A stretch of DNA of 64,000 nt from Longimicrobiales bacterium (lineage in GTDB: Bacteria > Gemmatimonadota > Gemmatimonadetes > Longimicrobiales > Gaopeijiaceae): NCBI GenBank assembly GCA_965202805.1, contig OZ241869.1, positions 2,016,001 to 2,080,000 on the forward strand, in the 5' to 3' direction. The notes beneath the pieces are model-generated. The model ran no database searches. It was given only the letters and a program-made list of their open reading frames with translations, and had not been told where the DNA came from. A program made the translations under genes and the position numbers. Of this stretch, positions 1-64,000 are shown in pieces (positions within the stretch are counted from its first letter, which is position 1; each line of letters opens with the position of its first letter).

Positions 1-3000
1 CGGCGGTGACGAGCGGCACGGCGAGCGGTGCGATCGCGCTGAGCGTGGGGTCCAACGCGATCACGGTGCGGGTGACGGCCCAGGACGGGACGACGACGAA
101 GGACTACACCGTGACCATCACGCGGCAGGCGGCGGCGTCGTCGAACGCGAACCTGAGCGGGCTCGCGGCCACCACCTCCACGAGTTCCACGGGGACGTTC
201 ACGGCGCTGAACATCGGCACGTTCGCCTCGGGCACCACGAGCTACACGGCGACGGTGGCGAACGCGAGGACGCACGCGAAGGTGACGCCGACGGTGGCGC
301 ACGGCTCGGCGACGGTGACGGTGAACGGGACGGCGGTGACGAGCGGCTCGGCGAGCGCCGCGATCGCGCTCACCGTGGGGTCCAACGCGATCACGGTGCG
401 GGTGACGGCCCAGGACGGGACGACGACGAAGGACTACACCGTGACCATCACGCGGCAGGCGCCGGACGCGCCGCCTGCGGTGTCGCTGTCGGCGTCGCCG
501 AACCCGGTGGGCGAGGGCTCGGACGTGACGGTGACGGCGACGCTCTCGAAGGCGCTGTCGGCGGCAGTGACGATCCCGCTGACGCTGACGGCGGGCACGG
601 CGGAGGCGGGGGATTACGGCGCGCTGGCGTCGATCACGGTTGCGTCGGGCGCGACCAGCGGCACGGGCACGATCACGACGAGCCAGGACACGGACGACGA
701 ACACGAGACGTTCACGGTGGCGCTCGGGAGCCTGCCGTCGTCGGTGACCGCGGGCACCCCGACCTCGGTCGAGGTGAGGATTACGGACTCCGGCGCGGTG
801 GACGCGACGCTGACGGCGAGCCCGCTTCGCCCGGCGGAGGGCCGGACGGCGACGCTGATAGCGCGGCTTTCGCAGCCTGCGCCGGCGGGCGGGATCACGC
901 TGCACTTCTGGACGACCGGCGGCACGGCGTCGCGGGGCGGCGACTTCACGCTCGAGCCGGCGCCGCCCGGCAACTTCGTCGACCGGACGGCGGACATCGT
1001 GATCGCCGAGGGTAACCGCACCGCGCAGGGGCGGGTCGTGATCGTCGCCGACGACGAGGACGAGGAGGACGAGACGATCATCATGACGGTGGTCGGTCCC
1101 TGGGGCTCGGCGCCGGAGATCACGCTGACGATTCCGGCGAACGCCCCCTCCGGGCCGCCGCTGACGCTGTCGGCGAGCACGCGGCGACCGCGGGAGGGCT
1201 CGCAGGTGACGTTGACGGCGGTCCTGAGGGACCCGGCGCCGGCGGGCGGGGTGACGGTGACGTTCTTCGCCGAGGGGGTGGGCGACAGCCCCGCGACCGC
1301 GGAGCTGGACTACACGCTCGATCCGCCGCATCCGTCGGGCGCGGCGACCGTTACGGCGGACATCGTGATCCCCGAGGGTTCGCGGGGGACCAGGGCGACC
1401 CTGAGCGTGCTGGAGGACGGCGAGCCCGAGGGCGACGAGTTGATCGAGATCGGGGTGGCCACCACCCCGTCGACGTACACGTCTCCCGTCGACACGCTGA
1501 CGATCCCGGGCAACGACACCTACGCGCCGGAGGTCTGGCTCGGGGCGTCTCCGAACCCCGTCGGCGAGGGCGACACGGTGACCGTGACGGCGTTCCTGTC
1601 GGGGGCGCTCGATGCCGCGGTGACGGTCCCGGTGCGGACGGTGCGGGGCACGTCGGAGTCGGGCGACCACGGCACGCTGTCGAGCATACGGATCGCGGCG
1701 GGCGAGACGGCCGGCGATGGCCGGATCGCGACGCGCCAGGACTCCGACGGGGACGACGAGACGTTCTCGGTGGTGTTGCGCGCCCTGCCGGCGTCGTTGC
1801 GGGCGGGCGACCCGGACTCGGTCGAGGTGACGATCGAGGACGACGACGAGGGGCCCCCGGCGGTCCGGCTCGAAGCGTATCCGAACCCGGTCGCGGAGGG
1901 CGACACGGTGACGGTCGAGGCGCGGCTGTCGGTGGGGCTCGACGGCGCGGTGACGATCCCGGTGCGGACGGTGCGGGGCACGTCGGAGTCGGGCGACCAC
2001 GGCACGCTGTCGAGCATACGGATCGCGGCGGGACAGATCGTCGGCGAGGGCCGGATCTGGACGGCGCGGGACTCGGACTCGGACGCGGAGACCTTCACGG
2101 TCGGGCTGGGCAGCCTGCCCTCGTCGGTCTCGGCGGGCAGCCCGGACGAGGTCGAGATCACGATCTCCGACGACGCCGCGCCCTCGGTGTGGCTGGAGGC
2201 GTATCCGAACCCGGTCGCGGAGGGCGACACGGTGACGGTCGAGGCGTTCCTGACGGAGACGTTCGATCGCGCGGTGACGATCCCGGTGCGGACGGCGCGG
2301 GGCTCGTCGGAGTCGGGCGACCACGGCACGCTGTCCGGGATCCGGATCGCGGCGGGCGAGGCGTCCGGGGAGGGCCGGATCTGGACGGCCGCGGATGTGG
2401 ACGGCGACGACGAGACGTTCACGGTGCGGCTGGGCGGCAACCTGCCGTCGCCGCTGCACGCGGGCAGCCCGGACGAGGTCGAGATCACGATCGCCGACAA
2501 CGGCGGCGGCACCGCGCCGGGCGCCCCGGGGAACCTGCGGGTGACGGCGGGCGACGAGCGGCTCGACCTGACCTGGACGGCGCCCTCGTCGGGGTCGGCC
2601 ACGGACTACACCGTCGAGTACAAGGAGCGCACCGCGTCCGACTGGACGGGGCTCTCCGAGCCCGACTACACGGACACCGAGGCGGCGATCGAGGGCCTCG
2701 TGAACGGCACGCGCTACGACGTGCGCGTGCAGGCCTGGAACGAGCACGGGCCGGGCGCGTGGGCGACCGGCTCGGGCACGCCCACGGGCGGCGGGGGCTC
2801 GAACGCCTCGAACGCGAACCTGCGCGCCCTGACGGTGAGGGTGAGCGAGGGCGAGAACGGCACCTACCGCTCGCTCGCGCTCGTCCCGTCGTTCCGGCAG
2901 TCGGTGACGACGTACGCCACGGCCACGGCGCCGGCCGCGACCACGCACATGAAGCTGACGCCGACGGCGGTCAACGCGAAAGCGCTGATCCTCATTGAAG

Positions 3001-3899
3001 GCCACGAGGTGGCCAGCGGCTCGGCGAGCCCGGCCATCGCGGTCGGCCACGGCTGGACGTTCTGGGTCACCGTCATCTCCGAGGACCAGAGCGCGTCCAA
3101 GGAGTACTCGGTCGAGGTGCGGATCGCGCAGGCCTCGGGGGACGCGGCGGGCAGCTTCACGGCGGGTCTGGACGCCGCGCTCGCCGTCGTCGGGCGCCTG
3201 AGCCCGGAGGACGCGGCGGGCGCGCTGCTCGGCGAGCGGAGCCTCGCGGACGAGCGGCTCGAAGCGCTCGACCGGCTCGGCAACGCCAACGGCCGCTACG
3301 ACGTGGGCGACCTCCTGTCGTGGATCGAGCGATGCAAGAGCGGAGGGGCGAGGTGCGGGCCGCCGCCGCAGACGCCACCGCCCGCTTCGGACGCGGCGCT
3401 GCCCGGAGCCGTCGGAGCGGCTGCCACGAAACGGCCGCGGCGGCGCGGGCCGGGAGGAAGGGTGCGCAGGCGGACGCGACCGCGGCGAAGGCTGCGCGGG
3501 CTCGCGGTGCTGCTCGCCGCGGCGCTCTGGTCGTGCGACGGCGGAGGCGTCGTGGACCTGCCCGCGAACGCCGACGTTCCCGTGCCGGGAACCCTCGCCG
3601 TCGAGTGGACGGCCGCGGCGGGAGGCGCGGCGGCGGCGGGCGCGCTCGTCGAGATCGACGGGCCGGACGTGGGTGACGCGCGGACGCCGGGCGGGCTCGA
3701 ACTGTACGCGGCCGGGCAGGCCAACGGGCCGAGGCGGTTCGTGATCGCGGGCGACATGCCGAACGGTCCCGTGTTGGAGTTCGAGGTGCCCGACAGGAGA
3801 CAGGCCGGACTCTACACCGTCCGCGTCGTCGAGGTCGCCGGGGAGGACCACCGGCTGCTGGACACGGACCGGTACCGGGCGGGGATCGCGTCGAACTGA
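1..3899 (+). CDS. Large repeat surface protein/adhesin, 5'-truncated by window (cadherin-like beta-sandwich repeats, Calx-beta-like repeats, Fn3, C-terminal EF-hand/dockerin-like motif and lipoprotein-like tail)
   Basis: Open frame from window start. Repeated 'LxVGSNAITVRVTAQDGTTTKDYTVTITR' (cadherin-like beta sandwich), ~110-aa 'PNPVxEG..DxDxDDETF' units (Calx-beta-like), and 'APGAPGNLRVTAGD..LTW..Y..LVNGTRYDVRVQAWN' (Fn3). Confidence 0.85.
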   Translation, partial: AVTSGTASGAIALSVGSNAITVRVTAQDGTTTKDYTVTITRQAAASSNANLSGLAATTSTSSTGTFTALNIGTFASGTTSYTATVANARTHAKVTPTVAHGSATVTVNGTAVTSGSASAAIALTVGSNAITVRVTAQDGTTTKDYTVTITRQAPDAPPAVSLSASPNPVGEGSDVTVTATLSKALSAAVTIPLTLTAGTAEAGDYGALASITVASGATSGTGTITTSQDTDDEHETFTVALGSLPSSVTAGTPTSVEVRITDSGAVDATLTASPLRPAEGRTATLIARLSQPAPAGGITLHFWTTGGTASRGGDFTLEPAPPGNFVDRTADIVIAEGNRTAQGRVVIVADDEDEEDETIIMTVVGPWGSAPEITLTIPANAPSGPPLTLSASTRRPREGSQVTLTAVLRDPAPAGGVTVTFFAEGVGDSPATAELDYTLDPPHPSGAATVTADIVIPEGSRGTRATLSVLEDGEPEGDELIEIGVATTPSTYTSPVDTLTIPGNDTYAPEVWLGASPNPVGEGDTVTVTAFLSGALDAAVTVPVRTVRGTSESGDHGTLSSIRIAAGETAGDGRIATRQDSDGDDETFSVVLRALPASLRAGDPDSVEVTIEDDDEGPPAVRLEAYPNPVAEGDTVTVEARLSVGLDGAVTIPVRTVRGTSESGDHGTLSSIRIAAGQIVGEGRIWTARDSDSDAETFTVGLGSLPSSVSAGSPDEVEITISDDAAPSVWLEAYPNPVAEGDTVTVEAFLTETFDRAVTIPVRTARGSSESGDHGTLSGIRIAAGEASGEGRIWTAADVDGDDETFTVRLGGNLPSPLHAGSPDEVEITIADNGGGTAPGAPGNLRVTAGDERLDLTWTAPSSGSATDYTVEYKERTASDWTGLSEPDYTDTEAAIEGLVNGTRYDVRVQAWNEHGPGAWATGSGTPTGGGGSNASNANLRALTVRVSEGENGTYRSLALVPSFRQSVTTYATATAPAATTHMKLTPTAVNAKALILIEGHEVASGSASPAIAVGHGWTFWVTVISEDQSASKEYSVEVRIAQASGDAAGSFTAGLDAALAVVGRLSPEDAAGALLGERSLADERLEALDRLGNANGRYDVGDLLSWIERCKSGGARCGPPPQTPPPASDAALPGAVGAAATKRPRRRGPGGRVRRRTRPRRRLRGLAVLLAAALWSCDGGGVVDLPANADVPVPGTLAVEWTAAAGGAAAAGALVEIDGPDVGDARTPGGLELYAAGQANGPRRFVIAGDMPNGPVLEFEVPDRRQAGLYTVRVVEVAGEDHRLLDTDRYRAGIASN
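44..461 (+). repeat. Intragenic direct repeat: 44-131 identical to 374-461 (88 bp, offset 330)
   Basis: Direct sequence comparison. Confidence 0.9.
1627..2032 (+). repeat. Intragenic direct repeat: 1627-1702 identical to 1957-2032; a third diverged unit lies at ~2190-2490
   Basis: Direct sequence comparison of the Calx-beta-like units. Confidence 0.85.
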
Positions 3900-3916
3900 A
3901 GCCTTCGGGCTAGGGT

Positions 3917-3960
3917 GACCCCCCGGCGTGCGCGCTGCGGCTCGTGCGCGCCGGGGGGTC
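3917..3960 (+). terminator. Long GC stem-loop after the adhesin stop (terminator-like, no U tract)
   Basis: GACCCCCCGGCG (3917-3928) pairs with CGCCGGGGGGTC (3949-3960); the stem extends inward with G-U pairs. Confidence 0.5.
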
Positions 3961-4421
3961 GGACGTTGCGGCAACGCCGCCGAGCGGCCCGGGGCTCGCC
4001 GGTGGACGGTCCGGCGGAACGAGGCGCGCCCTTCGGCGGCGCCATCCCGGCGCCCGCGAACGACGGCCCGCCGCTGTAGCGCCGCTCGTCTGCGGCACCT
4101 TCCGTGACGCGCCCGCACGGGCGCTTCGCGGGATCTCCCTCCACGCCGGCATCCCGGCGACCCGCCTCCTAAACCCAAAGACCGTCCCCGCCGGAACCGG
4201 CGGCCCGGCTTCCCGGACGACATCCCACTCCCGCGGCGTTCGAGACCTGCCGCGCACCGGCCCGGCGGCTCCCGCACGGCCGTTTCAGGGCCCGGCCTTC
4301 CGGCCGGAGTCCACCCCCCTTCGCCGGACCTCCAGGACGCCCCCCGGGGGCGCACCGCCACCGCAGTGGCGGCGGCCTCCGACACGTCTGGGACAACCTG
4401 GGATAACCATAGACACCAGAG

Positions 4422-4450
4422 ACACTTAGGAGATCTCCTAAGTGTTGACT
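4422..4450 (+). promoter_or_regulatory. Perfect 24-bp palindrome (operator) abutting a TTGACT -35-like hexamer upstream of the ICE transfer operon
   Basis: ACACTTAGGAGATCTCCTAAGTGT (4422-4445) is its own reverse complement; TTGACT lies at 4445-4450. Confidence 0.7.
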
Positions 4451-4507
4451 TCCCCCAAAAGGTCCTTTCACCGTTACGGGCCTGAACGCGGCTGGAACGG
4501 CAGTCGA

Positions 4508-5041
4508 ATGGCGACGCTGGAGGAGCAATTCAACACACGAATCGGCGGGTTTCTCGACGACACGGGCATGGCGCCGACGACGCTCGGCATGCTGGCGGTG
4601 GGCGACCCGAATCTGATGCGCCAGATCGAGCGGGGCCGCTCGTTGACGCTCAGGACGGCGGACCGGGTGGTCGCGTTCATCGACGACTACGAGCGGGTCG
4701 CGGGCGGCGCCGAGGCTCCGCCCGCCCGACCGCGCAGACGGAGGCCCGCCATGTGGGCGAGGCGGGAGAGCAAGATGCAGCGGAGCGGAGCGATGACGAA
4801 CGAACGCAGCAACGAGCGGACGAACCCGGCGACCCGTCTCCTGCGGATCTCGGAAGTGCAGGCCCGGACGGGCCTGGGGCGGAGCACGATTTACCGGTGG
4901 GCGGCCGAGGGCCGCTTCCCGCGGCCGGTCCGGCTGGGCGGGCGCGTCGCGCGCTGGGTCGAGGCCGAGGTGGACGAGTGGCTCCGGAAATGGCTGGAGA
5001 GGCGCCGGGGCGTCGAGGTCCCGGCGGCGGCACGCAACTGA
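4508..5041 (+). CDS. Cro-like HTH + AlpA-family fusion regulator
   Basis: N-terminal 'PTTLGMLAVGDPNLMRQIERGRSLTLRTADRV' is a phage Cro-like HTH; C-terminal 'LLRISEVQARTGLGRSTIY..GRFPRPVRLG..W..EVDEW' is AlpA-like. Confidence 0.75.
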   Translation: MATLEEQFNTRIGGFLDDTGMAPTTLGMLAVGDPNLMRQIERGRSLTLRTADRVVAFIDDYERVAGGAEAPPARPRRRRPAMWARRESKMQRSGAMTNERSNERTNPATRLLRISEVQARTGLGRSTIYRWAAEGRFPRPVRLGGRVARWVEAEVDEWLRKWLERRRGVEVPAAARN

Positions 5042-5063
5042 ACTCCCAAGGAGGAGAGAGAGC

Positions 5064-5351
5064 ATGAGAACGTTGTCGAGAACGCTGCGAGGGGCCGCCT
5101 GGGCCGCGCTGCTGATGCTGACGCCCGGCGCGCTGACGGCGCAGGGCACGAGCCCGTGGGTCGACGCGGTGACCGAGCTTCAGACACAGTTCACCGGTCC
5201 GATCGCGCGCGGGCTGTCGCTGATCGCGATCGTGGTGGGCGGCCTGATGTTCGCGTTCGGCGAAGGCGGGAGCAAGCGCACGCTGGCCGGGATCATCTTC
5301 GGGATCGGGATGGCCGTGGGCGCGGTCAACTTCCTCGGCTGGCTGTTCTGA
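5064..5351 (+). CDS. virB2: VirB2/TrbC-family pilin
   Basis: Signal peptide, 'PW..L...FTGP.A', two hydrophobic helices; first gene of the T4SS cluster. Confidence 0.85.
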   Translation: MRTLSRTLRGAAWAALLMLTPGALTAQGTSPWVDAVTELQTQFTGPIARGLSLIAIVVGGLMFAFGEGGSKRTLAGIIFGIGMAVGAVNFLGWLF

Positions 5352-5656
5352 TGCGGGGCCTCGCGCGCTGGCCGGGCTACGCGGCGCTCAACCGTCCGCT
5401 GACGGTGCTGGGCGTCGAGCGGCGGCTGTTCCTGCTGGGCGCGACGCTCGCCGTCGCGGTGTGGAACGCGACCGCTTCGCTGGTGGCGGGCGGCCTGGTG
5501 TTCGCGGGCTGCTACGGCGCGGGCTGGCTCGCTGGCCGGAGGGACCCGGCCATGCTCGCGGTGCTCCGGGCGGCCGCCCGGTATCCGGCCCGGTTCGATC
5601 CGGGCAAGTGGGCGCACGAGCCGTGGCACCTCCGCATCCGGGCGGGCTCGAAGTGA
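5351..5656 (+). CDS. virB3: VirB3/TrbD-family protein
   Basis: 'ALNRPLTVLGVER' motif, two TM segments, 'DP' motif; TGATG coupling to virB2. Confidence 0.8.
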   Translation: MRGLARWPGYAALNRPLTVLGVERRLFLLGATLAVAVWNATASLVAGGLVFAGCYGAGWLAGRRDPAMLAVLRAAARYPARFDPGKWAHEPWHLRIRAGSK

Positions 5657-8091
5657 GGGCCGCCGCCGAACGCCGCGCCTGGGAGGCGGCGGGCTCGCTG
5701 GCCGAGGAGCTGCCCTACTGGGGCTGGCTCGAGGACGGCCGCACCTGCCTGACCCGTTCGGGCGAACTGATCGCGGCGGGCCGGATCCGGCCCGCCGTGG
5801 TGGACGGCCGCACGCCGGAACAGATCGACCGCGTGCTGGGCCTCTGGCAGCGGCTGCTGTCGGGGCTCGGGTCCGGCACGCGCCTCCAGTTCCACATGCT
5901 CCGGCGCCCGAGCCGCGCCGGGAGTCCGCGGGACGGCGGTTCGGACATCGCGTCCGTCTCGGCGGCCAAGCGCCGCGCGTTCCTCGCCGAGCGCGTGCAG
6001 CGGCTCGACGCCTACGCCGTCTGGTCGCACGACCCCGGCCTTCGCCCGGTGGCCGAGGGCGCGCGGCGGGGACCGCTCTCCCGGCTCACGGGATGGAGGA
6101 AGCGCCGCCGGAGCGCGCCGGCCTACCTCGCGTCCGAGATCGAGGCGGGCGCGGACCGGTTCCGGGCGATGGTCGAGGCGGGCCGCTCGCTCGTGGCCGA
6201 GCACACGCCCGTCGAGATGCTGGAAGCGGTCGAGGCGTCCCGGCTTCTTTCCGAGCTGACGAACAGGCCCGGCACGTTCTGGGACGGCGCGACGGGCAGC
6301 GGCATGAACTGGCGGCTCGCGCTCTCGGAACTGGAGGCCGAGCGCAGTCACCTCCGCCTCGACGGCGAGCCGGTGATCCTGTATTCGCTGCTGTCGCCCC
6401 CGGGCCAGGCGCACGCGAACCTGCTCCGCGACCTCTACTGCCTGGACGCGGCGCTGACCGTCTCGCTCGAATGGCGGCCGTGGACGGTCGAGAAGGCGCG
6501 GCGCCGGATCCGGAGCGCGCAGCGCCACTACTTCGCGCGCCGCTACTCGATGATGGCGCACGCGCAGGATGCGCAGGGCACGGCCGCGGCGATGGTCGAT
6601 TCGGCCGCGGCGGCCGAGTCGGACCGGCTGGGCGGCGCGCTCGTCGAACTCGAAGCCGACGGCGTGGCCTACGGCGAGGTTTCGCTGACCGTCGCGCTTC
6701 ACGGCGAACTCGAAGGGATCGAGCGGCTGGACGGCGACGTGCGACGGCTGTTCGCCGCGCACGACGCGAAGGTTGTCCGGGAGGGCTACGGCCAGCTCCC
6801 TGTGTGGTTCGCGCGGCTCCCGGCCCAGCCGCCGGGGCGGCAGATCCGCACCGTGTTCGTCTCGGCCGGGCTCGCCGCGTGCCTCGCGCCGGTGTTCGGG
6901 CCGCCGAGGGGCTCGGAGAGGAGCGGCCACCTGGGCCGCGAGGCGCTCGCGGTGTTCGAGACGCCGTGGCGGACGGCCTACCACTACGACCTGTTCCGCG
7001 GCGACGTGGGCCACACGCTGATCCTCGGAGCGACGGGCTCGGGCAAGAGCTTCGCGCTCAACTTCCTGCTGGTCGAGGCGCTCAAGTACGAACCCCGCGT
7101 GCTGATCCTCGACCTGGGCGGCTCGTACCGCTGGCTGACCCGGTTCCTCGGGGGCTCGTATCTGGAGCTCACCCCCGGAAGCGCGAAGTCCGGCCTCCGG
7201 CTCCAGCCGTTCGCGCTGCCCCCGACGACGCGGACGTTCCAGTTCCTGACCGGCTGGGTGCTGCGGCTGCTGAAGCTCGGGGGCTACGAGGCCGGGGGCG
7301 CGGACACGAGCGAGATCCGCGCGCGGATCGAGGACCTGTACGCGCTCGGGGCGGAGCGCCGCACCCTGAGCGTGCTCACGGGTTCGCTCCCGGCCGCGAT
7401 GTGGCCGGCGCTGAGCCGCTGGACGGAGGGCGGCGCGTGGGGCGCGTACTTCGACAACCCCCCGTCGGACGGGCCGGACATCGAGTTCCGCGACTGGCAG
7501 GTGATCGATCTGGCCGGCGCCGCCGAGCACGCGGACCTGTGCGAGGCCGCGCTCTCGTACCTGCTGGAGCGGATGCGCCTCGAGATCGAGGACCCTCGCG
7601 AAGCCGCGCGGCTCAAGCTGATGGTCGTGGACGAGGCGTGGCGGTACATGCAGGACCCCGCCGTGCTCGCCTACCTGGCCGAGGCGGCCAAGACGTGGCG
7701 CAAGAAGAACGCCGCGCTCGTGCTCGCGACGCAGTCCGCCGTGGACGTGACGGGGACGGCGGGCGCCGCCGCGCTGCTGGAGTCGATCCCGACCAAGCTG
7801 TTCCTCGCCAACCCCGAACTCCCGGACGAGGCCGGGGCGCTGTTCCGGCTGAACGAGTCGGAGGTGGCCCGCATCCGGGAACTCGCGCCGAAGCGCGAAC
7901 TCTACCTCCGGCGGCCGGACGAGGCGGCGGTGCTCCGGCTCGAAGTCGATCCCGAGAGCTACTGGCTCTACACCTCGTCGCCGCTCGACGCCGAGAGACG
8001 CGCCGATGCCGTCGCGAGGCACGGCCTGCCGCGCGGGCTCGAAGCGCTCGCGAACCCGGCCCGTCCCACCCCACTCACCGAGAGGACGTGA
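5653..8091 (+). CDS. virB4: VirB4/TrbE conjugative ATPase
   Basis: 'GHTLILGATGSGKS' Walker A, 'LMVVDEAW' Walker B, 'ATQS'. GTG start overlaps the virB3 stop. Confidence 0.92.
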   Translation: MRAAAERRAWEAAGSLAEELPYWGWLEDGRTCLTRSGELIAAGRIRPAVVDGRTPEQIDRVLGLWQRLLSGLGSGTRLQFHMLRRPSRAGSPRDGGSDIASVSAAKRRAFLAERVQRLDAYAVWSHDPGLRPVAEGARRGPLSRLTGWRKRRRSAPAYLASEIEAGADRFRAMVEAGRSLVAEHTPVEMLEAVEASRLLSELTNRPGTFWDGATGSGMNWRLALSELEAERSHLRLDGEPVILYSLLSPPGQAHANLLRDLYCLDAALTVSLEWRPWTVEKARRRIRSAQRHYFARRYSMMAHAQDAQGTAAAMVDSAAAAESDRLGGALVELEADGVAYGEVSLTVALHGELEGIERLDGDVRRLFAAHDAKVVREGYGQLPVWFARLPAQPPGRQIRTVFVSAGLAACLAPVFGPPRGSERSGHLGREALAVFETPWRTAYHYDLFRGDVGHTLILGATGSGKSFALNFLLVEALKYEPRVLILDLGGSYRWLTRFLGGSYLELTPGSAKSGLRLQPFALPPTTRTFQFLTGWVLRLLKLGGYEAGGADTSEIRARIEDLYALGAERRTLSVLTGSLPAAMWPALSRWTEGGAWGAYFDNPPSDGPDIEFRDWQVIDLAGAAEHADLCEAALSYLLERMRLEIEDPREAARLKLMVVDEAWRYMQDPAVLAYLAEAAKTWRKKNAALVLATQSAVDVTGTAGAAALLESIPTKLFLANPELPDEAGALFRLNESEVARIRELAPKRELYLRRPDEAAVLRLEVDPESYWLYTSSPLDAERRADAVARHGLPRGLEALANPARPTPLTERT

Positions 8092-8972
8092 ACACCATGA
8101 GAAATGCGACCATAGCGGCCCTGCTGGGCGTCATCGTCGTGCTGCTGACGCTGCTGCTCGCGGCGGCCCCCGCCGAAGGGGCCGCCCAGCAAGCTCCCGC
8201 CGACGCGGCCCTGCTCCGGGTGCCCCCGCCGGAGGAGGGCGGCGCGCGCATCCCCCGTATACGCGCGCGCGTGCGCCACACCACGTTAATCGTGCTCCCC
8301 GCCGGGGAGCGGATCCTGGACTTCGTGGCCGGCGACTCCGAGTACTGGCACCTGACCGGCGCGGCGAACGTCGCGTACCTGAAGCCGCTGGCCGAAGACG
8401 CGGCGACCAACATCGCGCTCGTCTGCGAATCCGGCCGCATCTACTCGTTCCTCGTCTCCGAGCACGGCGAGAAGCCGCCCCATCTCGTCGTCCGGGTCGA
8501 GCCGGGCGCGGAGCCGGCGGGGATGGCCGGCGCTCCCGGGTTCGTCGCCCGGAGCGAGGTCGCCGTCTACCGCGAGATGGCGGCCGAGGCCGTCGAGGCC
8601 GCGCGCAGGGCGCGCGAGGACGCGGAGGCCGGCGTTCTCGACGCGCGCGAGCGGGCCGCGGCGGAGGTCGAGGCGTTCCGCGCCTCCTACCCCGAGCGGC
8701 TCCGGTTCGAGTACCGGCTGGACCGGGACGCGCCCAAGCGGCCGTTCCTCGTCGAGGCGATGTGGCACGACGGTGAGTTCACCTATCTGCGTTCGCGCGC
8801 GCAGGAGTCCCCGGCGCTCTACGAGGTCCAGGACGGCGAGCCGAGTCTGGTCGCGTTCGACCTCACCGAGGACGGGCTCTACGTCGCCCGCCGCGTCCTG
8901 GGCGACGGCTGGCTCCAGATCGGCGACAGGCGGCTGCGCTGGCGGTTCGAGCCGGCGGAGAGCGGCCGATGA
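8088..8972 (+). CDS. virB9: VirB9/TrbG-family core-complex protein (start GTG 8088 or ATG 8097)
   Basis: Signal peptide; 'TLIVLP.GERI....GDSEYW', 'LKP....TN', C-terminal 'WHDGEFTY....PALY'. Confidence 0.8.
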   Translation: MNTMRNATIAALLGVIVVLLTLLLAAAPAEGAAQQAPADAALLRVPPPEEGGARIPRIRARVRHTTLIVLPAGERILDFVAGDSEYWHLTGAANVAYLKPLAEDAATNIALVCESGRIYSFLVSEHGEKPPHLVVRVEPGAEPAGMAGAPGFVARSEVAVYREMAAEAVEAARRAREDAEAGVLDARERAAAEVEAFRASYPERLRFEYRLDRDAPKRPFLVEAMWHDGEFTYLRSRAQESPALYEVQDGEPSLVAFDLTEDGLYVARRVLGDGWLQIGDRRLRWRFEPAESGR

Positions 8973-10210
8973 GCCGCTGGAGGCAGTGGGTGAAGGAGCC
9001 GAAGGGCGCGCTGCCGGGCGGCATCGTCACGAAGGCGGGGATCGTGCTGATCGCCGTGCTCGTCGCCGGGCTGCTGCTCTCGTCCTCGCTCTCCGGTCCC
9101 GGCGAGGAGGCGGCCGCGCCCGGAACCCAGCCCGGGGCGCGGGCGGTGGACGGCGGCATGGGCCGGTCGTTCGAAGGACGCCTCCGCGACGAAGCGGAGC
9201 GCCAGACGCAACGCGCCGCCGCCGAGTCCGGCGATGGTCCGGCGGACCGGGAAGCCGGAGCCGACGCGGGCTCGGGGTCCGCCGGGTCCGATGCCGGCGG
9301 GGACGACCCAGCCGGCGGCTTGGGCCGCGCCGAGTTCGAATTGCGCGAAGCGCTTCGGCTCGAAGAGGTCGAGCGCCGGACGCGCTCGCTCCGCTCGCTC
9401 CCCGTCGCGCAGTCGCACCGGGATCCCGACGGGTCTCCGGATGCGGCGGCGTCTCCCCGGGCGCCCGAGTCTCCCGACGCGGCACTCGATGGCGCGCTCG
9501 CGTCGCTCGGGCAATCCCTCTCCGCCCTTGAGGCCGAAATGGCGGCCGGGCTGGCCGCCGGAGAGTTCGCACCCGGCGCCGGCGGCCCGGTGCCGCAGAC
9601 AGGTCGTCCCGCGTCCGGCACATCCGAGCCCGCCCGTTTGGTCCGGCCCCATGATCCGCCGGGCTGGGAGCGGATCCGCGAGGGCACGTTCCTGGAGGCG
9701 GTGCTGGTCACCCAGTTGTCGGGCGAGTTCCCCGGCCCGGTGCTCGCGATGGTGTCGGTGCCGCTGTATTCGGCCGACCGCCAGCGCGTGCTCATTCCCC
9801 GCGGCGCGCGCGTCGTGGGCACGGCGAGCGCGGTCCAGAACCGCGACCAGAGCCGTCTCGCCGTCGCGTTCCACCGGCTGTTGCTGCCCGATGGCAGCTG
9901 GGTCGATCTCCGGTTCGCCGGGCTGAACCAAGCGGGCGAGAGCGCGCTCCTGGACGAAGTGAACCGCCGCTACCTCTCGACATTCGCCGCGGCGGGTGCG
10001 GTCGGCGCGCTGAGCGGCCTCACGCTCGCCGGTGCGTCGCCCTACGGACTCCGCGCGGGCGTCGGCCAGGGGATCGGCGGCAGCGCCAACTCGATGCTGG
10101 ATCGGTACCTGAACCGGCTCCCCGAGATCACGATCCGCGCGGGCCACCGGCTCCGCGTCTGGCTCACTGCGGATGTCCTCGTTCCCACTCCCACCCCCGC
10201 ACACCGCTGA
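8969..10210 (+). CDS. virB10: VirB10/TrbI-family protein
   Basis: N-terminal TM; 'GTFLEAVLVT....PGPV..VS..Y.....LIPRG', 'RL...F.RL..PDG', 'P.ITIRAG'. Confidence 0.88.
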   Translation: MSRWRQWVKEPKGALPGGIVTKAGIVLIAVLVAGLLLSSSLSGPGEEAAAPGTQPGARAVDGGMGRSFEGRLRDEAERQTQRAAAESGDGPADREAGADAGSGSAGSDAGGDDPAGGLGRAEFELREALRLEEVERRTRSLRSLPVAQSHRDPDGSPDAAASPRAPESPDAALDGALASLGQSLSALEAEMAAGLAAGEFAPGAGGPVPQTGRPASGTSEPARLVRPHDPPGWERIREGTFLEAVLVTQLSGEFPGPVLAMVSVPLYSADRQRVLIPRGARVVGTASAVQNRDQSRLAVAFHRLLLPDGSWVDLRFAGLNQAGESALLDEVNRRYLSTFAAAGAVGALSGLTLAGASPYGLRAGVGQGIGGSANSMLDRYLNRLPEITIRAGHRLRVWLTADVLVPTPTPAHR

Positions 10211-10227
10211 CAGGAAAGGACTCTCCC

Positions 10228-10853
10228 ATGCTTCACCGCATTCTCATCCCCGCCCTTCTCGTCCCGCTGCTGGCGCTCGCGGACCCCGCGCCCGCGAGCG
10301 CGCAGTTCGACTTCGGCAGCTGGTTCCAGCGGGCCACCATGATCGCGAACCAGCTCACGCAGATCTCGCACCAGGTCACCCAGATCCGGTCAATGGCCAG
10401 CCAGCTTTCGGAACTCGAAGACCAGCTCGACCACATGGAGCGCGCCGCCAAGGGCGAGATCGACGCGCTGCTCCGGCCGTTCTCCGACCTCGCCGCCGGA
10501 CCCGTCGGGCTTGTGAGGAACGGCCTCGGGTGGCGCAGGGACTTCACCGGCCCGGCCCGGGACATGGTCGGCGCGGTGCGCGACTTCGGCCGCGGGCGCT
10601 CCTTCACCGGTCTGTGGCGCACCGCCCACGGGACCGCCGACCGGGTGAGCGAGGCCGACCTCCTGGCTCTCCACCGGAACCTTCCGCCCCGGGCCGCCAC
10701 GCAGGCGCTCGAGGACTACCGTCGAGCGCGGGAGACGGCCGACCGGCAGCGAGCGCTCGACTACGCGGCGCTCGACGCGGCGGCCGAACTCGCCTCGACC
10801 ATCGAGAGCGCGCGGGGCTCGTTCTCGGGCCTGACCGCGAACGGCAACCTGTC
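10228..10853 (+). pseudogene. 5' part of VirB5/TrbJ-like protein, interrupted by the nested element
   Basis: Signal peptide (ASAQ) and Gln-rich amphipathic helix 'NQLTQISHQVTQIRSM'. Sequence turns unrelated after 'NGNLS', which recurs at 19493. Confidence 0.75.
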
Positions 10854-10908
10854 GAGAGAGCACGTAAGTCGTTGTGTCCATTGGCTCATTGGCTCGCGGG
10901 CCTTCGAG

Positions 10909-10945
10909 ATGCCCCCAGAGTTGCCCCAAACGTGCAGTTGCCCCC
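10909..10945 (+). repeat. Putative integrase arm-type sites, left end ((A/T)TGCCCC x3)
   Basis: ATGCCCC 10909, TTGCCCC 10921 and 10938; the same motif recurs at the other IME end. Confidence 0.6.
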
Positions 10946-11112
10946 AGCACCCGTCAGCGACGCCTCGCTGCCCTTCCGGTGCTGGGCGCGTGCGCGGAGC
11001 CCGTCGCGGAGGCTGGCGACAACCAGCCGGTTCTCGTGCTCCACACCAAGCACTACGGCACCAACGCCCGGATGATTCCGGGATTCACCATTGAGAGAAG
11101 GAGGACGGAGCG

Positions 11113-11340
11113 ATGACGAGTGTGATCGAAAAGAAAACGCGAGCGCCGGGACGCTTTCTGCGGCTGCCGGAGGTAATGGCCCGCACCGGCCTGTCGCGGA
11201 GCACGATCTATGTGCGGCTGGACGAGGGGCGCTTCCCCCGACCAGTCTCGCTGGGCGGTCGCGCGGTCGGCTGGATCGAGGCCGAGGTGGACGAGTGGAT
11301 CCGCGAGCGGATCAAGGAGAGCCGGGGCGGGGATGCCTAG
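11113..11340 (+). CDS. alpA: AlpA-family regulator / recombination directionality factor of the IME
   Basis: 'FLRLPEVMARTGLSRSTIY....GRFPRPVSLGGRAVGWIEAEVDEWI'; upstream GGAGG RBS. Confidence 0.9.
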   Translation: MTSVIEKKTRAPGRFLRLPEVMARTGLSRSTIYVRLDEGRFPRPVSLGGRAVGWIEAEVDEWIRERIKESRGGDA

Positions 11341-11408
11341 CAGGGAGCCACCACAGCCACTTGAGGTGTGGCTTGAGGCCCGAGTCGACTCACGGGCGCA
11401 ACGTCGGC

Positions 11409-11437
11409 TTGACAGGCAGACAACGGTTCGCTACGCT
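11409..11437 (+). promoter_or_regulatory. Sigma70-type promoter TTGACA-N17-TACGCT
   Basis: TTGACA 11409-11414, exactly 17 nt spacer, TACGCT 11432-11437. Confidence 0.7.
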
Positions 11438-11442
11438 CTAGT

Positions 11443-11518
11443 CGGGACGCACCTACGGTGGACCTCCATCGTACTGCCCCCTTTCCGAGGCCCGCGCTCC
11501 GGCGCGGGCCTTCGTGTT
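11443..11518 (+). ncRNA. Candidate structured small RNA/leader with terminator hairpin upstream of the DUF3800 gene
   Basis: Stem TACGGTGG/CCATCGTA (11454-11473), then a 10-bp hairpin AGGCCCGCGC-TCCG-GCGCGGGCCT (11488-11511) followed by TCGTGTT. Confidence 0.5.
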
Positions 11519-11538
11519 CCCTGCTCCAGACGATTCCT

Positions 11539-12300
11539 GTGACCTATTTTGCCTACCTTGACGAATTCGGTCACATCGGCCCCTACGTCAGTCGCGAAGA
11601 CCCACAACACAACGATAGCCCCGTCTTCGGACTTGCTGGGTTCGTGATACCCATCACGCAGATACGCGGATTTGCGATGTGGGTTTTCCGTCTCAAGAAG
11701 CAGGTGTTCTCGCACGAACTGGCGAGGTCCGACAAGATTCCCGCGCAGTGGGAGAAGAAGGGATCTAGCCTCTACACCGTCAAGAACGTGACCCATTACC
11801 GCCAGACCAGACTGCTCACCAACAGGTTACTCGAAAAGGTCACCACCCTCGGCGGATTCGTTTTCTACGTTGGAACCAAGAAGACCGCAGGCGTAGACAG
11901 CCACAACTCCAACAGCCTATACACGGCCACGTTTCTGGAAGCGATCAAGCGGATCGACCAATTCTGCACGGAGGACTGCGGTCCGGGAACTAGGTTCATG
12001 GTGGTCCTCGACGAACACAGCCGCCGCTCAGCCATCGTCACCGCAGCGGGGCAGAGCATGTTTGGGGGCACCGAGCCACGACGCCGGCTCATTGAGCCCC
12101 CGTTCCAGGTAGAAAGCGATCGCTATCAAACAGTTCAGGCTGCCGACTGGATCGCAGGGCTGGTGGGACGAATCGGGGCGTACAGGGCGGATCCGGTAGC
12201 GTATCCAGAGAACGAGGTGTTCCTCAAGTACTTCGGCCAACGCCTCCAAGATCACTCCCGCCGTTCTGGGATACGAGGAGCGAGTCCGCTCGCCCAATGA
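11539..12300 (+). CDS. DUF3800-family protein (RNase H-like fold; putative toxin/defence nuclease)
   Basis: N-terminal 'YFAYLDEFG', central 'VVLDE', C-terminal 'VQAADWIAG'. GTG 11539 is preferred over the longer ORF start. Confidence 0.8.
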   Translation: MTYFAYLDEFGHIGPYVSREDPQHNDSPVFGLAGFVIPITQIRGFAMWVFRLKKQVFSHELARSDKIPAQWEKKGSSLYTVKNVTHYRQTRLLTNRLLEKVTTLGGFVFYVGTKKTAGVDSHNSNSLYTATFLEAIKRIDQFCTEDCGPGTRFMVVLDEHSRRSAIVTAAGQSMFGGTEPRRRLIEPPFQVESDRYQTVQAADWIAGLVGRIGAYRADPVAYPENEVFLKYFGQRLQDHSRRSGIRGASPLAQ

Positions 12301-12739
12301 TCGATTCGTACGCACCCTTCTCCATAGACTCGTTTCTCCCTTGAGCCCGCTCGTGGTTCCCCCCAGGTAGAATCGGTTACGGCCATTCGCGGAATCGGCA
12401 GGTTACCGAGCCGCGGTGCAGGTTGCGGGTACTCACGAAGATGCGTCACTGGGGAGGGTGGCGCTTGAACGCCCGGCGGCGCGACTGTGCCTCCGTCCGC
12501 CGCCATCATGGTTGTTCCCCGTTCGAGTCCTTGAGGAAGGCGATGGAGGTGCCGCTGGCGGAGGGCGATACGGCTCCGGGACGGCGCTGGACCCCTTTGG
12601 AAAGCGCCTCGATTCGGGCGGTTGACACGGTCGGAATCAGGCTTCTCCGTGTAAGGTATGGAGATGCCGCCGACCCGAGATTCCCGCCGCCGGAAGCCGT
12701 CTCGCGCGCTTGCCGGGGGGCTGTCTGACACCCTTAAGG

Positions 12740-12800
12740 TGGGAGAGCCAGCCTACCCCCGGTATAACCGCGGGGCTGGCGAGGGACGTTGCCCCTTCGA
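12740..12800 (-). other. Putative oriT of the IME (ColE1/MOBP5-like nic context)
   Basis: Minus strand reads GGGGGTAGGCTGGCTCT, resembling ColE1 nic CTGG^CT. It lies upstream of mobC with nearby inverted repeats. Confidence 0.45.
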
Positions 12801-12877
12801 TCCCCAACAGACCCGCGCTCCGGTGGATTGCGCGGGCGGGGGCGTGGCCCCCGTTCCCCCCGTGACGGCGCTTCCCG

Positions 12878-13216
12878 ATGGCTAGACGCCGCCCGGTCAT
12901 CGTCGCCGTCCGCCTCACGCCGGACGAGTCCGCCGACTGGCGGACCAAGGCGGCGGCCGCGGGCGTGCCGCTCTCGGCGCTGATCCGCCGTGCGATGGCT
13001 CGCACGCGGACGTGGACGGCCCCTGCGGCCGAGGTCGAGCGCGAGCGCAACCGGCAGGTCTCCCGCATTGGGAACAACCTCAACCAGATCGCCCGGTGGG
13101 CGAATACCCACAAGGGCGCGGCCGAGGCCGTCGAGATCGTCGCCCGCCTGGTCGCCATCGAGCGGGCGCTGCTCGCCGTGGCCCGCATCGACGAGGACGG
13201 CGGCGATGCACATTAA
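12878..13216 (+). CDS. mobC: MobC/MbeC relaxosome accessory protein (RHH)
   Basis: 'VAVRLT.DE.......A...G..LSALIR' RHH and 'RIGNNLNQIARWAN' MobC signature. Confidence 0.9.
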   Translation: MARRRPVIVAVRLTPDESADWRTKAAAAGVPLSALIRRAMARTRTWTAPAAEVERERNRQVSRIGNNLNQIARWANTHKGAAEAVEIVARLVAIERALLAVARIDEDGGDAH

Positions 13217-14771
13217 GTTCCTCGCCCGCGGGACCGGATCGGCGGGGGCGGCGGCTGACTACCTCCTCGGGGAGCGCGACGCGACCGGCCAGCCACGCGA
13301 GGGCGTCGAGGTGTTGCGGGGGAACCCGGACATGGTGGCCGCGATGGCCGACTCGCTCGACTTCGAGCACAGGTACACGTCCGGCGTGATCGCATGGGCA
13401 CCGGAGGACCAACCCACCGACGAGCAGATCGAGGCGGTCCTGGACGCCTTCGAGGAGACGGCTTGGGCGGGACTGGAGCCCGACCGATACGCTTGGGCCG
13501 CCGTGCTACACCGCGAGCGCGGCGGCGGTGCTCACGTCCACGTCCTCGCCGCGCGGTGCGACTTGGAGACCGGGCGGAGCCTCAACATCGCGCCCCCCGG
13601 CTGGCAGAGGACGTTCGACCCGCTCCGCGACGCCTTCAACCACGAACACGGCTGGAGTCGGCCCGACGACCCGCAGCGGGCCAGGGTGCAGCACCCCGGA
13701 CACCGGGCCTACGTCGAGGCGGCGCGGCTCAGGACCGGCCTCGGCCTCGAACCCGAGCCACGCGACCTGATCCGGGACTACCTGCTCCAGCGAGTCGAGC
13801 ATGGCACGGTGCGGAACCGGGCCGATGTTGTCGCCGCCCTGCGGGAGGCGGGGCTGGAGGTGCCGCGCCAAGGCAAGGACTATCTCACGGCGCTGGACCC
13901 CGAGACCGGAGACCGCTGGCGGCTGAAAGGAGAACTGTATGGAGAGAACTTCGAGCGCGAACGATTTGACCGCGCGGCTGAGGAGACGGCTGGAGAACGA
14001 GCGCGGGGAAATCGAGGAGTTGACCGCGAGCGAGCTGAAGCGGCTCGGCGAGAACTCGCGGCGCGTCGCGAGGAACGCGCTGCGTACCATCGAGCGCGAT
14101 ACGGAGGAGGCGACCGGGCGGATGCGCGAGTTGCTGGCAAAGGCTTGGCAACGGCCCCTGATCGTCGGCCTGAGCCTTTGGATCGGTTTCTTCGGCGGAA
14201 GCTGGGCGACGATGCGCTGGTTGGCGGGGAGTATCCAAGCCCGGATCGAGACCCGCGCCGAACTGGGCCGGGACATCGAGGACGCTCGGCGGACGCTGGC
14301 CCAACTGGAGGTGGACACTTGGGGGCTCGTGTTCCACGAGATCAAGGGCGAGCGGTTCGTGGTGGTGCCGGACGGGGCGTTGGACGATCCGCCTTGGAAG
14401 GTGGACGATCGTCCGGCGTTGAAGCTGTCGAACGAGTGAAGGAGGTCTATGACCGCGTTAGAGGAGCATTTGACGAGGGCCTTGCGGAGGTTGTCCGCGC
14501 AGTACGAGACGGAACAGCGGCGGCACTCCGGGCAGGTCGAAGCCTTGCGGCGGCGCGTCGAGCGGCAAAGCGGGGAGAGCGAAGCCTTGCGGCAGCGCGT
14601 CGAGCGGCTGAGTGCGGAGAACGAAGTCTTGCAGCGGCGAATCGAGCGGCTCGACGTGCTGGCGACACGCTTGGCCGAGTATTCCGGGACATCCGCCGCC
14701 GCGAGACCGCGCGGCCTCCGCATCTGATGCGCCGTCCGGGACCGGATCGCGATCAGGGTCCGAGCCGTTGA
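13206..14771 (+). CDS. mbeA: MbeA/MobA-like (MOBP5) relaxase
   Basis: 'MHIKF..RG.G....ADYLLG', 'YTSGVIAW', 'WAAVLH.......HVH'; same gene order as the ColE1 mob region. Confidence 0.85.
   Translation: MHIKFLARGTGSAGAAADYLLGERDATGQPREGVEVLRGNPDMVAAMADSLDFEHRYTSGVIAWAPEDQPTDEQIEAVLDAFEETAWAGLEPDRYAWAAVLHRERGGGAHVHVLAARCDLETGRSLNIAPPGWQRTFDPLRDAFNHEHGWSRPDDPQRARVQHPGHRAYVEAARLRTGLGLEPEPRDLIRDYLLQRVEHGTVRNRADVVAALREAGLEVPRQGKDYLTALDPETGDRWRLKGELYGENFERERFDRAAEETAGERARGNRGVDRERAEAARRELAARREERAAYHRARYGGGDRADARVAGKGLATAPDRRPEPLDRFLRRKLGDDALVGGEYPSPDRDPRRTGPGHRGRSADAGPTGGGHLGARVPRDQGRAVRGGAGRGVGRSALEGGRSSGVEAVERVKEVYDRVRGAFDEGLAEVVRAVRDGTAAALRAGRSLAAARRAAKRGERSLAAARRAAECGERSLAAANRAARRAGDTLGRVFRDIRRRETARPPHLMRRPGPDRDQGPSR
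13939..14439 (+). CDS. mbeB: MbeB-like mobilization protein overprinted within the relaxase gene
   Basis: Alternate-frame ORF with AGGAG RBS, coiled coil and single TM; same position as ColE1 mbeB. Confidence 0.65.
   Translation: MERTSSANDLTARLRRRLENERGEIEELTASELKRLGENSRRVARNALRTIERDTEEATGRMRELLAKAWQRPLIVGLSLWIGFFGGSWATMRWLAGSIQARIETRAELGRDIEDARRTLAQLEVDTWGLVFHEIKGERFVVVPDGALDDPPWKVDDRPALKLSNE
14449..14727 (+). CDS. mbeD: MbeD/MobD-like protein overprinted within the relaxase gene
   Basis: AAGGAGG RBS; 'MTALEEHLTRALRRLSAQY' resembles the MbeD N-terminus; coiled coil. Confidence 0.75.
   Translation: MTALEEHLTRALRRLSAQYETEQRRHSGQVEALRRRVERQSGESEALRQRVERLSAENEVLQRRIERLDVLATRLAEYSGTSAAARPRGLRI
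14538..14651 (+). repeat. 42-bp tandem repeat (~2.7 copies) read in two frames
   Basis: Units begin CGAAG(C/T)CTTGC at 14538, 14580 and 14622. Confidence 0.85.
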
Positions 14772-14921
14772 TGACTGACGCTCGAGGAATCCCGGCGGCA
14801 CCCCCGGTCTTGGTCCAGACCGCGCACACAACGACACCGTCTCGATCAACTCGGAACGCTCCTGCGAGGCGTGACGTCGCAGAATCGCGGTCGCGCTACC
14901 TAGACGCGCCGCATTCAGCGA

Positions 14922-16025
14922 TCAGACTGCGGCAACGGGCAACCGGGAGGTCTCGTTGCTCTTCCCTACCATCTGTCGAAAGTAGTCCCAATAGGGCTGT
15001 TGCCTTACCAGCGTCTTGGCCGCGTCGTGGTCCAAGCCACCCGTTCTCCATGGAACCTCCACCGTCATTCCGGACAGCTTCTGCTGGTAACACTGGCGAC
15101 CATAACCGTACCTCCACTTCTGCTGGTTGATCATCGCAGCGATCAGAACCACGGTTTCCAACGGCATTTCCGCGCGAGGCCGGAGGACGATGACGTTATC
15201 TGTCACGATGAATTCACGAGACTGCACGAAGGCGTCTCCGCCAACCGTGCTTACGGTTATCGTTCCCGGCGGATACACGTTGCTCCCCTCGGGTTGCTCA
15301 TAGTATCCAGCCACCCCGTTGTCGTTCGTGGTTCTGGACACGGTCGGCCATGGACCACGCCCGAGCGCGCCGAGAGAATGGAAGTCGCCCCGGACTAAGT
15401 GGAAGATCTCGTCCACCCGCTTCGTGACCCAATCGGTCCTCTTCGGCGCGCCTACCCGTCGGTGAGGCAGTCGCAGGTCGAGTTCAGCAACGGAACTGGC
15501 TTCCCGTGTACCCTCATCATTGTCGGTTCTCGTCGGCCCCCTGGCCGCGGATCGTCCGTGAGGCGGTCGCAGGTCGAGCTCAGCAACGGAGATGGCTTCC
15601 CGAATACGTTCGTTGTCGATTCGCACCGCCGCGCCGTTGGTATGGACCGGTACGTCGATGAGCAGATCGCCCAGCTTTCCCTTGAAGCACTTCCGTCCAT
15701 AGGAGTAGCGCCAGCGTAACGCGTTGATGAGCGCTACTACGTAAACCAACGACAGTTCTTCGGCTTCCTGCCGTGGTAGGAGAATGCCGATATCGTCCTT
15801 AGCCCCGAACTCATACGGCCGGTACTTAGCCGTCAGCGTAGCGCCGTTGTAGGCTACCGTGATGACGTTGGAATAGCGCCTTTCCTGAGGTATGTCGAAG
15901 CGGTCGATAAATCCGTGATTGATATCGCCACATGACACGAGCGGCACGGAGCCCGGAGCGAGTTCATGGAGGGCGTGGTAGTCGCCGGACTTGATGTCGA
16001 ACAGCTTACGGAGTTGGATGGGCAT
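14922..16025 (-). CDS. Restriction-modification specificity subunit (two TRDs; BcgIB/HsdS-like)
   Basis: Two homologous halves ('LFDIKSGDYH..WRYSYGRKC' / 'IFHLVRGDFH..WRYGYGRQC'); overlaps the end of the MTase gene. Confidence 0.8.
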   Translation of the reverse strand: MPIQLRKLFDIKSGDYHALHELAPGSVPLVSCGDINHGFIDRFDIPQERRYSNVITVAYNGATLTAKYRPYEFGAKDDIGILLPRQEAEELSLVYVVALINALRWRYSYGRKCFKGKLGDLLIDVPVHTNGAAVRIDNERIREAISVAELDLRPPHGRSAARGPTRTDNDEGTREASSVAELDLRLPHRRVGAPKRTDWVTKRVDEIFHLVRGDFHSLGALGRGPWPTVSRTTNDNGVAGYYEQPEGSNVYPPGTITVSTVGGDAFVQSREFIVTDNVIVLRPRAEMPLETVVLIAAMINQQKWRYGYGRQCYQQKLSGMTVEVPWRTGGLDHDAAKTLVRQQPYWDYFRQMVGKSNETSRLPVAAV

Positions 16026-17919
16026 CGCCCTCGCCTCCGTCCCAGACCGCGTCAACGCCGTTGCGAACGAGGAACGCCGCGCACTCGCGAAGCACCCGCT
16101 CCACGCCTCTCCCGATGTCGCCCTCCGACAGCGGCTCCTGTTCCAGGTATGCTTCGGGTATCAGTTCCAGCTGCTTGTCCTCGAAATCGATGGGTGCCGC
16201 GATCATGTACCGTGGCCGGCTCAGGACATCCAGCGACGGGTCGTTGATGAACGCCCGCAGCGTTGGGATCGCCTCTTCAAGCTGATCGCCCGTACGGTGG
16301 CTCGTAAGCCGCTTCCCCTTCGATTTCAGGTGTCCGTCCGTTTCGGCCCGGACCCACAGGGTCTTCTGTTCCTTGAGATGTGGCGTGCCTTTCCGAATCA
16401 CGACGCCAACGGGAGGCGCAGCCACGGGATAGAAGACATCGATGGGAAGCGTGATCACCGCCAAGAGTGTGTTCCGCTTCAGCAACTCAGAACGCCAAGT
16501 CTTGGCCGCACCGCCCTTTGCCATCACCGAGTAGGGGAGAATACTGAAGAGCAAGCCATGCTCCTCCAGTTGGCGGAGGGCGTAGCTGACGAACTCGTAA
16601 TCCTTGTGTTTGCTCTTATCGCGCGTAAACGGGGGATTCATGAGCACGCGCGTGACCGGGGAGTTGGTCGTCGGCGCATCCACGAACCGAGCCGTTGGCC
16701 CATCCGGTCCCCGGGCGGTCGCCAGATGTTTCTGCATACAGTCGGCTGGCTCGATGTTGTTCTTTCCGTCTCCCCGGAAGATCATGTTCACCACGGCCAA
16801 AGCGCAGATGCCGTCATCGAGTTCCAAGCCGAAAACCGACCTCCTCTTGAAGGCCTCAAGCTGGGAGGGCGTGCAGGTCTCCTTGGCCTGCTCAAACGCC
16901 GCGACCAGGAATCCGCCAGTCCCGCAGGTCGGGTCGTAGACGATATCACGAGCCGTGATGTTCATGATTCGGGCCGCGAACTTCGTGACGTGGCGAGGCG
17001 TCAGCACGATGCCCAGTTTCTGCGCCCATCTCGCATATTTCAGGAACACTTCGTAGAACGTTCCCAACCAGTCGGCACCCGAGCGCATAGCCGAATGGAT
17101 GTTCAGCCCCCGCAACTCCTGCAACGCCTCTACCAGCGCGCGGCGGTAGATGGCGTGATTGTTCGTGGCGGCCGGTATGGGAATCCGGATGTGGTCCTCG
17201 AATCCCTCCTTGCCCTGCTGCTGAAGGACACGGCGGACCCTAGTGTTGATGTCTCCAATGAGTACGGACGTATCCTTCTCTTCGATGTTCGGTGCCCCGC
17301 TTGGATTCAGCATGGAGAGCAGCAACGCCGACACGACCTTGGGCCGATCGTGCGCCTGGACGCTCCCCGCGTCTAGCGTGGCGTTGATGCGCTCAGCCGT
17401 CAGCACGAATCGCCGATCGTCGATTGGCGGGTCAGCGATGTCGGGGCCTGCTGCATCGAACAGAGTCTGGCAGTCAGACGGCGACAGGAATCCCGTCGCC
17501 GGGATCCCATTGATCGTAACCGCCGTCCACGTACCGTCGATGTTGACTTCCGTAGATACCAAGAAGCCGTCATCGTCATTGCCCGCCACACCCGACACCA
17601 AAGGAACCTCGTAGTCGTCGCCGACAATCAGCATTTCGGCGTACTCCCGAGCGTCCTTCATCGCTTCCGAAAGCTGCCCGTGCGTACTCTTGGATTCGAT
17701 CACCCACAGGCGGCGATCCGTAACCGTTACGATGTTCTCGGGCCTGTTCAGTCCCAGCCGCGCCTTCATGCGGGGGTTGGACAGACACTGATTCTGGGTG
17801 TAGACCTGACCGTCGGGGTTCCGTTCGGGGTTCTTGGTGGACCAGCCGATTTCACCGAGCTTCCGCTTGATGAAGATGTACGCATCCACCTCCGTTGGTC
17901 TGCCCCGACGCGGGCTCAC
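16006..17919 (-). CDS. Fused endonuclease-N6-adenine methyltransferase (Type IIB/BcgIA-like)
   Basis: N-terminal 'RPENIV....WVIESK' PD-(D/E)XK-like motif, 'YDPTCGTGGFL' motif I, 'NPPF' motif IV; GTG 17919 with GAGGAGG RBS. Confidence 0.85.
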   Translation of the reverse strand: MSPRRGRPTEVDAYIFIKRKLGEIGWSTKNPERNPDGQVYTQNQCLSNPRMKARLGLNRPENIVTVTDRRLWVIESKSTHGQLSEAMKDAREYAEMLIVGDDYEVPLVSGVAGNDDDGFLVSTEVNIDGTWTAVTINGIPATGFLSPSDCQTLFDAAGPDIADPPIDDRRFVLTAERINATLDAGSVQAHDRPKVVSALLLSMLNPSGAPNIEEKDTSVLIGDINTRVRRVLQQQGKEGFEDHIRIPIPAATNNHAIYRRALVEALQELRGLNIHSAMRSGADWLGTFYEVFLKYARWAQKLGIVLTPRHVTKFAARIMNITARDIVYDPTCGTGGFLVAAFEQAKETCTPSQLEAFKRRSVFGLELDDGICALAVVNMIFRGDGKNNIEPADCMQKHLATARGPDGPTARFVDAPTTNSPVTRVLMNPPFTRDKSKHKDYEFVSYALRQLEEHGLLFSILPYSVMAKGGAAKTWRSELLKRNTLLAVITLPIDVFYPVAAPPVGVVIRKGTPHLKEQKTLWVRAETDGHLKSKGKRLTSHRTGDQLEEAIPTLRAFINDPSLDVLSRPRYMIAAPIDFEDKQLELIPEAYLEQEPLSEGDIGRGVERVLRECAAFLVRNGVDAVWDGGEGDAHPTP

Positions 17920-18101
17920 GCGACCTCCTCTCGGCACCGGGGCATCTGATCGAAGGGGTGTTCCCGGATCTCTTTCTGCCGCCGTGGCAGGGGGTTGGTC
18001 ATCGCGAGAGTAGTCCTCTTGGAGGGATGAGAGGAACGGCCGGTGCGCCTGAAAGGTAACGGTCTTGTCAACCTCGGGGACCACTGCCGCAGGAAACGGC
18101 T

Positions 18102-19319
18102 TCACCGGGAACGTAGCGTTCCCGGCTCGATTTCGCCCGTCCGGAGCCGGTCCAGATAGTCGGCCCAAGCCTGCATCATGATGCGGCGCTCGGGTAGGAA
18201 CGCCGTCCGGTTGTAGGCCCGGCCGTTGGGATCCCTGACGGCGTGGGCCAGCTGATGCTCGATGAAGTCGGGCCGGAACCCCAGCACCTCGTCCAGAATC
18301 GTGCGCGCCATCGCGCGGAATCCGTGCATCGTCATCCGCTCCTTCGGGATGTCCAGCGCCCGGAACGCGCTCCAGAGCGTGCCCCGGCTCATCGGTAGCT
18401 CCCGGTATGGAAAACGCGCGTTCGGGAAGGCGTAGCGGTGGTGCCCCGTCATGGGACGGACCTCGCGGAGGATCGCGACCGCCTGCCGCGCCAACGGCAC
18501 CACATGCGGCCTGCCGGTCTTCGTCACCGTGTAGCGCCACTCGGCCCCTTCAAGGTCGATGCCGTCCCACTCCGCCGCGACCAACTCGCCGAGGCGCACG
18601 AAAACCAGCGGCGCGAGCCGGAGCGCGCAGCGCACCGGGAGCGTCCCGGAATAGGTGTCCAACTGCCGTAGCAACGGACCGACCTCCCTCGGGTCGGTGA
18701 TCGCCGCGAAGTGCTTCGTCTTGACGGGCGGCAGCGCCCCGCGCAGGTCCGCCGACACGTCCCGCTCCGCGCGTCCCGTCGCCACGGCGTAGCGTAGCAC
18801 CCGCCCGCAGACCTGGAAGACGGTGTGCGCCTTCCTCAGGTGGCCGCGCGCCTCGACGCGGCGGACCACGGCCAGCAGGTCCGGCGCGGTGATTTCCGCG
18901 ACCGGACTCGCGCCGATGTAGGGGAAGGCCTCCCGCTCCAGCTCGCGCTCAAGCCGCCGAACCCAACCCGCGGACCAGTTGGGCGAGTGCTTGGTCAGCC
19001 ATTCGGTCGCCACGGCCTCGAAACTGTTGTTGGCCCCTTGCCGCCGGGACTGCTTCCGCGCCTTCCGGTAGGCGCTCGGGTCGATGTCCCGCGCCAGCAG
19101 CTTGCGGGCCTCGTCCCTGCGCTGCCGCGCCAGCTTCAGCGAGACCTCGGGATAGATCCCCATCGAGATCCGCTTCTCCCTGCCCGCGAAGCGGTACTTG
19201 AAGCGCCAAGCCTTGGTGCCGCGCGGGGCGATTTCGAGGTAGAGGCCGCGGCTGTCGTACAGCTTGCGCGGCTTCTCGCGGGGCTTGGCCTTGCGGATGG
19301 CGGTGGCTGTCAGTGGCAT
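18102..19319 (-). CDS. int: P4/IntB-type tyrosine integrase with arm-binding domain (IME)
   Basis: 'MPLT...IRKAKP....KLYD..GLYL', 'FVRLGEL', 'HGFR', 'QLAH', 'AYNR'. Confidence 0.95.
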   Translation of the reverse strand: MPLTATAIRKAKPREKPRKLYDSRGLYLEIAPRGTKAWRFKYRFAGREKRISMGIYPEVSLKLARQRRDEARKLLARDIDPSAYRKARKQSRRQGANNSFEAVATEWLTKHSPNWSAGWVRRLERELEREAFPYIGASPVAEITAPDLLAVVRRVEARGHLRKAHTVFQVCGRVLRYAVATGRAERDVSADLRGALPPVKTKHFAAITDPREVGPLLRQLDTYSGTLPVRCALRLAPLVFVRLGELVAAEWDGIDLEGAEWRYTVTKTGRPHVVPLARQAVAILREVRPMTGHHRYAFPNARFPYRELPMSRGTLWSAFRALDIPKERMTMHGFRAMARTILDEVLGFRPDFIEHQLAHAVRDPNGRAYNRTAFLPERRIMMQAWADYLDRLRTGEIEPGTLRSR

Positions 19320-19322
19320 GTT

Positions 19323-19369
19323 GGGGCATCCTGTAAGCGTTACGGAGATATGCCCCTGAATGATGCCCC
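19323..19369. repeat. Putative arm-type sites, right end (GGGGCAT inverted; ATGCCCC x2)
   Basis: 19323-19329, 19350-19356 and 19363-19369 match the left-end motif. Confidence 0.6.
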
Positions 19370-19492
19370 AATAATGACCGGGATGTCAAGGAGTGGGAGC
19401 GGATCGCCCTGGAGGCGAAATGTCCCGTAAACCCATTGCTTACAACACTTATTGGGATTCCATGGAACGCCCCTGAACCTCGATCGACAGAA

Positions 19493-19777
19493 AACGGCAA
19501 CCTCTCCAACACAGCCCTCCAGCAGGCTTCGGTCGCGGCGGCGCTGAGCCAGGGACGCATCAACGCGGCCGTCGGCCAGGTGCTCGCCCACGAGGCCGCC
19601 CTCGAGGCGAGCCGCGCGCGGCAGGCCGAACTCGCCCGGCTCGAATGGCTCGGCCGCTGGGCCGATGGCCGCACGCGCGCGAACGCGCTTGCCGAGGAGA
19701 TGCGCGACGCGGCGTCGCTGAACCGGGCCGCGCTCCGCGGCGGGCTCCTGCTCCGCGTCCCGTCGTTCTACCGGTAG
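19493..19777 (+). pseudogene. 3' part of the interrupted VirB5/TrbJ-like gene
   Basis: Begins 'NGNLSNTALQQ', in frame with the 5' part; ends 14 nt before virB6. Confidence 0.75.
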
Positions 19778-19791
19778 GGGGCGCGACGGCC

Positions 19792-20781
19792 ATGCAACTT
19801 CCCCCGCAGTCCATCGACCCGAACGTGCCCTCGCAGATCCCGGCCGATCAGCTTCAGGACTTCAAGAGCTTCCTCGACATCGTGCTCGACTCGGTGGTCG
19901 GCGGAGCCGCGCCCGACGTGCACGCGCTGGGCCTCCAGCTCTGGGGCGGGCTCGCCGCCGTGATGGTCGCGTGGACGGGACTCAAGATCGCGTTCAGCGG
20001 CACCTTCCACCCCTGGGAGATCGTCAGGCTCGTGATCGGGATCGCGATCCCCCGCACGCTGCTCCACTACTACGTCGTCCCGATCCCCGGCGCCGGGCTC
20101 ACGTTTCCGGCCATGATCGCCGGAGGCGGGATCTGGCTCCAGAACCTGTTCCTCTCCGACGTGGTGTCGGCGGGCTACACCGAGATGACCGCGCTCGTGC
20201 AGGCGTACTCCGCCCATTTGAGCGCGGCGTGGTCCACGGGCAACCTGCTGTCGGTCGTGACGGCGGGCGCGACCGTGATCTTCTCCTCGCTCGCCTCGCT
20301 CGCGATGGGCGCCTCGCTCGTGGTCTGCCTGCTGGCGCTGTTCTGCGTCACCTACGCGCAGGTGATCTGGGCGCAGGTCGCCATCGCCATCGCGATCCTG
20401 CTCGGTCCGGTGTTCATCGCGTTCCTGCTCTTCGAGCCGCTCTCGTTCCTGTTCTGGGGATGGTTCCGGACCATGATGGTCTACACGCTCTACGGCGTCG
20501 TGGCCGGGGCCGTGCTGCGGGTCTTCATGGGCGTCGGCATGGGCTACATCACGACCTACGCCGACGCGCTCATGGGCACCGGCACCGCCGATCCGTTCGA
20601 GCTCTGGCTCTGGGCCGTCGTGCTGATGCCGCTCATCGTCTCCGGCCTCATGGCCGGCCTCAAGGTCGGCGAACTCGCCGGGATGCTCGTGTCCGGCTCC
20701 GGCAACGCCGGGTCCGGGTTCGTCGCGCTCATCATGCGCGGAGCCGGGGCCGCCGCGGCCCCGGCCAAGCCACCCGCCTGA
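19792..20781 (+). CDS. virB6: VirB6/TrbL-family inner-membrane protein
   Basis: Polytopic membrane protein with 'ILLGPVFIAFLLF......FWGW'. Confidence 0.8.
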   Translation: MQLPPQSIDPNVPSQIPADQLQDFKSFLDIVLDSVVGGAAPDVHALGLQLWGGLAAVMVAWTGLKIAFSGTFHPWEIVRLVIGIAIPRTLLHYYVVPIPGAGLTFPAMIAGGGIWLQNLFLSDVVSAGYTEMTALVQAYSAHLSAAWSTGNLLSVVTAGATVIFSSLASLAMGASLVVCLLALFCVTYAQVIWAQVAIAIAILLGPVFIAFLLFEPLSFLFWGWFRTMMVYTLYGVVAGAVLRVFMGVGMGYITTYADALMGTGTADPFELWLWAVVLMPLIVSGLMAGLKVGELAGMLVSGSGNAGSGFVALIMRGAGAAAAPAKPPA

Positions 20782-20798
20782 ACCCCTGGGAGAAGCCA

Positions 20799-21467
20799 AT
20801 GAAACGAGACCGTGACGCGGGCCGCGAGTACGCCGAGATCTGGGGCGAGGCGGTGCAGGCGAACCGGAAGCTGCGGAGGATCGTTGTGCTGCTTGCCGCG
20901 AGCATCGTCCTCGGCGTCCTGGTCCTGGTGCGGATCGCGGGCACCGAGCCGCCCAAGCCCATCGTGATCCGAGTGGACGAGGTGGGCCGCGCCGAGGCGC
21001 TGGCCTACGAGGCCGCGACCGCGCAGGCCGATCCGCTCGATCCGACCACCAAGTATTTCCTCAACCGGTTCGTCCACGACTTCCACTCGCGACGGCGGGC
21101 GACGGTGCAAGAGCACTGGACGCGGAGCCTCCGGTTCCTCTCGACTGGACTCGCCAACGCGGCGTTCGCGCGCGACGGCGACGAGGTGGCCGCCGTGGCG
21201 GCCGGGACCGCCGAAACCGAGTCCCAGGTCGAACAGGTGGTGCTCCGCATCCACCCCGCGCCCGAGCCGCCGCACGGCGCGACCGCCGACTTCGATCTCG
21301 TGCACCTCAGCGGCGAGCAGGAGGTCCGGCGCGAACGCTGGTCGCTCACGCTCCGGTTCGAGTTCCTCGACTCCGTCCCGCCCGAGCTGGTCGTCCACAA
21401 CCCGATGGGGCTCCTCGTCACCTACATGCAGGCCGACCGGGCGCTCGTGACCGGGGAGTCGCCGTGA
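20799..21467 (+). CDS. virB8: VirB8/TrbF-family protein
   Basis: Single TM, 'PIVIRVD..G', 'YFL.RFV', C-terminal 'NPMGL.V'. Confidence 0.85.
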   Translation: MKRDRDAGREYAEIWGEAVQANRKLRRIVVLLAASIVLGVLVLVRIAGTEPPKPIVIRVDEVGRAEALAYEAATAQADPLDPTTKYFLNRFVHDFHSRRRATVQEHWTRSLRFLSTGLANAAFARDGDEVAAVAAGTAETESQVEQVVLRIHPAPEPPHGATADFDLVHLSGEQEVRRERWSLTLRFEFLDSVPPELVVHNPMGLLVTYMQADRALVTGESP

Positions 21468-22399
21468 TCGCGCACCTGAAGGGGCGCGAGAAGGCGCTCG
21501 AAGCGTTCGGCTGGACGGGCGGGCAGGCGGAGTGGATCGCGCTGGTGTGCCTGCACAGCGGCGTGTTCACCCGCGACCAGATCTCCGACTGGCTCGGGAT
21601 CGATCGCTTCAAGGCGCTCCGCTTCGTACGGGACATCACGGAGCGGAGGCTGGCGGCCGAAGACGGGCTTGCCGGCCGGAGGGTCTGCCGGATCTTCGCG
21701 CGGCCGGTGTACCGGGCGCTCGGGGCCGAGGACATCCGCCACCGCCGGATCGCGTCCACCGAGGTGCTCCTCCGACGCCTGCTCTCGCTCGACTACGTCA
21801 TCGGGCACACCGGCCTGCCGTGGCTCCCCACCGAGCCCGAGAAGGTCGGCGCGTTCGAGGCGCTCGGGATCGAGCGCTCGCTCCTCCCCGTCAGGGTGTA
21901 CCGGGGCGCCGCCGGCGACACCCGGCGCTACTTCCCCCTCAAGCTGCCCGTCGCGCTCGGCACGGACCGCGCGGTGTTCGTCTACGCCGATCCGGGCCAC
22001 AACACGGCGAAGGCGCTCCACTCGTGGGGCCGCGCTCACCGGGAACTCTGGGGTGCGCTCCAGGAGCGGGGCCGGCAGGTCGAGGCCGTCGCCGTCGTCC
22101 GCACCGGCCGGCAGTTCGACCGGGCGGAGAAGGTCCTGGCCAACTGGGCCGACCCGGCCCGGTCCCCCGGCCGCTCGAAAGCGTCCGCGACCGGCCGCCG
22201 GATCCGCCGCGAGATCGAGCGGATCGAGGACGGCATCCGCAGCAGGGACGAGAGCGTGACCGGAGCCTACGGCAGCCTCCGGGGCTGTCTGGCGCGCCTC
22301 GCCGAACTCCGGGCGGCGCTCCCGACCGCGCCATCGGAGGCGATGATCGACGGCTTCACGGTGTGGCGTTCGAGCCGGTTGTCGAAGGGCCTGTTTTGA
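21464..22399 (+). CDS. ICE hypothetical protein with wHTH-like N-terminus; possible relaxosome component
   Basis: Coupled to virB8 (GTGA); GC3-rich; 'HSGVFTRDQ' wHTH-like start. No confident family. Confidence 0.65.
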   Translation: MIAHLKGREKALEAFGWTGGQAEWIALVCLHSGVFTRDQISDWLGIDRFKALRFVRDITERRLAAEDGLAGRRVCRIFARPVYRALGAEDIRHRRIASTEVLLRRLLSLDYVIGHTGLPWLPTEPEKVGAFEALGIERSLLPVRVYRGAAGDTRRYFPLKLPVALGTDRAVFVYADPGHNTAKALHSWGRAHRELWGALQERGRQVEAVAVVRTGRQFDRAEKVLANWADPARSPGRSKASATGRRIRREIERIEDGIRSRDESVTGAYGSLRGCLARLAELRAALPTAPSEAMIDGFTVWRSSRLSKGLF

Positions 22400-22703
22400 C
22401 CGCCCGGAAGCGGGTCCCGGTGCTGCACCGGGAGTGCACATGTCACATCGGGGTCCTTGTGCACGGAAACCGCGTTCCGGCGTGCACGCCTCCGGTTCCG
22501 CATGCCGCTGGCGCGCTTTCGGTTGCGCCACGTCCGGCGGAGTGCGGGTGCCGATCCGCGCTCCGCGGACGTGGATGGGAGCGACCCCCCATCTCGGCAT
22601 GCCTCGATCGGCACCGGGAAGGATGGCGATGTGCATCCCCATCCTCCCCGCCGCTGCGGGGTCGCTCCCAATCAGCAGTCCCTACGGGAAGGTTGTCCGT
22701 CCG

Positions 22704-24746
22704 ATGAGAACGGGCACGCTCGTCATCATCGGGGCCGCCGTCGGAGCGGCCGGCGCGCAGGCGCTCGAAGCGCCGTTCCCGGGCGTGGGCGCCAACCCCT
22801 TCCTCGACCTCGTCGCCCGGCACGATCCGGCGCTGCACGACCTGCTCCGCGCCTGGTACTACTCCGCGCCCGCCCTCGCCGTCGCGCTCGCGGGTTCGTT
22901 CGCGCTGTCGGCCTGGCGGGTCTGGTTCCAGCCGCTCTTCCGGCTCAGGCGGCGGGGCACGCTGCCCGCCTGGCCCGCCTCGCCCAAGGCCGAGGCGCCC
23001 GCGCTCGTCATCGGCGAACTCCACCACCCGACCGTGCCGCGCGAGAGCGAGCGGCCGTCCTGGCTCGTGATCCCCGAGAAGGGGCTCTACACCGGCATGC
23101 TCGTCGTGGGCGCCGTCGGCACGGGCAAGACCAGCGGCTGCATGTATCCCTTCGCCCGGCAGATCCTCTCCTGGCGGGCCGACGATCCCGAGCGCCGCGC
23201 GGGCGCGCTCGTGCTCGAAGTCAAAGGGGACTTCTGCCACCAGGTCCGGGGCATCCTTGAAGACGCCGGGCGCGGGGACGACTACATGGAGCTCGGGCTC
23301 GGCGGGTCGCTCCAGTGGAACCCGCTCGACGATCCGCTGCTCGACTCCTACTCGCTCGCCTACGGCGTCGCCTCTCTCATCAACCAGCTCTTCGGCAAGA
23401 GTCGAGAACCGTTCTGGCAACAGGCGTACACGAACCTCGTCCGGTGGATCGTCGAGCTTCATCGGCTCCTGCCGGGGGGCTGGGTCACCCTCCAGGACAT
23501 CTACCGCTGCACCGTCGACGCGGAGCTCTTCGCGCAGAGGATCGCCGAGGCCCAGGACAGGGCGGACCGGATCTCGCCGGTGGACGCCGTCATCTCCCAC
23601 GAGGACATGATCGCGCACGCCGACGCGCTCAAGAAGTGGGACTGGGAGCGGGTGTCCGGCGACGCGGAGCGCGTGCGCTGCCGGATGGACGCCGGGCTTC
23701 GCGCCAAGCTCGCGAAGCTCGAAGTCGCGGGCGCGACGGAACCGGCCGGGGGAGGTGCGGGCATCGAGTTCCGCCAGCAGGTCGAGGCGATCGAGCGGTG
23801 GTATCTCCATGACTGGATGGCGCTCGACGCGAAGCTCCGCACTTCGATCGTCGAAGGGATCAGCGTGTTCCTCTCGCTGTTCGACCAGCCGGCCGTGGCG
23901 GGCGTGTTCTGCCCGCCGCCGCCCGCCACCTCCTCCGCCGGGACCGAGACGGGCGGAGAGGACGAAGGCGCCGAGGACGTGCCCGCCCACCCCCTGCCGG
24001 GACTCCGGCGTAGGCTGCCGCCGCTCTCGGAGCTGATCGAGGGCGGCAAGGTGCTGGCGCTCAACATGCCCGCCGGGGCGAACCCCGCGCTGGCGCGCGC
24101 CATCGGCGTGCTGCTCAAGAACGCCTGGATGCAGGCGCTGCTCCGGCGGCCCGCCGAGGCCGCGCGCTACCCGGACCGCTACATGCGGCCCGCCGTCTTC
24201 ATTTGCGACGAGTACCAGGCGTTCGCCACGGTCGGGCAGGACGACCCCTCCGGCGACGAGAAGGCGTTCGCGCTCACGCGGCAGTGCCGGTGCATCCCGA
24301 TCGTCGCCACGCAGTCGATCTCCTCGCTCCGCTCGGTGCTGCCCTCGGGCGAGGCGTGGCGCACGCTCGTCCAGACGCTCCGCACGCGGATCTTCCTGTC
24401 GCTCTCCGACGAGTCGTCGGCCAAGATCGCGTCCGAGATGTGCGGCTCCGTCATGAGGACGCAGGCCTCCTACACGTTCACCGAGAACACGGGGAGGCCC
24501 GAGTTCTCGCTCCTGTCCGGGCGCGCCGGCGGCGGGCGCGGCACGATCGGCGCGAGCAAGTCGTTCCGGCAGTCGCGGGAGCCGGTGTTCACACCGCGCG
24601 AGTTCTCGCTGCTCGCCAACTACCAGGCGGTCTGCCTGCCCTACGACGGCGTCAAGTCGCTCCCGGCCACCCGCGTCTACCTGAAGCCCCACTACCTGCC
24701 CCGCGAGACGGGCTACTGGCGGCTGCGGGAGGAGGGACGGCTGTGA
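22704..24746 (+). CDS. virD4: Type IV coupling protein (VirD4/TraD/TraG-like)
   Basis: N-terminal TMs, 'GAVGTGKT' Walker A, 'LEVKGD', 'FICDEYQ' Walker B, 'VATQSISSL'. Confidence 0.88.
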   Translation: MRTGTLVIIGAAVGAAGAQALEAPFPGVGANPFLDLVARHDPALHDLLRAWYYSAPALAVALAGSFALSAWRVWFQPLFRLRRRGTLPAWPASPKAEAPALVIGELHHPTVPRESERPSWLVIPEKGLYTGMLVVGAVGTGKTSGCMYPFARQILSWRADDPERRAGALVLEVKGDFCHQVRGILEDAGRGDDYMELGLGGSLQWNPLDDPLLDSYSLAYGVASLINQLFGKSREPFWQQAYTNLVRWIVELHRLLPGGWVTLQDIYRCTVDAELFAQRIAEAQDRADRISPVDAVISHEDMIAHADALKKWDWERVSGDAERVRCRMDAGLRAKLAKLEVAGATEPAGGGAGIEFRQQVEAIERWYLHDWMALDAKLRTSIVEGISVFLSLFDQPAVAGVFCPPPPATSSAGTETGGEDEGAEDVPAHPLPGLRRRLPPLSELIEGGKVLALNMPAGANPALARAIGVLLKNAWMQALLRRPAEAARYPDRYMRPAVFICDEYQAFATVGQDDPSGDEKAFALTRQCRCIPIVATQSISSLRSVLPSGEAWRTLVQTLRTRIFLSLSDESSAKIASEMCGSVMRTQASYTFTENTGRPEFSLLSGRAGGGRGTIGASKSFRQSREPVFTPREFSLLANYQAVCLPYDGVKSLPATRVYLKPHYLPRETGYWRLREEGRL

Positions 24747-25759
24747 AGCGCGCCAGCGGCGTCGGCCACCTCACCCCGTTCCTTCCGGGCCTTGGAGCCC
24801 TGCTCGAAGACCCGGAGGTCTCCGAGATCATGATCAACGGTCCCGCGAACGTCTGGGTCGAGCGCGGCGGCCGTCTGGAGCCCCACGAGGCGCCCGAACT
24901 CACCGCGGCGTGGCTCCACCGCGCCGCGATCCACATCGCCCGGCCGCTCGGGCTCGATCCCGCCGCGAGGCCGATCCTGGACGCCCGGCTGGGCGACGGA
25001 TCGCGGGTCGCCATCTGCACGCCGCCAGCCGCGCCCGAGGTCGCGATCACCATCCGCCGGTTCGGCGGCCGCGCGTTCTCCGCCGAGGATCTGGTGCGGC
25101 TGGGCTCGCTGCCCGAGGACGTCCTCGAAGCCGCTCGGAACACGCTTGCGTCCCGCCAGAACATCCTGGTCTCCGGCGGCACGGGGTCGGGCAAGACCAC
25201 GCTCCTGAACGCGCTGATCGAACTCCTGCCGGAGGACGAGCGGATCGTCGCCATCGAGGACACGCTCGAACTCAGGATCGACCGGGCGAACTGCCTCCGC
25301 TTCGAGGCCGGAGCCACCCTCTCCGAGACGCCCGTCGAGATCCGCGACCTGGTGCGCCACGCGCTCCGCCACCGGCCCGACCACATCGTCGTCGGCGAGG
25401 TGCGGGGCGGCGAGGCCGCCGACCTGCTCCAGGCCCTCAACACCGGCCACGGGGGCTCGCTCACGACCATCCACGCCAACAACGCGCGCTCTGCGCTCTC
25501 GCGTCTCGCGAGTTGCGCCATGCAGGCCGGAGACGCGCTTCCCTGGGAGGTGACCTGCCGGGGCGTCGTCGACGGGATCGCGCTCGTCCTGCACGTGGCC
25601 CGCCGCGGAGGCCGGCGGTTCGTCGAGGACGCGCTCGAAGTATGCGGCTACGACACGCCCACCGGTCGCTGGATCACCGCGCCGCCCGGACCCGGGCCCG
25701 GGACGCAACGGAGAGAAGAACCCACACCCACACACCCCCCGAAGGAGGTGAAGGCATGA
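24743..25759 (+). CDS. virB11: VirB11/TrbB/CpaF-family ATPase
   Basis: 'SEIMING', 'SGGTGSGKTT', 'IEDTLEL', 'RPDHIVVGEVRG', 'NTGHGGSLTTIHAN'. Confidence 0.92.
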   Translation: MKRASGVGHLTPFLPGLGALLEDPEVSEIMINGPANVWVERGGRLEPHEAPELTAAWLHRAAIHIARPLGLDPAARPILDARLGDGSRVAICTPPAAPEVAITIRRFGGRAFSAEDLVRLGSLPEDVLEAARNTLASRQNILVSGGTGSGKTTLLNALIELLPEDERIVAIEDTLELRIDRANCLRFEAGATLSETPVEIRDLVRHALRHRPDHIVVGEVRGGEAADLLQALNTGHGGSLTTIHANNARSALSRLASCAMQAGDALPWEVTCRGVVDGIALVLHVARRGGRRFVEDALEVCGYDTPTGRWITAPPGPGPGTQRREEPTPTHPPKEVKA

Positions 25760-25953
25760 CCTGGAACGGCAGGACCATCCCCATCGAGACGTTCGAGGAC
25801 TTCGACCGGGAACTGGCCCGCGACGGCGGCGAGACCCTCGAAGTCGCGGCCTACCTGGCCGAGGAGTACGGCCTCTTCCCCGAGGATGTCGGGACCGAGG
25901 ACGAGATCGCGGCCGCCTGGGACGACCCGCACGGCGAGGAGGTGGACGGATGA
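25756..25953 (+). CDS. Small highly acidic protein (65 aa)
   Basis: AAGGAGG RBS; ATGA coupling on both sides; 20 D/E versus 3 R and no K. Confidence 0.7.
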   Translation: MTWNGRTIPIETFEDFDRELARDGGETLEVAAYLAEEYGLFPEDVGTEDEIAAAWDDPHGEEVDG

Positions 25954-26987
25954 AGCACGACGAGTACCACCGCAAGTTCGCCGACGCGATCATCGAGCAG
26001 ATCAGGAAGGGCACCGCGCCTTGGCAGAAGCCGTGGGCGCCGGGCGAGCGCGTGATGCCCATGAACGTGGACACCGACCGCTCCTACCGGGGCGGCAACA
26101 GCCTGCACCTCGCCGCCGTCCAGCAGGAGGAGGGCTACGGCGACGTGCGCTGGGGCACCTACCGCCAGATCCAGGCCCGGGGCGGACAGGTCAGGAAGGG
26201 CGAGCGCGGCACCCGCATCCTCTCCTTCCAGGACAGGAAGCGGATCGCCGTAACCGACGAGCGCGGACGGCCCCGGAGGGACGCGGAGGGCAAGCGCATC
26301 TACCGCTACGAGAAGCTCAAGACGCCGTTCGTGCGCCAGTACACGGTGTTCAACGCCGAGCAGGCCGACGGGCTGCCCGCACGCGCGAACCCCACGCCCG
26401 AGCCGCTCTGGAAGGCCCACCAGGAGGCCGAGCGGGTCATGGAGGACGGTGGCGTCCCCATCCGCCACGTCGCGGGCGACCGCGCCTACTACCACATGAA
26501 GCGCGACGAGATCGTGCTGCCCGAGCGCGGGCAGTTCCCCTCCGCCAACCACTACTACCAGACCGCGCTCCACGAGTTGGGCCACAGCACCGGCCACGAG
26601 AGCCGCATGAACCGCGAGACGCTCATCAAGGGCATCGGGAACGGGTTCGGGTCGCCCGACTACGCGAGGGAGGAACTGCGGGCCGAGATCAGCGCGATGA
26701 TGACCGGCGAGCGCGTGGGCGTCGGACACGACCCGAGCCGGGGCGCGGCCTACGTCGAGGGCTGGATCCAGGCGCTCGAGGAGGACCCGCGCGAGATCCG
26801 GCGCGCCGCCGCCGACGCGCAGAAGATCTCCGACTTCGTGCTCGTCCGGCACATCGAGCGCGAGACCGCGCGGGAGGCCGAGCCCATCGCCGCGGCCCGC
26901 GCGCCGGGACCTCAGGGACTTCAGAGGATCCAGGTCCCCGTGCCGAAGATCCCGGTGCCCGAGAGGAACCTCGGGCCGAGCCGCTGA
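25950..26987 (+). CDS. ardC: ArdC-family antirestriction/ssDNA-binding protein with zincin-like domain
   Basis: 'APWQKPW', 'YRGGN', 'WGTYRQ....GQVRKGE', 'VFNAEQ', 'LHELGHSTGH', 'YAREELRAEI'. Confidence 0.92.
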   Translation: MKHDEYHRKFADAIIEQIRKGTAPWQKPWAPGERVMPMNVDTDRSYRGGNSLHLAAVQQEEGYGDVRWGTYRQIQARGGQVRKGERGTRILSFQDRKRIAVTDERGRPRRDAEGKRIYRYEKLKTPFVRQYTVFNAEQADGLPARANPTPEPLWKAHQEAERVMEDGGVPIRHVAGDRAYYHMKRDEIVLPERGQFPSANHYYQTALHELGHSTGHESRMNRETLIKGIGNGFGSPDYAREELRAEISAMMTGERVGVGHDPSRGAAYVEGWIQALEEDPREIRRAAADAQKISDFVLVRHIERETAREAEPIAAARAPGPQGLQRIQVPVPKIPVPERNLGPSR

Positions 26988-27009
26988 CGGCCGCTTGAGA
27001 AGCAGGGAG

Positions 27010-27900
27010 ATGTCCGGCCGCACGGCCGCACCGGACCCGCGCCCCGCCGCGCCACCCAGCCGCAATCGCTCACCGATGCGGAAAGGCCACCGCCGAGAAT
27101 ACGCCGCGGGCCGGGCGCGCGGGTCCACCATCTCCTTCCGCGAACGTTGCGCCGGGGCGCTGACCGACATCGGCGTCTTCGGCGCGGTCTCCTACCGCGA
27201 TCTCGCCGAGGCCCGCTTCGGCGGGCATCCGCACACCACCCGCCGCGCCGTGAACGCGTGGATCGGCGAGGGATGGGTCCAGGAGCACCGGGCCACCGGA
27301 CCGAAGGGCAACCCCTTCAAGGTCCTGACCCTCACCCGGGAGGGCGCGGCCGAGGCCCGGAAGCTGGCCGCCGAGCGGGGCATGGATCCCGCCCAGACGA
27401 TCCGCCCGGCGCGGATCCGGGCCTCCGAAACCGCCCACGACACCGCCATCTACCGCGCCTGCCGGAAGGAGCGGAAACGGCTCGAAGCGGAGGGAGCCAC
27501 CGTCCGGCGCGTCCGGCTCGACACCGAACTCAAGGGCGCCGTCGCGCGCGCGAGCGAGGCGACCCGCCGCAAGGACGGCAAGCGGGCCGCCGACGCCGAA
27601 CGCCACCGCATCGCCGGCGAACTCGGCCTCCCCATCGACGACGACGGGCGGGTGCTCTACCCGGACGCCCGGATCGAATACAACGACGCCGAGGGACGCA
27701 CGGGCCGCGTCAACGTCGAGGCCGTCTCCGGCAACTACCGCGAACCCGCCGTCAAGGCGAAGGCCGCCGCCGGGTTCCGACTCCACGCCAACGGCCCGGC
27801 CGCCGAGGGCCTGCTGCGCAAGCTCGGGCTCGGCGCGGACGACAGCGGGGCCTGGCTGCGCGGACCCCTCGACCGTGACCCGGCCACCGTCGAACTCTGA
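27010..27900 (+). CDS. wHTH + PD-(D/E)XK protein (Replic_Relax/MOBC-like candidate relaxase)
   Basis: wHTH ('LTLTREG'), 'AHDTAIY', 'YPDARIEY......VNVE...NY....K'. Confidence 0.6.
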   Translation: MSGRTAAPDPRPAAPPSRNRSPMRKGHRREYAAGRARGSTISFRERCAGALTDIGVFGAVSYRDLAEARFGGHPHTTRRAVNAWIGEGWVQEHRATGPKGNPFKVLTLTREGAAEARKLAAERGMDPAQTIRPARIRASETAHDTAIYRACRKERKRLEAEGATVRRVRLDTELKGAVARASEATRRKDGKRAADAERHRIAGELGLPIDDDGRVLYPDARIEYNDAEGRTGRVNVEAVSGNYREPAVKAKAAAGFRLHANGPAAEGLLRKLGLGADDSGAWLRGPLDRDPATVEL

Positions 27901-27920
27901 CCACAGCGGAGGAAACCGCC

Positions 27921-28235
27921 ATGCAGCCCTGGAAGATCAGCGCGGGACTCGCCGCCGCCATCGCCGGTTCGGTCCTGCTCCTCGCAGGAGCACGGCTCGA
28001 CTACCTCGCGCCCCACTGGCCGCTCATCCTCGCCGAACACGGCGTCACGCTCGCGCTGCACCTCGCGCTCGCGCTCGCCGGCCTCGCGGCCGCCATCTAT
28101 GCCGTCGCCCGCACCACGGGGCTCGCCGATCTCGGCCGCCGCGTCGATCTCGCCGAACGGTCCGTCCGGCGCGGCGAGGGGGACGCGGAACTGGCCGAGG
28201 CGCTTCGGAAGGACAAGGAAGGAGACTGGGAGTGA
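27921..28235 (+). CDS. Small membrane protein
   Basis: GGAGG RBS, two hydrophobic segments. Confidence 0.65.
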   Translation: MQPWKISAGLAAAIAGSVLLLAGARLDYLAPHWPLILAEHGVTLALHLALALAGLAAAIYAVARTTGLADLGRRVDLAERSVRRGEGDAELAEALRKDKEGDWE

Positions 28236-28624
28236 CGCGCAACAGCGACCCCGCGTCCGTCCGGAAACTGCCCGCCGCCTGGCGGAGCCGGGCCAAGGCA
28301 TTGCGCCGCTACGGGAGCGAGCCGCCCGCCATCGCCCTCGAACGCTGTGCCGAGGAACTGGACGCCACGATCCGCGACCGGGACGAGACCACGTACTCCC
28401 TCGTCGAGGCTTCGCGGGAGAGCGGATACACCGCCGACCACCTCGGCCGCCTCGTGCGCGACGGCAAGATCCCCAACGCCGGTAGGCCCAACGCGCCCAG
28501 GATCGCGCGCAGGCACCTGCCACGAAAAGCGCCGGCCGAAGCGCCACTTGCGGAACAACCCCTCACGCGCGAGCGTTCAAACGCGCAGATCGTGCAGTCC
28601 ATCATCCAGAGAGGAATGGAATGA
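28232..28624 (+). CDS. Excisionase-like HTH protein
   Basis: 'YSLVEASRESGYTADHLGRLVRDGKIP' MerR/HTH_17-like; coupled to the integrase. Confidence 0.65.
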   Translation: MTRNSDPASVRKLPAAWRSRAKALRRYGSEPPAIALERCAEELDATIRDRDETTYSLVEASRESGYTADHLGRLVRDGKIPNAGRPNAPRIARRHLPRKAPAEAPLAEQPLTRERSNAQIVQSIIQRGME

Positions 28625-29793
28625 TGGCACGCACGAAACGAGGCCGGCGAGCATACAGCGCCGGCGAATGGGGCCGGAACCGGGTGAGGGTGTTTCCTGA
28701 CGCCAAGACCGGCTTGTACCAGATCGAGTGGCGCGAGAACGGGTGCAGGCTCACCCGGTCGCTGAAACACCGCGACTGGCGGCGCGCGAAGCGGCAGGCG
28801 GATGAGGTCGCCGCAGGCTACGCCGGGCCGGAGCTGAACGGCCGGAAGGAGCCCGAACCCGAGCCGCTCACGCTGGCAACGCTATTTGAAATCTACGGTG
28901 AGGAGGTGACGCCCACGAAGGCGGAGTCGTCGCAGAAGTACGACCGGGCCACGATGCGGATGTTCCTCACGTTCTTCGGAGGGCATCGAAGGCCCGATAC
29001 GCTCTCCCAGAGGGACTGGGACCGGTTCATCCGGGCGCGGCGGTCGGGCAGAGCCGGACGGAGTGGCAGGCCTGTTGGCAACCGGACGATCCAACAGGAC
29101 TTGAAACTGCTGATCGCGATCCTCAACTGGGCCGCGAAGTCGAGGGACGAGGAGGGGACGTTGCTCCTCGATTCCAATCCCCTCCGGGGCCTGAGGACGC
29201 CCACGGAGAAGAACCCGACCCGCGTGGTTGTCACCCAGGCGGAGTACGAGGCATTGCTCAAGGCGTCGGTGTCGATGGACTGGCGGTTCCGCGTGGCGCT
29301 GGTGATCGCGCACGAGACGGGACACCGCATCGGTGCCATCCGCCAGTTGCGGTGGTCCGACATCGACATGGAGTCCAGGATCATCCGGTGGCGCGCCGAG
29401 AACGAGAAGACCGGGTACGAGCACCGGACGCCGGTCACGACCGAGGTGCTTGCCGCCCTGGAGGAGGCGCGGATGCAGAACCCCAGGGGCGGGAACTCTC
29501 CCGTGTTGCCCGCGCCGAAGAACCCCTCGCGGTGCCTGGACCGGTCGCGGGTGCGCGTCTGGTGGGACAAGGCCCAGAAACTCGCGGGGCTGGAGCCCAA
29601 GCGCGGTCGCGGCTGGCACTCGCTAAGGCGGAAGTTCGCGTCCGACCTCATGGATCAACCGCTCAAGGTGCTCTGCCAGCTCGGCGGCTGGAAGACGGCC
29701 CAGACAGTGCTCCAGTGCTACCAGAGGGCCGACGAGGACCAGCTCAGGAAGGCCCTTGAGCACCGGCGGACAGTCCGCTCCTCGCCCAATTAG
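28621..29793 (+). CDS. int: Tyrosine recombinase/integrase of the ICE
   Basis: 'ETGHRIGAI..LRWSDID', 'ENEKT', 'WHSLRR', 'LGGW', 'CYQR'. Confidence 0.92.
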   Translation: MMARTKRGRRAYSAGEWGRNRVRVFPDAKTGLYQIEWRENGCRLTRSLKHRDWRRAKRQADEVAAGYAGPELNGRKEPEPEPLTLATLFEIYGEEVTPTKAESSQKYDRATMRMFLTFFGGHRRPDTLSQRDWDRFIRARRSGRAGRSGRPVGNRTIQQDLKLLIAILNWAAKSRDEEGTLLLDSNPLRGLRTPTEKNPTRVVVTQAEYEALLKASVSMDWRFRVALVIAHETGHRIGAIRQLRWSDIDMESRIIRWRAENEKTGYEHRTPVTTEVLAALEEARMQNPRGGNSPVLPAPKNPSRCLDRSRVRVWWDKAQKLAGLEPKRGRGWHSLRRKFASDLMDQPLKVLCQLGGWKTAQTVLQCYQRADEDQLRKALEHRRTVRSSPN

Positions 29794-29812
29794 CGGGAGT
29801 CAATTAGCTGGA
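29787..29812 (+). repeat. Direct repeat CAATTAGC(G/T)GGA x2 (putative arm-type sites of the ICE att)
   Basis: 29787-29798 and 29801-29812, between integrase stop and tRNA. Confidence 0.55.
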
Positions 29813-29843
29813 ACTTCCCCTCGCGATCCCGTAAGTTCAACTG

Positions 29844-29917
<74 letters not shown>

Positions 29918-30194
29918 TTGGACTTACGAGGTTTCGGGGGTCCGATGTCCGCGTCCGTCATCGTGCGCGCCGGGCTGAGGCGGAGCCCCTCGCGCCGGAC
30001 TCGCCCAGGTGGTGGCACTCGCCCGCGCGCGGCGCGGACAGGCTCGGGGTCATGGACGAGAGCCCGTTGGTCTCGACGCGCCGCTCCATCCCCATCCCAT
30101 TGGCCACCGCGTCGACACGGCAGGTTCCCTTGACGGACGGGGACCCGCTCGGGCGGGCAACGCGCTTACGGAGATGAAGGGAGCGAGGTAGACG

Positions 30195-30542
30195 ATGAAG
30201 AACAGTTTCGCGATTCAGGAGCTTGGTGTCGCGCTGGCCAGGCTTGACCGCCGTGTTGCCGCCGGGTTCGATCAGCTGAGCGGACGGATCTCCGCATTGG
30301 AATCGAAGCTCGGCACGCGGATCGACGACGTGGAGGCCCACGCGGACAAACGGAGCGTCGAGTTCGGCACCAGGGTCGACATGGTGTCGGCCAAGTTCAA
30401 GCAGGTTCGGTATTCGCTCGACGGGCTGGAGGCACGTCTCGGCAAGAGGGTCGATGGACTGGACACCGAGGTCCGGAAACAACTCGACGCTCTACAAGCC
30501 GCGGTCGACGCGATCGGCGCGCACTTCGTCAGTTCGAAGTAG
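30195..30542 (+). CDS. Small coiled-coil/apolipoprotein-like hypothetical protein
   Basis: GAGG RBS; amphipathic 'L..RID..E' repeats. Confidence 0.6.
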   Translation: MKNSFAIQELGVALARLDRRVAAGFDQLSGRISALESKLGTRIDDVEAHADKRSVEFGTRVDMVSAKFKQVRYSLDGLEARLGKRVDGLDTEVRKQLDALQAAVDAIGAHFVSSK

Positions 30543-30662
30543 TCGAGGTCTTCTCCGTCGGCTGACGCCGGCCAGCCGCGCCAACCGCAGCCCCGCGCTT
30601 CCGACCTTCGGCGTGCCAGACACTTGACCTGACCCGGGGGCCGGTGGATCTTCAGGGCGTGT

Positions 30663-30677
30663 TGAGAATGAGTCTCA
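30663..30677. promoter_or_regulatory. Fur-box-like 7-1-7 inverted repeat
   Basis: TGAGAAT-G-AGTCTCA (one mismatch from a perfect IR), upstream of an operon containing a PepSY-TM gene. Confidence 0.65.
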
Positions 30678-30752
30678 TTTCACGCTGGTTGCGGTCAGCG
30701 CGCCGTGTGGGCGCCACACGCAACCAGGCTCACGGCAGGAAACGGAGGAAGC

Positions 30753-31454
30753 ATGTCCCATAGTCACACCGCAACGTTCGCCCTCGTCATGATTCCGCTG
30801 CTATCGGCCGGCTGTGGCGGAGGTGGCGATGCGGCCGAGTCCGAGCCCGCGGCCGCGGAGTCCATGGAGGCCATGGGCGATATGGGTGCCGCCGATGCCA
30901 TGGCTGCCCTCTCCAACCCCAACCTCGCCACTGAAAACGACTTGACCACGGTCCCGGGGATCACCGCGGAGGCCGCCGCGGCGGTTGTCGGCGGACGGCC
31001 CTACCTGCGCGCGGCGGATCTGCACGCGGTGCTGGCAGGGGCGATCGGCGAAGAGGCGGCGCTTGCGGCGTACAGCGCGCTCTGGCTGCCGATCAACCTC
31101 AACGACGTGACGAACGACGAGATCCTGCTGATTCCCGGCGTGGGGGATCGGATGGCGCACGAGTTCGAGGAGTACCGCCCCTACGTGGACATGGGCGAGT
31201 TCCGCATGGAGATCGGCAAATACGTGGACGAGGAAGAGGTGGAGCGGCTCGCACGGTACGTGTACGTCCCCATCGACCTGAACAGCGCCACCCGCGAAGA
31301 GATCATGGCGGTTCCGGGGATGAGCGAACGCATGGCCCACGAGTTCGAGGAGTACCGCCCGTACACCGACCTGGACCAGTTCCGGCGCGAGATCGGGAAG
31401 TACGTGGATGAGAACGAGGTCGCGCGCTTCGAGCGCTACGTGACGCTGAACTGA
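30753..31454 (+). CDS. Lipoprotein with tandem helix-hairpin-helix (ComEA-like) repeats
   Basis: Lipobox LSAGC; repeats 'INLN.....EI..IPGVG.RMAHEFEEYRPY....F..EIGKYVDE.EV'. Confidence 0.8.
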   Translation: MSHSHTATFALVMIPLLSAGCGGGGDAAESEPAAAESMEAMGDMGAADAMAALSNPNLATENDLTTVPGITAEAAAAVVGGRPYLRAADLHAVLAGAIGEEAALAAYSALWLPINLNDVTNDEILLIPGVGDRMAHEFEEYRPYVDMGEFRMEIGKYVDEEEVERLARYVYVPIDLNSATREEIMAVPGMSERMAHEFEEYRPYTDLDQFRREIGKYVDENEVARFERYVTLN

Positions 31455-31527
31455 AGGCACGTCCTCCACGGGCTGCCGGCCGGATGAGGCGGATCGCGGG
31501 CTTCGTCGGCCCGGCGGCGTCGGTGCG

Positions 31528-32676
31528 ATGATCCGGGCGATCATCTTCTGGCTGCACCTCACCGTGGCCGCGGCCGCCGGGCTGGTCATCCTGATGTTGG
31601 CGGCGACGGGCGTGATCCTGTCGCTCGAGGAGACGGTGACGGGGCTCGCGGAGCGAAGATACTTCGTGCCCGCGCCGGAAGGTGCGCAACGGCTGCCTCC
31701 GCAGGAGATCGCGGCCGCGGTGGAGTTCACGGCCACTTCGCTGACCTATCGATCGGACCCGCGCGCGCCAGTGCGCGTCTACGAGGGACAGGACCGGTAC
31801 GCCCGCGTAAATCCCTACACGGGGCAGCTGCTGGCAACGGAATCGGGCGGGCTCGAACGCTTCTTCGAAGACGTCCACAACTGGCACCGCTGGTTCAACG
31901 TCCCGGGAGGCTCGGTGCGACGCGCGCGGGCGGTGACGGGGGCGTTCAATCTGGCCTTCCTCTTTCTGCTGCTGACCGGACCGATCCTGTGGATCCCGCG
32001 GCCGGTCACCCGGCGGTCGCTCGCCAACGTGATCCTTCTCCGTCCCGGGGCGAGGGGTGCCCGGCGCGACCTCAACTGGCACCAGGTGGTCGGGATCTGG
32101 TCGGTCCTGCCACTGGCCGTGATCGCGGCAACCGGGGTCACCACGTCGTATCCGGCTGTGGGAGATCGGGTCTATCCGATGGTGGGGAACGCGGTACCCG
32201 CCGGGGCATGGACGGTTGGATCAGCGTCCCGGGAGGTGGAACCCGAGGGGGCGGCGATTTCGGAGGACTCCGCCCGCGTGCCGGACCCGGACCTGGGGGC
32301 CGTGCTCGCAACCGCCGAGGCTTGGGCGCCGGGGTGGCGGACCCTGATCCTGAACCTGCCGCGACCCGCGGACAGTGAGGTCCGCGTCGAGGTGCGGGCG
32401 GGCCGCGCAGGCCAGCCTCACAGGACCGGCTTTCTCACCCTGGACGCCGCCTCCGGCGCCGCGCGCGCATGGGAGTCCTTCGCCGACGATACGCCCACAC
32501 GGCGCGCGCAGCAGTTCCTGCGGTACGCGCACACGGGGGAGTACTGGGGACTGGCCGGCCAGCTGTTGACCGGACTCTTCTCGCTGGCGGCCGCGCTCAT
32601 GGTGTGGACCGGCCTTTCCCTGGCGGTGCGCCGGCTGCGCCGCTTCGTCGGGGTCCGGCGGACGCTGCGGGGATAG
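31528..32676 (+). CDS. PepSY-associated TM helix protein (iron-regulated membrane protein)
   Basis: 'FWLHL', 'VNPYTG', 'WHRW', 'LNWHQVVGIW', 'AHTGEYWG', 'WTG'. Confidence 0.88.
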   Translation: MIRAIIFWLHLTVAAAAGLVILMLAATGVILSLEETVTGLAERRYFVPAPEGAQRLPPQEIAAAVEFTATSLTYRSDPRAPVRVYEGQDRYARVNPYTGQLLATESGGLERFFEDVHNWHRWFNVPGGSVRRARAVTGAFNLAFLFLLLTGPILWIPRPVTRRSLANVILLRPGARGARRDLNWHQVVGIWSVLPLAVIAATGVTTSYPAVGDRVYPMVGNAVPAGAWTVGSASREVEPEGAAISEDSARVPDPDLGAVLATAEAWAPGWRTLILNLPRPADSEVRVEVRAGRAGQPHRTGFLTLDAASGAARAWESFADDTPTRRAQQFLRYAHTGEYWGLAGQLLTGLFSLAAALMVWTGLSLAVRRLRRFVGVRRTLRG

Positions 32677-32758
32677 TCGGTCTGCCCCGTCTCACGCGTG
32701 AGGCGGGTCCCGCGCCAATCAGGCGTGGAACGAGCGGAGTCGACCGGCGAAGCCTGCT

Positions 32759-33700
32759 CTAGGGAATGCCCTGGGAGAGCTTCGGAAGAGGCCTCGGGCT
32801 CGAAAACCCTCCGCCGGTCTCGATGTCGACGACGATCGAGCCGATCAGGTTCCCGATCGCCTTCTCCCCGCGGCGCAGCGCGTAACGATACAACGCGCGC
32901 CAGCCGAGCGTAGCCAGCCCGCCGACCGCCGCTCCACCGGCAAGGAAGCCCAATACAGCCGCACCGGCCGCGAGACCCCCGACCCCGAGGGCGGCGGCCG
33001 CGGCCCCGCCCGCAAAGGCGCCACCGACACCGCTCAACGACCCGGCCAATCCCGAGACGCAGCCCCCGACCCACATATTGAGCTTGTGGCTGTAGATCAG
33101 GCTCCCCCGCACGGTCAACTCGGTCGCAGGCGGCTCGGTGGCCAGGCGCCGGAGGCTGAAAAGGAGCTGCTTGAGGTCGATCCAGGCCATCTCGTACGCG
33201 AACGACTGGTCTCCCAGGGTTGCCAGGTATCGAGGCACCTTGAACACCAGCACGCCCCCGTCGAGGGGACCGGCTCCGTGTTGATCGACAAGACTCAGGC
33301 GGAACGGGTCTTCCGGGAGGATCCGCTGCATGGCGCCGTAGACCTCCTCCGCCGGTGCGTGGATCACCCGGGAGACCTCCAGCGCAAGCGGCGGGTGGCC
33401 CAGGAAACGGGCTGCCATCGCCGACGGCCGGGCCCGGGCTCCTTCGGCGAGCGCCCGATTGCGAGCCTCTACGAGCGCATGATCGACGAACTCCGTCGAA
33501 ATGCCGGCTTCTTCGGCAGCGGCCCGGACATCCGCGAGGCGGTACCCTTCCACCTCCGCCGTGTCGGAGGGATGCCCCCGCGGAGCCAGCTGCCGCGAAC
33601 GCGCCTCGAGGCGACGGGCGGCCTCGGCCTGCAACTCGGCCGCACGCTGCCAGAGTGCGCGTGCCTCCTCTTCGGAGATGCGGGTTTCGTCCTGGTCCAT
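32759..33700 (-). CDS. Hypothetical membrane protein
   Basis: 'ISEEEA..LWQRAAELQ', 'AAEEAGIS', C-terminal Gly/Ala-rich TMs. Confidence 0.7.
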   Translation of the reverse strand: MDQDETRISEEEARALWQRAAELQAEAARRLEARSRQLAPRGHPSDTAEVEGYRLADVRAAAEEAGISTEFVDHALVEARNRALAEGARARPSAMAARFLGHPPLALEVSRVIHAPAEEVYGAMQRILPEDPFRLSLVDQHGAGPLDGGVLVFKVPRYLATLGDQSFAYEMAWIDLKQLLFSLRRLATEPPATELTVRGSLIYSHKLNMWVGGCVSGLAGSLSGVGGAFAGGAAAAALGVGGLAAGAAVLGFLAGGAAVGGLATLGWRALYRYALRRGEKAIGNLIGSIVVDIETGGGFSSPRPLPKLSQGIP

Positions 33701-33921
33701 GGAACCGTGGCAAGGGTTGCACACGCAGCCATCTCGGGGACGGGCGCCCCGCGCAGGCTTTTTCCTCAACGGCACCCCGCCAGTGCCGGAGGCCCGGGTC
33801 CGCGCCCGGTGCACGGCATGGCGGCGGGATGGCCCACATGTAGATTCATGCAAACTTCCCCGGCCCACCCGCGTCAGGCAAACGATGGGCTGGTGGAACA
33901 CCGGAACCCGAGGAGGCGCTC

Positions 33922-35877
33922 ATGCCAGGTCGTCTGCGGCTGATTGGAGCGGGCTCGCTCGCATGCGTGGTGTGGCTCTGGGCCTGCGAGCCCCGTTTCG
34001 GCGGCGGGGGCGGCGGGGGCGCCGACTCCGTCTATTGGGCCTACTTCGGAGGCGACAAGGCGTTCACCAGGTACTCTCCTCTCGATCAGATAACGCGCGA
34101 CAATGTCGGGGACCTGGAGGTCCTGTGGCGGCGCCCCGCCGTCGATGCCGCCCTGACGGACTCCTTTCCGGATCTGGGGGTCTCGGGCTACCTCAGGGCG
34201 ACGCCGATCTTCATCGACGGCGTGCTCTATGCCCCCAACGGCGTCGGTCTGGCCGAGGCCTTCGATCCGGCGACCGGCGAGACCCTCTGGATCCAGCAGC
34301 CGTTCCCGCGGACGATCGAGGAAGCCCGGGGCCGGTCCTCAAGGGGTATGGACTATTGGACCGACGGCTCCGAGCGCCGCCTGATACACGTGCGCGGCGG
34401 ATATCTCTACGCCCTCGACCCGGAAACCGGCCAGACCCGTCCCGGCTTCGGCGATGGCGGAAGGGTCGACCTGGTCCCGGCCTCGGCCCGGCGGTTCGGC
34501 TGGAGCTCCGGTCCCATCGTCGTGAACGACGTCATCGTGGTCGCGGGCACGGTCGACGGAGCGGGCGACTCGGGGACGCGCTGGAAGGGAAGCGCGCCCG
34601 AGAACCTGCGCGGATACGACGTGCGCACCGGCGAGCTGCTCTGGACCTTCAACGTCGTGCCGCGGGAGGGCGAGTTCGGCGTCGACACCTGGGGCAAGGA
34701 GTCGTGGCGGGAATCGGGCGACCTCGGCGCATGGTGCTGCCTCAGCGCGGACGAGGAGCTCGGCTTCGTGTACGTGCCCTTTTCGGCGCCGACCGCCGCC
34801 TACTACGGGGGCCATCGCCCGGGCGACAACCTGTTCTCCAACAGCCTGGTGGCGATCGACGCCGCGACCGGGGAGCGGGCATGGCACTTCCAGATGGTGC
34901 ATCACGACCTGTGGGAGTACGACACCGTGGGTCCGCCGACGCTGGGTGAGATCGTGGTGGACGGCCGCCGCATCGACGCCGTCATGCAGCCGGGCAAGAC
35001 GGGCTTCCTGTACGTCTTCGACCGCGTGACCGGCGAGCCGGTATGGCCGATCGAGGAGCGTCCCGTACCCCAGTCCACGGTTCCGGGCGAGCATACCTCC
35101 CCGACGCAACCGTTTCCGACCAGGCCGGCGCCGTTCGCCAGGCACGGCATCACCCCTGACGACCTCATCGACTTCCCGGGGCTCCGCGAGCGGGCGCGCG
35201 CGTTGGCCGATTCGTTCGTCGTCGGCCCGATCTTCACCCCGCCGTCGCTCGTCAGCGACGAGCCGGGCGGCACGAAGGGCACGCTGATGGTGCCCGGGTC
35301 GTGGGGGGCGGGAAACTGGAACACGGGTGCGTTCGATCCCGAAACCGGCATGTACTACGCCTTCGCCCACTCGATCCCGCGCGTCTACCGCATCGCCAGG
35401 GCCACGGACCCGACAGCGGAGATGGAGTACTGGAGCCCCAATCGAGACGCGCCCTACATCGACGGTTTGCCGATCACGAAGCCGCCTTGGGGCCGGATCA
35501 CGGCGATCGACATGAACCGGGGCGAGCACGTCTGGGTGAAGGCGAACGGGGATGGCCCGAGGGATCACCCGGCCCTTCGGGATGTGGAGGTCCCCCCGCT
35601 CGGCGTGGCCAGCCGGCCCGTGGCGCTCGTCACGAAGACCCTCCTGCTGATGGGCGAAGGAGCCCAGGGAGTATTCGGGGGCGTCCAGGCGAACATGTGG
35701 GGCAAGACCTTCCGCGCCTGGGACAAGGCCACCGGAGAGGTGGTCCGGGAGATGGAGCTGGACGCGGGGACGACGGCAGGCCCCATGTCGTACATGCACG
35801 ACGGGAAGCAGTTCATCGTGGTGGCCATCGGCGGCAGGGAACATCCGCCCGAATTCGTCGCGCTCGGGCTTCGGTGA
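33922..35877 (+). CDS. PQQ-dependent dehydrogenase (glucose/quinate-like), lipoprotein
   Basis: 'WAYFGGD..TRYSPLDQI..DNV', 'ATP', 'WHFQMVHHDLWEYD', W-motif propeller repeats. Confidence 0.9.
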   Translation: MPGRLRLIGAGSLACVVWLWACEPRFGGGGGGGADSVYWAYFGGDKAFTRYSPLDQITRDNVGDLEVLWRRPAVDAALTDSFPDLGVSGYLRATPIFIDGVLYAPNGVGLAEAFDPATGETLWIQQPFPRTIEEARGRSSRGMDYWTDGSERRLIHVRGGYLYALDPETGQTRPGFGDGGRVDLVPASARRFGWSSGPIVVNDVIVVAGTVDGAGDSGTRWKGSAPENLRGYDVRTGELLWTFNVVPREGEFGVDTWGKESWRESGDLGAWCCLSADEELGFVYVPFSAPTAAYYGGHRPGDNLFSNSLVAIDAATGERAWHFQMVHHDLWEYDTVGPPTLGEIVVDGRRIDAVMQPGKTGFLYVFDRVTGEPVWPIEERPVPQSTVPGEHTSPTQPFPTRPAPFARHGITPDDLIDFPGLRERARALADSFVVGPIFTPPSLVSDEPGGTKGTLMVPGSWGAGNWNTGAFDPETGMYYAFAHSIPRVYRIARATDPTAEMEYWSPNRDAPYIDGLPITKPPWGRITAIDMNRGEHVWVKANGDGPRDHPALRDVEVPPLGVASRPVALVTKTLLLMGEGAQGVFGGVQANMWGKTFRAWDKATGEVVREMELDAGTTAGPMSYMHDGKQFIVVAIGGREHPPEFVALGLR

Positions 35878-35945
35878 GCCGGGCCGGCGCGGTTACTGAC
35901 GGGGATGGGCCACGCCGCGGCGCGCATGCGTCCCTGGGCGGGTTA

Positions 35946-37142
35946 TCAGCCGGAGTTCCACCAGCGGGACGGCTTCAGGCGCTCGCCGCGTCCGCTGACG
36001 CGGTCCAGCCAGAGCGCGAGTCGCCTTAGGCGCGTGCCGGCCAGCCATCGCCACGCTCGACTCCACCGGTCGCGATAGTCGCGGTTGTACGGGCAGACGC
36101 GCACGCAGATCGAGCAGTCGGTGTTCTGGTTGGCCCAGAAGCGGAAGCACTTCTCGGCATCCGTTGTCCATTTGCGGATGCCCTGGATGTTCGACCGGTT
36201 GTGGACCACGGTGGACGGTTCGCCGTCGTCGATGGCTTTCGCGGGGCAGCCCTTTGTGCACGCGCGGCAGATGTCGCACGTCTCCTTCACGCCGAATCGC
36301 ACCGGGCGGTCGTGGGCGAGCGGCATGTCGGTGAAGACCTTGCCGAGCCGGACCCGGGGACCGTACTCGCGGGTGATGAGGAGGCCGTGGCGTCCGTACT
36401 CGCCCAGCCCGGCCTTGATGGCGAGCGGGATGGCCAGCGCCGAGTCGTTCATGCTGGCCACGGCCCGGTAGCCGAGATTGGTGATGTACTGCGCGATCGC
36501 CAGCAGCACGATGGTGTCCCGGGAGTAGGTGGCTCCCGTCGCGGTGCCGCTCAGCGCTGAGGGCGCCGTGCGCAGGAGCTCCCGGTCCATGGATTGCGCG
36601 ATCACGATCACGTTTTCGAACTCGGTGGAGATCTCCTGCGGCTTCTCGTGCTCGTTCTCGCGGCTGTAGGCGTGCGTGTAGAGCCAACGCTCGTCGTTGC
36701 CGGTGATCCCCACCAGATCGGCGCCCAGGGTCTTCGCGGCGTGCTTGATCTCGCGCGCCATCTCCTCGGGAGACGCCACCGGGGGCTGGCTGCCCGGGCC
36801 CTCGCGAACGACGGTGTACGGGTCCAGAAAACCCTCGCGGCGGTCGTCGCCCTCACGCAGTTCGGCGAAGATGTCCGTCACATGCCAGGACGCGTTGCGC
36901 AGCGCATAGTCGCGCTGGGTGAAGCCATCGACGGAACGCCAGGTCAGCTTCGGCGTCCGGTACGTCTCGTAGAACATGTCCGAGCGGTGCGTACGCACCT
37001 CCGGATCCCAGAACGAGCGGCAGAAGATGTCGTCCCTCTGCGAGAAGCGCTCGAAGTCCTCCCGGATGTCGAAGCCGGCCTCCTCGTCCGAGACGGCGAA
37101 TCCGGCATCGCGTGTGTGACCCGGGTTGGTTGAGTCGTCCAT
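35946..37142 (-). CDS. Reductive dehalogenase-like cobalamin/2x[4Fe-4S] protein, no Tat signal
   Basis: 'IK.AA..LGADLVGI', 'LGYRA', 'IPLAI.AGLGEYGR.GLLIT.EYGPRVRL..V.TDMPL', CxxCxxCxxxCP and CxxCxxxCP. Confidence 0.8.
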   Translation of the reverse strand: MDDSTNPGHTRDAGFAVSDEEAGFDIREDFERFSQRDDIFCRSFWDPEVRTHRSDMFYETYRTPKLTWRSVDGFTQRDYALRNASWHVTDIFAELREGDDRREGFLDPYTVVREGPGSQPPVASPEEMAREIKHAAKTLGADLVGITGNDERWLYTHAYSRENEHEKPQEISTEFENVIVIAQSMDRELLRTAPSALSGTATGATYSRDTIVLLAIAQYITNLGYRAVASMNDSALAIPLAIKAGLGEYGRHGLLITREYGPRVRLGKVFTDMPLAHDRPVRFGVKETCDICRACTKGCPAKAIDDGEPSTVVHNRSNIQGIRKWTTDAEKCFRFWANQNTDCSICVRVCPYNRDYRDRWSRAWRWLAGTRLRRLALWLDRVSGRGERLKPSRWWNSG

Positions 37143-37170
37143 CTCGTTCGGCGCTCCAGCCGGCGGCCGG

Positions 37171-38508
37171 CTAGCGGACAGCCTCCGGCAGCCGCTTCAC
37201 GATGATCGTGGGGACGTCGAATTCGTCCGTCTCGACGAACGCGACCATGCCACCGGGGCCGAACGCGGCGGGCATCGGCGTCTCCTCCAGCGAGAACGTG
37301 CCGACGTACTCGCCCTCCGCGGCGAGGACATCGATCCATCCGTCAGGCGTCTCGTCCCTCCCCGACCCTGCGCCGGCGAACTCGAGCTGCCCCAATGGAT
37401 CGCTCCCCCACCGTAGGACCCAGATCGTCCCCTCCCAGGTCGTACGAAGATCGCGCACCAGGGGCACCTCGGGCATGAAAGCCGCGTTCGCCACCATTTC
37501 GCGCATGCCGGCCACCAGGCCCTCCATCAAGGCTGCGAACTGCGCGTGGGCGGCCTCCGGAACGTCTTCGCCCACCTCCGAGGTGGTGAACTGCGCCTCG
37601 ACGGACGCCTCGTATTCCTCCACCACCCGCGCCCGTGCGCGCTCCCGCAGGCGTTCTGTAACGGCCTGCGGGTGAAGGGGCCGGCCGACAACCCGTGGCG
37701 GGGCACCCGTCGTCCGGATCTTCACGACATACGCGGAGGAATCGGAATATGCCACCCCGCCACCGGGGAGAACATCGAACACCAGACGGGGCTCGAAGTA
37801 GGCGAGTGCGCCGTCGAGCGCGGCGAACATGTCCGAGGGGTCCTCGACCTCGATCGTGACCTGCCGCCGGGGGCGCGGTTCCCAACCCTCCGCGAACGGT
37901 ACCGGGACGGCCTCTTCCCTCTCGTCGAGAGCCACGCGGTAGATCGTGCGGTCACCCGACGTGACGGATGCTTCCCCGCGGCTGAAGCTCGCGGCCGTGC
38001 CTCGAGTCAGGAACAGCGCGCCCCCGTCCCGCGCGGGGCGCACGATCTGAGCGGAGCCGGCCCGGCCGTCGCCCGTATCCGCGAAGCGGAGCGCGCGTTC
38101 GAACGAGCCGTCCGGGCCGAACAGGAGGTAGGCGCGGTGACCCTCGTCGACGATCACGGCCCCGCCCTCGGGCCGAGCCACCATCTGCCCCACCTGCCGA
38201 AGCTCACCCGGGCCGTCGCCCATGCGTCCGAACTCCGCCGCCAGGCCTCCGATCACGTCCACGACCACGATGCGGGTGGAGGACCCTGCCTCGTCGCGAA
38301 CGTAGAGGTGACCGCGCGCGTCGAAGCCCAGGTCCGCGATCTCCGTGAACGCATCCCACCCTTCCGCCGCGATCCCGCCGATCCGGTACACCTCCTCGAA
38401 GTCGGCCTCCAGCGGACGGTCCTCGCTCACCGGCGGAGCGGACTCTCCGCCGGTTTCGCCACCGCAAGCGCCCAGCAGCGCGGCGAATACCGCGTAACGT
38501 CTTTTCAT
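37171..38508 (-). CDS. 6-bladed beta-propeller lipoprotein
   Basis: Lipobox LLGAC; 'FGRMGDGPGEL' NHL-like motif; C-terminal 'DEFDVP'. Confidence 0.75.
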   Translation of the reverse strand: MKRRYAVFAALLGACGGETGGESAPPVSEDRPLEADFEEVYRIGGIAAEGWDAFTEIADLGFDARGHLYVRDEAGSSTRIVVVDVIGGLAAEFGRMGDGPGELRQVGQMVARPEGGAVIVDEGHRAYLLFGPDGSFERALRFADTGDGRAGSAQIVRPARDGGALFLTRGTAASFSRGEASVTSGDRTIYRVALDEREEAVPVPFAEGWEPRPRRQVTIEVEDPSDMFAALDGALAYFEPRLVFDVLPGGGVAYSDSSAYVVKIRTTGAPPRVVGRPLHPQAVTERLRERARARVVEEYEASVEAQFTTSEVGEDVPEAAHAQFAALMEGLVAGMREMVANAAFMPEVPLVRDLRTTWEGTIWVLRWGSDPLGQLEFAGAGSGRDETPDGWIDVLAAEGEYVGTFSLEETPMPAAFGPGGMVAFVETDEFDVPTIIVKRLPEAVR

Positions 38509-38634
38509 CAGACAACCTCCCAGGGTCGCCAAGATAGCCGCGATTCTCCCGACCGCACAAAGAGGGTCCTTGGAAATATGGGAGGACCGGCCTCCGCCGG
38601 GTCCGAACCATCCGCCGACCGCGTCTTGCAGCGC

Positions 38635-40356
38635 CTATGCAACCTCTACGCGTATCGTGATGATGTCGATATCGTGGTATTGCTTGTGGTGTATGGACGA
38701 GGCGTAGTGGCGCAGCAGCCGCAGCGGGATTTCGTCGGCTGCGGATACTGCCGACTCGTTCAGCATGGCGAGTTGGTCTTCGATGTTCGTCTCGTCCGTC
38801 GTCGCGATGAATTCCAGGTCGGCCTCGTCGCCGTCGACCCCCGCCAGCAGAAGCAGCCGCCTCTCGCCCTTCCCCCGCCGAACAAGGATCTGAATGGTCT
38901 CCTCACCCACGGCGCGGAGACGCGTCTCCGTCGCTTCATCCCAACCCTTCCTGCCAGCGAACTTGCGCAGGAAGGCATCGATCTCCGGCCACCTGTCGGC
39001 AGTCAACCGGGTCTTGAGACGCAACCGCCGTCCTCCCGCCAATCCCCCGAGGAGCGTGAGGAGGATTACAGCGAGCCCCCCGACCGTCATCCCGTTGCCG
39101 AGCAACTCCTCCCAGGGGCCCTGGATCGCCGCCGGGTAGATCCAGTCGAGCTGGAAGGCCACGCCGAGCCAGAATGCGACACCGACGATGAGACCCTTCC
39201 GGTAGTCGAGGCCCTCCCGCAGGAGGATCTTCATGCCGAACACGAAGATCAAGGCGACGATGACCACCATGTATGCGGCCACCACCGGACCCGGTATCGC
39301 GATCAGAAGAGCAACGAACTTGGGCAGAAACGCAAAGGCGACCAACACGACACCTATGGCCACCCCGACCCGGCGTGAAGCGATTCCGGTAAGTTCGGCA
39401 ACGGCGACGCCCGAGCCATAAGTAGTGTTCGGTACGGTCCCGGCGAGACCCGAGAGCAGGTTCCCGAGTCCGTCCGCTGCGATCGCCCCCTGGATGGACC
39501 GGAAACTGATTGCCCTGGGTCTCCGCCATGACACTCGCTGAATCGAGATGCTGTCCCCGAGCGTGTCCATGGCGCTCGCCAGCGTGACCATCACGAAAGA
39601 CGGCAGAAGCGCCCAGAACTCGGGCCGAAAACTCAGGTCGATCCCTGGATAGGCCACCTCCGGCAACCCGATCCACGGAGCCTCGGCCGCCGCTGTCAGA
39701 TCGTAGATCCCGAATCCGAGGCCCGCCGTAAGGCATCCGGCAACGAGCCCCAGCGCCGGAGCCCAGATCCGTAGCGTGCCGGAGAAGTTGAGCGGAATGA
39801 GCAGGATGACCAGCAGCGTCACGCCCGCCGTGACCGGAGCCGCTGCCGGCGCCACATCAGGAGGTACGTCAGCCAGCTTGTTGAGAATCACGGGCGCGAG
39901 GGTCAGGGGAATCAGCATCAGCACGGTGCCGGCCACGGTCGGCGTGAAGACCCTGCGCAACAGCGCCATCCTGGACGCAAGGCCGAACTGGACCGCCGAG
40001 GACGCGATGATGAGAGCAGCGAGCATTCCCGGTCCGCCTTGTTCGAGGGCGGACACGCACACGGCGAGGAAGGCGCTCGTGCTTCCCATGATGAGGATGT
40101 ATCCGGCCCCGATGGGTCCCACCGTGCGTGCCTGGACGGCCGTGGTGATTCCGCAGATCACGATCGCCGAGAAGACCGCCCAGTAGAGGTACGGCTCGCT
40201 CCCGCCCGACACCGTGATCATTACCGTGGGTGTCATCACGATGCTGGCGATGCAGAGGCAGGCGAATTGCATCCCCAGCCCGGCGCTGAGCAATGGCGAA
40301 GGCCGCTCGTCGGGCTCGTAACGCACCTCGCGACTTGCCTTCGACGTGTTCGGCAT
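38635..40356 (-). CDS. NCS2 (xanthine/uracil-type) permease with soluble C-terminal extension
   Basis: 'Y.PDERP', 'FTPTVAGTVLMLI', 'ADGLGN', 'PNTTY', 'TG..SR', 'F.PK..A....IP.PV'. Confidence 0.85.
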   Translation of the reverse strand: MPNTSKASREVRYEPDERPSPLLSAGLGMQFACLCIASIVMTPTVMITVSGGSEPYLYWAVFSAIVICGITTAVQARTVGPIGAGYILIMGSTSAFLAVCVSALEQGGPGMLAALIIASSAVQFGLASRMALLRRVFTPTVAGTVLMLIPLTLAPVILNKLADVPPDVAPAAAPVTAGVTLLVILLIPLNFSGTLRIWAPALGLVAGCLTAGLGFGIYDLTAAAEAPWIGLPEVAYPGIDLSFRPEFWALLPSFVMVTLASAMDTLGDSISIQRVSWRRPRAISFRSIQGAIAADGLGNLLSGLAGTVPNTTYGSGVAVAELTGIASRRVGVAIGVVLVAFAFLPKFVALLIAIPGPVVAAYMVVIVALIFVFGMKILLREGLDYRKGLIVGVAFWLGVAFQLDWIYPAAIQGPWEELLGNGMTVGGLAVILLTLLGGLAGGRRLRLKTRLTADRWPEIDAFLRKFAGRKGWDEATETRLRAVGEETIQILVRRGKGERRLLLLAGVDGDEADLEFIATTDETNIEDQLAMLNESAVSAADEIPLRLLRHYASSIHHKQYHDIDIITIRVEVA

Positions 40357-40509
40357 CAGCGGCAAGAGTCCCGTGAGGGTTTCGTGTGTTGAAGTGGTGG
40401 GGCACAATGTTAACGGTCACGCCCGTCGGGCAACTCGGCTCACGGCCGTCCCATACGCCCCGCGCACCGCCGCCAGTCCAGCCCCGGCCCCCGGATTCCC
40501 GGTCCCGAC

Positions 40510-41880
40510 ATGTTCCTCGACTTCGCCCTGATCTCCGGCCTGTTGGTCGTCGCGCATCTGCTGCGCACGTGGGTCCGGTTTTTCCAGACCATTTTCCTGC
40601 CCACGCCGATCCTGGCCGGGCTGATCGGGCTGGGCGTCGGACCCGAAGGGCTGGACCTGCTCCCGTTCGCGCGCGATGCGGGCGGCGCGCCGGTCATGAC
40701 CCGGTATCCAGGCGAGCTGGTCGTGCTTCTGTTCGCCACCCTCTTCATGGGCTGGCGCACGAGCCGGCCCCGATTCAGGGAGATGATCCGCGACGCCGGG
40801 GACACCTTCTTCTACAATCTGTCGGCGTGGATCGGCCAGTTCGGGCTGGCGCTGCTGTTCGCGGGCGCCGTCCTCATTCCGCTCTTTCGCGAGGTCGGCG
40901 GACCCTTCGCCGTGATGCTCCCGGCCGGCTTCGTCGGGGGTCACGGCACGGCAGCCGCCGTCGGATCCATCCTCGCCGACCAGGGCCACGATCATGCCCT
41001 GCCGGTCGGATACACCTTCGCCACCATCGGACTCCTGGCGGCCGTGCTGGGCGGGGTTGCGGCGATCAACCTCGCGACGCGTTCGGGCTGGACCCGTCTC
41101 GTTTCGACCCCGCGCGAGCTTCCGGCGGACCAGCGGCGGGGGCTGATCGATCCCGACGACGCCCGCCACGTGGGGAAGGAAACCGTCAGCCCGCTGGCAC
41201 TCGACACTCTGTCCTGGCACGTCGCGCTCGTCCTGCTCGCCTATGGGGCCGCCCACGCAGTGGCCTGGGCCCTGCGCTCGGCGGGCGGCACCCTCACCGC
41301 CGTTCCCATGTTCGGGCTCGCGGTGATCTGCGGCGCCCTCATCCAGGCACTGCTGGACGCGCTGGGCGTCGGCCGGCACGTCGATCGACCGACGATGGGG
41401 CGCATCGGATCTTCGATCTCGGACTACCTGGTAGCGTTCGGGGTGGCGTCGATCCCCCTCACGATCGTGGCGGAGTACGCGGCGCCCATCCTCGTGATGT
41501 CGGTGTTCGGCTTCGCCCACGCGATCGTCCTGACCCTGTGGATCGCCCGCCGCACCTTTCACAACTACTGGTTCGAGCGAGGGCTGTTCACCTTCGGCTG
41601 GTCCACCGGGGTCGTGGCCATGGGGATCGCCCTTCTGCGCGTGGTGGACCCCAAACGGAAGTCGAGCACGCTCGACGACTACGGCCTGGCGTACCTTCCC
41701 ATCGCCGTGGTCGAGATCGCCGTACTGTCCACGCTGCCGCTGTGGATCGCCCAGGGCGCCGTGTGGCTCCCGGGACTCGTGCTGACCGCCGCGGCCGCGG
41801 GCCTGCTGCTGGTCTCGTGGCGCACGATCGGCTTCTTCCCATCCGATCCCGTGGCCCGGCGGACCGGAGAACCCGGATGA
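40510..41880 (+). CDS. Sodium/glutamate symporter family (GltS)
   Basis: 'FLPTPILAG', 'GFVGGHGTAAA', 'AT.GL', 'FGWSTG', 'LLRVVDP'. Confidence 0.85.
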   Translation: MFLDFALISGLLVVAHLLRTWVRFFQTIFLPTPILAGLIGLGVGPEGLDLLPFARDAGGAPVMTRYPGELVVLLFATLFMGWRTSRPRFREMIRDAGDTFFYNLSAWIGQFGLALLFAGAVLIPLFREVGGPFAVMLPAGFVGGHGTAAAVGSILADQGHDHALPVGYTFATIGLLAAVLGGVAAINLATRSGWTRLVSTPRELPADQRRGLIDPDDARHVGKETVSPLALDTLSWHVALVLLAYGAAHAVAWALRSAGGTLTAVPMFGLAVICGALIQALLDALGVGRHVDRPTMGRIGSSISDYLVAFGVASIPLTIVAEYAAPILVMSVFGFAHAIVLTLWIARRTFHNYWFERGLFTFGWSTGVVAMGIALLRVVDPKRKSSTLDDYGLAYLPIAVVEIAVLSTLPLWIAQGAVWLPGLVLTAAAAGLLLVSWRTIGFFPSDPVARRTGEPG

Positions 41881-41890
41881 CGGCGACCCG

Positions 41891-43210
41891 TCAGCTCCAG
41901 GGAAAGGGCGAGTTGCTGACCGGGTGGAGCCGGCCTTCGGCATACCGGCTGTAGCGGAAGGGTTCGAGCAGCGCCTGGCGCTCTCCCGTCAGCTCCCTGG
42001 CCACGAGGGCCCCCACGCCGATCATCTTGTAGCCGTGGTTGGAGTCGGCGATGAAGTAGACGTTGTCGGCGAAGGTGTCGAACACGGGGAAGCTGTCGGG
42101 CGTAAAGCTGCCGATGCCGCCCGAGGGTTCCCGGCTCATCAGGTGGGCCTTGCCCTCGAAACGCTTCTGGCAGAAGGCGAGGGCCGCGGTCCATCGGCGG
42201 TAGAAGTCCTCTCCGACCACGAAGTCCGGGGACTTCGGCCCGTAGGGATCGACCGCCACCTCGCACGCGGGCTTGTCGATCCGGTCGGGCATGTAGCCGC
42301 CCTGCACCCCGCCGAAGCTGAAGTCCGGCTTGTAGTAGAGGCCCCAGGGACCCTCGGTCACCAGCCCGCGCTCGTCGGACAGCGGCTGGTCGGTGTCGAC
42401 GTGCACGACCGGCGGCATGTTGCCCCGGTTGTCGACCAGGTACCCGGGATCCACGCGCAGCGTCCCCTCCTGAAGGGCCCAGTACGTCCAGGTCGGCATG
42501 TCGTGCATCTCGCCCCCGGGACCGCGGACCGGAGTTACCGCAGGGAGGTCGAGCATGGCCCACTGCTGCCGCACCCAGGGGCCGGTGGCCACCACCACCT
42601 GCTCGCAGGCGATGGATCCCCGATCGGTGAGCACCGCCGTGACCGCGCCCGAGGCGTCGCGCTTGAAGCCCCTGTTGGCGAGCCCGGCCACGAGTTGGAC
42701 GCCCTCGGCTTCCGCCCTCGCCCGCAACCCCTCGAGCGAGGCCATGTTGTTGGCGTAGCCGCCCCGGTGCTCGTGCAGCACGCTCGTGATGCCCCGGGCC
42801 TGCCAGTCGTCGAAGATGCCGCGCATGTAGCTCCGGGATGCCGCGCTTCCCCCGACGAACGTCGAGCTGTAGCCGATGGCCCGCTGCTGCTCGTGGATCG
42901 AGGTCACGTCCTCGCGCATGGCTTCGTGGCTGATCTGGAGATACCCCACGGGGTGGTAGGAAAACCCGGCCGGGTCGCTTTCCCAGACGCTCACCGAGTG
43001 GGCCATCAGCTCGCGCATGGCCGGCTGGAAGTAGTTGTTGCGGATGACCCCGCAGGCGATCCCCGAGGCACCCGCGCCGACGTCCGCCTTGTCGATGATC
43101 AGGATGTCGCGCCCGTCCCCGCGCCCGGATGCCCTGAGCTCCAGGGCGAGGTGCCACGCCGTGGAAAGGCCGTGGATGCCGGCGCCGATGATGACGTAGC
43201 GCGCGTGCAT
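41891..43210 (-). CDS. FAD-dependent oxidoreductase (sarcosine oxidase beta/N-methylglutamate dehydrogenase A-like)
   Basis: GAGIHG FAD motif, 'GASGIACGVIRNNY', 'TPD..P', 'DSNHGYK'. Confidence 0.8.
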   Translation of the reverse strand: MHARYVIIGAGIHGLSTAWHLALELRASGRGDGRDILIIDKADVGAGASGIACGVIRNNYFQPAMRELMAHSVSVWESDPAGFSYHPVGYLQISHEAMREDVTSIHEQQRAIGYSSTFVGGSAASRSYMRGIFDDWQARGITSVLHEHRGGYANNMASLEGLRARAEAEGVQLVAGLANRGFKRDASGAVTAVLTDRGSIACEQVVVATGPWVRQQWAMLDLPAVTPVRGPGGEMHDMPTWTYWALQEGTLRVDPGYLVDNRGNMPPVVHVDTDQPLSDERGLVTEGPWGLYYKPDFSFGGVQGGYMPDRIDKPACEVAVDPYGPKSPDFVVGEDFYRRWTAALAFCQKRFEGKAHLMSREPSGGIGSFTPDSFPVFDTFADNVYFIADSNHGYKMIGVGALVARELTGERQALLEPFRYSRYAEGRLHPVSNSPFPWS

Positions 43211-43217
43211 CGTCCCG

Positions 43218-44756
43218 TTACCAGAACACGACGTAGAGCCCCACCGTCAGGAGCACCACGACCGCGCCCGCCCACCTCGCCGACGGCGCAGGCGCGAGGT
43301 CGAGGGCATCGGACTGCGGCAGCGGCCGGGCCTCCTCCAGCGGGCGCACGCGCGACCCGACGACCATGGCCACGCTCGATAGCACGAACGCTCCGGCTGC
43401 GGCGTTCAGGTACGCCTGCGAGTCGAAGAATGCATCGAGGGCCAGCGTCAGCAGCCCGTACGCCACCGGCCCGATCAGGAGCGCCACGGTCGCCGCCCGC
43501 GGGGGGGCCCTGGGCAGGATCATCCCCATGAGAAAGACGGCGAGGATGCCCGGCCAGATGAAGTTCCAGACGCGCTGCATGTACTCGTAGATCCCCCCGA
43601 CGGACGCGAGCTGTGGCGCCAGCAGGCAGCCGATCACGACGAAGACGCCGGTCGCGATCCTGCCGATGCGGATCGCCCTGCGGGGCTCGAGTTCCTCCTT
43701 CACGACGTGGCGCGAGTAGATGTCCAGCGTGAAGATCGTGGACGCCGAGTTGAGCATGGAGTCGAGCGAGCTCATCACCGCCCCGAAGAGTGCCGCAAAC
43801 ATGACGCCGCGGAGGCCCGTGGGCAGCAGATCGGCCATGAGCGTGGGATAGGCCTGATCTCCGATCGCGATCCGGTCCGCGTAGAGTTGATAGGCCGCGA
43901 TCCCCGGCATCACGATCAGGAACGGGATCAACAGCTTGAGGAACGCCGCCAGGATCACGCCCTTCTGGCCCTCGGCCAGGCTCCTGGCGGCCAGCGCCCG
44001 CTGGGAGATGAACTGGTTCAGTCCCCAGTACGCGATGTTCGGGACCCAGATGCCCATGAGGTAGATCGTCCACGGGAGCGTGGGATGATCGGCCGGCAGC
44101 ATCAGGTGGAGCCTGTCCTCGTTGGCGGACAGGAACGCGCCGAATCCGCCCACGGCCTCCATGGCCAGGAAGAACAGCACCGCACCGCCCCCGAGCAGCG
44201 CGATACCCTGCAGCATGTCGGACCAGACCACCGCCTTGAGCCCGCCGTAGATCGTGTAGCCGCCCGCGAGCAGGCCGATGGCCCAGACCCCCGCCGTCAT
44301 GTCGAGCCCGAAGATGCTCGTCAGCGCCAGGCTTCCCGCGTAGAGGATGCCGGCCAGGCCGACCACGACGTAGACGGTCATCAGATACGCGGCCATGATG
44401 ACGCGCGGCGTCGGTCCGAATCGGAATTCGAGGTACTCGGGCAGCGTGTAGATGCCCGCCTGCAGGAACCTGGGCAGGAGCACGAGCGCCACGAAGACGA
44501 GCGCGATGGCCGCGATCCACTCGAAGGCGGCGATGGCCAGTCCGGTCTGAAACCCCTCGCCGGACATGCCGATGAAGTGTTCGGAGGAGATGTTGGAGGC
44601 GATCAGCGATATGCCGATGAGCCACCAGGGCAGGTTGCGGCCGGCCAGGAAGTAGTCGGCGGTGGTGTCCTCCCTGCGGCCCGCGTACAGGGACACGCCC
44701 ACCACGACGCCGAGGAAGACGAGGAACGCGGCGAGATCGATCCGGTCTAGCGCCAT
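43218..44756 (-). CDS. Sodium:solute symporter (SSS)
   Basis: 'DYFLAGRNLPWW..G.S..ASNISSEH', 'YGGLKAV', 'NQ..QR.LAA'. Confidence 0.92.
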   Translation of the reverse strand: MALDRIDLAAFLVFLGVVVGVSLYAGRREDTTADYFLAGRNLPWWLIGISLIASNISSEHFIGMSGEGFQTGLAIAAFEWIAAIALVFVALVLLPRFLQAGIYTLPEYLEFRFGPTPRVIMAAYLMTVYVVVGLAGILYAGSLALTSIFGLDMTAGVWAIGLLAGGYTIYGGLKAVVWSDMLQGIALLGGGAVLFFLAMEAVGGFGAFLSANEDRLHLMLPADHPTLPWTIYLMGIWVPNIAYWGLNQFISQRALAARSLAEGQKGVILAAFLKLLIPFLIVMPGIAAYQLYADRIAIGDQAYPTLMADLLPTGLRGVMFAALFGAVMSSLDSMLNSASTIFTLDIYSRHVVKEELEPRRAIRIGRIATGVFVVIGCLLAPQLASVGGIYEYMQRVWNFIWPGILAVFLMGMILPRAPPRAATVALLIGPVAYGLLTLALDAFFDSQAYLNAAAGAFVLSSVAMVVGSRVRPLEEARPLPQSDALDLAPAPSARWAGAVVVLLTVGLYVVFW

Positions 44757-44815
44757 CCTTCAACGTACGTGAGTTGCTTACCGGCTGTCACCGGCGAACG
44801 GTGGGATAGGCATCC

Positions 44816-45166
44816 CTACCTGGGATCCAGGAGCTGGTCGCAGTGCATCCAGAGGACTCGCGAGTAGCGGAACAACAGCGGAACCAGCAGAGGAAGCATC
44901 ACCGCCATCGTCAGGATGGACTGATTCGCCGAGAAGCCCGCGAACGCCATCAGGACCACACCGAGCGGCGCGCACAGGGCCAGGCCCAACCCGTAGCTGA
45001 AGTACATGGCCCCGGTGAAGTAACCCGGCTCTCTCTCGTAGTGCAGCCCGCAGGAGGGGCAAAGGGGGTGCATCCTCCAGAGGCTCTCGAAGACCGCGCC
45101 GTCCAGACAGCGCGGGCACCGGAGTCGGACGATGGCCCGGAGGCGTCTCGGCAGCCCCTCTCTCAT
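44816..45166 (-). CDS. DUF983-like Zn-ribbon membrane protein
   Basis: 'CPRC..G', 'CPSCG..Y.REPG.F.GAMY..Y', two TMs. Confidence 0.7.
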   Translation of the reverse strand: MREGLPRRLRAIVRLRCPRCLDGAVFESLWRMHPLCPSCGLHYEREPGYFTGAMYFSYGLGLALCAPLGVVLMAFAGFSANQSILTMAVMLPLLVPLLFRYSRVLWMHCDQLLDPR

Positions 45167-45213
45167 CGACGCGGCGCGCGACCGTTCGGGAGCCGGCCCG
45201 CGGCCGCGGGGCA

Positions 45214-46008
45214 TCAGGACCGACCCGAAGGCGGCGTGTACCTTCCGTCTATGGCGGTCCAGCCGCCGTCCGCGAAAAGGACCGACCCGGTGACGTAGCT
45301 GGCCGCGTCCGAGGCGAGGAAAACGGTCGGGCCGGCCATCTCGCGGGCGCTCGCCCAGCGGTTGAGGATGTTGCGCGCGGCATAGGCGCCGTACCAGTCC
45401 GGGCTGTCCTTGATCGGGCTCGTGAGCGGCGTGTCGATCACGCCGGGCGCGACCGCATTGACCCTCACCCCGCGGGGCCCGAGTTCGGCCGCGGCGACGC
45501 GCACCATCTGCACGATCCCCGCCTTGGTGGCGGCGTACATGCTCTGGCCCGGCTCGACCACCACGGACCGGATCGAGCTGAAGAGGATGATGGACCCCGA
45601 GCCCTGCGCGCTCATGATCCGTCCCGCGGACTGGATGACGTGCGCGCCACCCTTGAGGTTGAGTCCCAGAACGCGGTCGATCTCCTCGTCGGTGTAGTCG
45701 AGGAGGGGCTTGCGCACGTTCACTCCGGGGGTGCAGACGACGACGTCGAGTGAGCCGCGGGCGGTCGTGATGTCCTCGAACGCGCGCGTGACCGCCGGGC
45801 CGTCCATGATGTCCAGGGGGGCGGAGGCGGCCTCGCCCCCGGCGGCGCGGATGGTCGCCGCGGTGCGGGCGGCGGCGGCCGCGTCGATGTCGAGGCAGGA
45901 CACGTGCGCGCCCGCCTCCGCGCATCCGACCGCGACGGCCTCGCCGATGCCGGAGCCGCCTCCGACGACCGCGGCGGCACGTCCCTCCAGGCTGAACATC
46001 GTGGTCAC
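45214..46008 (-). CDS. SDR-family oxidoreductase
   Basis: GGGSGIG, YAATK, 'RVNAVAPG', 'ADGGW'. Confidence 0.92.
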   Translation of the reverse strand: MTTMFSLEGRAAAVVGGGSGIGEAVAVGCAEAGAHVSCLDIDAAAAARTAATIRAAGGEAASAPLDIMDGPAVTRAFEDITTARGSLDVVVCTPGVNVRKPLLDYTDEEIDRVLGLNLKGGAHVIQSAGRIMSAQGSGSIILFSSIRSVVVEPGQSMYAATKAGIVQMVRVAAAELGPRGVRVNAVAPGVIDTPLTSPIKDSPDWYGAYAARNILNRWASAREMAGPTVFLASDAASYVTGSVLFADGGWTAIDGRYTPPSGRS

Positions 46009-46093
46009 GGGAAGCCTCCGGCGGGGTTTCGTGTGGTGAAGGGGCGGCGCACAATGTAAGGATCACGCGCGCGGGGCAACCCGGCTCACGGGC

Positions 46094-47464
46094 ATGACAT
46101 ACGCCCCGCACACCGCCTCCGCTACCTCCAGCCCCGGCCTCCGCTACCTCCAATCCCCGGCCTCGGAGACCCGCATGCACCACGTAGACCCGCCAACGCG
46201 CATTCGCCGAGACGACCGCGTCCTCGCCGAAGTGGAGGCCGCGCGCGACGAAATCGTGGCCTTTACGGCCGAGATGATCCGGATCCCCACGGTGAATCCC
46301 CCGGGAGCGTGCTACCGCGAGTGCGCCGAACTGATCGGCCGGCGGTTGCGGGCGACAGGCCTGGCGGTGGAGCACGTGGAGGCCGGGGGGCGCCCCGAGC
46401 ACACCGCCGCATACCCCAGGGTGAACGTGGTCGGGCGGGGGGCGGCCGTTCCGGGGCTCCCGCGGCTCCACCTGAACGGCCACTTCGACGTGGTTCCGCC
46501 GGGGGACGGCTGGACGGTCGATCCCTTCGCGGGGGTGGTGCGCGACGGGCGCATCTACGGAAGGGGTGCGTCGGACATGAAGTCGGGGATCGCCGCCGCC
46601 GTCTTCGCGGTCGAGGCGCTGCGGCGGGCCGGAGTCGAGCTCGAGGGAGCCGTGGACATCAGCGCCACCGTCGACGAGGAGAGCGGCGGCTTCGCGGGCG
46701 TGGCGCACCTGTGCGAAACCGGGATCATCTCGAGCGACGATACCCGGTACGCAATCATCCCCGAGCCGTTCGGACCCGCCCGCGTGTGCCTGGGGCACAG
46801 GGGCGTCTACTGGTTCGATGTGGTCGCGCACGGCCACACCGCGCACGGCAGCATGAGCCATCTCGGGCACAGCGCCATCGACGACATGGGAGCCCTTCTG
46901 GAAGCCTTCCGAACCCGGCTCGCCCCCGAACTCGCGACGCGCATTTCCGCTCTGCCCATCGTGCCCGAGCCCTCCCGGCGCCCCTCCCTGAACGTCAACG
47001 CGATCACCGGCGGCCAGGCCGACGAAGGGACGCAGTCGCCCTGCGTGGCCGACCTCTGCGTGGCCACCATCGACCGCCGTTTCATCCCCGAGGAGTCACT
47101 CGACGGGGTCCGCGGCGAAATCGCGCGCCTGGTCAGGTCGGTGGAAGGCGACGACCCGGAACGTCGTTTCACCATCGAGGAGCGCATGGTGGTCCACCCG
47201 ACCGCCGCGCCGCCCGGGTCACCGCTCGTGGCCGCCCTGTCCCGCGCGGTGGAAAGGGTACGCGGCCGCCCTGCGGAACTCGTGGCCAGTCCCGGCACCT
47301 ACGACCAGAAGCATTTTGCCCGCATCGCCGGCATCGAGCACTGCGTGGCCTACGGTCCCGGGCCCCTCGAGGAGGCACACCAGCCGGACGAGTCCTGCGC
47401 GGTGGACGACCTCGTCGCGAGCACCCAGGTGCTGGCGCTGGCGGCGCTGGAGCTGGTGGGGTGA
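46094..47464 (+). CDS. M20/ArgE-DapE family deacylase (start may be ATG ~46175)
   Basis: 'NGHFDVV', 'GRGASDMKSG', 'DEE', 'AHQPDE'. Confidence 0.88.
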   Translation: MTYAPHTASATSSPGLRYLQSPASETRMHHVDPPTRIRRDDRVLAEVEAARDEIVAFTAEMIRIPTVNPPGACYRECAELIGRRLRATGLAVEHVEAGGRPEHTAAYPRVNVVGRGAAVPGLPRLHLNGHFDVVPPGDGWTVDPFAGVVRDGRIYGRGASDMKSGIAAAVFAVEALRRAGVELEGAVDISATVDEESGGFAGVAHLCETGIISSDDTRYAIIPEPFGPARVCLGHRGVYWFDVVAHGHTAHGSMSHLGHSAIDDMGALLEAFRTRLAPELATRISALPIVPEPSRRPSLNVNAITGGQADEGTQSPCVADLCVATIDRRFIPEESLDGVRGEIARLVRSVEGDDPERRFTIEERMVVHPTAAPPGSPLVAALSRAVERVRGRPAELVASPGTYDQKHFARIAGIEHCVAYGPGPLEEAHQPDESCAVDDLVASTQVLALAALELVG

Positions 47465-47529
47465 ACCGAACACGTCGCGCGACAGCCTCGGGCACGCCGA
47501 GAAACCGGGTGAAGCCCTGACAGGTCTGC

Positions 47530-47598
47530 ATGGGACGCTTCAGCTGAAACGCGAAGGGGGCGAAACGGGCCACGGGCTGTCCCAGCCGCGCCACCGGA
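47530..47598. repeat. Diverged 69-bp copy of an internal galK segment (48620-48688), just downstream of galK
   Basis: Direct alignment shows about 5 substitutions and 2 single-base indels. Confidence 0.85.
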
Positions 47599-47607
47599 GC
47601 TGCGAGG

Positions 47608-48891
47608 CTACACCTCCCGGACCCCTGCCCCTCCGCCGGGCTTCGCGACGAACAACATGTTGCGGGTCGGCGGCCGGCCCAGGCGTGGCTCGTAGAACCG
47701 CGTGGCGAGCGCCTCCATGACGGGCGCGATGGTGGTGACATCGCATAGCGCGACGGCGCAGCCACCGAAGCCGGCTCCGGTGAGGCGCGCTCCCGCCGCC
47801 CCCGCCCCGAGGGCCACCGATACGATTTCGTCGAGCTCACCTGTGCTCACCTCGTAGTCGTCGCGGAGGCTTTCGTGCGACCGCACCATGAGGTCGCCGA
47901 AGCGGTGCAGGTCACCGTCGCGCATGGCTTGCTCGGCCTGCGCCACCCGGCGGCCCTCCGTAACCACATGGCGGAAGCGCCGAAACAGCACGGGGGCGAG
48001 GGCACGGCGCGCGTGGCGGAGCAGGCCGTCCGGGTCGTCCGAGGCGACCAGGTCGCGGTAGGTTGGCTGTCCGAGTCCCTCCAGCGCCTCCCGGCACTGC
48101 CTCGCGCGTTCGTTATAGGCCTCGCGCGCGCCCGCGGACTTCTCGGCACGAACCAGCGACGACGCCACCACCCACCGCCACTCCTCCGGCACGGCCACCG
48201 GCGTCACGCGCAGCGGGTCGAACTCGATGCGGAGGGCGTGTCCCTCGACCCCGTGAAGGCATGCGGCCTGGTCCATCCCGCCTCCTTCGAGCCCGACGAA
48301 GCGCTCGGCGCGCGCCATCAGGGCCGCGAGTTCCAATCGGGAGAGCGCGGCCTGGATGCGAGTTGTCTCCCGGACACCCGTCCCGGGCAACGCTGCACCG
48401 CCACTCCCTGTCCGTTCCCCCACCTCGACCCCGTTCGCCCTCAGCAGCGCCAGCGCCGACGCCACCACCAGCGCCGACGACGATGAGAGCCCCGACGCGA
48501 TCGGGACATCGCCGGTGACCGTCCCCTCGATGCCTCGCTCCAGCAGCACCCCGTGCTCCAGCAGTCCCCGCGCCGCGGCCCGCACGTAGTTTGACCAGTC
48601 GCCCTGGTCCGCCGCCTCAATGGGACGTTTCAGCTGAAACGCGAACGGCGCGAAACGGGTCGACGGGCTGTCCAGCCGCACCACCGGATCGTCCACGACG
48701 CGGAAATCGACGCGCACCTCCCGGTCGATTGCGATGGGGAGGACCGGCAGGCCGTTGTAGTCGGTGTGCTCGCCGATCAGGTTGACGCGGCCGGGCGCGG
48801 TGACTCGCCAACGGGCTCGAGCCGGCCGCGCGCCCGCACCGGCCTCGCGCGTCGCCCCGGACGGCCCTCCTCCTCCAACGCCACCGCTCAA
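47608..48891 (-). CDS. galK: Galactokinase
   Basis: 'APGRVNLIGEHTDYNG', 'P..SGLSSSSA', 'MDQ', 'SH.SLRDDYEVS', 'GARLTGAGFGG'; start uncertain. Confidence 0.9.
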   Translation of the reverse strand: MSGGVGGGGPSGATREAGAGARPARARWRVTAPGRVNLIGEHTDYNGLPVLPIAIDREVRVDFRVVDDPVVRLDSPSTRFAPFAFQLKRPIEAADQGDWSNYVRAAARGLLEHGVLLERGIEGTVTGDVPIASGLSSSSALVVASALALLRANGVEVGERTGSGGAALPGTGVRETTRIQAALSRLELAALMARAERFVGLEGGGMDQAACLHGVEGHALRIEFDPLRVTPVAVPEEWRWVVASSLVRAEKSAGAREAYNERARQCREALEGLGQPTYRDLVASDDPDGLLRHARRALAPVLFRRFRHVVTEGRRVAQAEQAMRDGDLHRFGDLMVRSHESLRDDYEVSTGELDEIVSVALGAGAAGARLTGAGFGGCAVALCDVTTIAPVMEALATRFYEPRLGRPPTRNMLFVAKPGGGAGVREV

Positions 48892-50660
48892 TCCGAGTAG
48901 CCCAGCTTCGGCAACAGCCGGAAGAGCCAGACCCCCGCTCCTGCCGAGATCGCCAGCGCGACCACCGCCGCCAGGGCCTGCCCGTACAGCAGATACCCGG
49001 TCCCGAAGAGGGCCGCGTAGACCAGCACGCACCCGAGGAACCAGGCCAGGAAGGCAGCGGTGATCGATTCGGCGCCGCGCGGCCCGTCGCCCACGTCGAC
49101 GACCCGCCGCCATCCCCGGCCCATGGGCCGGATCCTGTCGTAGAAGCCCTGCAGCGTCTCGGAATCGGCGGGCGCCGTAAGGAAGGTCACCGAGAGCCAG
49201 CCGACCGTCGTTACCGCCACGCCGATCACGAGCTGCGTCCAAGCCGGGAGCGGCGCGAGTCCCAGCGCCCCGTGCACCCAGGCGAAATAGACCGCGACCA
49301 GGAACGAGATCGTCATGCCGGCCAGCTCGCTCCACACGTTCACGCGGTACCAGAACCAGCGCAGGAGGAAGATGAGCCCGGTTCCGGCCCCGATCTGGAG
49401 GAGGATCTGGAACCCCTGCCCCGCCGTGTCGAGCTGCAGCGCGATGAAGGCGCCGAGCACCATCAATCCCACCGTCGACAGCCGCCCCACGGCCACCAGC
49501 CGCCGCTGGCTCGCGTCCGGGTTCACGAAGCGGCGGTAGAAGTCGCTGACCACGTAGGACGATCCCCAGTTGAGCTGGGTGCTGATCGTCGACATGTACG
49601 CGGCCGCCAGCGAGGCGACCACCAGCCCGAGCAGCCCGGCGGGCAGGAACACCAGCATGGCCGGATAGGCCAGATCATTGCCCACCAGCCCGGGATCCAG
49701 CTCCGGGAAGCGGGCCTGGATGTCGGACAGCTCCGGGTATACGAGCATCGAGCACAGCGCCACGATGATCCACGGCCAGGGACGGAGCCCGTAGTGCGCG
49801 ATGTTGAACCACAGCGTGGCCTTCATCGACTCCTTCTCGTTCTTCGCCGCGAGCATGCGCTGGGCGACATAGCCCCCGCCCCCGGGCTCGGCGCCGGGAT
49901 ACCACGCGCTCCACCACTGCACCGCGATGGGGATGATGAAGATCCCCGCGGCGACGCTCCAGTCGGAGAAGTCCGGGAAGAAGTTCATCGCAGACTGCAG
50001 GTCGGGGTGCGAGACCAGCCCCGCGAGCCCGCCGACCTCCGGCTGGCGCAGCGCGAACACGGCGGCCGCGACCGAGCCGATCATGGCCACGACGAAGAGC
50101 ACGAGGTCGGTCACGACGACCCCCCAGAGCCCCGAAGTCGCGGAGTAGATCATGGTCACGGTGCCCGCGATCAGGACCGTGGTCAGGGGATCCAGCCCCA
50201 GGAGCACGCCGCCGATCTTGGTCGCCGCGAGCGTCACCGTCGCGATGATCATCACGTTGTAGAAGACGCCGAGATAGAGCGCCCGGAACCCCCGCAGAAA
50301 CGCTGCCGCTCGCCCGGAATAGCGCAGCTCGTAGAACTCGATGTCGGTCAGCGCGCCCGACCGCCGCCAGAGCCTCGCGTAGAAGAAGACCGTGCACATC
50401 CCGGTGATCAGGAAGGCCCACCAGGACCAGTTCTGCGCGACCCCGCCGCCGCGCACGAAGTCCGCGATCAGGTTGGGCGTGTCGGTCGAGAAGGTGGTTG
50501 CGACCATCGACGTGCCCAGCAGCCACCACGGCAGCTTCCGCCCCGACAGGAAGAACTCGTCCGCCCCGGACCCCGCGCGCCGGGCGAAGCGCAGGCCGAT
50601 GGCGAGGGCGGTGAGCCCGTACAGCGCGATGACGATCCAGTCGAGCGTGGTGAGTTGCAT
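48888..50660 (-). CDS. Sodium:solute symporter (probable sugar transporter)
   Basis: 'FFLSGR.LPWWL.G.SMVATTF', 'QRML.AK'; lies in the galK operon. Confidence 0.9.
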   Translation of the reverse strand: MQLTTLDWIVIALYGLTALAIGLRFARRAGSGADEFFLSGRKLPWWLLGTSMVATTFSTDTPNLIADFVRGGGVAQNWSWWAFLITGMCTVFFYARLWRRSGALTDIEFYELRYSGRAAAFLRGFRALYLGVFYNVMIIATVTLAATKIGGVLLGLDPLTTVLIAGTVTMIYSATSGLWGVVVTDLVLFVVAMIGSVAAAVFALRQPEVGGLAGLVSHPDLQSAMNFFPDFSDWSVAAGIFIIPIAVQWWSAWYPGAEPGGGGYVAQRMLAAKNEKESMKATLWFNIAHYGLRPWPWIIVALCSMLVYPELSDIQARFPELDPGLVGNDLAYPAMLVFLPAGLLGLVVASLAAAYMSTISTQLNWGSSYVVSDFYRRFVNPDASQRRLVAVGRLSTVGLMVLGAFIALQLDTAGQGFQILLQIGAGTGLIFLLRWFWYRVNVWSELAGMTISFLVAVYFAWVHGALGLAPLPAWTQLVIGVAVTTVGWLSVTFLTAPADSETLQGFYDRIRPMGRGWRRVVDVGDGPRGAESITAAFLAWFLGCVLVYAALFGTGYLLYGQALAAVVALAISAGAGVWLFRLLPKLGYSD

Positions 50661-50666
50661 TCGGTG

Positions 50667-51830
50667 TCACTCGCGGGAGAAGGGGGTTGGCGGAGCGTCC
50701 CGCGGGCCTGGCGGAGCGTCCCGCAGGGTTGGCCGGGCGTCCCGCGGGCCTGGCCGGGCGTCCCGCGGGGTCGGCTGCGCGTCCCGAAGGGATGGCCGAG
50801 CGTCCCATAGCGTTGGCCGAGCGTCCCATAGCGTTGGCCGAGCGTCCCATAGGGGCATCGGATAGACCCCCGAGTCTACCAGCCCCCGCAGCGATCGGGC
50901 CACTCCCGCATGATCGCCGGGGAACGTGACGCCGAGCCACAGCTCCCGGGTGGGCAGCACGGTGCAGCGCGCACGGCCCGCCCCGATCAGGTCGTTCATC
51001 GCCTCCGAGAGGTAGAATTCGCGGTCGAGGCCCGGCCCCGAAGCGAGAAACGCGGCGAACAAGTCGCGCAGCGGCAGAAGGATGTCCGGCTGGAAGCCCC
51101 AGAGGTTGGTGCAGACGGGGGTTCGCAGGGGGACCTCGAGCCGCTGGCCAGCTACGTCCCGGCCCATGGCGCGGTCTCCTTCGCGTCGGAGCTCGAGCCC
51201 CTCGGTCAGCCGCTGCAGCACGCCCGATTCGTCGATCTCGCAGAGGCCGCGGGAGACACCACCGCTCCCTGAGAGCGTGACTTCGAGGGGATAGCCTATG
51301 ATGAAGGCGCGGGTGAGATCGCCGGAAGTCATGTCAACATTACAATCTGTAATGTCAGCATTACTCTCCGCCGGACGTGGGCCGCTCGTTGCCGGATCCG
51401 AGCCCCGCATCGCGCGGATCAACGCTACGTACGCCCCCCGTCCGTAGAAGTCGTCGGCGTTGCACACCGCGAAGGGCCCGTTGACCTGTTCCCTCGCCGT
51501 CAGGACGGCGAAGCCGGTACCCCAGGGGCGGGTTCGCCCGGGTGGCGGGTCATCCACGAGCCCCGGATGGACCATCCGCTGGTTCGCGTAGCGGATGTCG
51601 AGGTGGGCCGCCGCATCGCGCAGGTGCGCGTCGAAATCGGGCCGAAGCGTCTCCTGGACGACGAGCAGGAAGCGGGTGAAGCCGGCGTGCGCGGCATCGT
51701 AGAGGGCGTAGTCGAGGAGAGCCTCGCCGCCCGGGCCGATGGGCGCAAGCTGCTTCAGGCGGCCGAACCGGGTGGAGCGGCCGGCCGCGAGGATGACCAG
51801 TGTGAGGGGTGGATCCAGTTTCGTTACCAT
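50667..51830 (-). CDS. Sugar-phosphate nucleotidyltransferase with repeat tail
   Basis: 'LVILAAGRSTRFG.LKQ', 'PWGTG', 'NADDFYG', 'REFYL'. Confidence 0.85.
   Translation of the reverse strand: MVTKLDPPLTLVILAAGRSTRFGRLKQLAPIGPGGEALLDYALYDAAHAGFTRFLLVVQETLRPDFDAHLRDAAAHLDIRYANQRMVHPGLVDDPPPGRTRPWGTGFAVLTAREQVNGPFAVCNADDFYGRGAYVALIRAMRGSDPATSGPRPAESNADITDCNVDMTSGDLTRAFIIGYPLEVTLSGSGGVSRGLCEIDESGVLQRLTEGLELRREGDRAMGRDVAGQRLEVPLRTPVCTNLWGFQPDILLPLRDLFAAFLASGPGLDREFYLSEAMNDLIGAGRARCTVLPTRELWLGVTFPGDHAGVARSLRGLVDSGVYPMPLWDARPTLWDARPTLWDARPSLRDAQPTPRDARPGPRDARPTLRDAPPGPRDAPPTPFSRE
50686..50853. repeat. 21-bp tandem repeat x8 (coding 7-aa (W/R)DARP.. units)
   Basis: Eight contiguous units with core GCGTCCC at 50686, 50707, 50728, 50749, 50770, 50791, 50812 and 50833. 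Confidence 0.95.
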
Positions 51831-51977
51831 CGATGCCGGTTTGGGTTACCGTATACAATACCGAAGTCCACCACGGCAGGAGAGGGAGGCTCTGGAGACG
51901 ATGACGGGCCGGGAGGGCGCCAGACACGTGGATGCAGACACGGAACGGGACTCGGCGGAGCGCCGGAGCTGTCCCGC

Positions 51978-52946
51978 GTGAGCCGGAGGGTCCTCATCAC
52001 CGGCGGCGCCGGATTCGTCGGGAGCCACGTGGCCGACGCCCACATCGCACGGGGCGATCGGGTCTGGATCATGGACGACCTCTCTTCGGGGCGGCTCGCG
52101 AACCTCCCCTCCCGCGCCGAGTTCGTCGAGATGAAAATCGGCGACCCCCGCGCCCGGGAGCTGATCAGCGATGTCGGCTTCGACCTGATCAACCACCACG
52201 CGGCGCAGATCGACGTTCGCGCCTCCGTAACAGACCCCATCGCGGACGCCAGGACGAACATCGTCGGCCTCATCAACATCCTGGAGGCGGCGCGCGACGC
52301 GGGGACCCGGCGGGTGGTCTTCGTGTCCAGCGGAGGCGTCGTCTACGGAGAGCCCGAGGTGTATCCCACGCCCGAGAGCGCCCCCAAGCGCCCGGTGTCC
52401 CCCTACGGGGTGTCGAAGCTCGCCGGTGAACACTACCTCGACTCATTTCGCGAAGTGCACGGCCTCGAGTGCGCGGTGCTCCGGTACGGCAACGTCTACG
52501 GCCCCAGGCAGGATCCCCACGGGGAGGCGGGCGTGGTGGCCATCTTCTGCAATCGTCTGATCGACGGCCAAACCCTGGACATCTACGGCGACGGCGAGCA
52601 GACCCGGGACTACGTCTACGCGGAGGACGTGGCGACCGCCAACCTGATCGCCGCCGACATGCCGCTCGAGGACGACGCCGGAATCGATGCGAGAGCCTTC
52701 AACGTGGGCACCGGGGAGGCGACGAGCGTGAACACGCTGGCGACCCTCCTGGAAGAGATCGCGGGCGTACGTCCCGGCCGGATCCACAGGGACGCCCGTC
52801 CCGGCGAGCTTCGTCGCAGCGTGCTCTCGACGGCGCGCATCCGCGCGATGGGCTGGTCGCCCGCGCACACCCTGCGCGAGGGGCTGGCGCGCACGTTCAG
52901 GCACATCGCGTCGGAGAGGGCGGCGACTCCTCCGCGTTCGGTCTGA
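51978..52946 (+). CDS. NAD-dependent epimerase/dehydratase (UDP-glucose 4-epimerase-like)
   Basis: 'TGGAGFVGSH', 'YGVSK', 'RYGNVYGPRQ', 'GDG.QTRD'. Confidence 0.9.
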   Translation: MSRRVLITGGAGFVGSHVADAHIARGDRVWIMDDLSSGRLANLPSRAEFVEMKIGDPRARELISDVGFDLINHHAAQIDVRASVTDPIADARTNIVGLINILEAARDAGTRRVVFVSSGGVVYGEPEVYPTPESAPKRPVSPYGVSKLAGEHYLDSFREVHGLECAVLRYGNVYGPRQDPHGEAGVVAIFCNRLIDGQTLDIYGDGEQTRDYVYAEDVATANLIAADMPLEDDAGIDARAFNVGTGEATSVNTLATLLEEIAGVRPGRIHRDARPGELRRSVLSTARIRAMGWSPAHTLREGLARTFRHIASERAATPPRSV

Positions 52947-53082
52947 TCTCTCGACGGTGCAAATGACCCACGAGGTGGGTGATTATCACCCATCAGGTGG
53001 TCGATCTGCACTCGTTGGGGTATGACGCGCACGGCATACGTGGAGTGGATGGCGGGCCGCATCGCCCAGGCGGGAGGGTGAC

Positions 53083-54240
53083 CTACCCGGGCGGGTCGAA
53101 ACCGAGCCGCCAGACCACCATCTGAGGGTAGGCGCCTTCGGTCTCGGTATTCTCGATGGCCAGCCCATCGCCTACAAAGGCCTCGAACAGCGCATCGTGA
53201 CGGCGGGTGGCGATGAACGAGCCGCTGTTGAGATCGATCAGGTCGATGCGACTCTCGAAAACGTACCCCCAGTCATCGTCGGTCGGCGCATGGGCGATCC
53301 CCCCATTGGGCATGACCCGCTCCTCCAGGTGATCCAGCCAGTCATCCCTGCGGACGTGACCGAGCACCCAGAGCCGGTGTTCGCCGTCGACCTGCATCGC
53401 GAAGATCCGGCTGTGTGGCGGATTATCGGGAGACCAGGCCCCGCGTGAGGCTTCTCTTTCGTTCAGCCTGGGTCCTCTGAGCCCCAGGATCCTGCCGCCA
53501 CTCGCGCTCCATACCCGGATGAGATAGTCGCCCAGCGCTCGAGCGCTGTAGATGCGCGCCTCCCGACCGACGGCCAATACCCGAGGTGCGAAGCCCGGAC
53601 CCTCAATGCCTTCCATCTGGTCGAACGAATGAAGGATGTCCAACCCCTCGACGATGTGGAGCGGTACGCCCTCCGCCCCGGCCGTCGTCCTGCTTGTGTT
53701 CACCAGGTATCTCCCGTCCGCCCCGAGCGGTACGGCGACCTGGTAGATCCCCGGGAAGAGAGATCTGTCCGAACGATACGAGAAGTCGGCGTTCACAACG
53801 GTTTCTCGACCGTTAGCGAGGTCGAAGACATGCATCCGTCCCTCGCCGTCGGTGCCGACCGGGGCTGGACGCCGGAATTCCATGGGTCCGTCCCCCCTGC
53901 GACCGACCTGCCTCAGGAAACTCCCCTCCGCATCCCAGACCTTCACCACGGACTCCCGCGGCATTCCCACCCAGTAGTTGCCAAAGTCATCAACCGCCCC
54001 GTATATCGACCAGTCGATGTAGCCCGGCTCTATCGTGTCGCCCAGGGTCACGACGCGGTCGACGGTGATGCAGTTACCGCACGTTGCCGCACTCTCGAGG
54101 ATGTCTACGATGGCGGTGCTGTCCTGCAGCGTGGTGAGATCCCTCGGGGCATCGGGCGCGCCACAGCCGGAAAGCCAGCTGGCGAGGGCAATGGCCAGGG
54201 GCAGAGATGCCGTGGTGGACTTTCCGAACATTTGAGCCAC
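53083..54240 (-). CDS. Beta-propeller lipoprotein
   Basis: Lipobox LSGC; 'VGRRGDGPMEF' NHL-like motif. Confidence 0.7.
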   Translation of the reverse strand: MAQMFGKSTTASLPLAIALASWLSGCGAPDAPRDLTTLQDSTAIVDILESAATCGNCITVDRVVTLGDTIEPGYIDWSIYGAVDDFGNYWVGMPRESVVKVWDAEGSFLRQVGRRGDGPMEFRRPAPVGTDGEGRMHVFDLANGRETVVNADFSYRSDRSLFPGIYQVAVPLGADGRYLVNTSRTTAGAEGVPLHIVEGLDILHSFDQMEGIEGPGFAPRVLAVGREARIYSARALGDYLIRVWSASGGRILGLRGPRLNEREASRGAWSPDNPPHSRIFAMQVDGEHRLWVLGHVRRDDWLDHLEERVMPNGGIAHAPTDDDWGYVFESRIDLIDLNSGSFIATRRHDALFEAFVGDGLAIENTETEGAYPQMVVWRLGFDPPG

Positions 54241-54427
54241 CTCCGTGGCGGGCCGCCGGAACGAGCAGGCGGCGAACTCCCTCCCTTCCCCCTTCGTTCT
54301 ACCCCTGCCTGGCGAAAATGCTCTCGGTCACGCCCGAGGTCAGAGCGTCTCCTGCCAGGCCACCAGGCCCTGAACTACAGCATCGCCGATCCACTGCTCG
54401 AATCTCCGGCGCGCATCCGCCAAGGCT

Positions 54428-55213
54428 TCACTCGCTCGCCAATTCCTGACGACGTACCTGCAGCGTGTCCGCCACCGATTGCACGACGGCCTTGAGCTGC
54501 TTCTTGCCGGCGATGATGGTCCGCGCCATGCCAACCGCCCCGTAGATTGCCCTTCTCTGAATGTCCGCAAAAAGGCGGACCAGCACTTCCTCACGCGCAT
54601 GGCTCGCATGCATCGCGATAAGCCGGTCCATTTCAGAAGCCACCTGCTCGGGCGGACAATACTCATGAAGCAACCCGTCGGGGCGCAGAGGATTGTTCGG
54701 GCGCTTCTTGTACTCTCCCTTCGCCAGCGGCATCTCGACGCGTCGTCCGAACGTGTTTCGAGCCGAAGCAGTGTCCTGATGAGCGAGCAACACCGCGTGC
54801 AGCTCCTTGACGAAGCTGGTGGACAGCTCGCGATCCCTCTTGATGAAGTCAAAGAGCCCGTCCAGAGCCAATGCGTGATCGCGCAGGATGTCGCTGACGA
54901 GGGCTGGGTCGCGGTTCGTGGCCGACGCGGCGATCAGGTTCTCCTGCAGCCCCCGCTCGACGAGAATCTCCGTCGTGTCCCGATCCAGCGTATAGATGCG
55001 CTCGATCAACCCGGTTTCGATCGCCCACTCCCGTTGCAGCCGCCGGTTGAAGTCCCGGACCCCTCCATGGGATGCAAGCTCCTCGCGGTTCTCGTTCCAA
55101 TACTCGACGAGGTACGCGAGGTCGGCATCGACGAGGGTCCGCCAGTTGTCCGGCAGGTCCTCGATGGGACGCCAGTGGTGGCCAACAGGGTTCGTGGCAG
55201 TCTTTTCGGTCAT
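54428..55213 (-). pseudogene. Fic-family protein lacking the catalytic core (probable in-frame deletion)
   Basis: Fic-like N-terminal half ('WAIETG.IE', 'ELHA.L', 'G.YK..PN', 'PP..V..EM..L') but no HPFxDGNGR motif. Confidence 0.65.
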
Positions 55214-55770
55214 GATTCACCCTTCGCCACATTCTCCGCGTACGTCAACGACTTCTCCAGCACCGGATTCGCGTTGTAGGCCTCGGACTGCCCGGGCGGG
55301 ATGCTCAGGTATTCCCAGTCGTCGCCGCAGAAGGACTTGGCCAGGTACACGATCTGCCCGACGTGATAGGCGGCGTGGGCCAGAGAGCGGAGGAGCGCTT
55401 CGTCAACGCGATGGGGGACGCTGCGGATGGTCACCTCGGAAGCCATGTCGTCGTCGGTCAACTCCGCGAGCGTGTCGAAGAGCACGCCCCAACCCTGGTC
55501 CCACTTCCCGGCTACCTCGGCCGGCGAGACGTTGCGCGCCTCGAACTCCGACTCACGGTCGCGCCAGGGCTTCTCCCCGTCCGTAGTCAGGAAGTCGGTG
55601 AAGCGCGACTCCAGGTTGCCGGCGACGTGCCAGACGATGGTCGCGACCGAGACGGCGTGCTCGGAACCGGCGACGAGTTGCTCGGCGTCCAATTGGCGGA
55701 ACGCGCGCTCCCCGAGGATCCTGTAGTGCTGGTATTCCGCTTCGATGAGAGCGAGGACCGTGCGGTTCAT
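55210..55770 (-). CDS. DinB/DUF1572-family protein
   Basis: 'SVA.IV.H.AGN..SR.TDFLT.DGEK.WR.R..EF', 'H..YHVGQI'. Confidence 0.85.
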   Translation of the reverse strand: MNRTVLALIEAEYQHYRILGERAFRQLDAEQLVAGSEHAVSVATIVWHVAGNLESRFTDFLTTDGEKPWRDRESEFEARNVSPAEVAGKWDQGWGVLFDTLAELTDDDMASEVTIRSVPHRVDEALLRSLAHAAYHVGQIVYLAKSFCGDDWEYLSIPPGQSEAYNANPVLEKSLTYAENVAKGES

Positions 55771-55887
55771 ATCGTCTCCTCATATTCTATTGTTAGGCCA
55801 AATAATATCATTGGAGTATATATACAACATCTATATATAGATATATAATGATATACACAATATACAATATAATACAGGATCCCGGGA

Positions 55888-57054
55888 CTACCAACCCTTC
55901 GGGGTGATGCCGGCCGCCAGCGTCCCGATCTCCGCCACCGGAAGTACCGAGATCCGGTCGTCGAGCGCGTACTCCTCATTGCCCGGATACACGACCCACA
56001 GATGCTCCAACCCGAGATCCTCCAGCGCCACCCGCATCGACCGCGTGGTTCCGGGGGCGTCCGCGAACTTGCACTCGAAACCGTATCGCTTCCCTCCCCG
56101 GAGAACGAGAAGATCGAGTTCGGCGCCGGCGTGGGTAGCCCAGTAGTACGCGTCGCGCGTCTCCAGCGCGCCAACCAGCTGCTCGACCACGAATCCCTCG
56201 AACGAGGCCCCGACTTTGGGGTGACCCAGCAACTGATCTTCTCCCGGAATGCCGAGCAGGGTGTGCAGAAGGCCCGTGTCACGGACGTACACCTTCGGCG
56301 CTTTCACCTGGCGCTTCTTCAGATTCTCGAACCAGGGCGGCAGCACGCGCAGCATGAAGGCGCCCGCCAGGATGTCGAGATAGCGTCGGGCGGTGCCTCC
56401 GCTCGATCCCAGCGCCCGTGCGAACTCCGCGGCGTTCCAGGTCTGCCCGTGGTAGTGCGCGATCATCGTCCAGAAGCGCCGCAGGCTCTCGGCCGGAATG
56501 GTGATGCCAAGCTGCGGGATGTCCCGCTCCAGAAACGTGCGCACGAAGTTGCGCCTCCAGAGCGATGACGCCCGGGTGCTGCGCGCGAGGAACGCGCGCG
56601 GGAAGCCGCCACGGCCCCAGAGAGTTCGCCAGGCATCGGTTCCCGTTTCATTCAGGCCGAAACCGCCCAGGTCGACGAGCCCGACGCGCCCGGCGAGTGA
56701 CTCCGATACGCCCTTCACCAGCTCCGGGGATGCGCTGCCCAGCAAGAGGAAACGCGCGTCGCTGCCGGGACGGTCCACCAGCACGCGCAGGGTTTCGAAG
56801 AGCGCCGGCATTCGCTGGACTTCGTCGATGATCACCAACCCACGCAGTCGGTCCAGAGTCTGTTCAGGCGTGGCCAGGCGCTGCCGGTCGACGGCGGCTT
56901 CCAGATCGAACCAGGTGCTTCCCCGGGAGTCGGCGGCGATTTGCCGGGCAAGCGTCGTTTTGCCACACTGGCGGGGACCGGTCAGCGCGGCGCAGGGATG
57001 CACTTCCAGGGCTTCGTGGATGTGCTTGGCGGGTGTCGGGCGATCAATCAGCAT
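55888..57054 (-). CDS. AAA+ ATPase with DUF4143 domain
   Basis: 'GPRQCGKTT', 'IIDEVQ', 'LGSAS', 'ESLAGR', 'GGFP', 'K.PK.Y.RDTGL', 'ELD......ECK'. Confidence 0.9.
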   Translation of the reverse strand: MLIDRPTPAKHIHEALEVHPCAALTGPRQCGKTTLARQIAADSRGSTWFDLEAAVDRQRLATPEQTLDRLRGLVIIDEVQRMPALFETLRVLVDRPGSDARFLLLGSASPELVKGVSESLAGRVGLVDLGGFGLNETGTDAWRTLWGRGGFPRAFLARSTRASSLWRRNFVRTFLERDIPQLGITIPAESLRRFWTMIAHYHGQTWNAAEFARALGSSGGTARRYLDILAGAFMLRVLPPWFENLKKRQVKAPKVYVRDTGLLHTLLGIPGEDQLLGHPKVGASFEGFVVEQLVGALETRDAYYWATHAGAELDLLVLRGGKRYGFECKFADAPGTTRSMRVALEDLGLEHLWVVYPGNEEYALDDRISVLPVAEIGTLAAGITPKGW

Positions 57055-57066
57055 CACCCACAATAT

Positions 57067-57105
57067 TCCTTGCAAATCCGCAGTGCAAGTGAGGATTTTC
57101 AAGGA
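57067..57105. promoter_or_regulatory. 13-bp inverted repeat (13-nt spacer) upstream of the AAA-DUF4143 gene
   Basis: TCCTTGCAAATCC / GGATTTTCAAGGA, one mismatch. Confidence 0.6.
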
Positions 57106-57123
57106 TTGTTGGAGCGATGTCGC

Positions 57124-58446
57124 CTATCCCGCCCCCGACGGCCTCCGCAGCACGCCCGCGAACAGGATCGCGCTCGACTCGCGCTCCCGGATCAGGTAGG
57201 CGAAGGGCCGGTCGGCGATCACCGACGGGGGAAGGCTCGTGACCCCGATCCCCACCGAGGTGGAGCCAGCCGCCTCCGCGCCCTCCTCGGACACCTCGAC
57301 GAAGGTCCTCTGCTTCACTTCGGAGATGTAGAGCGGAGGAGGAGTCGCGGAGATGCCCGTGAAGTCGGCGACGTTTGGCATGAAGGGGTCCGTCATGCCG
57401 AGCGACTGGAGCGTCTCCTTCAGGCTCTTGTCGTATTCGACGCGGAACCTGGGGAGCACCACCCGCACCCTTCTCGTGGTCAGCTTGTCGAGGATGCTCT
57501 CCCAGCGCGTCTCATCCATCGACCCGATCTCGTCGTCGATGTTGCTCCCGTCTGCGGGGACCAGGACCGTCATCGCGAAGGCCCCCTCGCCGAAAGGCAG
57601 GTCCACGATCTGCAGGCTGCCGTCTCGGCCGTGGGGGAATTCGCGGGTCTGGTCCATCATCGGGATCGACTCGGACTCGCCTTCAGCGATGTGGAAAGGG
57701 GCATCGGTCGTCTTCTCGGGATCGAACGCGTACTGCCATGGACCCCTGAAGTAGACCGCGTTGATGAGGAAGAGCACCGTGCGGCTGTCGATGGGCGGCT
57801 CGATGATGCTCTCGATGCGTCCGTTCGTCTTCTCCGAGACCCATTGGTTCATGGTGTCGGCCGCCGAGGCGTTGGAGAAGTCGAGCCCGGCGACCGTGGC
57901 ATCGAAGAACGCGCGCACCGTGTTCAGGAAGGTCGGCTCGACCTCGAATCCGTGCCGATACCACGCGGAGTTGGCGATCTGCGTGTTCACGGTTGAGTCC
58001 GCCATCGGCAGATTCGTCATGAGGCCGCGATAGCCGTTGTTGATGGTGTCTACCGCGACATCCGCGAACCCGAGCGTGGCCTGCATCTGATCGTACGTGG
58101 CGCCGCGGGCTCCGTTGAGCGCCATCCCGAGGGCCATGGAGGCGCTGAGCGGCGAGACGAGGACGTTCTCTTCCGGATCGGCGGCCATCGCGGCGGCGAG
58201 CAGATCCCGGGCGAAGAGGTTGCTCTTCTCGACGACTGCGGCCTCCGCCGAGGCCGAGCGCGGCGGGACGATGATCGAGTCGCCCGGGCCGGGGTCCGGG
58301 GGCTCGGGGATCGCGGGCTCGGCGGGACCGGGGTCGAGCGGGTCATCCGAGCAGGCCGGTGTCAGGATGACCGTCAGCCCGATCGCAAGGGCCAGCGCGG
58401 TGCGCGCCGTCGACGGAACGCGGGTCATGGAGGTAGCCGACTCCAT
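57124..58446 (-). CDS. Serpin-family lipoprotein
   Basis: 'N...SPLS...ALGM...GA.G.T', 'NAVYF.G.W...F', 'LPRF', hinge 'EEGAEAAGST', 'DRPF'; lipobox TPAC. Confidence 0.92.
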   Translation of the reverse strand: MESATSMTRVPSTARTALALAIGLTVILTPACSDDPLDPGPAEPAIPEPPDPGPGDSIIVPPRSASAEAAVVEKSNLFARDLLAAAMAADPEENVLVSPLSASMALGMALNGARGATYDQMQATLGFADVAVDTINNGYRGLMTNLPMADSTVNTQIANSAWYRHGFEVEPTFLNTVRAFFDATVAGLDFSNASAADTMNQWVSEKTNGRIESIIEPPIDSRTVLFLINAVYFRGPWQYAFDPEKTTDAPFHIAEGESESIPMMDQTREFPHGRDGSLQIVDLPFGEGAFAMTVLVPADGSNIDDEIGSMDETRWESILDKLTTRRVRVVLPRFRVEYDKSLKETLQSLGMTDPFMPNVADFTGISATPPPLYISEVKQRTFVEVSEEGAEAAGSTSVGIGVTSLPPSVIADRPFAYLIRERESSAILFAGVLRRPSGAG

Positions 58447-58641
58447 CCAAAGGTGTTGCTGTCACCGTCCGCGAGAACGAATGGGCTGGCGAGAATGTGA
58501 CGCCTGATCTGCGACCCGGTCCAGTCACGCAGCCGACCAGGCGTGTTTCTCCCCGCGCGAAGTGGGCGGCGGGGCGTTAAGCTCGACTACCTCCGGGCCG
58601 GTTCCCCAGCGCGTTTCACGGCTGTCGGGAGGAGCGACTCC

Positions 58642-61047
58642 ATGAGCATGAGGACTCCGATGAACGCCATCGTCCGTCTTGCGTTCGTGGCCGCAATGGC
58701 TTTGCCGACCGCGGCCACCGCAATTCCCCAGCAGACTCCGCCTGACGATCCCCCCGGGGCTCTTCCCTACGACCTCGCCTTCGGGATGGCGGCTTTCCTC
58801 TGGGACACGCAGTTCGCGGTCTCGGCCGACGGGCGCTTCGTCGCGTACGAGGTGCGGGTTCCTCCCGCCGACACCACGGCCAACCTGGACGAGCGCTACC
58901 AGCCCGATGGGACGCCGAGTTCGATGGTTGGGGCGGCGATCCGATACACGGAGATGGCCACGAAACGCACCGTCGAGGTATGCCCGGGGGGCGCGTGCTG
59001 GCGGCCGGTGTGGTCCCCGGACGGCACGGCGATCGCGTTCTTCTCGGACGGCGACGGCCTGCCGCAGCTGTGGGTGCACGATGTCGCGGCGGGCACATCG
59101 CGCAAGCTCTCCGATGAACCGGTGAAGCCGAAGCTGTGGCACGGCGACGAGCCCCGCTGGAGTCCGGACGGCTCCACGCTGTACGTCGGGTTTGCTCCCG
59201 AGGGGCGGTTCCGCAACCCGGTGCGGCCGGCGGAAGTCCGTGCGGACAATCCGGCGGGCGTGGTCGTACTGCGCAGCGGGAGCGAAACGGCGGCGGCTCC
59301 GGATGCCGACGGGCCGCCCCCCACGCCGATGACCGACCACTACGCGCGCGAGCACCTCGTGGCGGTGAAGGCCATCGATGTCGCCAGCGGGGAAACACGC
59401 GTGCTCGTCCCGCAAGACGCGGAGATCCCTGCCGGAACCCTGCGCCGCTCGGCATCCGGCAGATGGCTGGGATATCTCTCGACCTTCCGGCCGGAAAGCG
59501 ACACGACCCAGTCGACCGTGATGGACGTCGCGGTCGTGTCGGCTGCCGGCGGCGATCCCAATACCGTCGTGCGCAACGTCCCGCTCACCCGGGGCGACTA
59601 CTTCGGCGGCAGCTACGTCTGGCATCCGTCGCACGATCGGCTGATGTACCTGGACGGCAAGCGCATGCACCTGCTCGACCTCCGCTCCGGGTCGCCCGCC
59701 GACCCAGTGCCCCTCGCCCCCGCGCTGGGCGATGTCGCGCCGACCGTCTTCGCATTCACCCGCGACGGGCGGGCCGCGGTCATGGGCGTGGACATCGTCG
59801 ACGACCAGAACTACGGCGACCCGCGCCCACGCTCACTCGCGGTCGTGCCCCTGGACGGCGGCACGCCGACGACCTACGCGATCGACGACGAGCGCTGGAC
59901 GTACGACCAGCTCCTGAAGGCCGACGAGCGGACCGTGTGGCAGCCGGACGGCGCCTCGATCTCCGTCCTCCTCACCGAGCGCTCGACCGGCGACAAGGCG
60001 GTGGTCCGTTACGACGCGGCCACCCCCGACGGCCAGGTGCTGTGGAAGTCCCGGGCGAAGCTCGTCAATCTCACGTCCGGCGGCAGCCACGACTTCATCG
60101 TGGGCCAGTACGAGGACATGCACACGCCCGCGAACATCTTCCGCTTCAACGCGGACTTCTCATCCCGCGAGCGCATCTCCCACATCGATCCGCGCCTGGA
60201 CAACGTCGAGGCCGGCAGCGCGGAGGTTTTCGAGACCAGGGTTCCGCTCCACGACGGCACGCTCGCAACCGTCAAGACGGCCGTGCTGCTCCCGCCCGGG
60301 GCCGAGCGGGGCGACCGCCTGCCAGCCATCGTGACCATGTACCCGGGGGGCGACGTGACCCGCCGGGCCGCCGACTTCGGGGGCGGGAGCGTGTTCACGG
60401 TGCCCAACCTGATCTTCACCAGCCGGGGCTACGCGGTGGTGCTGTGCGACCTGACGCTCGGTCCCAACGAGCAGGCCGGCAACCCGATCCGCGACATGGT
60501 CGACGTGCTGCTGCCCCAGGTCTACCGGGCCGCCGAGCTCGGCTACGTCGACCTGAACCGCCTGGCGATCACGGGTCAGTCGTACGGCGGCTACGGCACC
60601 GGCTCGATCATCACGCGCACCAACATCTTCCGCGCCGCGGTGCCCATCTCCGGCATCTTCGATCTGTTCGGCACCTACGGGCGCATCGACGTCGACGGCG
60701 GCGGGTTCTTCCTGGCCTGGAGCGAGGGCGGACAGGCGCGCATGGGGACGCATCCGTGGGCGGACGTGCGCCGCTATCTGGACAACTCCCCCTACTACAA
60801 CGCGGACAAGATCTCCACCCCGGTGCTGATCGTGCATGGCACCGCGGACATGGCCTACCACGACGCCGGCAAGCTCTTCAGCGCCCTCCGGCGGCTGGGC
60901 AAGCCGGCACAGCTCGCCTCGTACCTGGATCAGGGCCACGTCATCTCGTCCTGGAAGCGGGAGAGCGCGGTCGACGCGGCCCGTCGCATGGTGGAGTTCT
61001 ACCGGCGGCACCTGGGAGAGCCGGAATCGAGCCCCGCCATCCCTTGA
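58642..61047 (+). CDS. S9-family (prolyl oligopeptidase/acylaminoacyl) peptidase with PD40 propeller
   Basis: 'WSPDG' repeats, 'GQSYGG', 'HGTAD', 'GH'. Confidence 0.88.
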
Positions 61048-61114
61048 TTCCAGCCCGGATCGCATCCTTCTTTCCCAACAGGACCACCACCTCCAACTCA
61101 ACCCGGGACCACTC

Positions 61115-61543
61115 ATGCAGCTCGGCGCCTTCTCCGTCAGCCTCTCGGTCGAGGATCTCGAAGCCTCCAGGTCCTTCTACGAGAAGCTCGGGTTCCGGCA
61201 GACCGGCGGCGGCGGCACCGGATACCTGATCATGGTCAACGACACCACGATCATCGGCCTCTTCCACGGGATGTTCGAGGGCAACATCCTCACCTTCAAT
61301 CCCGGGCTGGCGCAGGACATGTCGCGCCCGGAGATCTTCACCGACGTGCGCGAGATCCGCGCGTCGCTGGTGGCGGATGGCGTGGAGATGTCGACCGATA
61401 CGGACCCGGACGGCACGGGGCCGGCGCACATCGTGGTGGTGGACCCCGACGGCAACCCGGTGCTGATCGACCAGTTCTTCCCCAGGCCGGGGAGCGAGGG
61501 GGATGAGGCACGCTCCGAAGATGATCCCGGCAGGAAACCTTGA
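61115..61543 (+). CDS. VOC/glyoxalase-family protein
   Basis: '[13 protein letters not shown]', 'DPDGN'. Confidence 0.85.
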
Positions 61544-61761
61544 GCCGAACCGAAGTCCAGCGCACCATCGCGGCGCCTCCCCCGTAACGATCCCGTCGCG
61601 AATCGCCTGATTCCCCTCCCGGGCCTCGATGCGCGGGCACCGGGGTTTGCATCGTTGTTCGAGCGCATCCAGCTTTGGGGGCTTAAGGTTCGGGACCACG
61701 ATACGCGGACGGATCCCGCGGAGAGCAGCGAACCCTTCGACCCTCTCAGAGACGCACATCC

Positions 61762-64000
<2,239 letters not shown>

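Follow-up and report, generated by a model that had tools for sequence, protein, structure and literature searches.

An integrative mobilizable element inserted in frame in a TrbJ/VirB5-like gene of a Longimicrobiales ICE: a possible excision-gated conjugation switch

The window analysed here, 64,000 nucleotides of contig OZ241869.1, belongs to a marine Gemmatimonadota genome (Longimicrobiales) and holds an island of 8,653 bp that interrupts one of the conjugation genes of a larger, conjugative island (Table 1). The first-pass annotation had described a virB5/trbJ-like gene that is broken at 10840 and resumes at 19493, with NGNLS in frame on both sides and synonymous differences, and pattern search and translation confirmed this description. 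More specifically, AACGGCAACCTNTC has exactly two matches within the window, at 10840 and 19493, and zero matches across 100 shuffles. Bases 1-11 of the direct repeats are identical (11/11), while the 14-mers agree at 13/14 positions, one base apart; translated in frame with the flanking ORFs, each copy gives N-G-N-L-S, and the repeat differences (CTG/CTC and TCG/TCC) are synonymous. The open frame of the 5' part continues inside the island up to 11094, in a tail past NGNLS that has no coding GC3 signal and whose frame varies among relatives. GC content is 0.60-0.67 in the insert versus 0.71-0.75 in the flanks, and the neighbours of the split gene are TrbI/VirB10 before and TrbL/VirB6 after.

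Table 1. Features of the inserted element, of the split gene and of the host ICE in the window
Feature	Positions	Strand	Evidence
199-aa protein gene, C-terminal AlpA domain, just upstream of T4SS genes	4442..5041	+	Pfam Phage_AlpA E 1.9e-19
Pilin TrbC/VirB2	5064..5351	+	Pfam TrbC E 6.8e-17
VirB4/TrbE ATPase, open frame from 5248, first listed start 5461	5248..8091	+	NCBIfam VirB4_CagE E 4.1e-70; Pfam P-loop matches
TrbI/VirB10	8969..10210	+	Pfam TrbI E 5.1e-33
Split TrbJ/VirB5-like gene, 5' part, codons 1-209	10228..10854	+	translation; homologues 92% identical
attL core, direct repeat copy 1	10840..10853	+	repeat search/alignment
Left non-coding end, three TGCCCC(C)A repeats at 10910-10946	10855..11112	+	78-86% nucleotide identity to other occupied loci
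alpA, putative excision factor or regulator, first IME gene	11113..11340	+	Pfam Phage_AlpA E 8e-24
DUF3800 cargo gene	11458..12300	+	Pfam DUF3800 E 4.4e-15
Candidate oriT, conserved block with imperfect inverted repeat upstream of mobC	12735..12810	+	kept in 8/8 aligned IME copies
Relaxosome accessory gene, NikA/MobC-like	12878..13216	+	Pfam NikA-like E 2.7e-14, MobC E 9e-13
Relaxase gene, MbeA-like, 521 aa	13206..14771	+	NCBIfam relax_MbeA_E1 E 5e-29; Pfam Relaxase E 1e-6
mobB-like ORF, other frame inside relaxase gene	13939..14439	+	GC3 frame switch ~13900; conserved 55-94% in other IMEs
mbeD/mobD-like ORF, other frame inside relaxase gene	14449..14727	+	Pfam MbeD_MobD E 2.9e-6
Restriction-modification specificity subunit, cargo	14922..16055	-	Pfam Methylase_S E 7.3e-6; PADLOC Specificity_II E 3.2e-13
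N6 DNA methyltransferase, type IIG/type I kind, cargo, start uncertain	16006..18084	-	Pfam N6_Mtase E 3.5e-31; PADLOC REase_MTase_IIG E 8.5e-36
Tyrosine integrase (int), P4-type architecture, 405 aa	18102..19319	-	Pfam Arm-DNA-bind_3, Phage_int_M, Phage_integrase
Promoter-like site upstream of int	19360..19389	-	TTGACA-18-CATCAT, 10/12 matches; TTGACA conserved in related loci
attR core, direct repeat copy 2	19493..19506	+	repeat search/alignment
Split TrbJ/VirB5-like gene, 3' part, codons 205-298 + stop	19493..19777	+	translation; 84% identity to P0005 residues 202-298
TrbL/VirB6	19645..20781	+	Pfam TrbL E 5.9e-13
VirB8, start approximate	20817..21467	+	Pfam VirB8 E 9.1e-14 on longer ORF 19971-21467
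Coupling protein, VirD4/TraG type, intact here	22434..24746	+	Pfam TrwB_AAD_bind, TraG-D_C
VirB11 ATPase, start approximate	24743..25759	+	Pfam T2SSE E 6.8e-47
ArdC-like antirestriction	25950..26987	+	Pfam ArdcN, MPTase-PolyVal
ICE tyrosine integrase	28621..29793	+	Pfam Phage_integrase E 1e-19
tRNA-Ile	29844..29917	+	ARAGORN

Contigs of two sequencing runs, X23 (records 17 and 23) and X24 (records 25 and 32), cross both junctions with zero differences, so the split is no assembly chimera. In an unrelated sponge metagenome run (X2), a contig joins 10851 to 19505 and omits the 8,653 bases; this junction is the empty site of a relative. The search for an empty site suggested by the first reading succeeded for this relative, whereas the contigs of X23 and X24 contained occupied junctions only, with neither form of the excised state (empty site or circle), which is weak evidence because contigs drop rare forms.

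Within the insert, the TGCCCC(C)A repeats of the left end may be arm-type integrase sites. The DUF3800 cargo gene is missing in the other IMEs compared, and the fold energy of the candidate oriT was no better than that of shuffles (z = -1.3). The relaxase aligned over residues 1-496 with positions 1-472 of the 497 in the relax_MbeA_E1 profile, and the mobB-like ORF had no family match in Pfam and NCBIfam scans. The ColE1 mobilization region, of the MOB-HEN type, comprises mbeC and mbeA, the latter with mbeB and mbeD inside it in a different frame. The insert resembles it in that an MbeA-like relaxase gene comes after a MobC/NikA-like gene and is overlapped in its 3' half, in another frame, by mobB-like and MbeD-like ORFs. 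Unlike in ColE1, the relaxase scores 101.8 bits against the MbeA equivalog cut-off of 500, and is thus related but no equivalog, and the module lies on an integrated element and not on a plasmid. When the ORFs from 10855 to 19492 were scanned with Pfam and NCBIfam, none matched VirB4, a coupling protein or any other T4SS component, which bore out the earlier description of an insert with its own integrase, AlpA, oriT candidate and relaxase and no T4SS. As defined by Coluzzi et al. (PMC5357655), an IME has a complete integrase and a complete relaxase without VirB4 or other T4SS gene; the insert combines these two genes with flanking direct repeats and carries no T4SS gene, which supports its identification, by gene content, as a complete IME.

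The surrounding island has an integrase, a T4SS, a coupling protein and flanking repeats, as expected of an ICE. The first 40 bases of its tRNA-Ile gene (29844-29883) recur as a 40-nt repeat with 97.5% identity at genome position 2001249-2001288, upstream of and outside the window; these repeats, 44.6 kb apart, mark the ICE ends. No relaxase family match was found among the ICE ORFs scanned, and the only lead to a relaxase of the ICE is the ORF at 26995-27900, which resembles a Replic_Relax cluster in a protein atlas (score 0.90). The AlpA of the IME is 58% identical to residues ~124-190 of the 199-aa AlpA-domain protein of the ICE. A second T4SS set and a second copy of the split gene are both absent from this genome.

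With the 8,653 bp taken out, the two halves are predicted to form a gene of 298 codons. The earlier claim that this removal restores a 298-aa ORF fits the homologues well: among the best 120 homologue clusters, 100 are exactly 298 aa long, with NGNLS followed by NTALQQ, and 3 more have 299-305 aa; uninterrupted homologues account for 103 of the 120 clusters listed, and the read-through tail of the IME left end is present in 16. The virB5/trbJ-like label held in part. In its favour, the gene lies directly upstream of virB6/trbL in the T4SS cluster, an order that is the same in all related loci, and when 41 aligned family members were used, transitive profile matches were obtained to TrbJ_Ti (6 members, best E 2.1e-8), PRK13874 TrbJ (5, best E 7.8e-7), VirB5 (1, E 6e-4) and PF07996 (3). 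On the other side, the intact homologue P0005 did not reach the VirB5/TrbJ family cut-offs (PF07996 E 0.52; TrbJ PRK13874 E 0.016), a PF07996 search of the whole genome gave no match, and hhalign against pTiC58 TrbJ gave a probability of 27% over only 12 columns, which is no match. The N terminus of the product resembles a signal peptide, as judged by eye. VirB5/TrbJ-family proteins are secreted and form a three-helix bundle with a small appendage. The AF2 prediction (pLDDT 71) shows long helices at 30-70, 154-208 and 212-289, three in all, with short helices in between, and places residues 205-209, encoded by the core, in the turn between the last two long helices of this putatively secreted protein; Foldseek and VIA-align returned generic, non-specific helical matches only. 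Position and transitive profile hits below family cut-offs partly support the gene being a distant TrbJ/VirB5 relative. Because this homology is transitive and below the cut-offs, and the fold searches are non-specific, the essentiality of the gene is only assumed.

The same codon holds related IMEs in at least 7 of the 44 Longimicrobiales genomes that have the gene (301 sampled), namely G109, G142, G160, G172, G175, G234 and G000, which share the gene order B10, N half, alpA, then mobC and relaxase, then int, C half and B6. The codon is also occupied in loci L007, L009 and L017. The core consensus is AACGGCAAYCT (11-14 bp), often followed by GTC. The integrases of these related IMEs are 89-97% identical, the one described here being 97% identical to full-length relatives, and the integrases at this site form a single clade (support 100/99). 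This answers in the affirmative the earlier question of whether integrase homologues sit at the same codon of virB5/trbJ homologues. Because the codon is shared in at least these genomes and the integrases belong to one clade, the IME is site-specific for this codon and no one-off, and the objection that homologues are found mostly at unrelated sites fails. Between most loci the integrase genes have 92-95% nucleotide identity, against 73-83% for the flanking trbJ-like halves, and because the former are far more alike, the comparison suggests that the IME moved between diverged ICEs. Not every copy appears mobile, as integrases are decayed in L017, also fetched as L125 (residues 1-296 only), and in L124 (1-73 only), the relaxase of G160 is split by another element and the IME of G142 has an entire ICE inserted in it. 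Judging from these truncated integrases and nested insertions, some related copies are clearly stuck and can no longer be switches.

P4-type integrases usually, though by habit and not by strict definition, target tRNA or tmRNA genes at their 3' ends, and P4/CP4-57-type islands with an integrase and AlpA sit at such genes. Our IME shares with these islands the Arm-DNA-bind_3, Phage_int_M and catalytic domains (E 1.3e-26, 1.5e-32 and 9.6e-13), a small DNA-binding protein of the AlpA family and an int that faces att, ~170 nt away. In contrast to them, no tRNA gene was found near its int, and int directly follows a tRNA or tmRNA gene in 0/17 close homologues versus 39/43 distant ones (50-68% identical). 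The 17 close homologues adjoin protein-coding genes of ICEs, or other sites, and sister subclades adjoin other ICE genes, among them the coupling protein. In the phylogeny, the trbJ-site clade is nested in a Gemmatimonadota group that left the tRNA/tmRNA targets of its relatives.

Based on these results, we tentatively propose, at somewhat less than an even chance for the mechanism as a whole, that the trbJ/virB5-like gene of a Longimicrobiales ICE family is the dedicated attachment site of this IME family, that excision repairs the gene and that the IME is then mobilized by the ICE machinery. The P4-type tyrosine integrase would recombine the 11-14-bp core within the split gene. In the integrated state, the gene ends in non-coding junk with its last 89 residues cut off, and all downstream T4SS genes lie 8.65 kb from the upstream operon with three convergently oriented genes between, so that the ICE is probably unable to build a mating apparatus. 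Since NGNLS is encoded by either repeat copy, excision by Int and AlpA is predicted to join the halves in a single reading frame and to restore the 298-aa gene. Excision may be triggered when the ICE transfer operon is switched on, by read-through into alpA; this is possible because alpA comes first among the IME genes and shares the strand of the T4SS genes (with the same position and strand in 4/4 other left junctions retrieved), and no terminator-like site was predicted on the + strand between the 5' half and alpA. The freed circle, with an oriT and an MbeA-type relaxosome and without its own coupling protein or T4SS, could then use the repaired machinery of the ICE for its own mobilization, and a recipient would have to offer such an ICE, or a look-alike site, for it to settle. 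The switch, in which the first-pass annotation casts the IME as a gatekeeper parasite, is plausible and unproven.

A rather unlikely alternative is that the insertion is one-way sabotage, in which the ICE gene is a safe landing pad, free of cost to the host cell, and the insertion kills the ICE. The IME would be inherited vertically, any mobilization being left to other conjugative elements that enter the cell or reside in it, and gene restoration would be a geometric by-product of site-specific recombination and no regulated switch. The decayed or nested copies agree with this, as does the occupied form seen alone in the source-like runs X23 and X24; in addition, 16 of the 30 uninterrupted copies examined lack the exact core, as expected if harmed ICEs escape insertion. 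Little host cost upon disruption of a conjugation gene is argued by Coluzzi et al. (PMC5357655), and S. suis IME_SNF2 is without detectable excision (PMC7168690). However, the IME would find no other T4SS in this genome, and the pN/pS values of the integrase (0.07-0.21, versus 8 relatives), alpA (0.29-0.37) and relaxase (0.17-0.23) indicate purifying selection on these genes, contrary to what one-way sabotage would suggest. Both target halves are open in every occupied locus retrieved, with no stop or frameshift in either. A point against the switch is that the C half has a slightly higher pN/pS when occupied (0.35, versus the nearest intact copy) than among intact copies (0.23). The closeness of the integrases relative to the ICE flanks also speaks against sabotage, as it implies repeated recent moves, which themselves need excision and transfer.

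We consider it distinctly unlikely that the IME is a passenger transferred in cis within the ICE, with the TrbJ-like protein supplied in trans by other ICE copies, so that excision would be unnecessary for spread. Several gene copies are indeed common in relatives (up to 7 matches per genome), and G109, G142 and G175 hold intact copies besides the split one, but G000 and G160 have the split copy alone. Passive carriage of IMEs by ICEs is known in S. suis; in the same account, and as a point against the switch, an IME that looked complete and lay in an ICE gene failed to excise under test while the ICE transferred anyway (PMC7168690). A pure passenger would nevertheless have no need of the relaxase, accessory genes and oriT-like block that are kept here under selection, and the similarity of the integrases is decoupled from that of the ICE flanks. 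Finally, an artefact of assembly, or a fortuitous repeat combined with an unrelated insertion, can be rejected with near certainty, with nothing found in its favour and the shuffles, the zero-difference contigs in two runs and the repetition of the architecture in independent genomes against it.

Returning to the excision-gated reading, mobile elements that split a gene, with precise excision rebuilding it when its product is needed, have reportedly been described as developmental switches or 'active lysogeny' for sigK/skin in Bacillus by Kunkel in 1990 and for comK/phi10403S in Listeria by Rabinovich in 2012 (both as cited in PMC5357655). Those elements are prophages or remnants in host genes, whereas here one mobile element lies inside a gene of another and its regulated excision is hypothetical. 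To our knowledge, IMEs inside ICE transfer genes were previously found only in streptococci and relatives, mostly with serine recombinases. In ICEs of the Tn5252 superfamily, streptococcal IMEs sit in traG, which encodes the VirD4 coupling protein, in maff2 or in snf2 (Coluzzi et al. 2017, PMC5357655; Libante et al. 2019, PMC7168690), also in nested 'matrioshka' arrangements, and these cases bear out the statement of the first-pass annotation that IMEs in other taxa target genes of other mobile elements. The idea that excision restores conjugation is not new, since in 2017 Coluzzi et al. hypothesized (PMC5357655) that induced excision restores the conjugation module and allows both elements to transfer. 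The streptococcal elements are similar in having their own integrase and relaxase, no T4SS, and site-specific disruption of conserved ICE genes; they differ in using serine recombinases in Bacillota and Gram-positive-type ICEs, compared with a P4-type tyrosine integrase and AlpA in Gemmatimonadota and a VirB/Trb-type T4SS, and in their target, here a gene at the TrbJ/VirB5 position reached by an integrase clade derived from tRNA/tmRNA-targeting relatives. IMEs with a tyrosine integrase that occupy the putative oriT of ICEs from the Tn916 and ICESt3 families (Puymege et al. 2015, as cited in PMC5357655) likewise have an attachment site within the ICE transfer module, although that target is non-coding, while the site here is coding, with the frame kept by both repeat copies.

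Gating of conjugation by such IMEs is still hypothetical. The locus shows that landing inside ICE transfer genes also evolved, independently and from tRNA-targeting tyrosine integrases, in an uncultured phylum associated with sponges and sediments, and excision of the IME may couple the transfer of the two elements. A broader reading, which we find quite improbable, is that a radiation of Longimicrobiales P4-type integrases quit tRNA/tmRNA genes for coding sequences of ICE transfer genes, such as the trbJ-like gene at codon 205 and the coupling protein at about codons 72 and 344, forming a guild of satellites that act as conjugation checkpoints while ICEs vary their attB codons. If so, elements with ICE-type integrases would also land in IME relaxase genes, and conjugative elements and satellites would be in an arms race comparable to that between phages and phage satellites. 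The clean in-frame design, together with sites that in nature range from occupied and empty to variant and decayed, offers a comparative system for how satellites choose helper genes and for possible helper escape. For annotation, many 'truncated' T4SS genes in these genomes are att sites and not signs of decay.

The 14-mer AACGGCAACCTNTC occurs at two sites only in the window, 10840 and 19493 (0 matches in 100 shuffles). As the first-pass annotation had described, the trbJ/virB5-like gene of the integrative and conjugative element (ICE) breaks at the first of these positions and resumes at the second: the repeat copies are identical over bases 1-11, their two later differences are synonymous, and both encode NGNLS in frame with the ORFs on either side. 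From its start at 10228 the upstream ORF runs to a stop at 11094, the part past codon 209 being without a coding signature; the end of the downstream piece is at 19777, and excising 8,653 bp yields 298 codons. GC content is 0.71-0.75 in the flanks versus 0.60-0.67 in the insert. In two sequencing runs, with 97-98% of the stretch present, contigs span both junctions with zero differences, indicating that the insertion arrangement is real DNA, and both sequence and contigs confirm the split-gene geometry. The empty site that the annotation had suggested looking for was found in a relative: a contig of X2, a run from another study, goes from 10851 straight to 19505, leaving out exactly 8,653 bases; in this related element the site is empty. 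The arms of the att sites are conserved, at attL as gene flank, core, then GTCRAGR..., and at attR as ...ATCGACAGAA, core, then NTCNAAYAC. Integration is site-specific at a coding core and its geometry is in frame. One reading, in which the integrative and mobilizable element (IME) provides the gene with another working C terminus through the read-through tail past NGNLS, was rejected, as this tail carries no coding GC3 signal and its frames differ among relatives.

The split gene belongs to a narrow family, for which a search of 1.84 billion proteins gave 181 representative clusters at E <= 0.001, and its product has a signal-peptide-like N terminus, as judged by eye. An AF2 model of an intact homologue (41-sequence alignment, pLDDT 71) consists of helices throughout, three of them long, and the insertion point falls in the turn between the last two of these. 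Foldseek returned no match to the PDB at E <= 0.001, and VIA-align run wide gave generic helical proteins only (best Z 7.8); on this model, the fold searches neither support nor exclude a VirB5 identity. The family profile gave only weak coiled-coil matches against PDB sequences and nothing usable in hhalign against TrbJ of pTiC58, and PF07996 had 0 matches over the whole genome. Among the 41 aligned family members, NCBIfam TrbJ_Ti matches 6 (best E 2.1e-8), TrbJ PRK13874 matches 5, Pfam PF07996 matches 3 and VirB5 matches 1, the close homologue P0005 reaching an E of only 0.016 (TrbJ PRK13874). Based on position, architecture and transitive similarity, we use the name TrbJ/VirB5-like and do not claim family membership; the virB5/trbJ-like identity proposed earlier holds in that sense, but not as a shown member of the family, the pTiC58 TrbJ profile comparison being blank. 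Uninterrupted copies have pN/pS of 0.23-0.26 and are, judging by these ratios, under purifying selection.

The window lies at 2,016,001-2,080,000 of a single 4.02-Mb contig, and the taxon names of homologues and related loci put its organism in the Gemmatimonadota, order Longimicrobiales, close to 'Candidatus Palauibacter'. The first 40 bases of the tRNA-Ile gene that follows the ICE integrase are repeated 44.6 kb upstream (genome 2001249-2001288, 14.7 kb ahead of the window), which sets the bounds of an ICE of ~44.6 kb, insert included. Its left part holds sensor kinases, a C5 methylase, a second recombinase and, just ahead of the type IV secretion system (T4SS) genes, a cadherin-like/fibronectin-III/Calx-beta repeat protein of more than 2,000 aa across the window start (window 3-3899 and L116:13343-15598), which may be a surface adhesin carried by the ICE. 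Family searches recognised no relaxase among the ICE genes, and the only lead is the ORF at 26995-27900 (301 aa, after ardC). This ORF has no Pfam or NCBIfam match but is similar, with a protein atlas score of 0.90, to a Replic_Relax/Replication-relaxation (PF13814) cluster, and may encode the relaxase of the ICE. Outside the window, the source genome carries an ICE remnant at 3212760-3215410, made up of a VirB8 end, a homologue of ORF 21464-22399 and coupling-protein residues 1-116, directly followed by an integrase 74% identical to that of the ICE, and two further integrases of this kind lie at ~1.00 and ~1.11 Mb.

Features of the host ICE, of the inserted element and of related junctions in coupling-protein genes
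Feature	Position	Size	Description
ICE genes, first part			AlpA-domain protein, TrbC/VirB2, VirB4, unknown ORF, TrbI/VirB10 (Pfam and NCBIfam)
ICE genes, middle			Split gene, TrbL/VirB6, VirB8, unknown ORF (Pfam and NCBIfam)
ICE genes, last part			VirD4-type coupling protein, VirB11, ArdC, two unknown ORFs, tyrosine integrase
tRNA-Ile	29844-29917		After the ICE tyrosine integrase
IME left end		258 nt	Non-coding; three TGCCCC(C)A repeats
IME alpA, DUF3800 gene, small ORF			Next after the left end
oriT candidate			Upstream of mobC; block conserved in 8/8 related elements aligned
NikA/MobC-like gene			After the oriT candidate
IME relaxase		521 aa	End-to-end alignment to the MbeA model, E 5e-29, well under the equivalog cut-off
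Two nested ORFs			Within the relaxase, another frame; one mobB-like, one MbeD-like
Specificity subunit and type IIG/type I-like methyltransferase			Opposite strand
IME integrase		405 aa	Opposite strand; P4-type three-domain architecture; promoter-like site faces attR
Coupling-protein junction	L012:7663-11200		Sister-subclade integrase locus
Coupling-protein junction	L013:9539-11188		Sister-subclade integrase locus

Family matches agree with the earlier description of the insert as an IME with integrase, AlpA, oriT candidate and relaxase but no T4SS. Its recombination and mobilization modules are complete, and it holds neither a T4SS gene nor a coupling-protein gene. The IME depends on an outside T4SS and coupling protein, and the source genome has neither a second T4SS set nor a second copy of the split gene. 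The fold energy of the oriT candidate block is unremarkable. A possible relaxase frameshift at ~13900 was rejected: the full-length frame fits MbeA end to end, and the second frame corresponds to the conserved nested ORFs. At 14520-14645 the overlapping relaxase and mbeD-like ORFs contain a 42-nt repeat in three tandem copies (69-83% identity to the first). The two non-coding ends of the IME (10910-10946 and 19321-19371) hold 5 of the 15 TGCCCC(C)A matches in the window, a total not above chance across the 64 kb; these repeats may be arm-type integrase binding sites.

The first-pass annotation had proposed a check for integrase homologues at the same codon of trbJ-like genes, and such homologues were found, so that the insertion is recurrent and site-specific rather than a one-off. 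Among the best 120 clusters of N-half homologues, 103 have no interruption (100 of these being exactly 298 aa long), 16 pass directly after NGNLS into read-through of the same IME left end in various frames, and 1 is truncated another way. The gene is present in 44 of 301 sampled genomes of the order Longimicrobiales, all 44 from one family, with ~80 uninterrupted matches counted; matches break at residues ~198-217 in the source genome (G000) and in G109, G142, G160, G172, G175 and G234, and G224 may hold a further split copy. The fetched loci have in common the order VirB10, N half, alpA, cargo, mobC, relaxase with nested ORFs, cargo, int on the opposite strand, C half and VirB6, with integrases 90-97% identical to the window's; in L007, L009 and L017, from the genome collection, the right junction is the same as in the window. 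Insert lengths are 8.65, 11.8, 14.3 and 18 kb, with ~71 kb reached in G142. The cargo varies, the window's DUF3800, specificity and methylase genes being in 0 of the other copies compared. Taken together, the insert is a genuine IME, specific for its site in a TrbJ-like ICE gene and found there repeatedly.

At codons 205-208 of 30 uninterrupted copies (L086-L115), the exact core AACGGCAAYCT is present in only 14; the rest carry synonymous variants or amino-acid replacements (NRNLS, NRNIS, NSNIS, NSNVS and others) between flanks that are otherwise conserved. Neutral variation of the loop could account for this, as could an escape from IME integration. At the locus with the closest IME (L007:834-6833, integrase 97% identical), the coupling-protein gene of the same ICE is also split, near residues 66-91, by an insert of ~4.7 kb with a distant integrase (30% identical).

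Distant homologues of the IME integrase (50-68% identical, from other phyla) have a tRNA or tmRNA gene end less than ~300 nt upstream of int in 39 of 43 cases, and 3 of the 4 exceptions have a flank shorter than 300 nt; among 17 close homologues (16 labelled Longimicrobiales or Gemmatimonadota, 1 Vicinamibacteria) the count is zero. A tree of 30 integrases places a Gemmatimonadota group (21 rows, support 100/100) inside the tRNA/tmRNA-associated ones and unites the 10 rows of the trbJ-like site in a single clade (100/99), to which L008 also belongs. In this last locus the IME (integrase 91% identical) lies within a different gene, an unannotated 465-aa ORF, and the junction (L008:9817-9853) has 17 bases in common with attB, so that it looks like a secondary site. 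Integrases of sister subclades (~82% identical) adjoin fragments of the coupling-protein gene, at ~codon 344 in L012b and L013 and ~codon 72 in L012, and in L011 a homologue of ORF 27921-28235. Pfam on the ORFs abutting the junctions identified the target only in L012, as coupling protein, with no identification in L010, L014, L015, L018-L020 and L041. Across 161 genomes of the family, many coupling-protein fragments break at residues ~322-353 and several at ~264-266, so that this gene looks like a second and third insertion hot spot.

The first-pass annotation had proposed that the IME acts as gatekeeper of an excision-gated conjugation switch. While the IME is integrated, the TrbJ-like protein would be truncated and T4SS function lost, and a stretch of 8.65 kb that includes convergent genes would lie between virB6-virB11 and the genes upstream; excision would restore the split gene exactly. 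At 5/5 left junctions alpA lies 258 nt past attL on the strand of the T4SS genes with no predicted terminator between, and read-through from these genes into alpA would couple ICE expression and the IME. The IME AlpA shares 58% identity with the AlpA domain found in the 199-aa protein of the ICE itself, a similarity that would allow regulatory cross-talk without demonstrating it. We hold the gatekeeper reading to be plausible and tentative, with the excision switch a putative function, and the idea is not new. According to Coluzzi et al. (2017, PMC5357655), 12 of 16 streptococcal serine-integrase IMEs lie within traG, maff2 or snf2 of Tn5252-type ICEs, and these authors propose that induction of conjugation leads to IME excision and restoration of the conjugation module; they also cite tyrosine-integrase IMEs in ICE oriT. 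The strategy is the same here, with a different recombinase class, target gene, T4SS type and phylum. Within the literature covered, we found no published work on ICEs or IMEs of the Longimicrobiales lineage, and the word stem 'conjugat' is absent from the published description of the order.

For int, pN/pS is 0.07-0.21; the values for alpA and for the N domain of the relaxase are 0.29-0.37 and 0.17-0.23. Nucleotide identity of the integrase is 92-95% across most occupied loci (88-89% in L009 and L123), against 73-83% for the target halves, 82-84% for virB10 and 79-91% for virB6; these identities are compatible with an IME moving between diverged ICEs, although the target gene itself evolves fast. 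Both target halves are without stops in occupied loci, and the C half has a pN/pS of 0.35 versus the nearest intact copy (0.23 for intact versus intact), a difference that does not separate old divergence from continuing selection.

Contigs of the source-like runs X23 and X24 show no excised joint at the att sites, and contigs drop rare forms; the only 8,653-base skip among run contigs is that of X2. A 34-nt degenerate attP-type motif gave 0 matches in a metagenome contig collection where the attR motif gives only 1 stretch, so that the elements are barely present there and the attP blank says nothing. Over the 301 genomes of the order the same motif has 1 match, in G088 (L130:18060-18093), 1.5 kb short of the end of contig 24. 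There, 15 nt of the IME right arm, the core and the left end with alpA make up an exact attP-type junction. Its other side holds ordinary chromosomal genes (solute symporter, HTH, glyoxalase-family), with no integrase nearby; a circle and a simple tandem were both rejected. In Streptococcus suis, an IME that seemed complete and lay in an ICE gene failed to excise, and transfer of the ICE took place all the same (PMC7168690). Several related IME copies are frozen: the integrase is truncated in L017/L125 and L124; in G160 (L117:5051-12118) the IME relaxase is split at residues ~107-133 by a 6.3-kb element with an ICE-type integrase, 71% identical to that of the window's ICE; and in G142 (L120:5534-15601) the IME contains, adjoining mobD, a complete second ICE (integrase 72% identical), with the trbJ-like halves ~71 kb apart.
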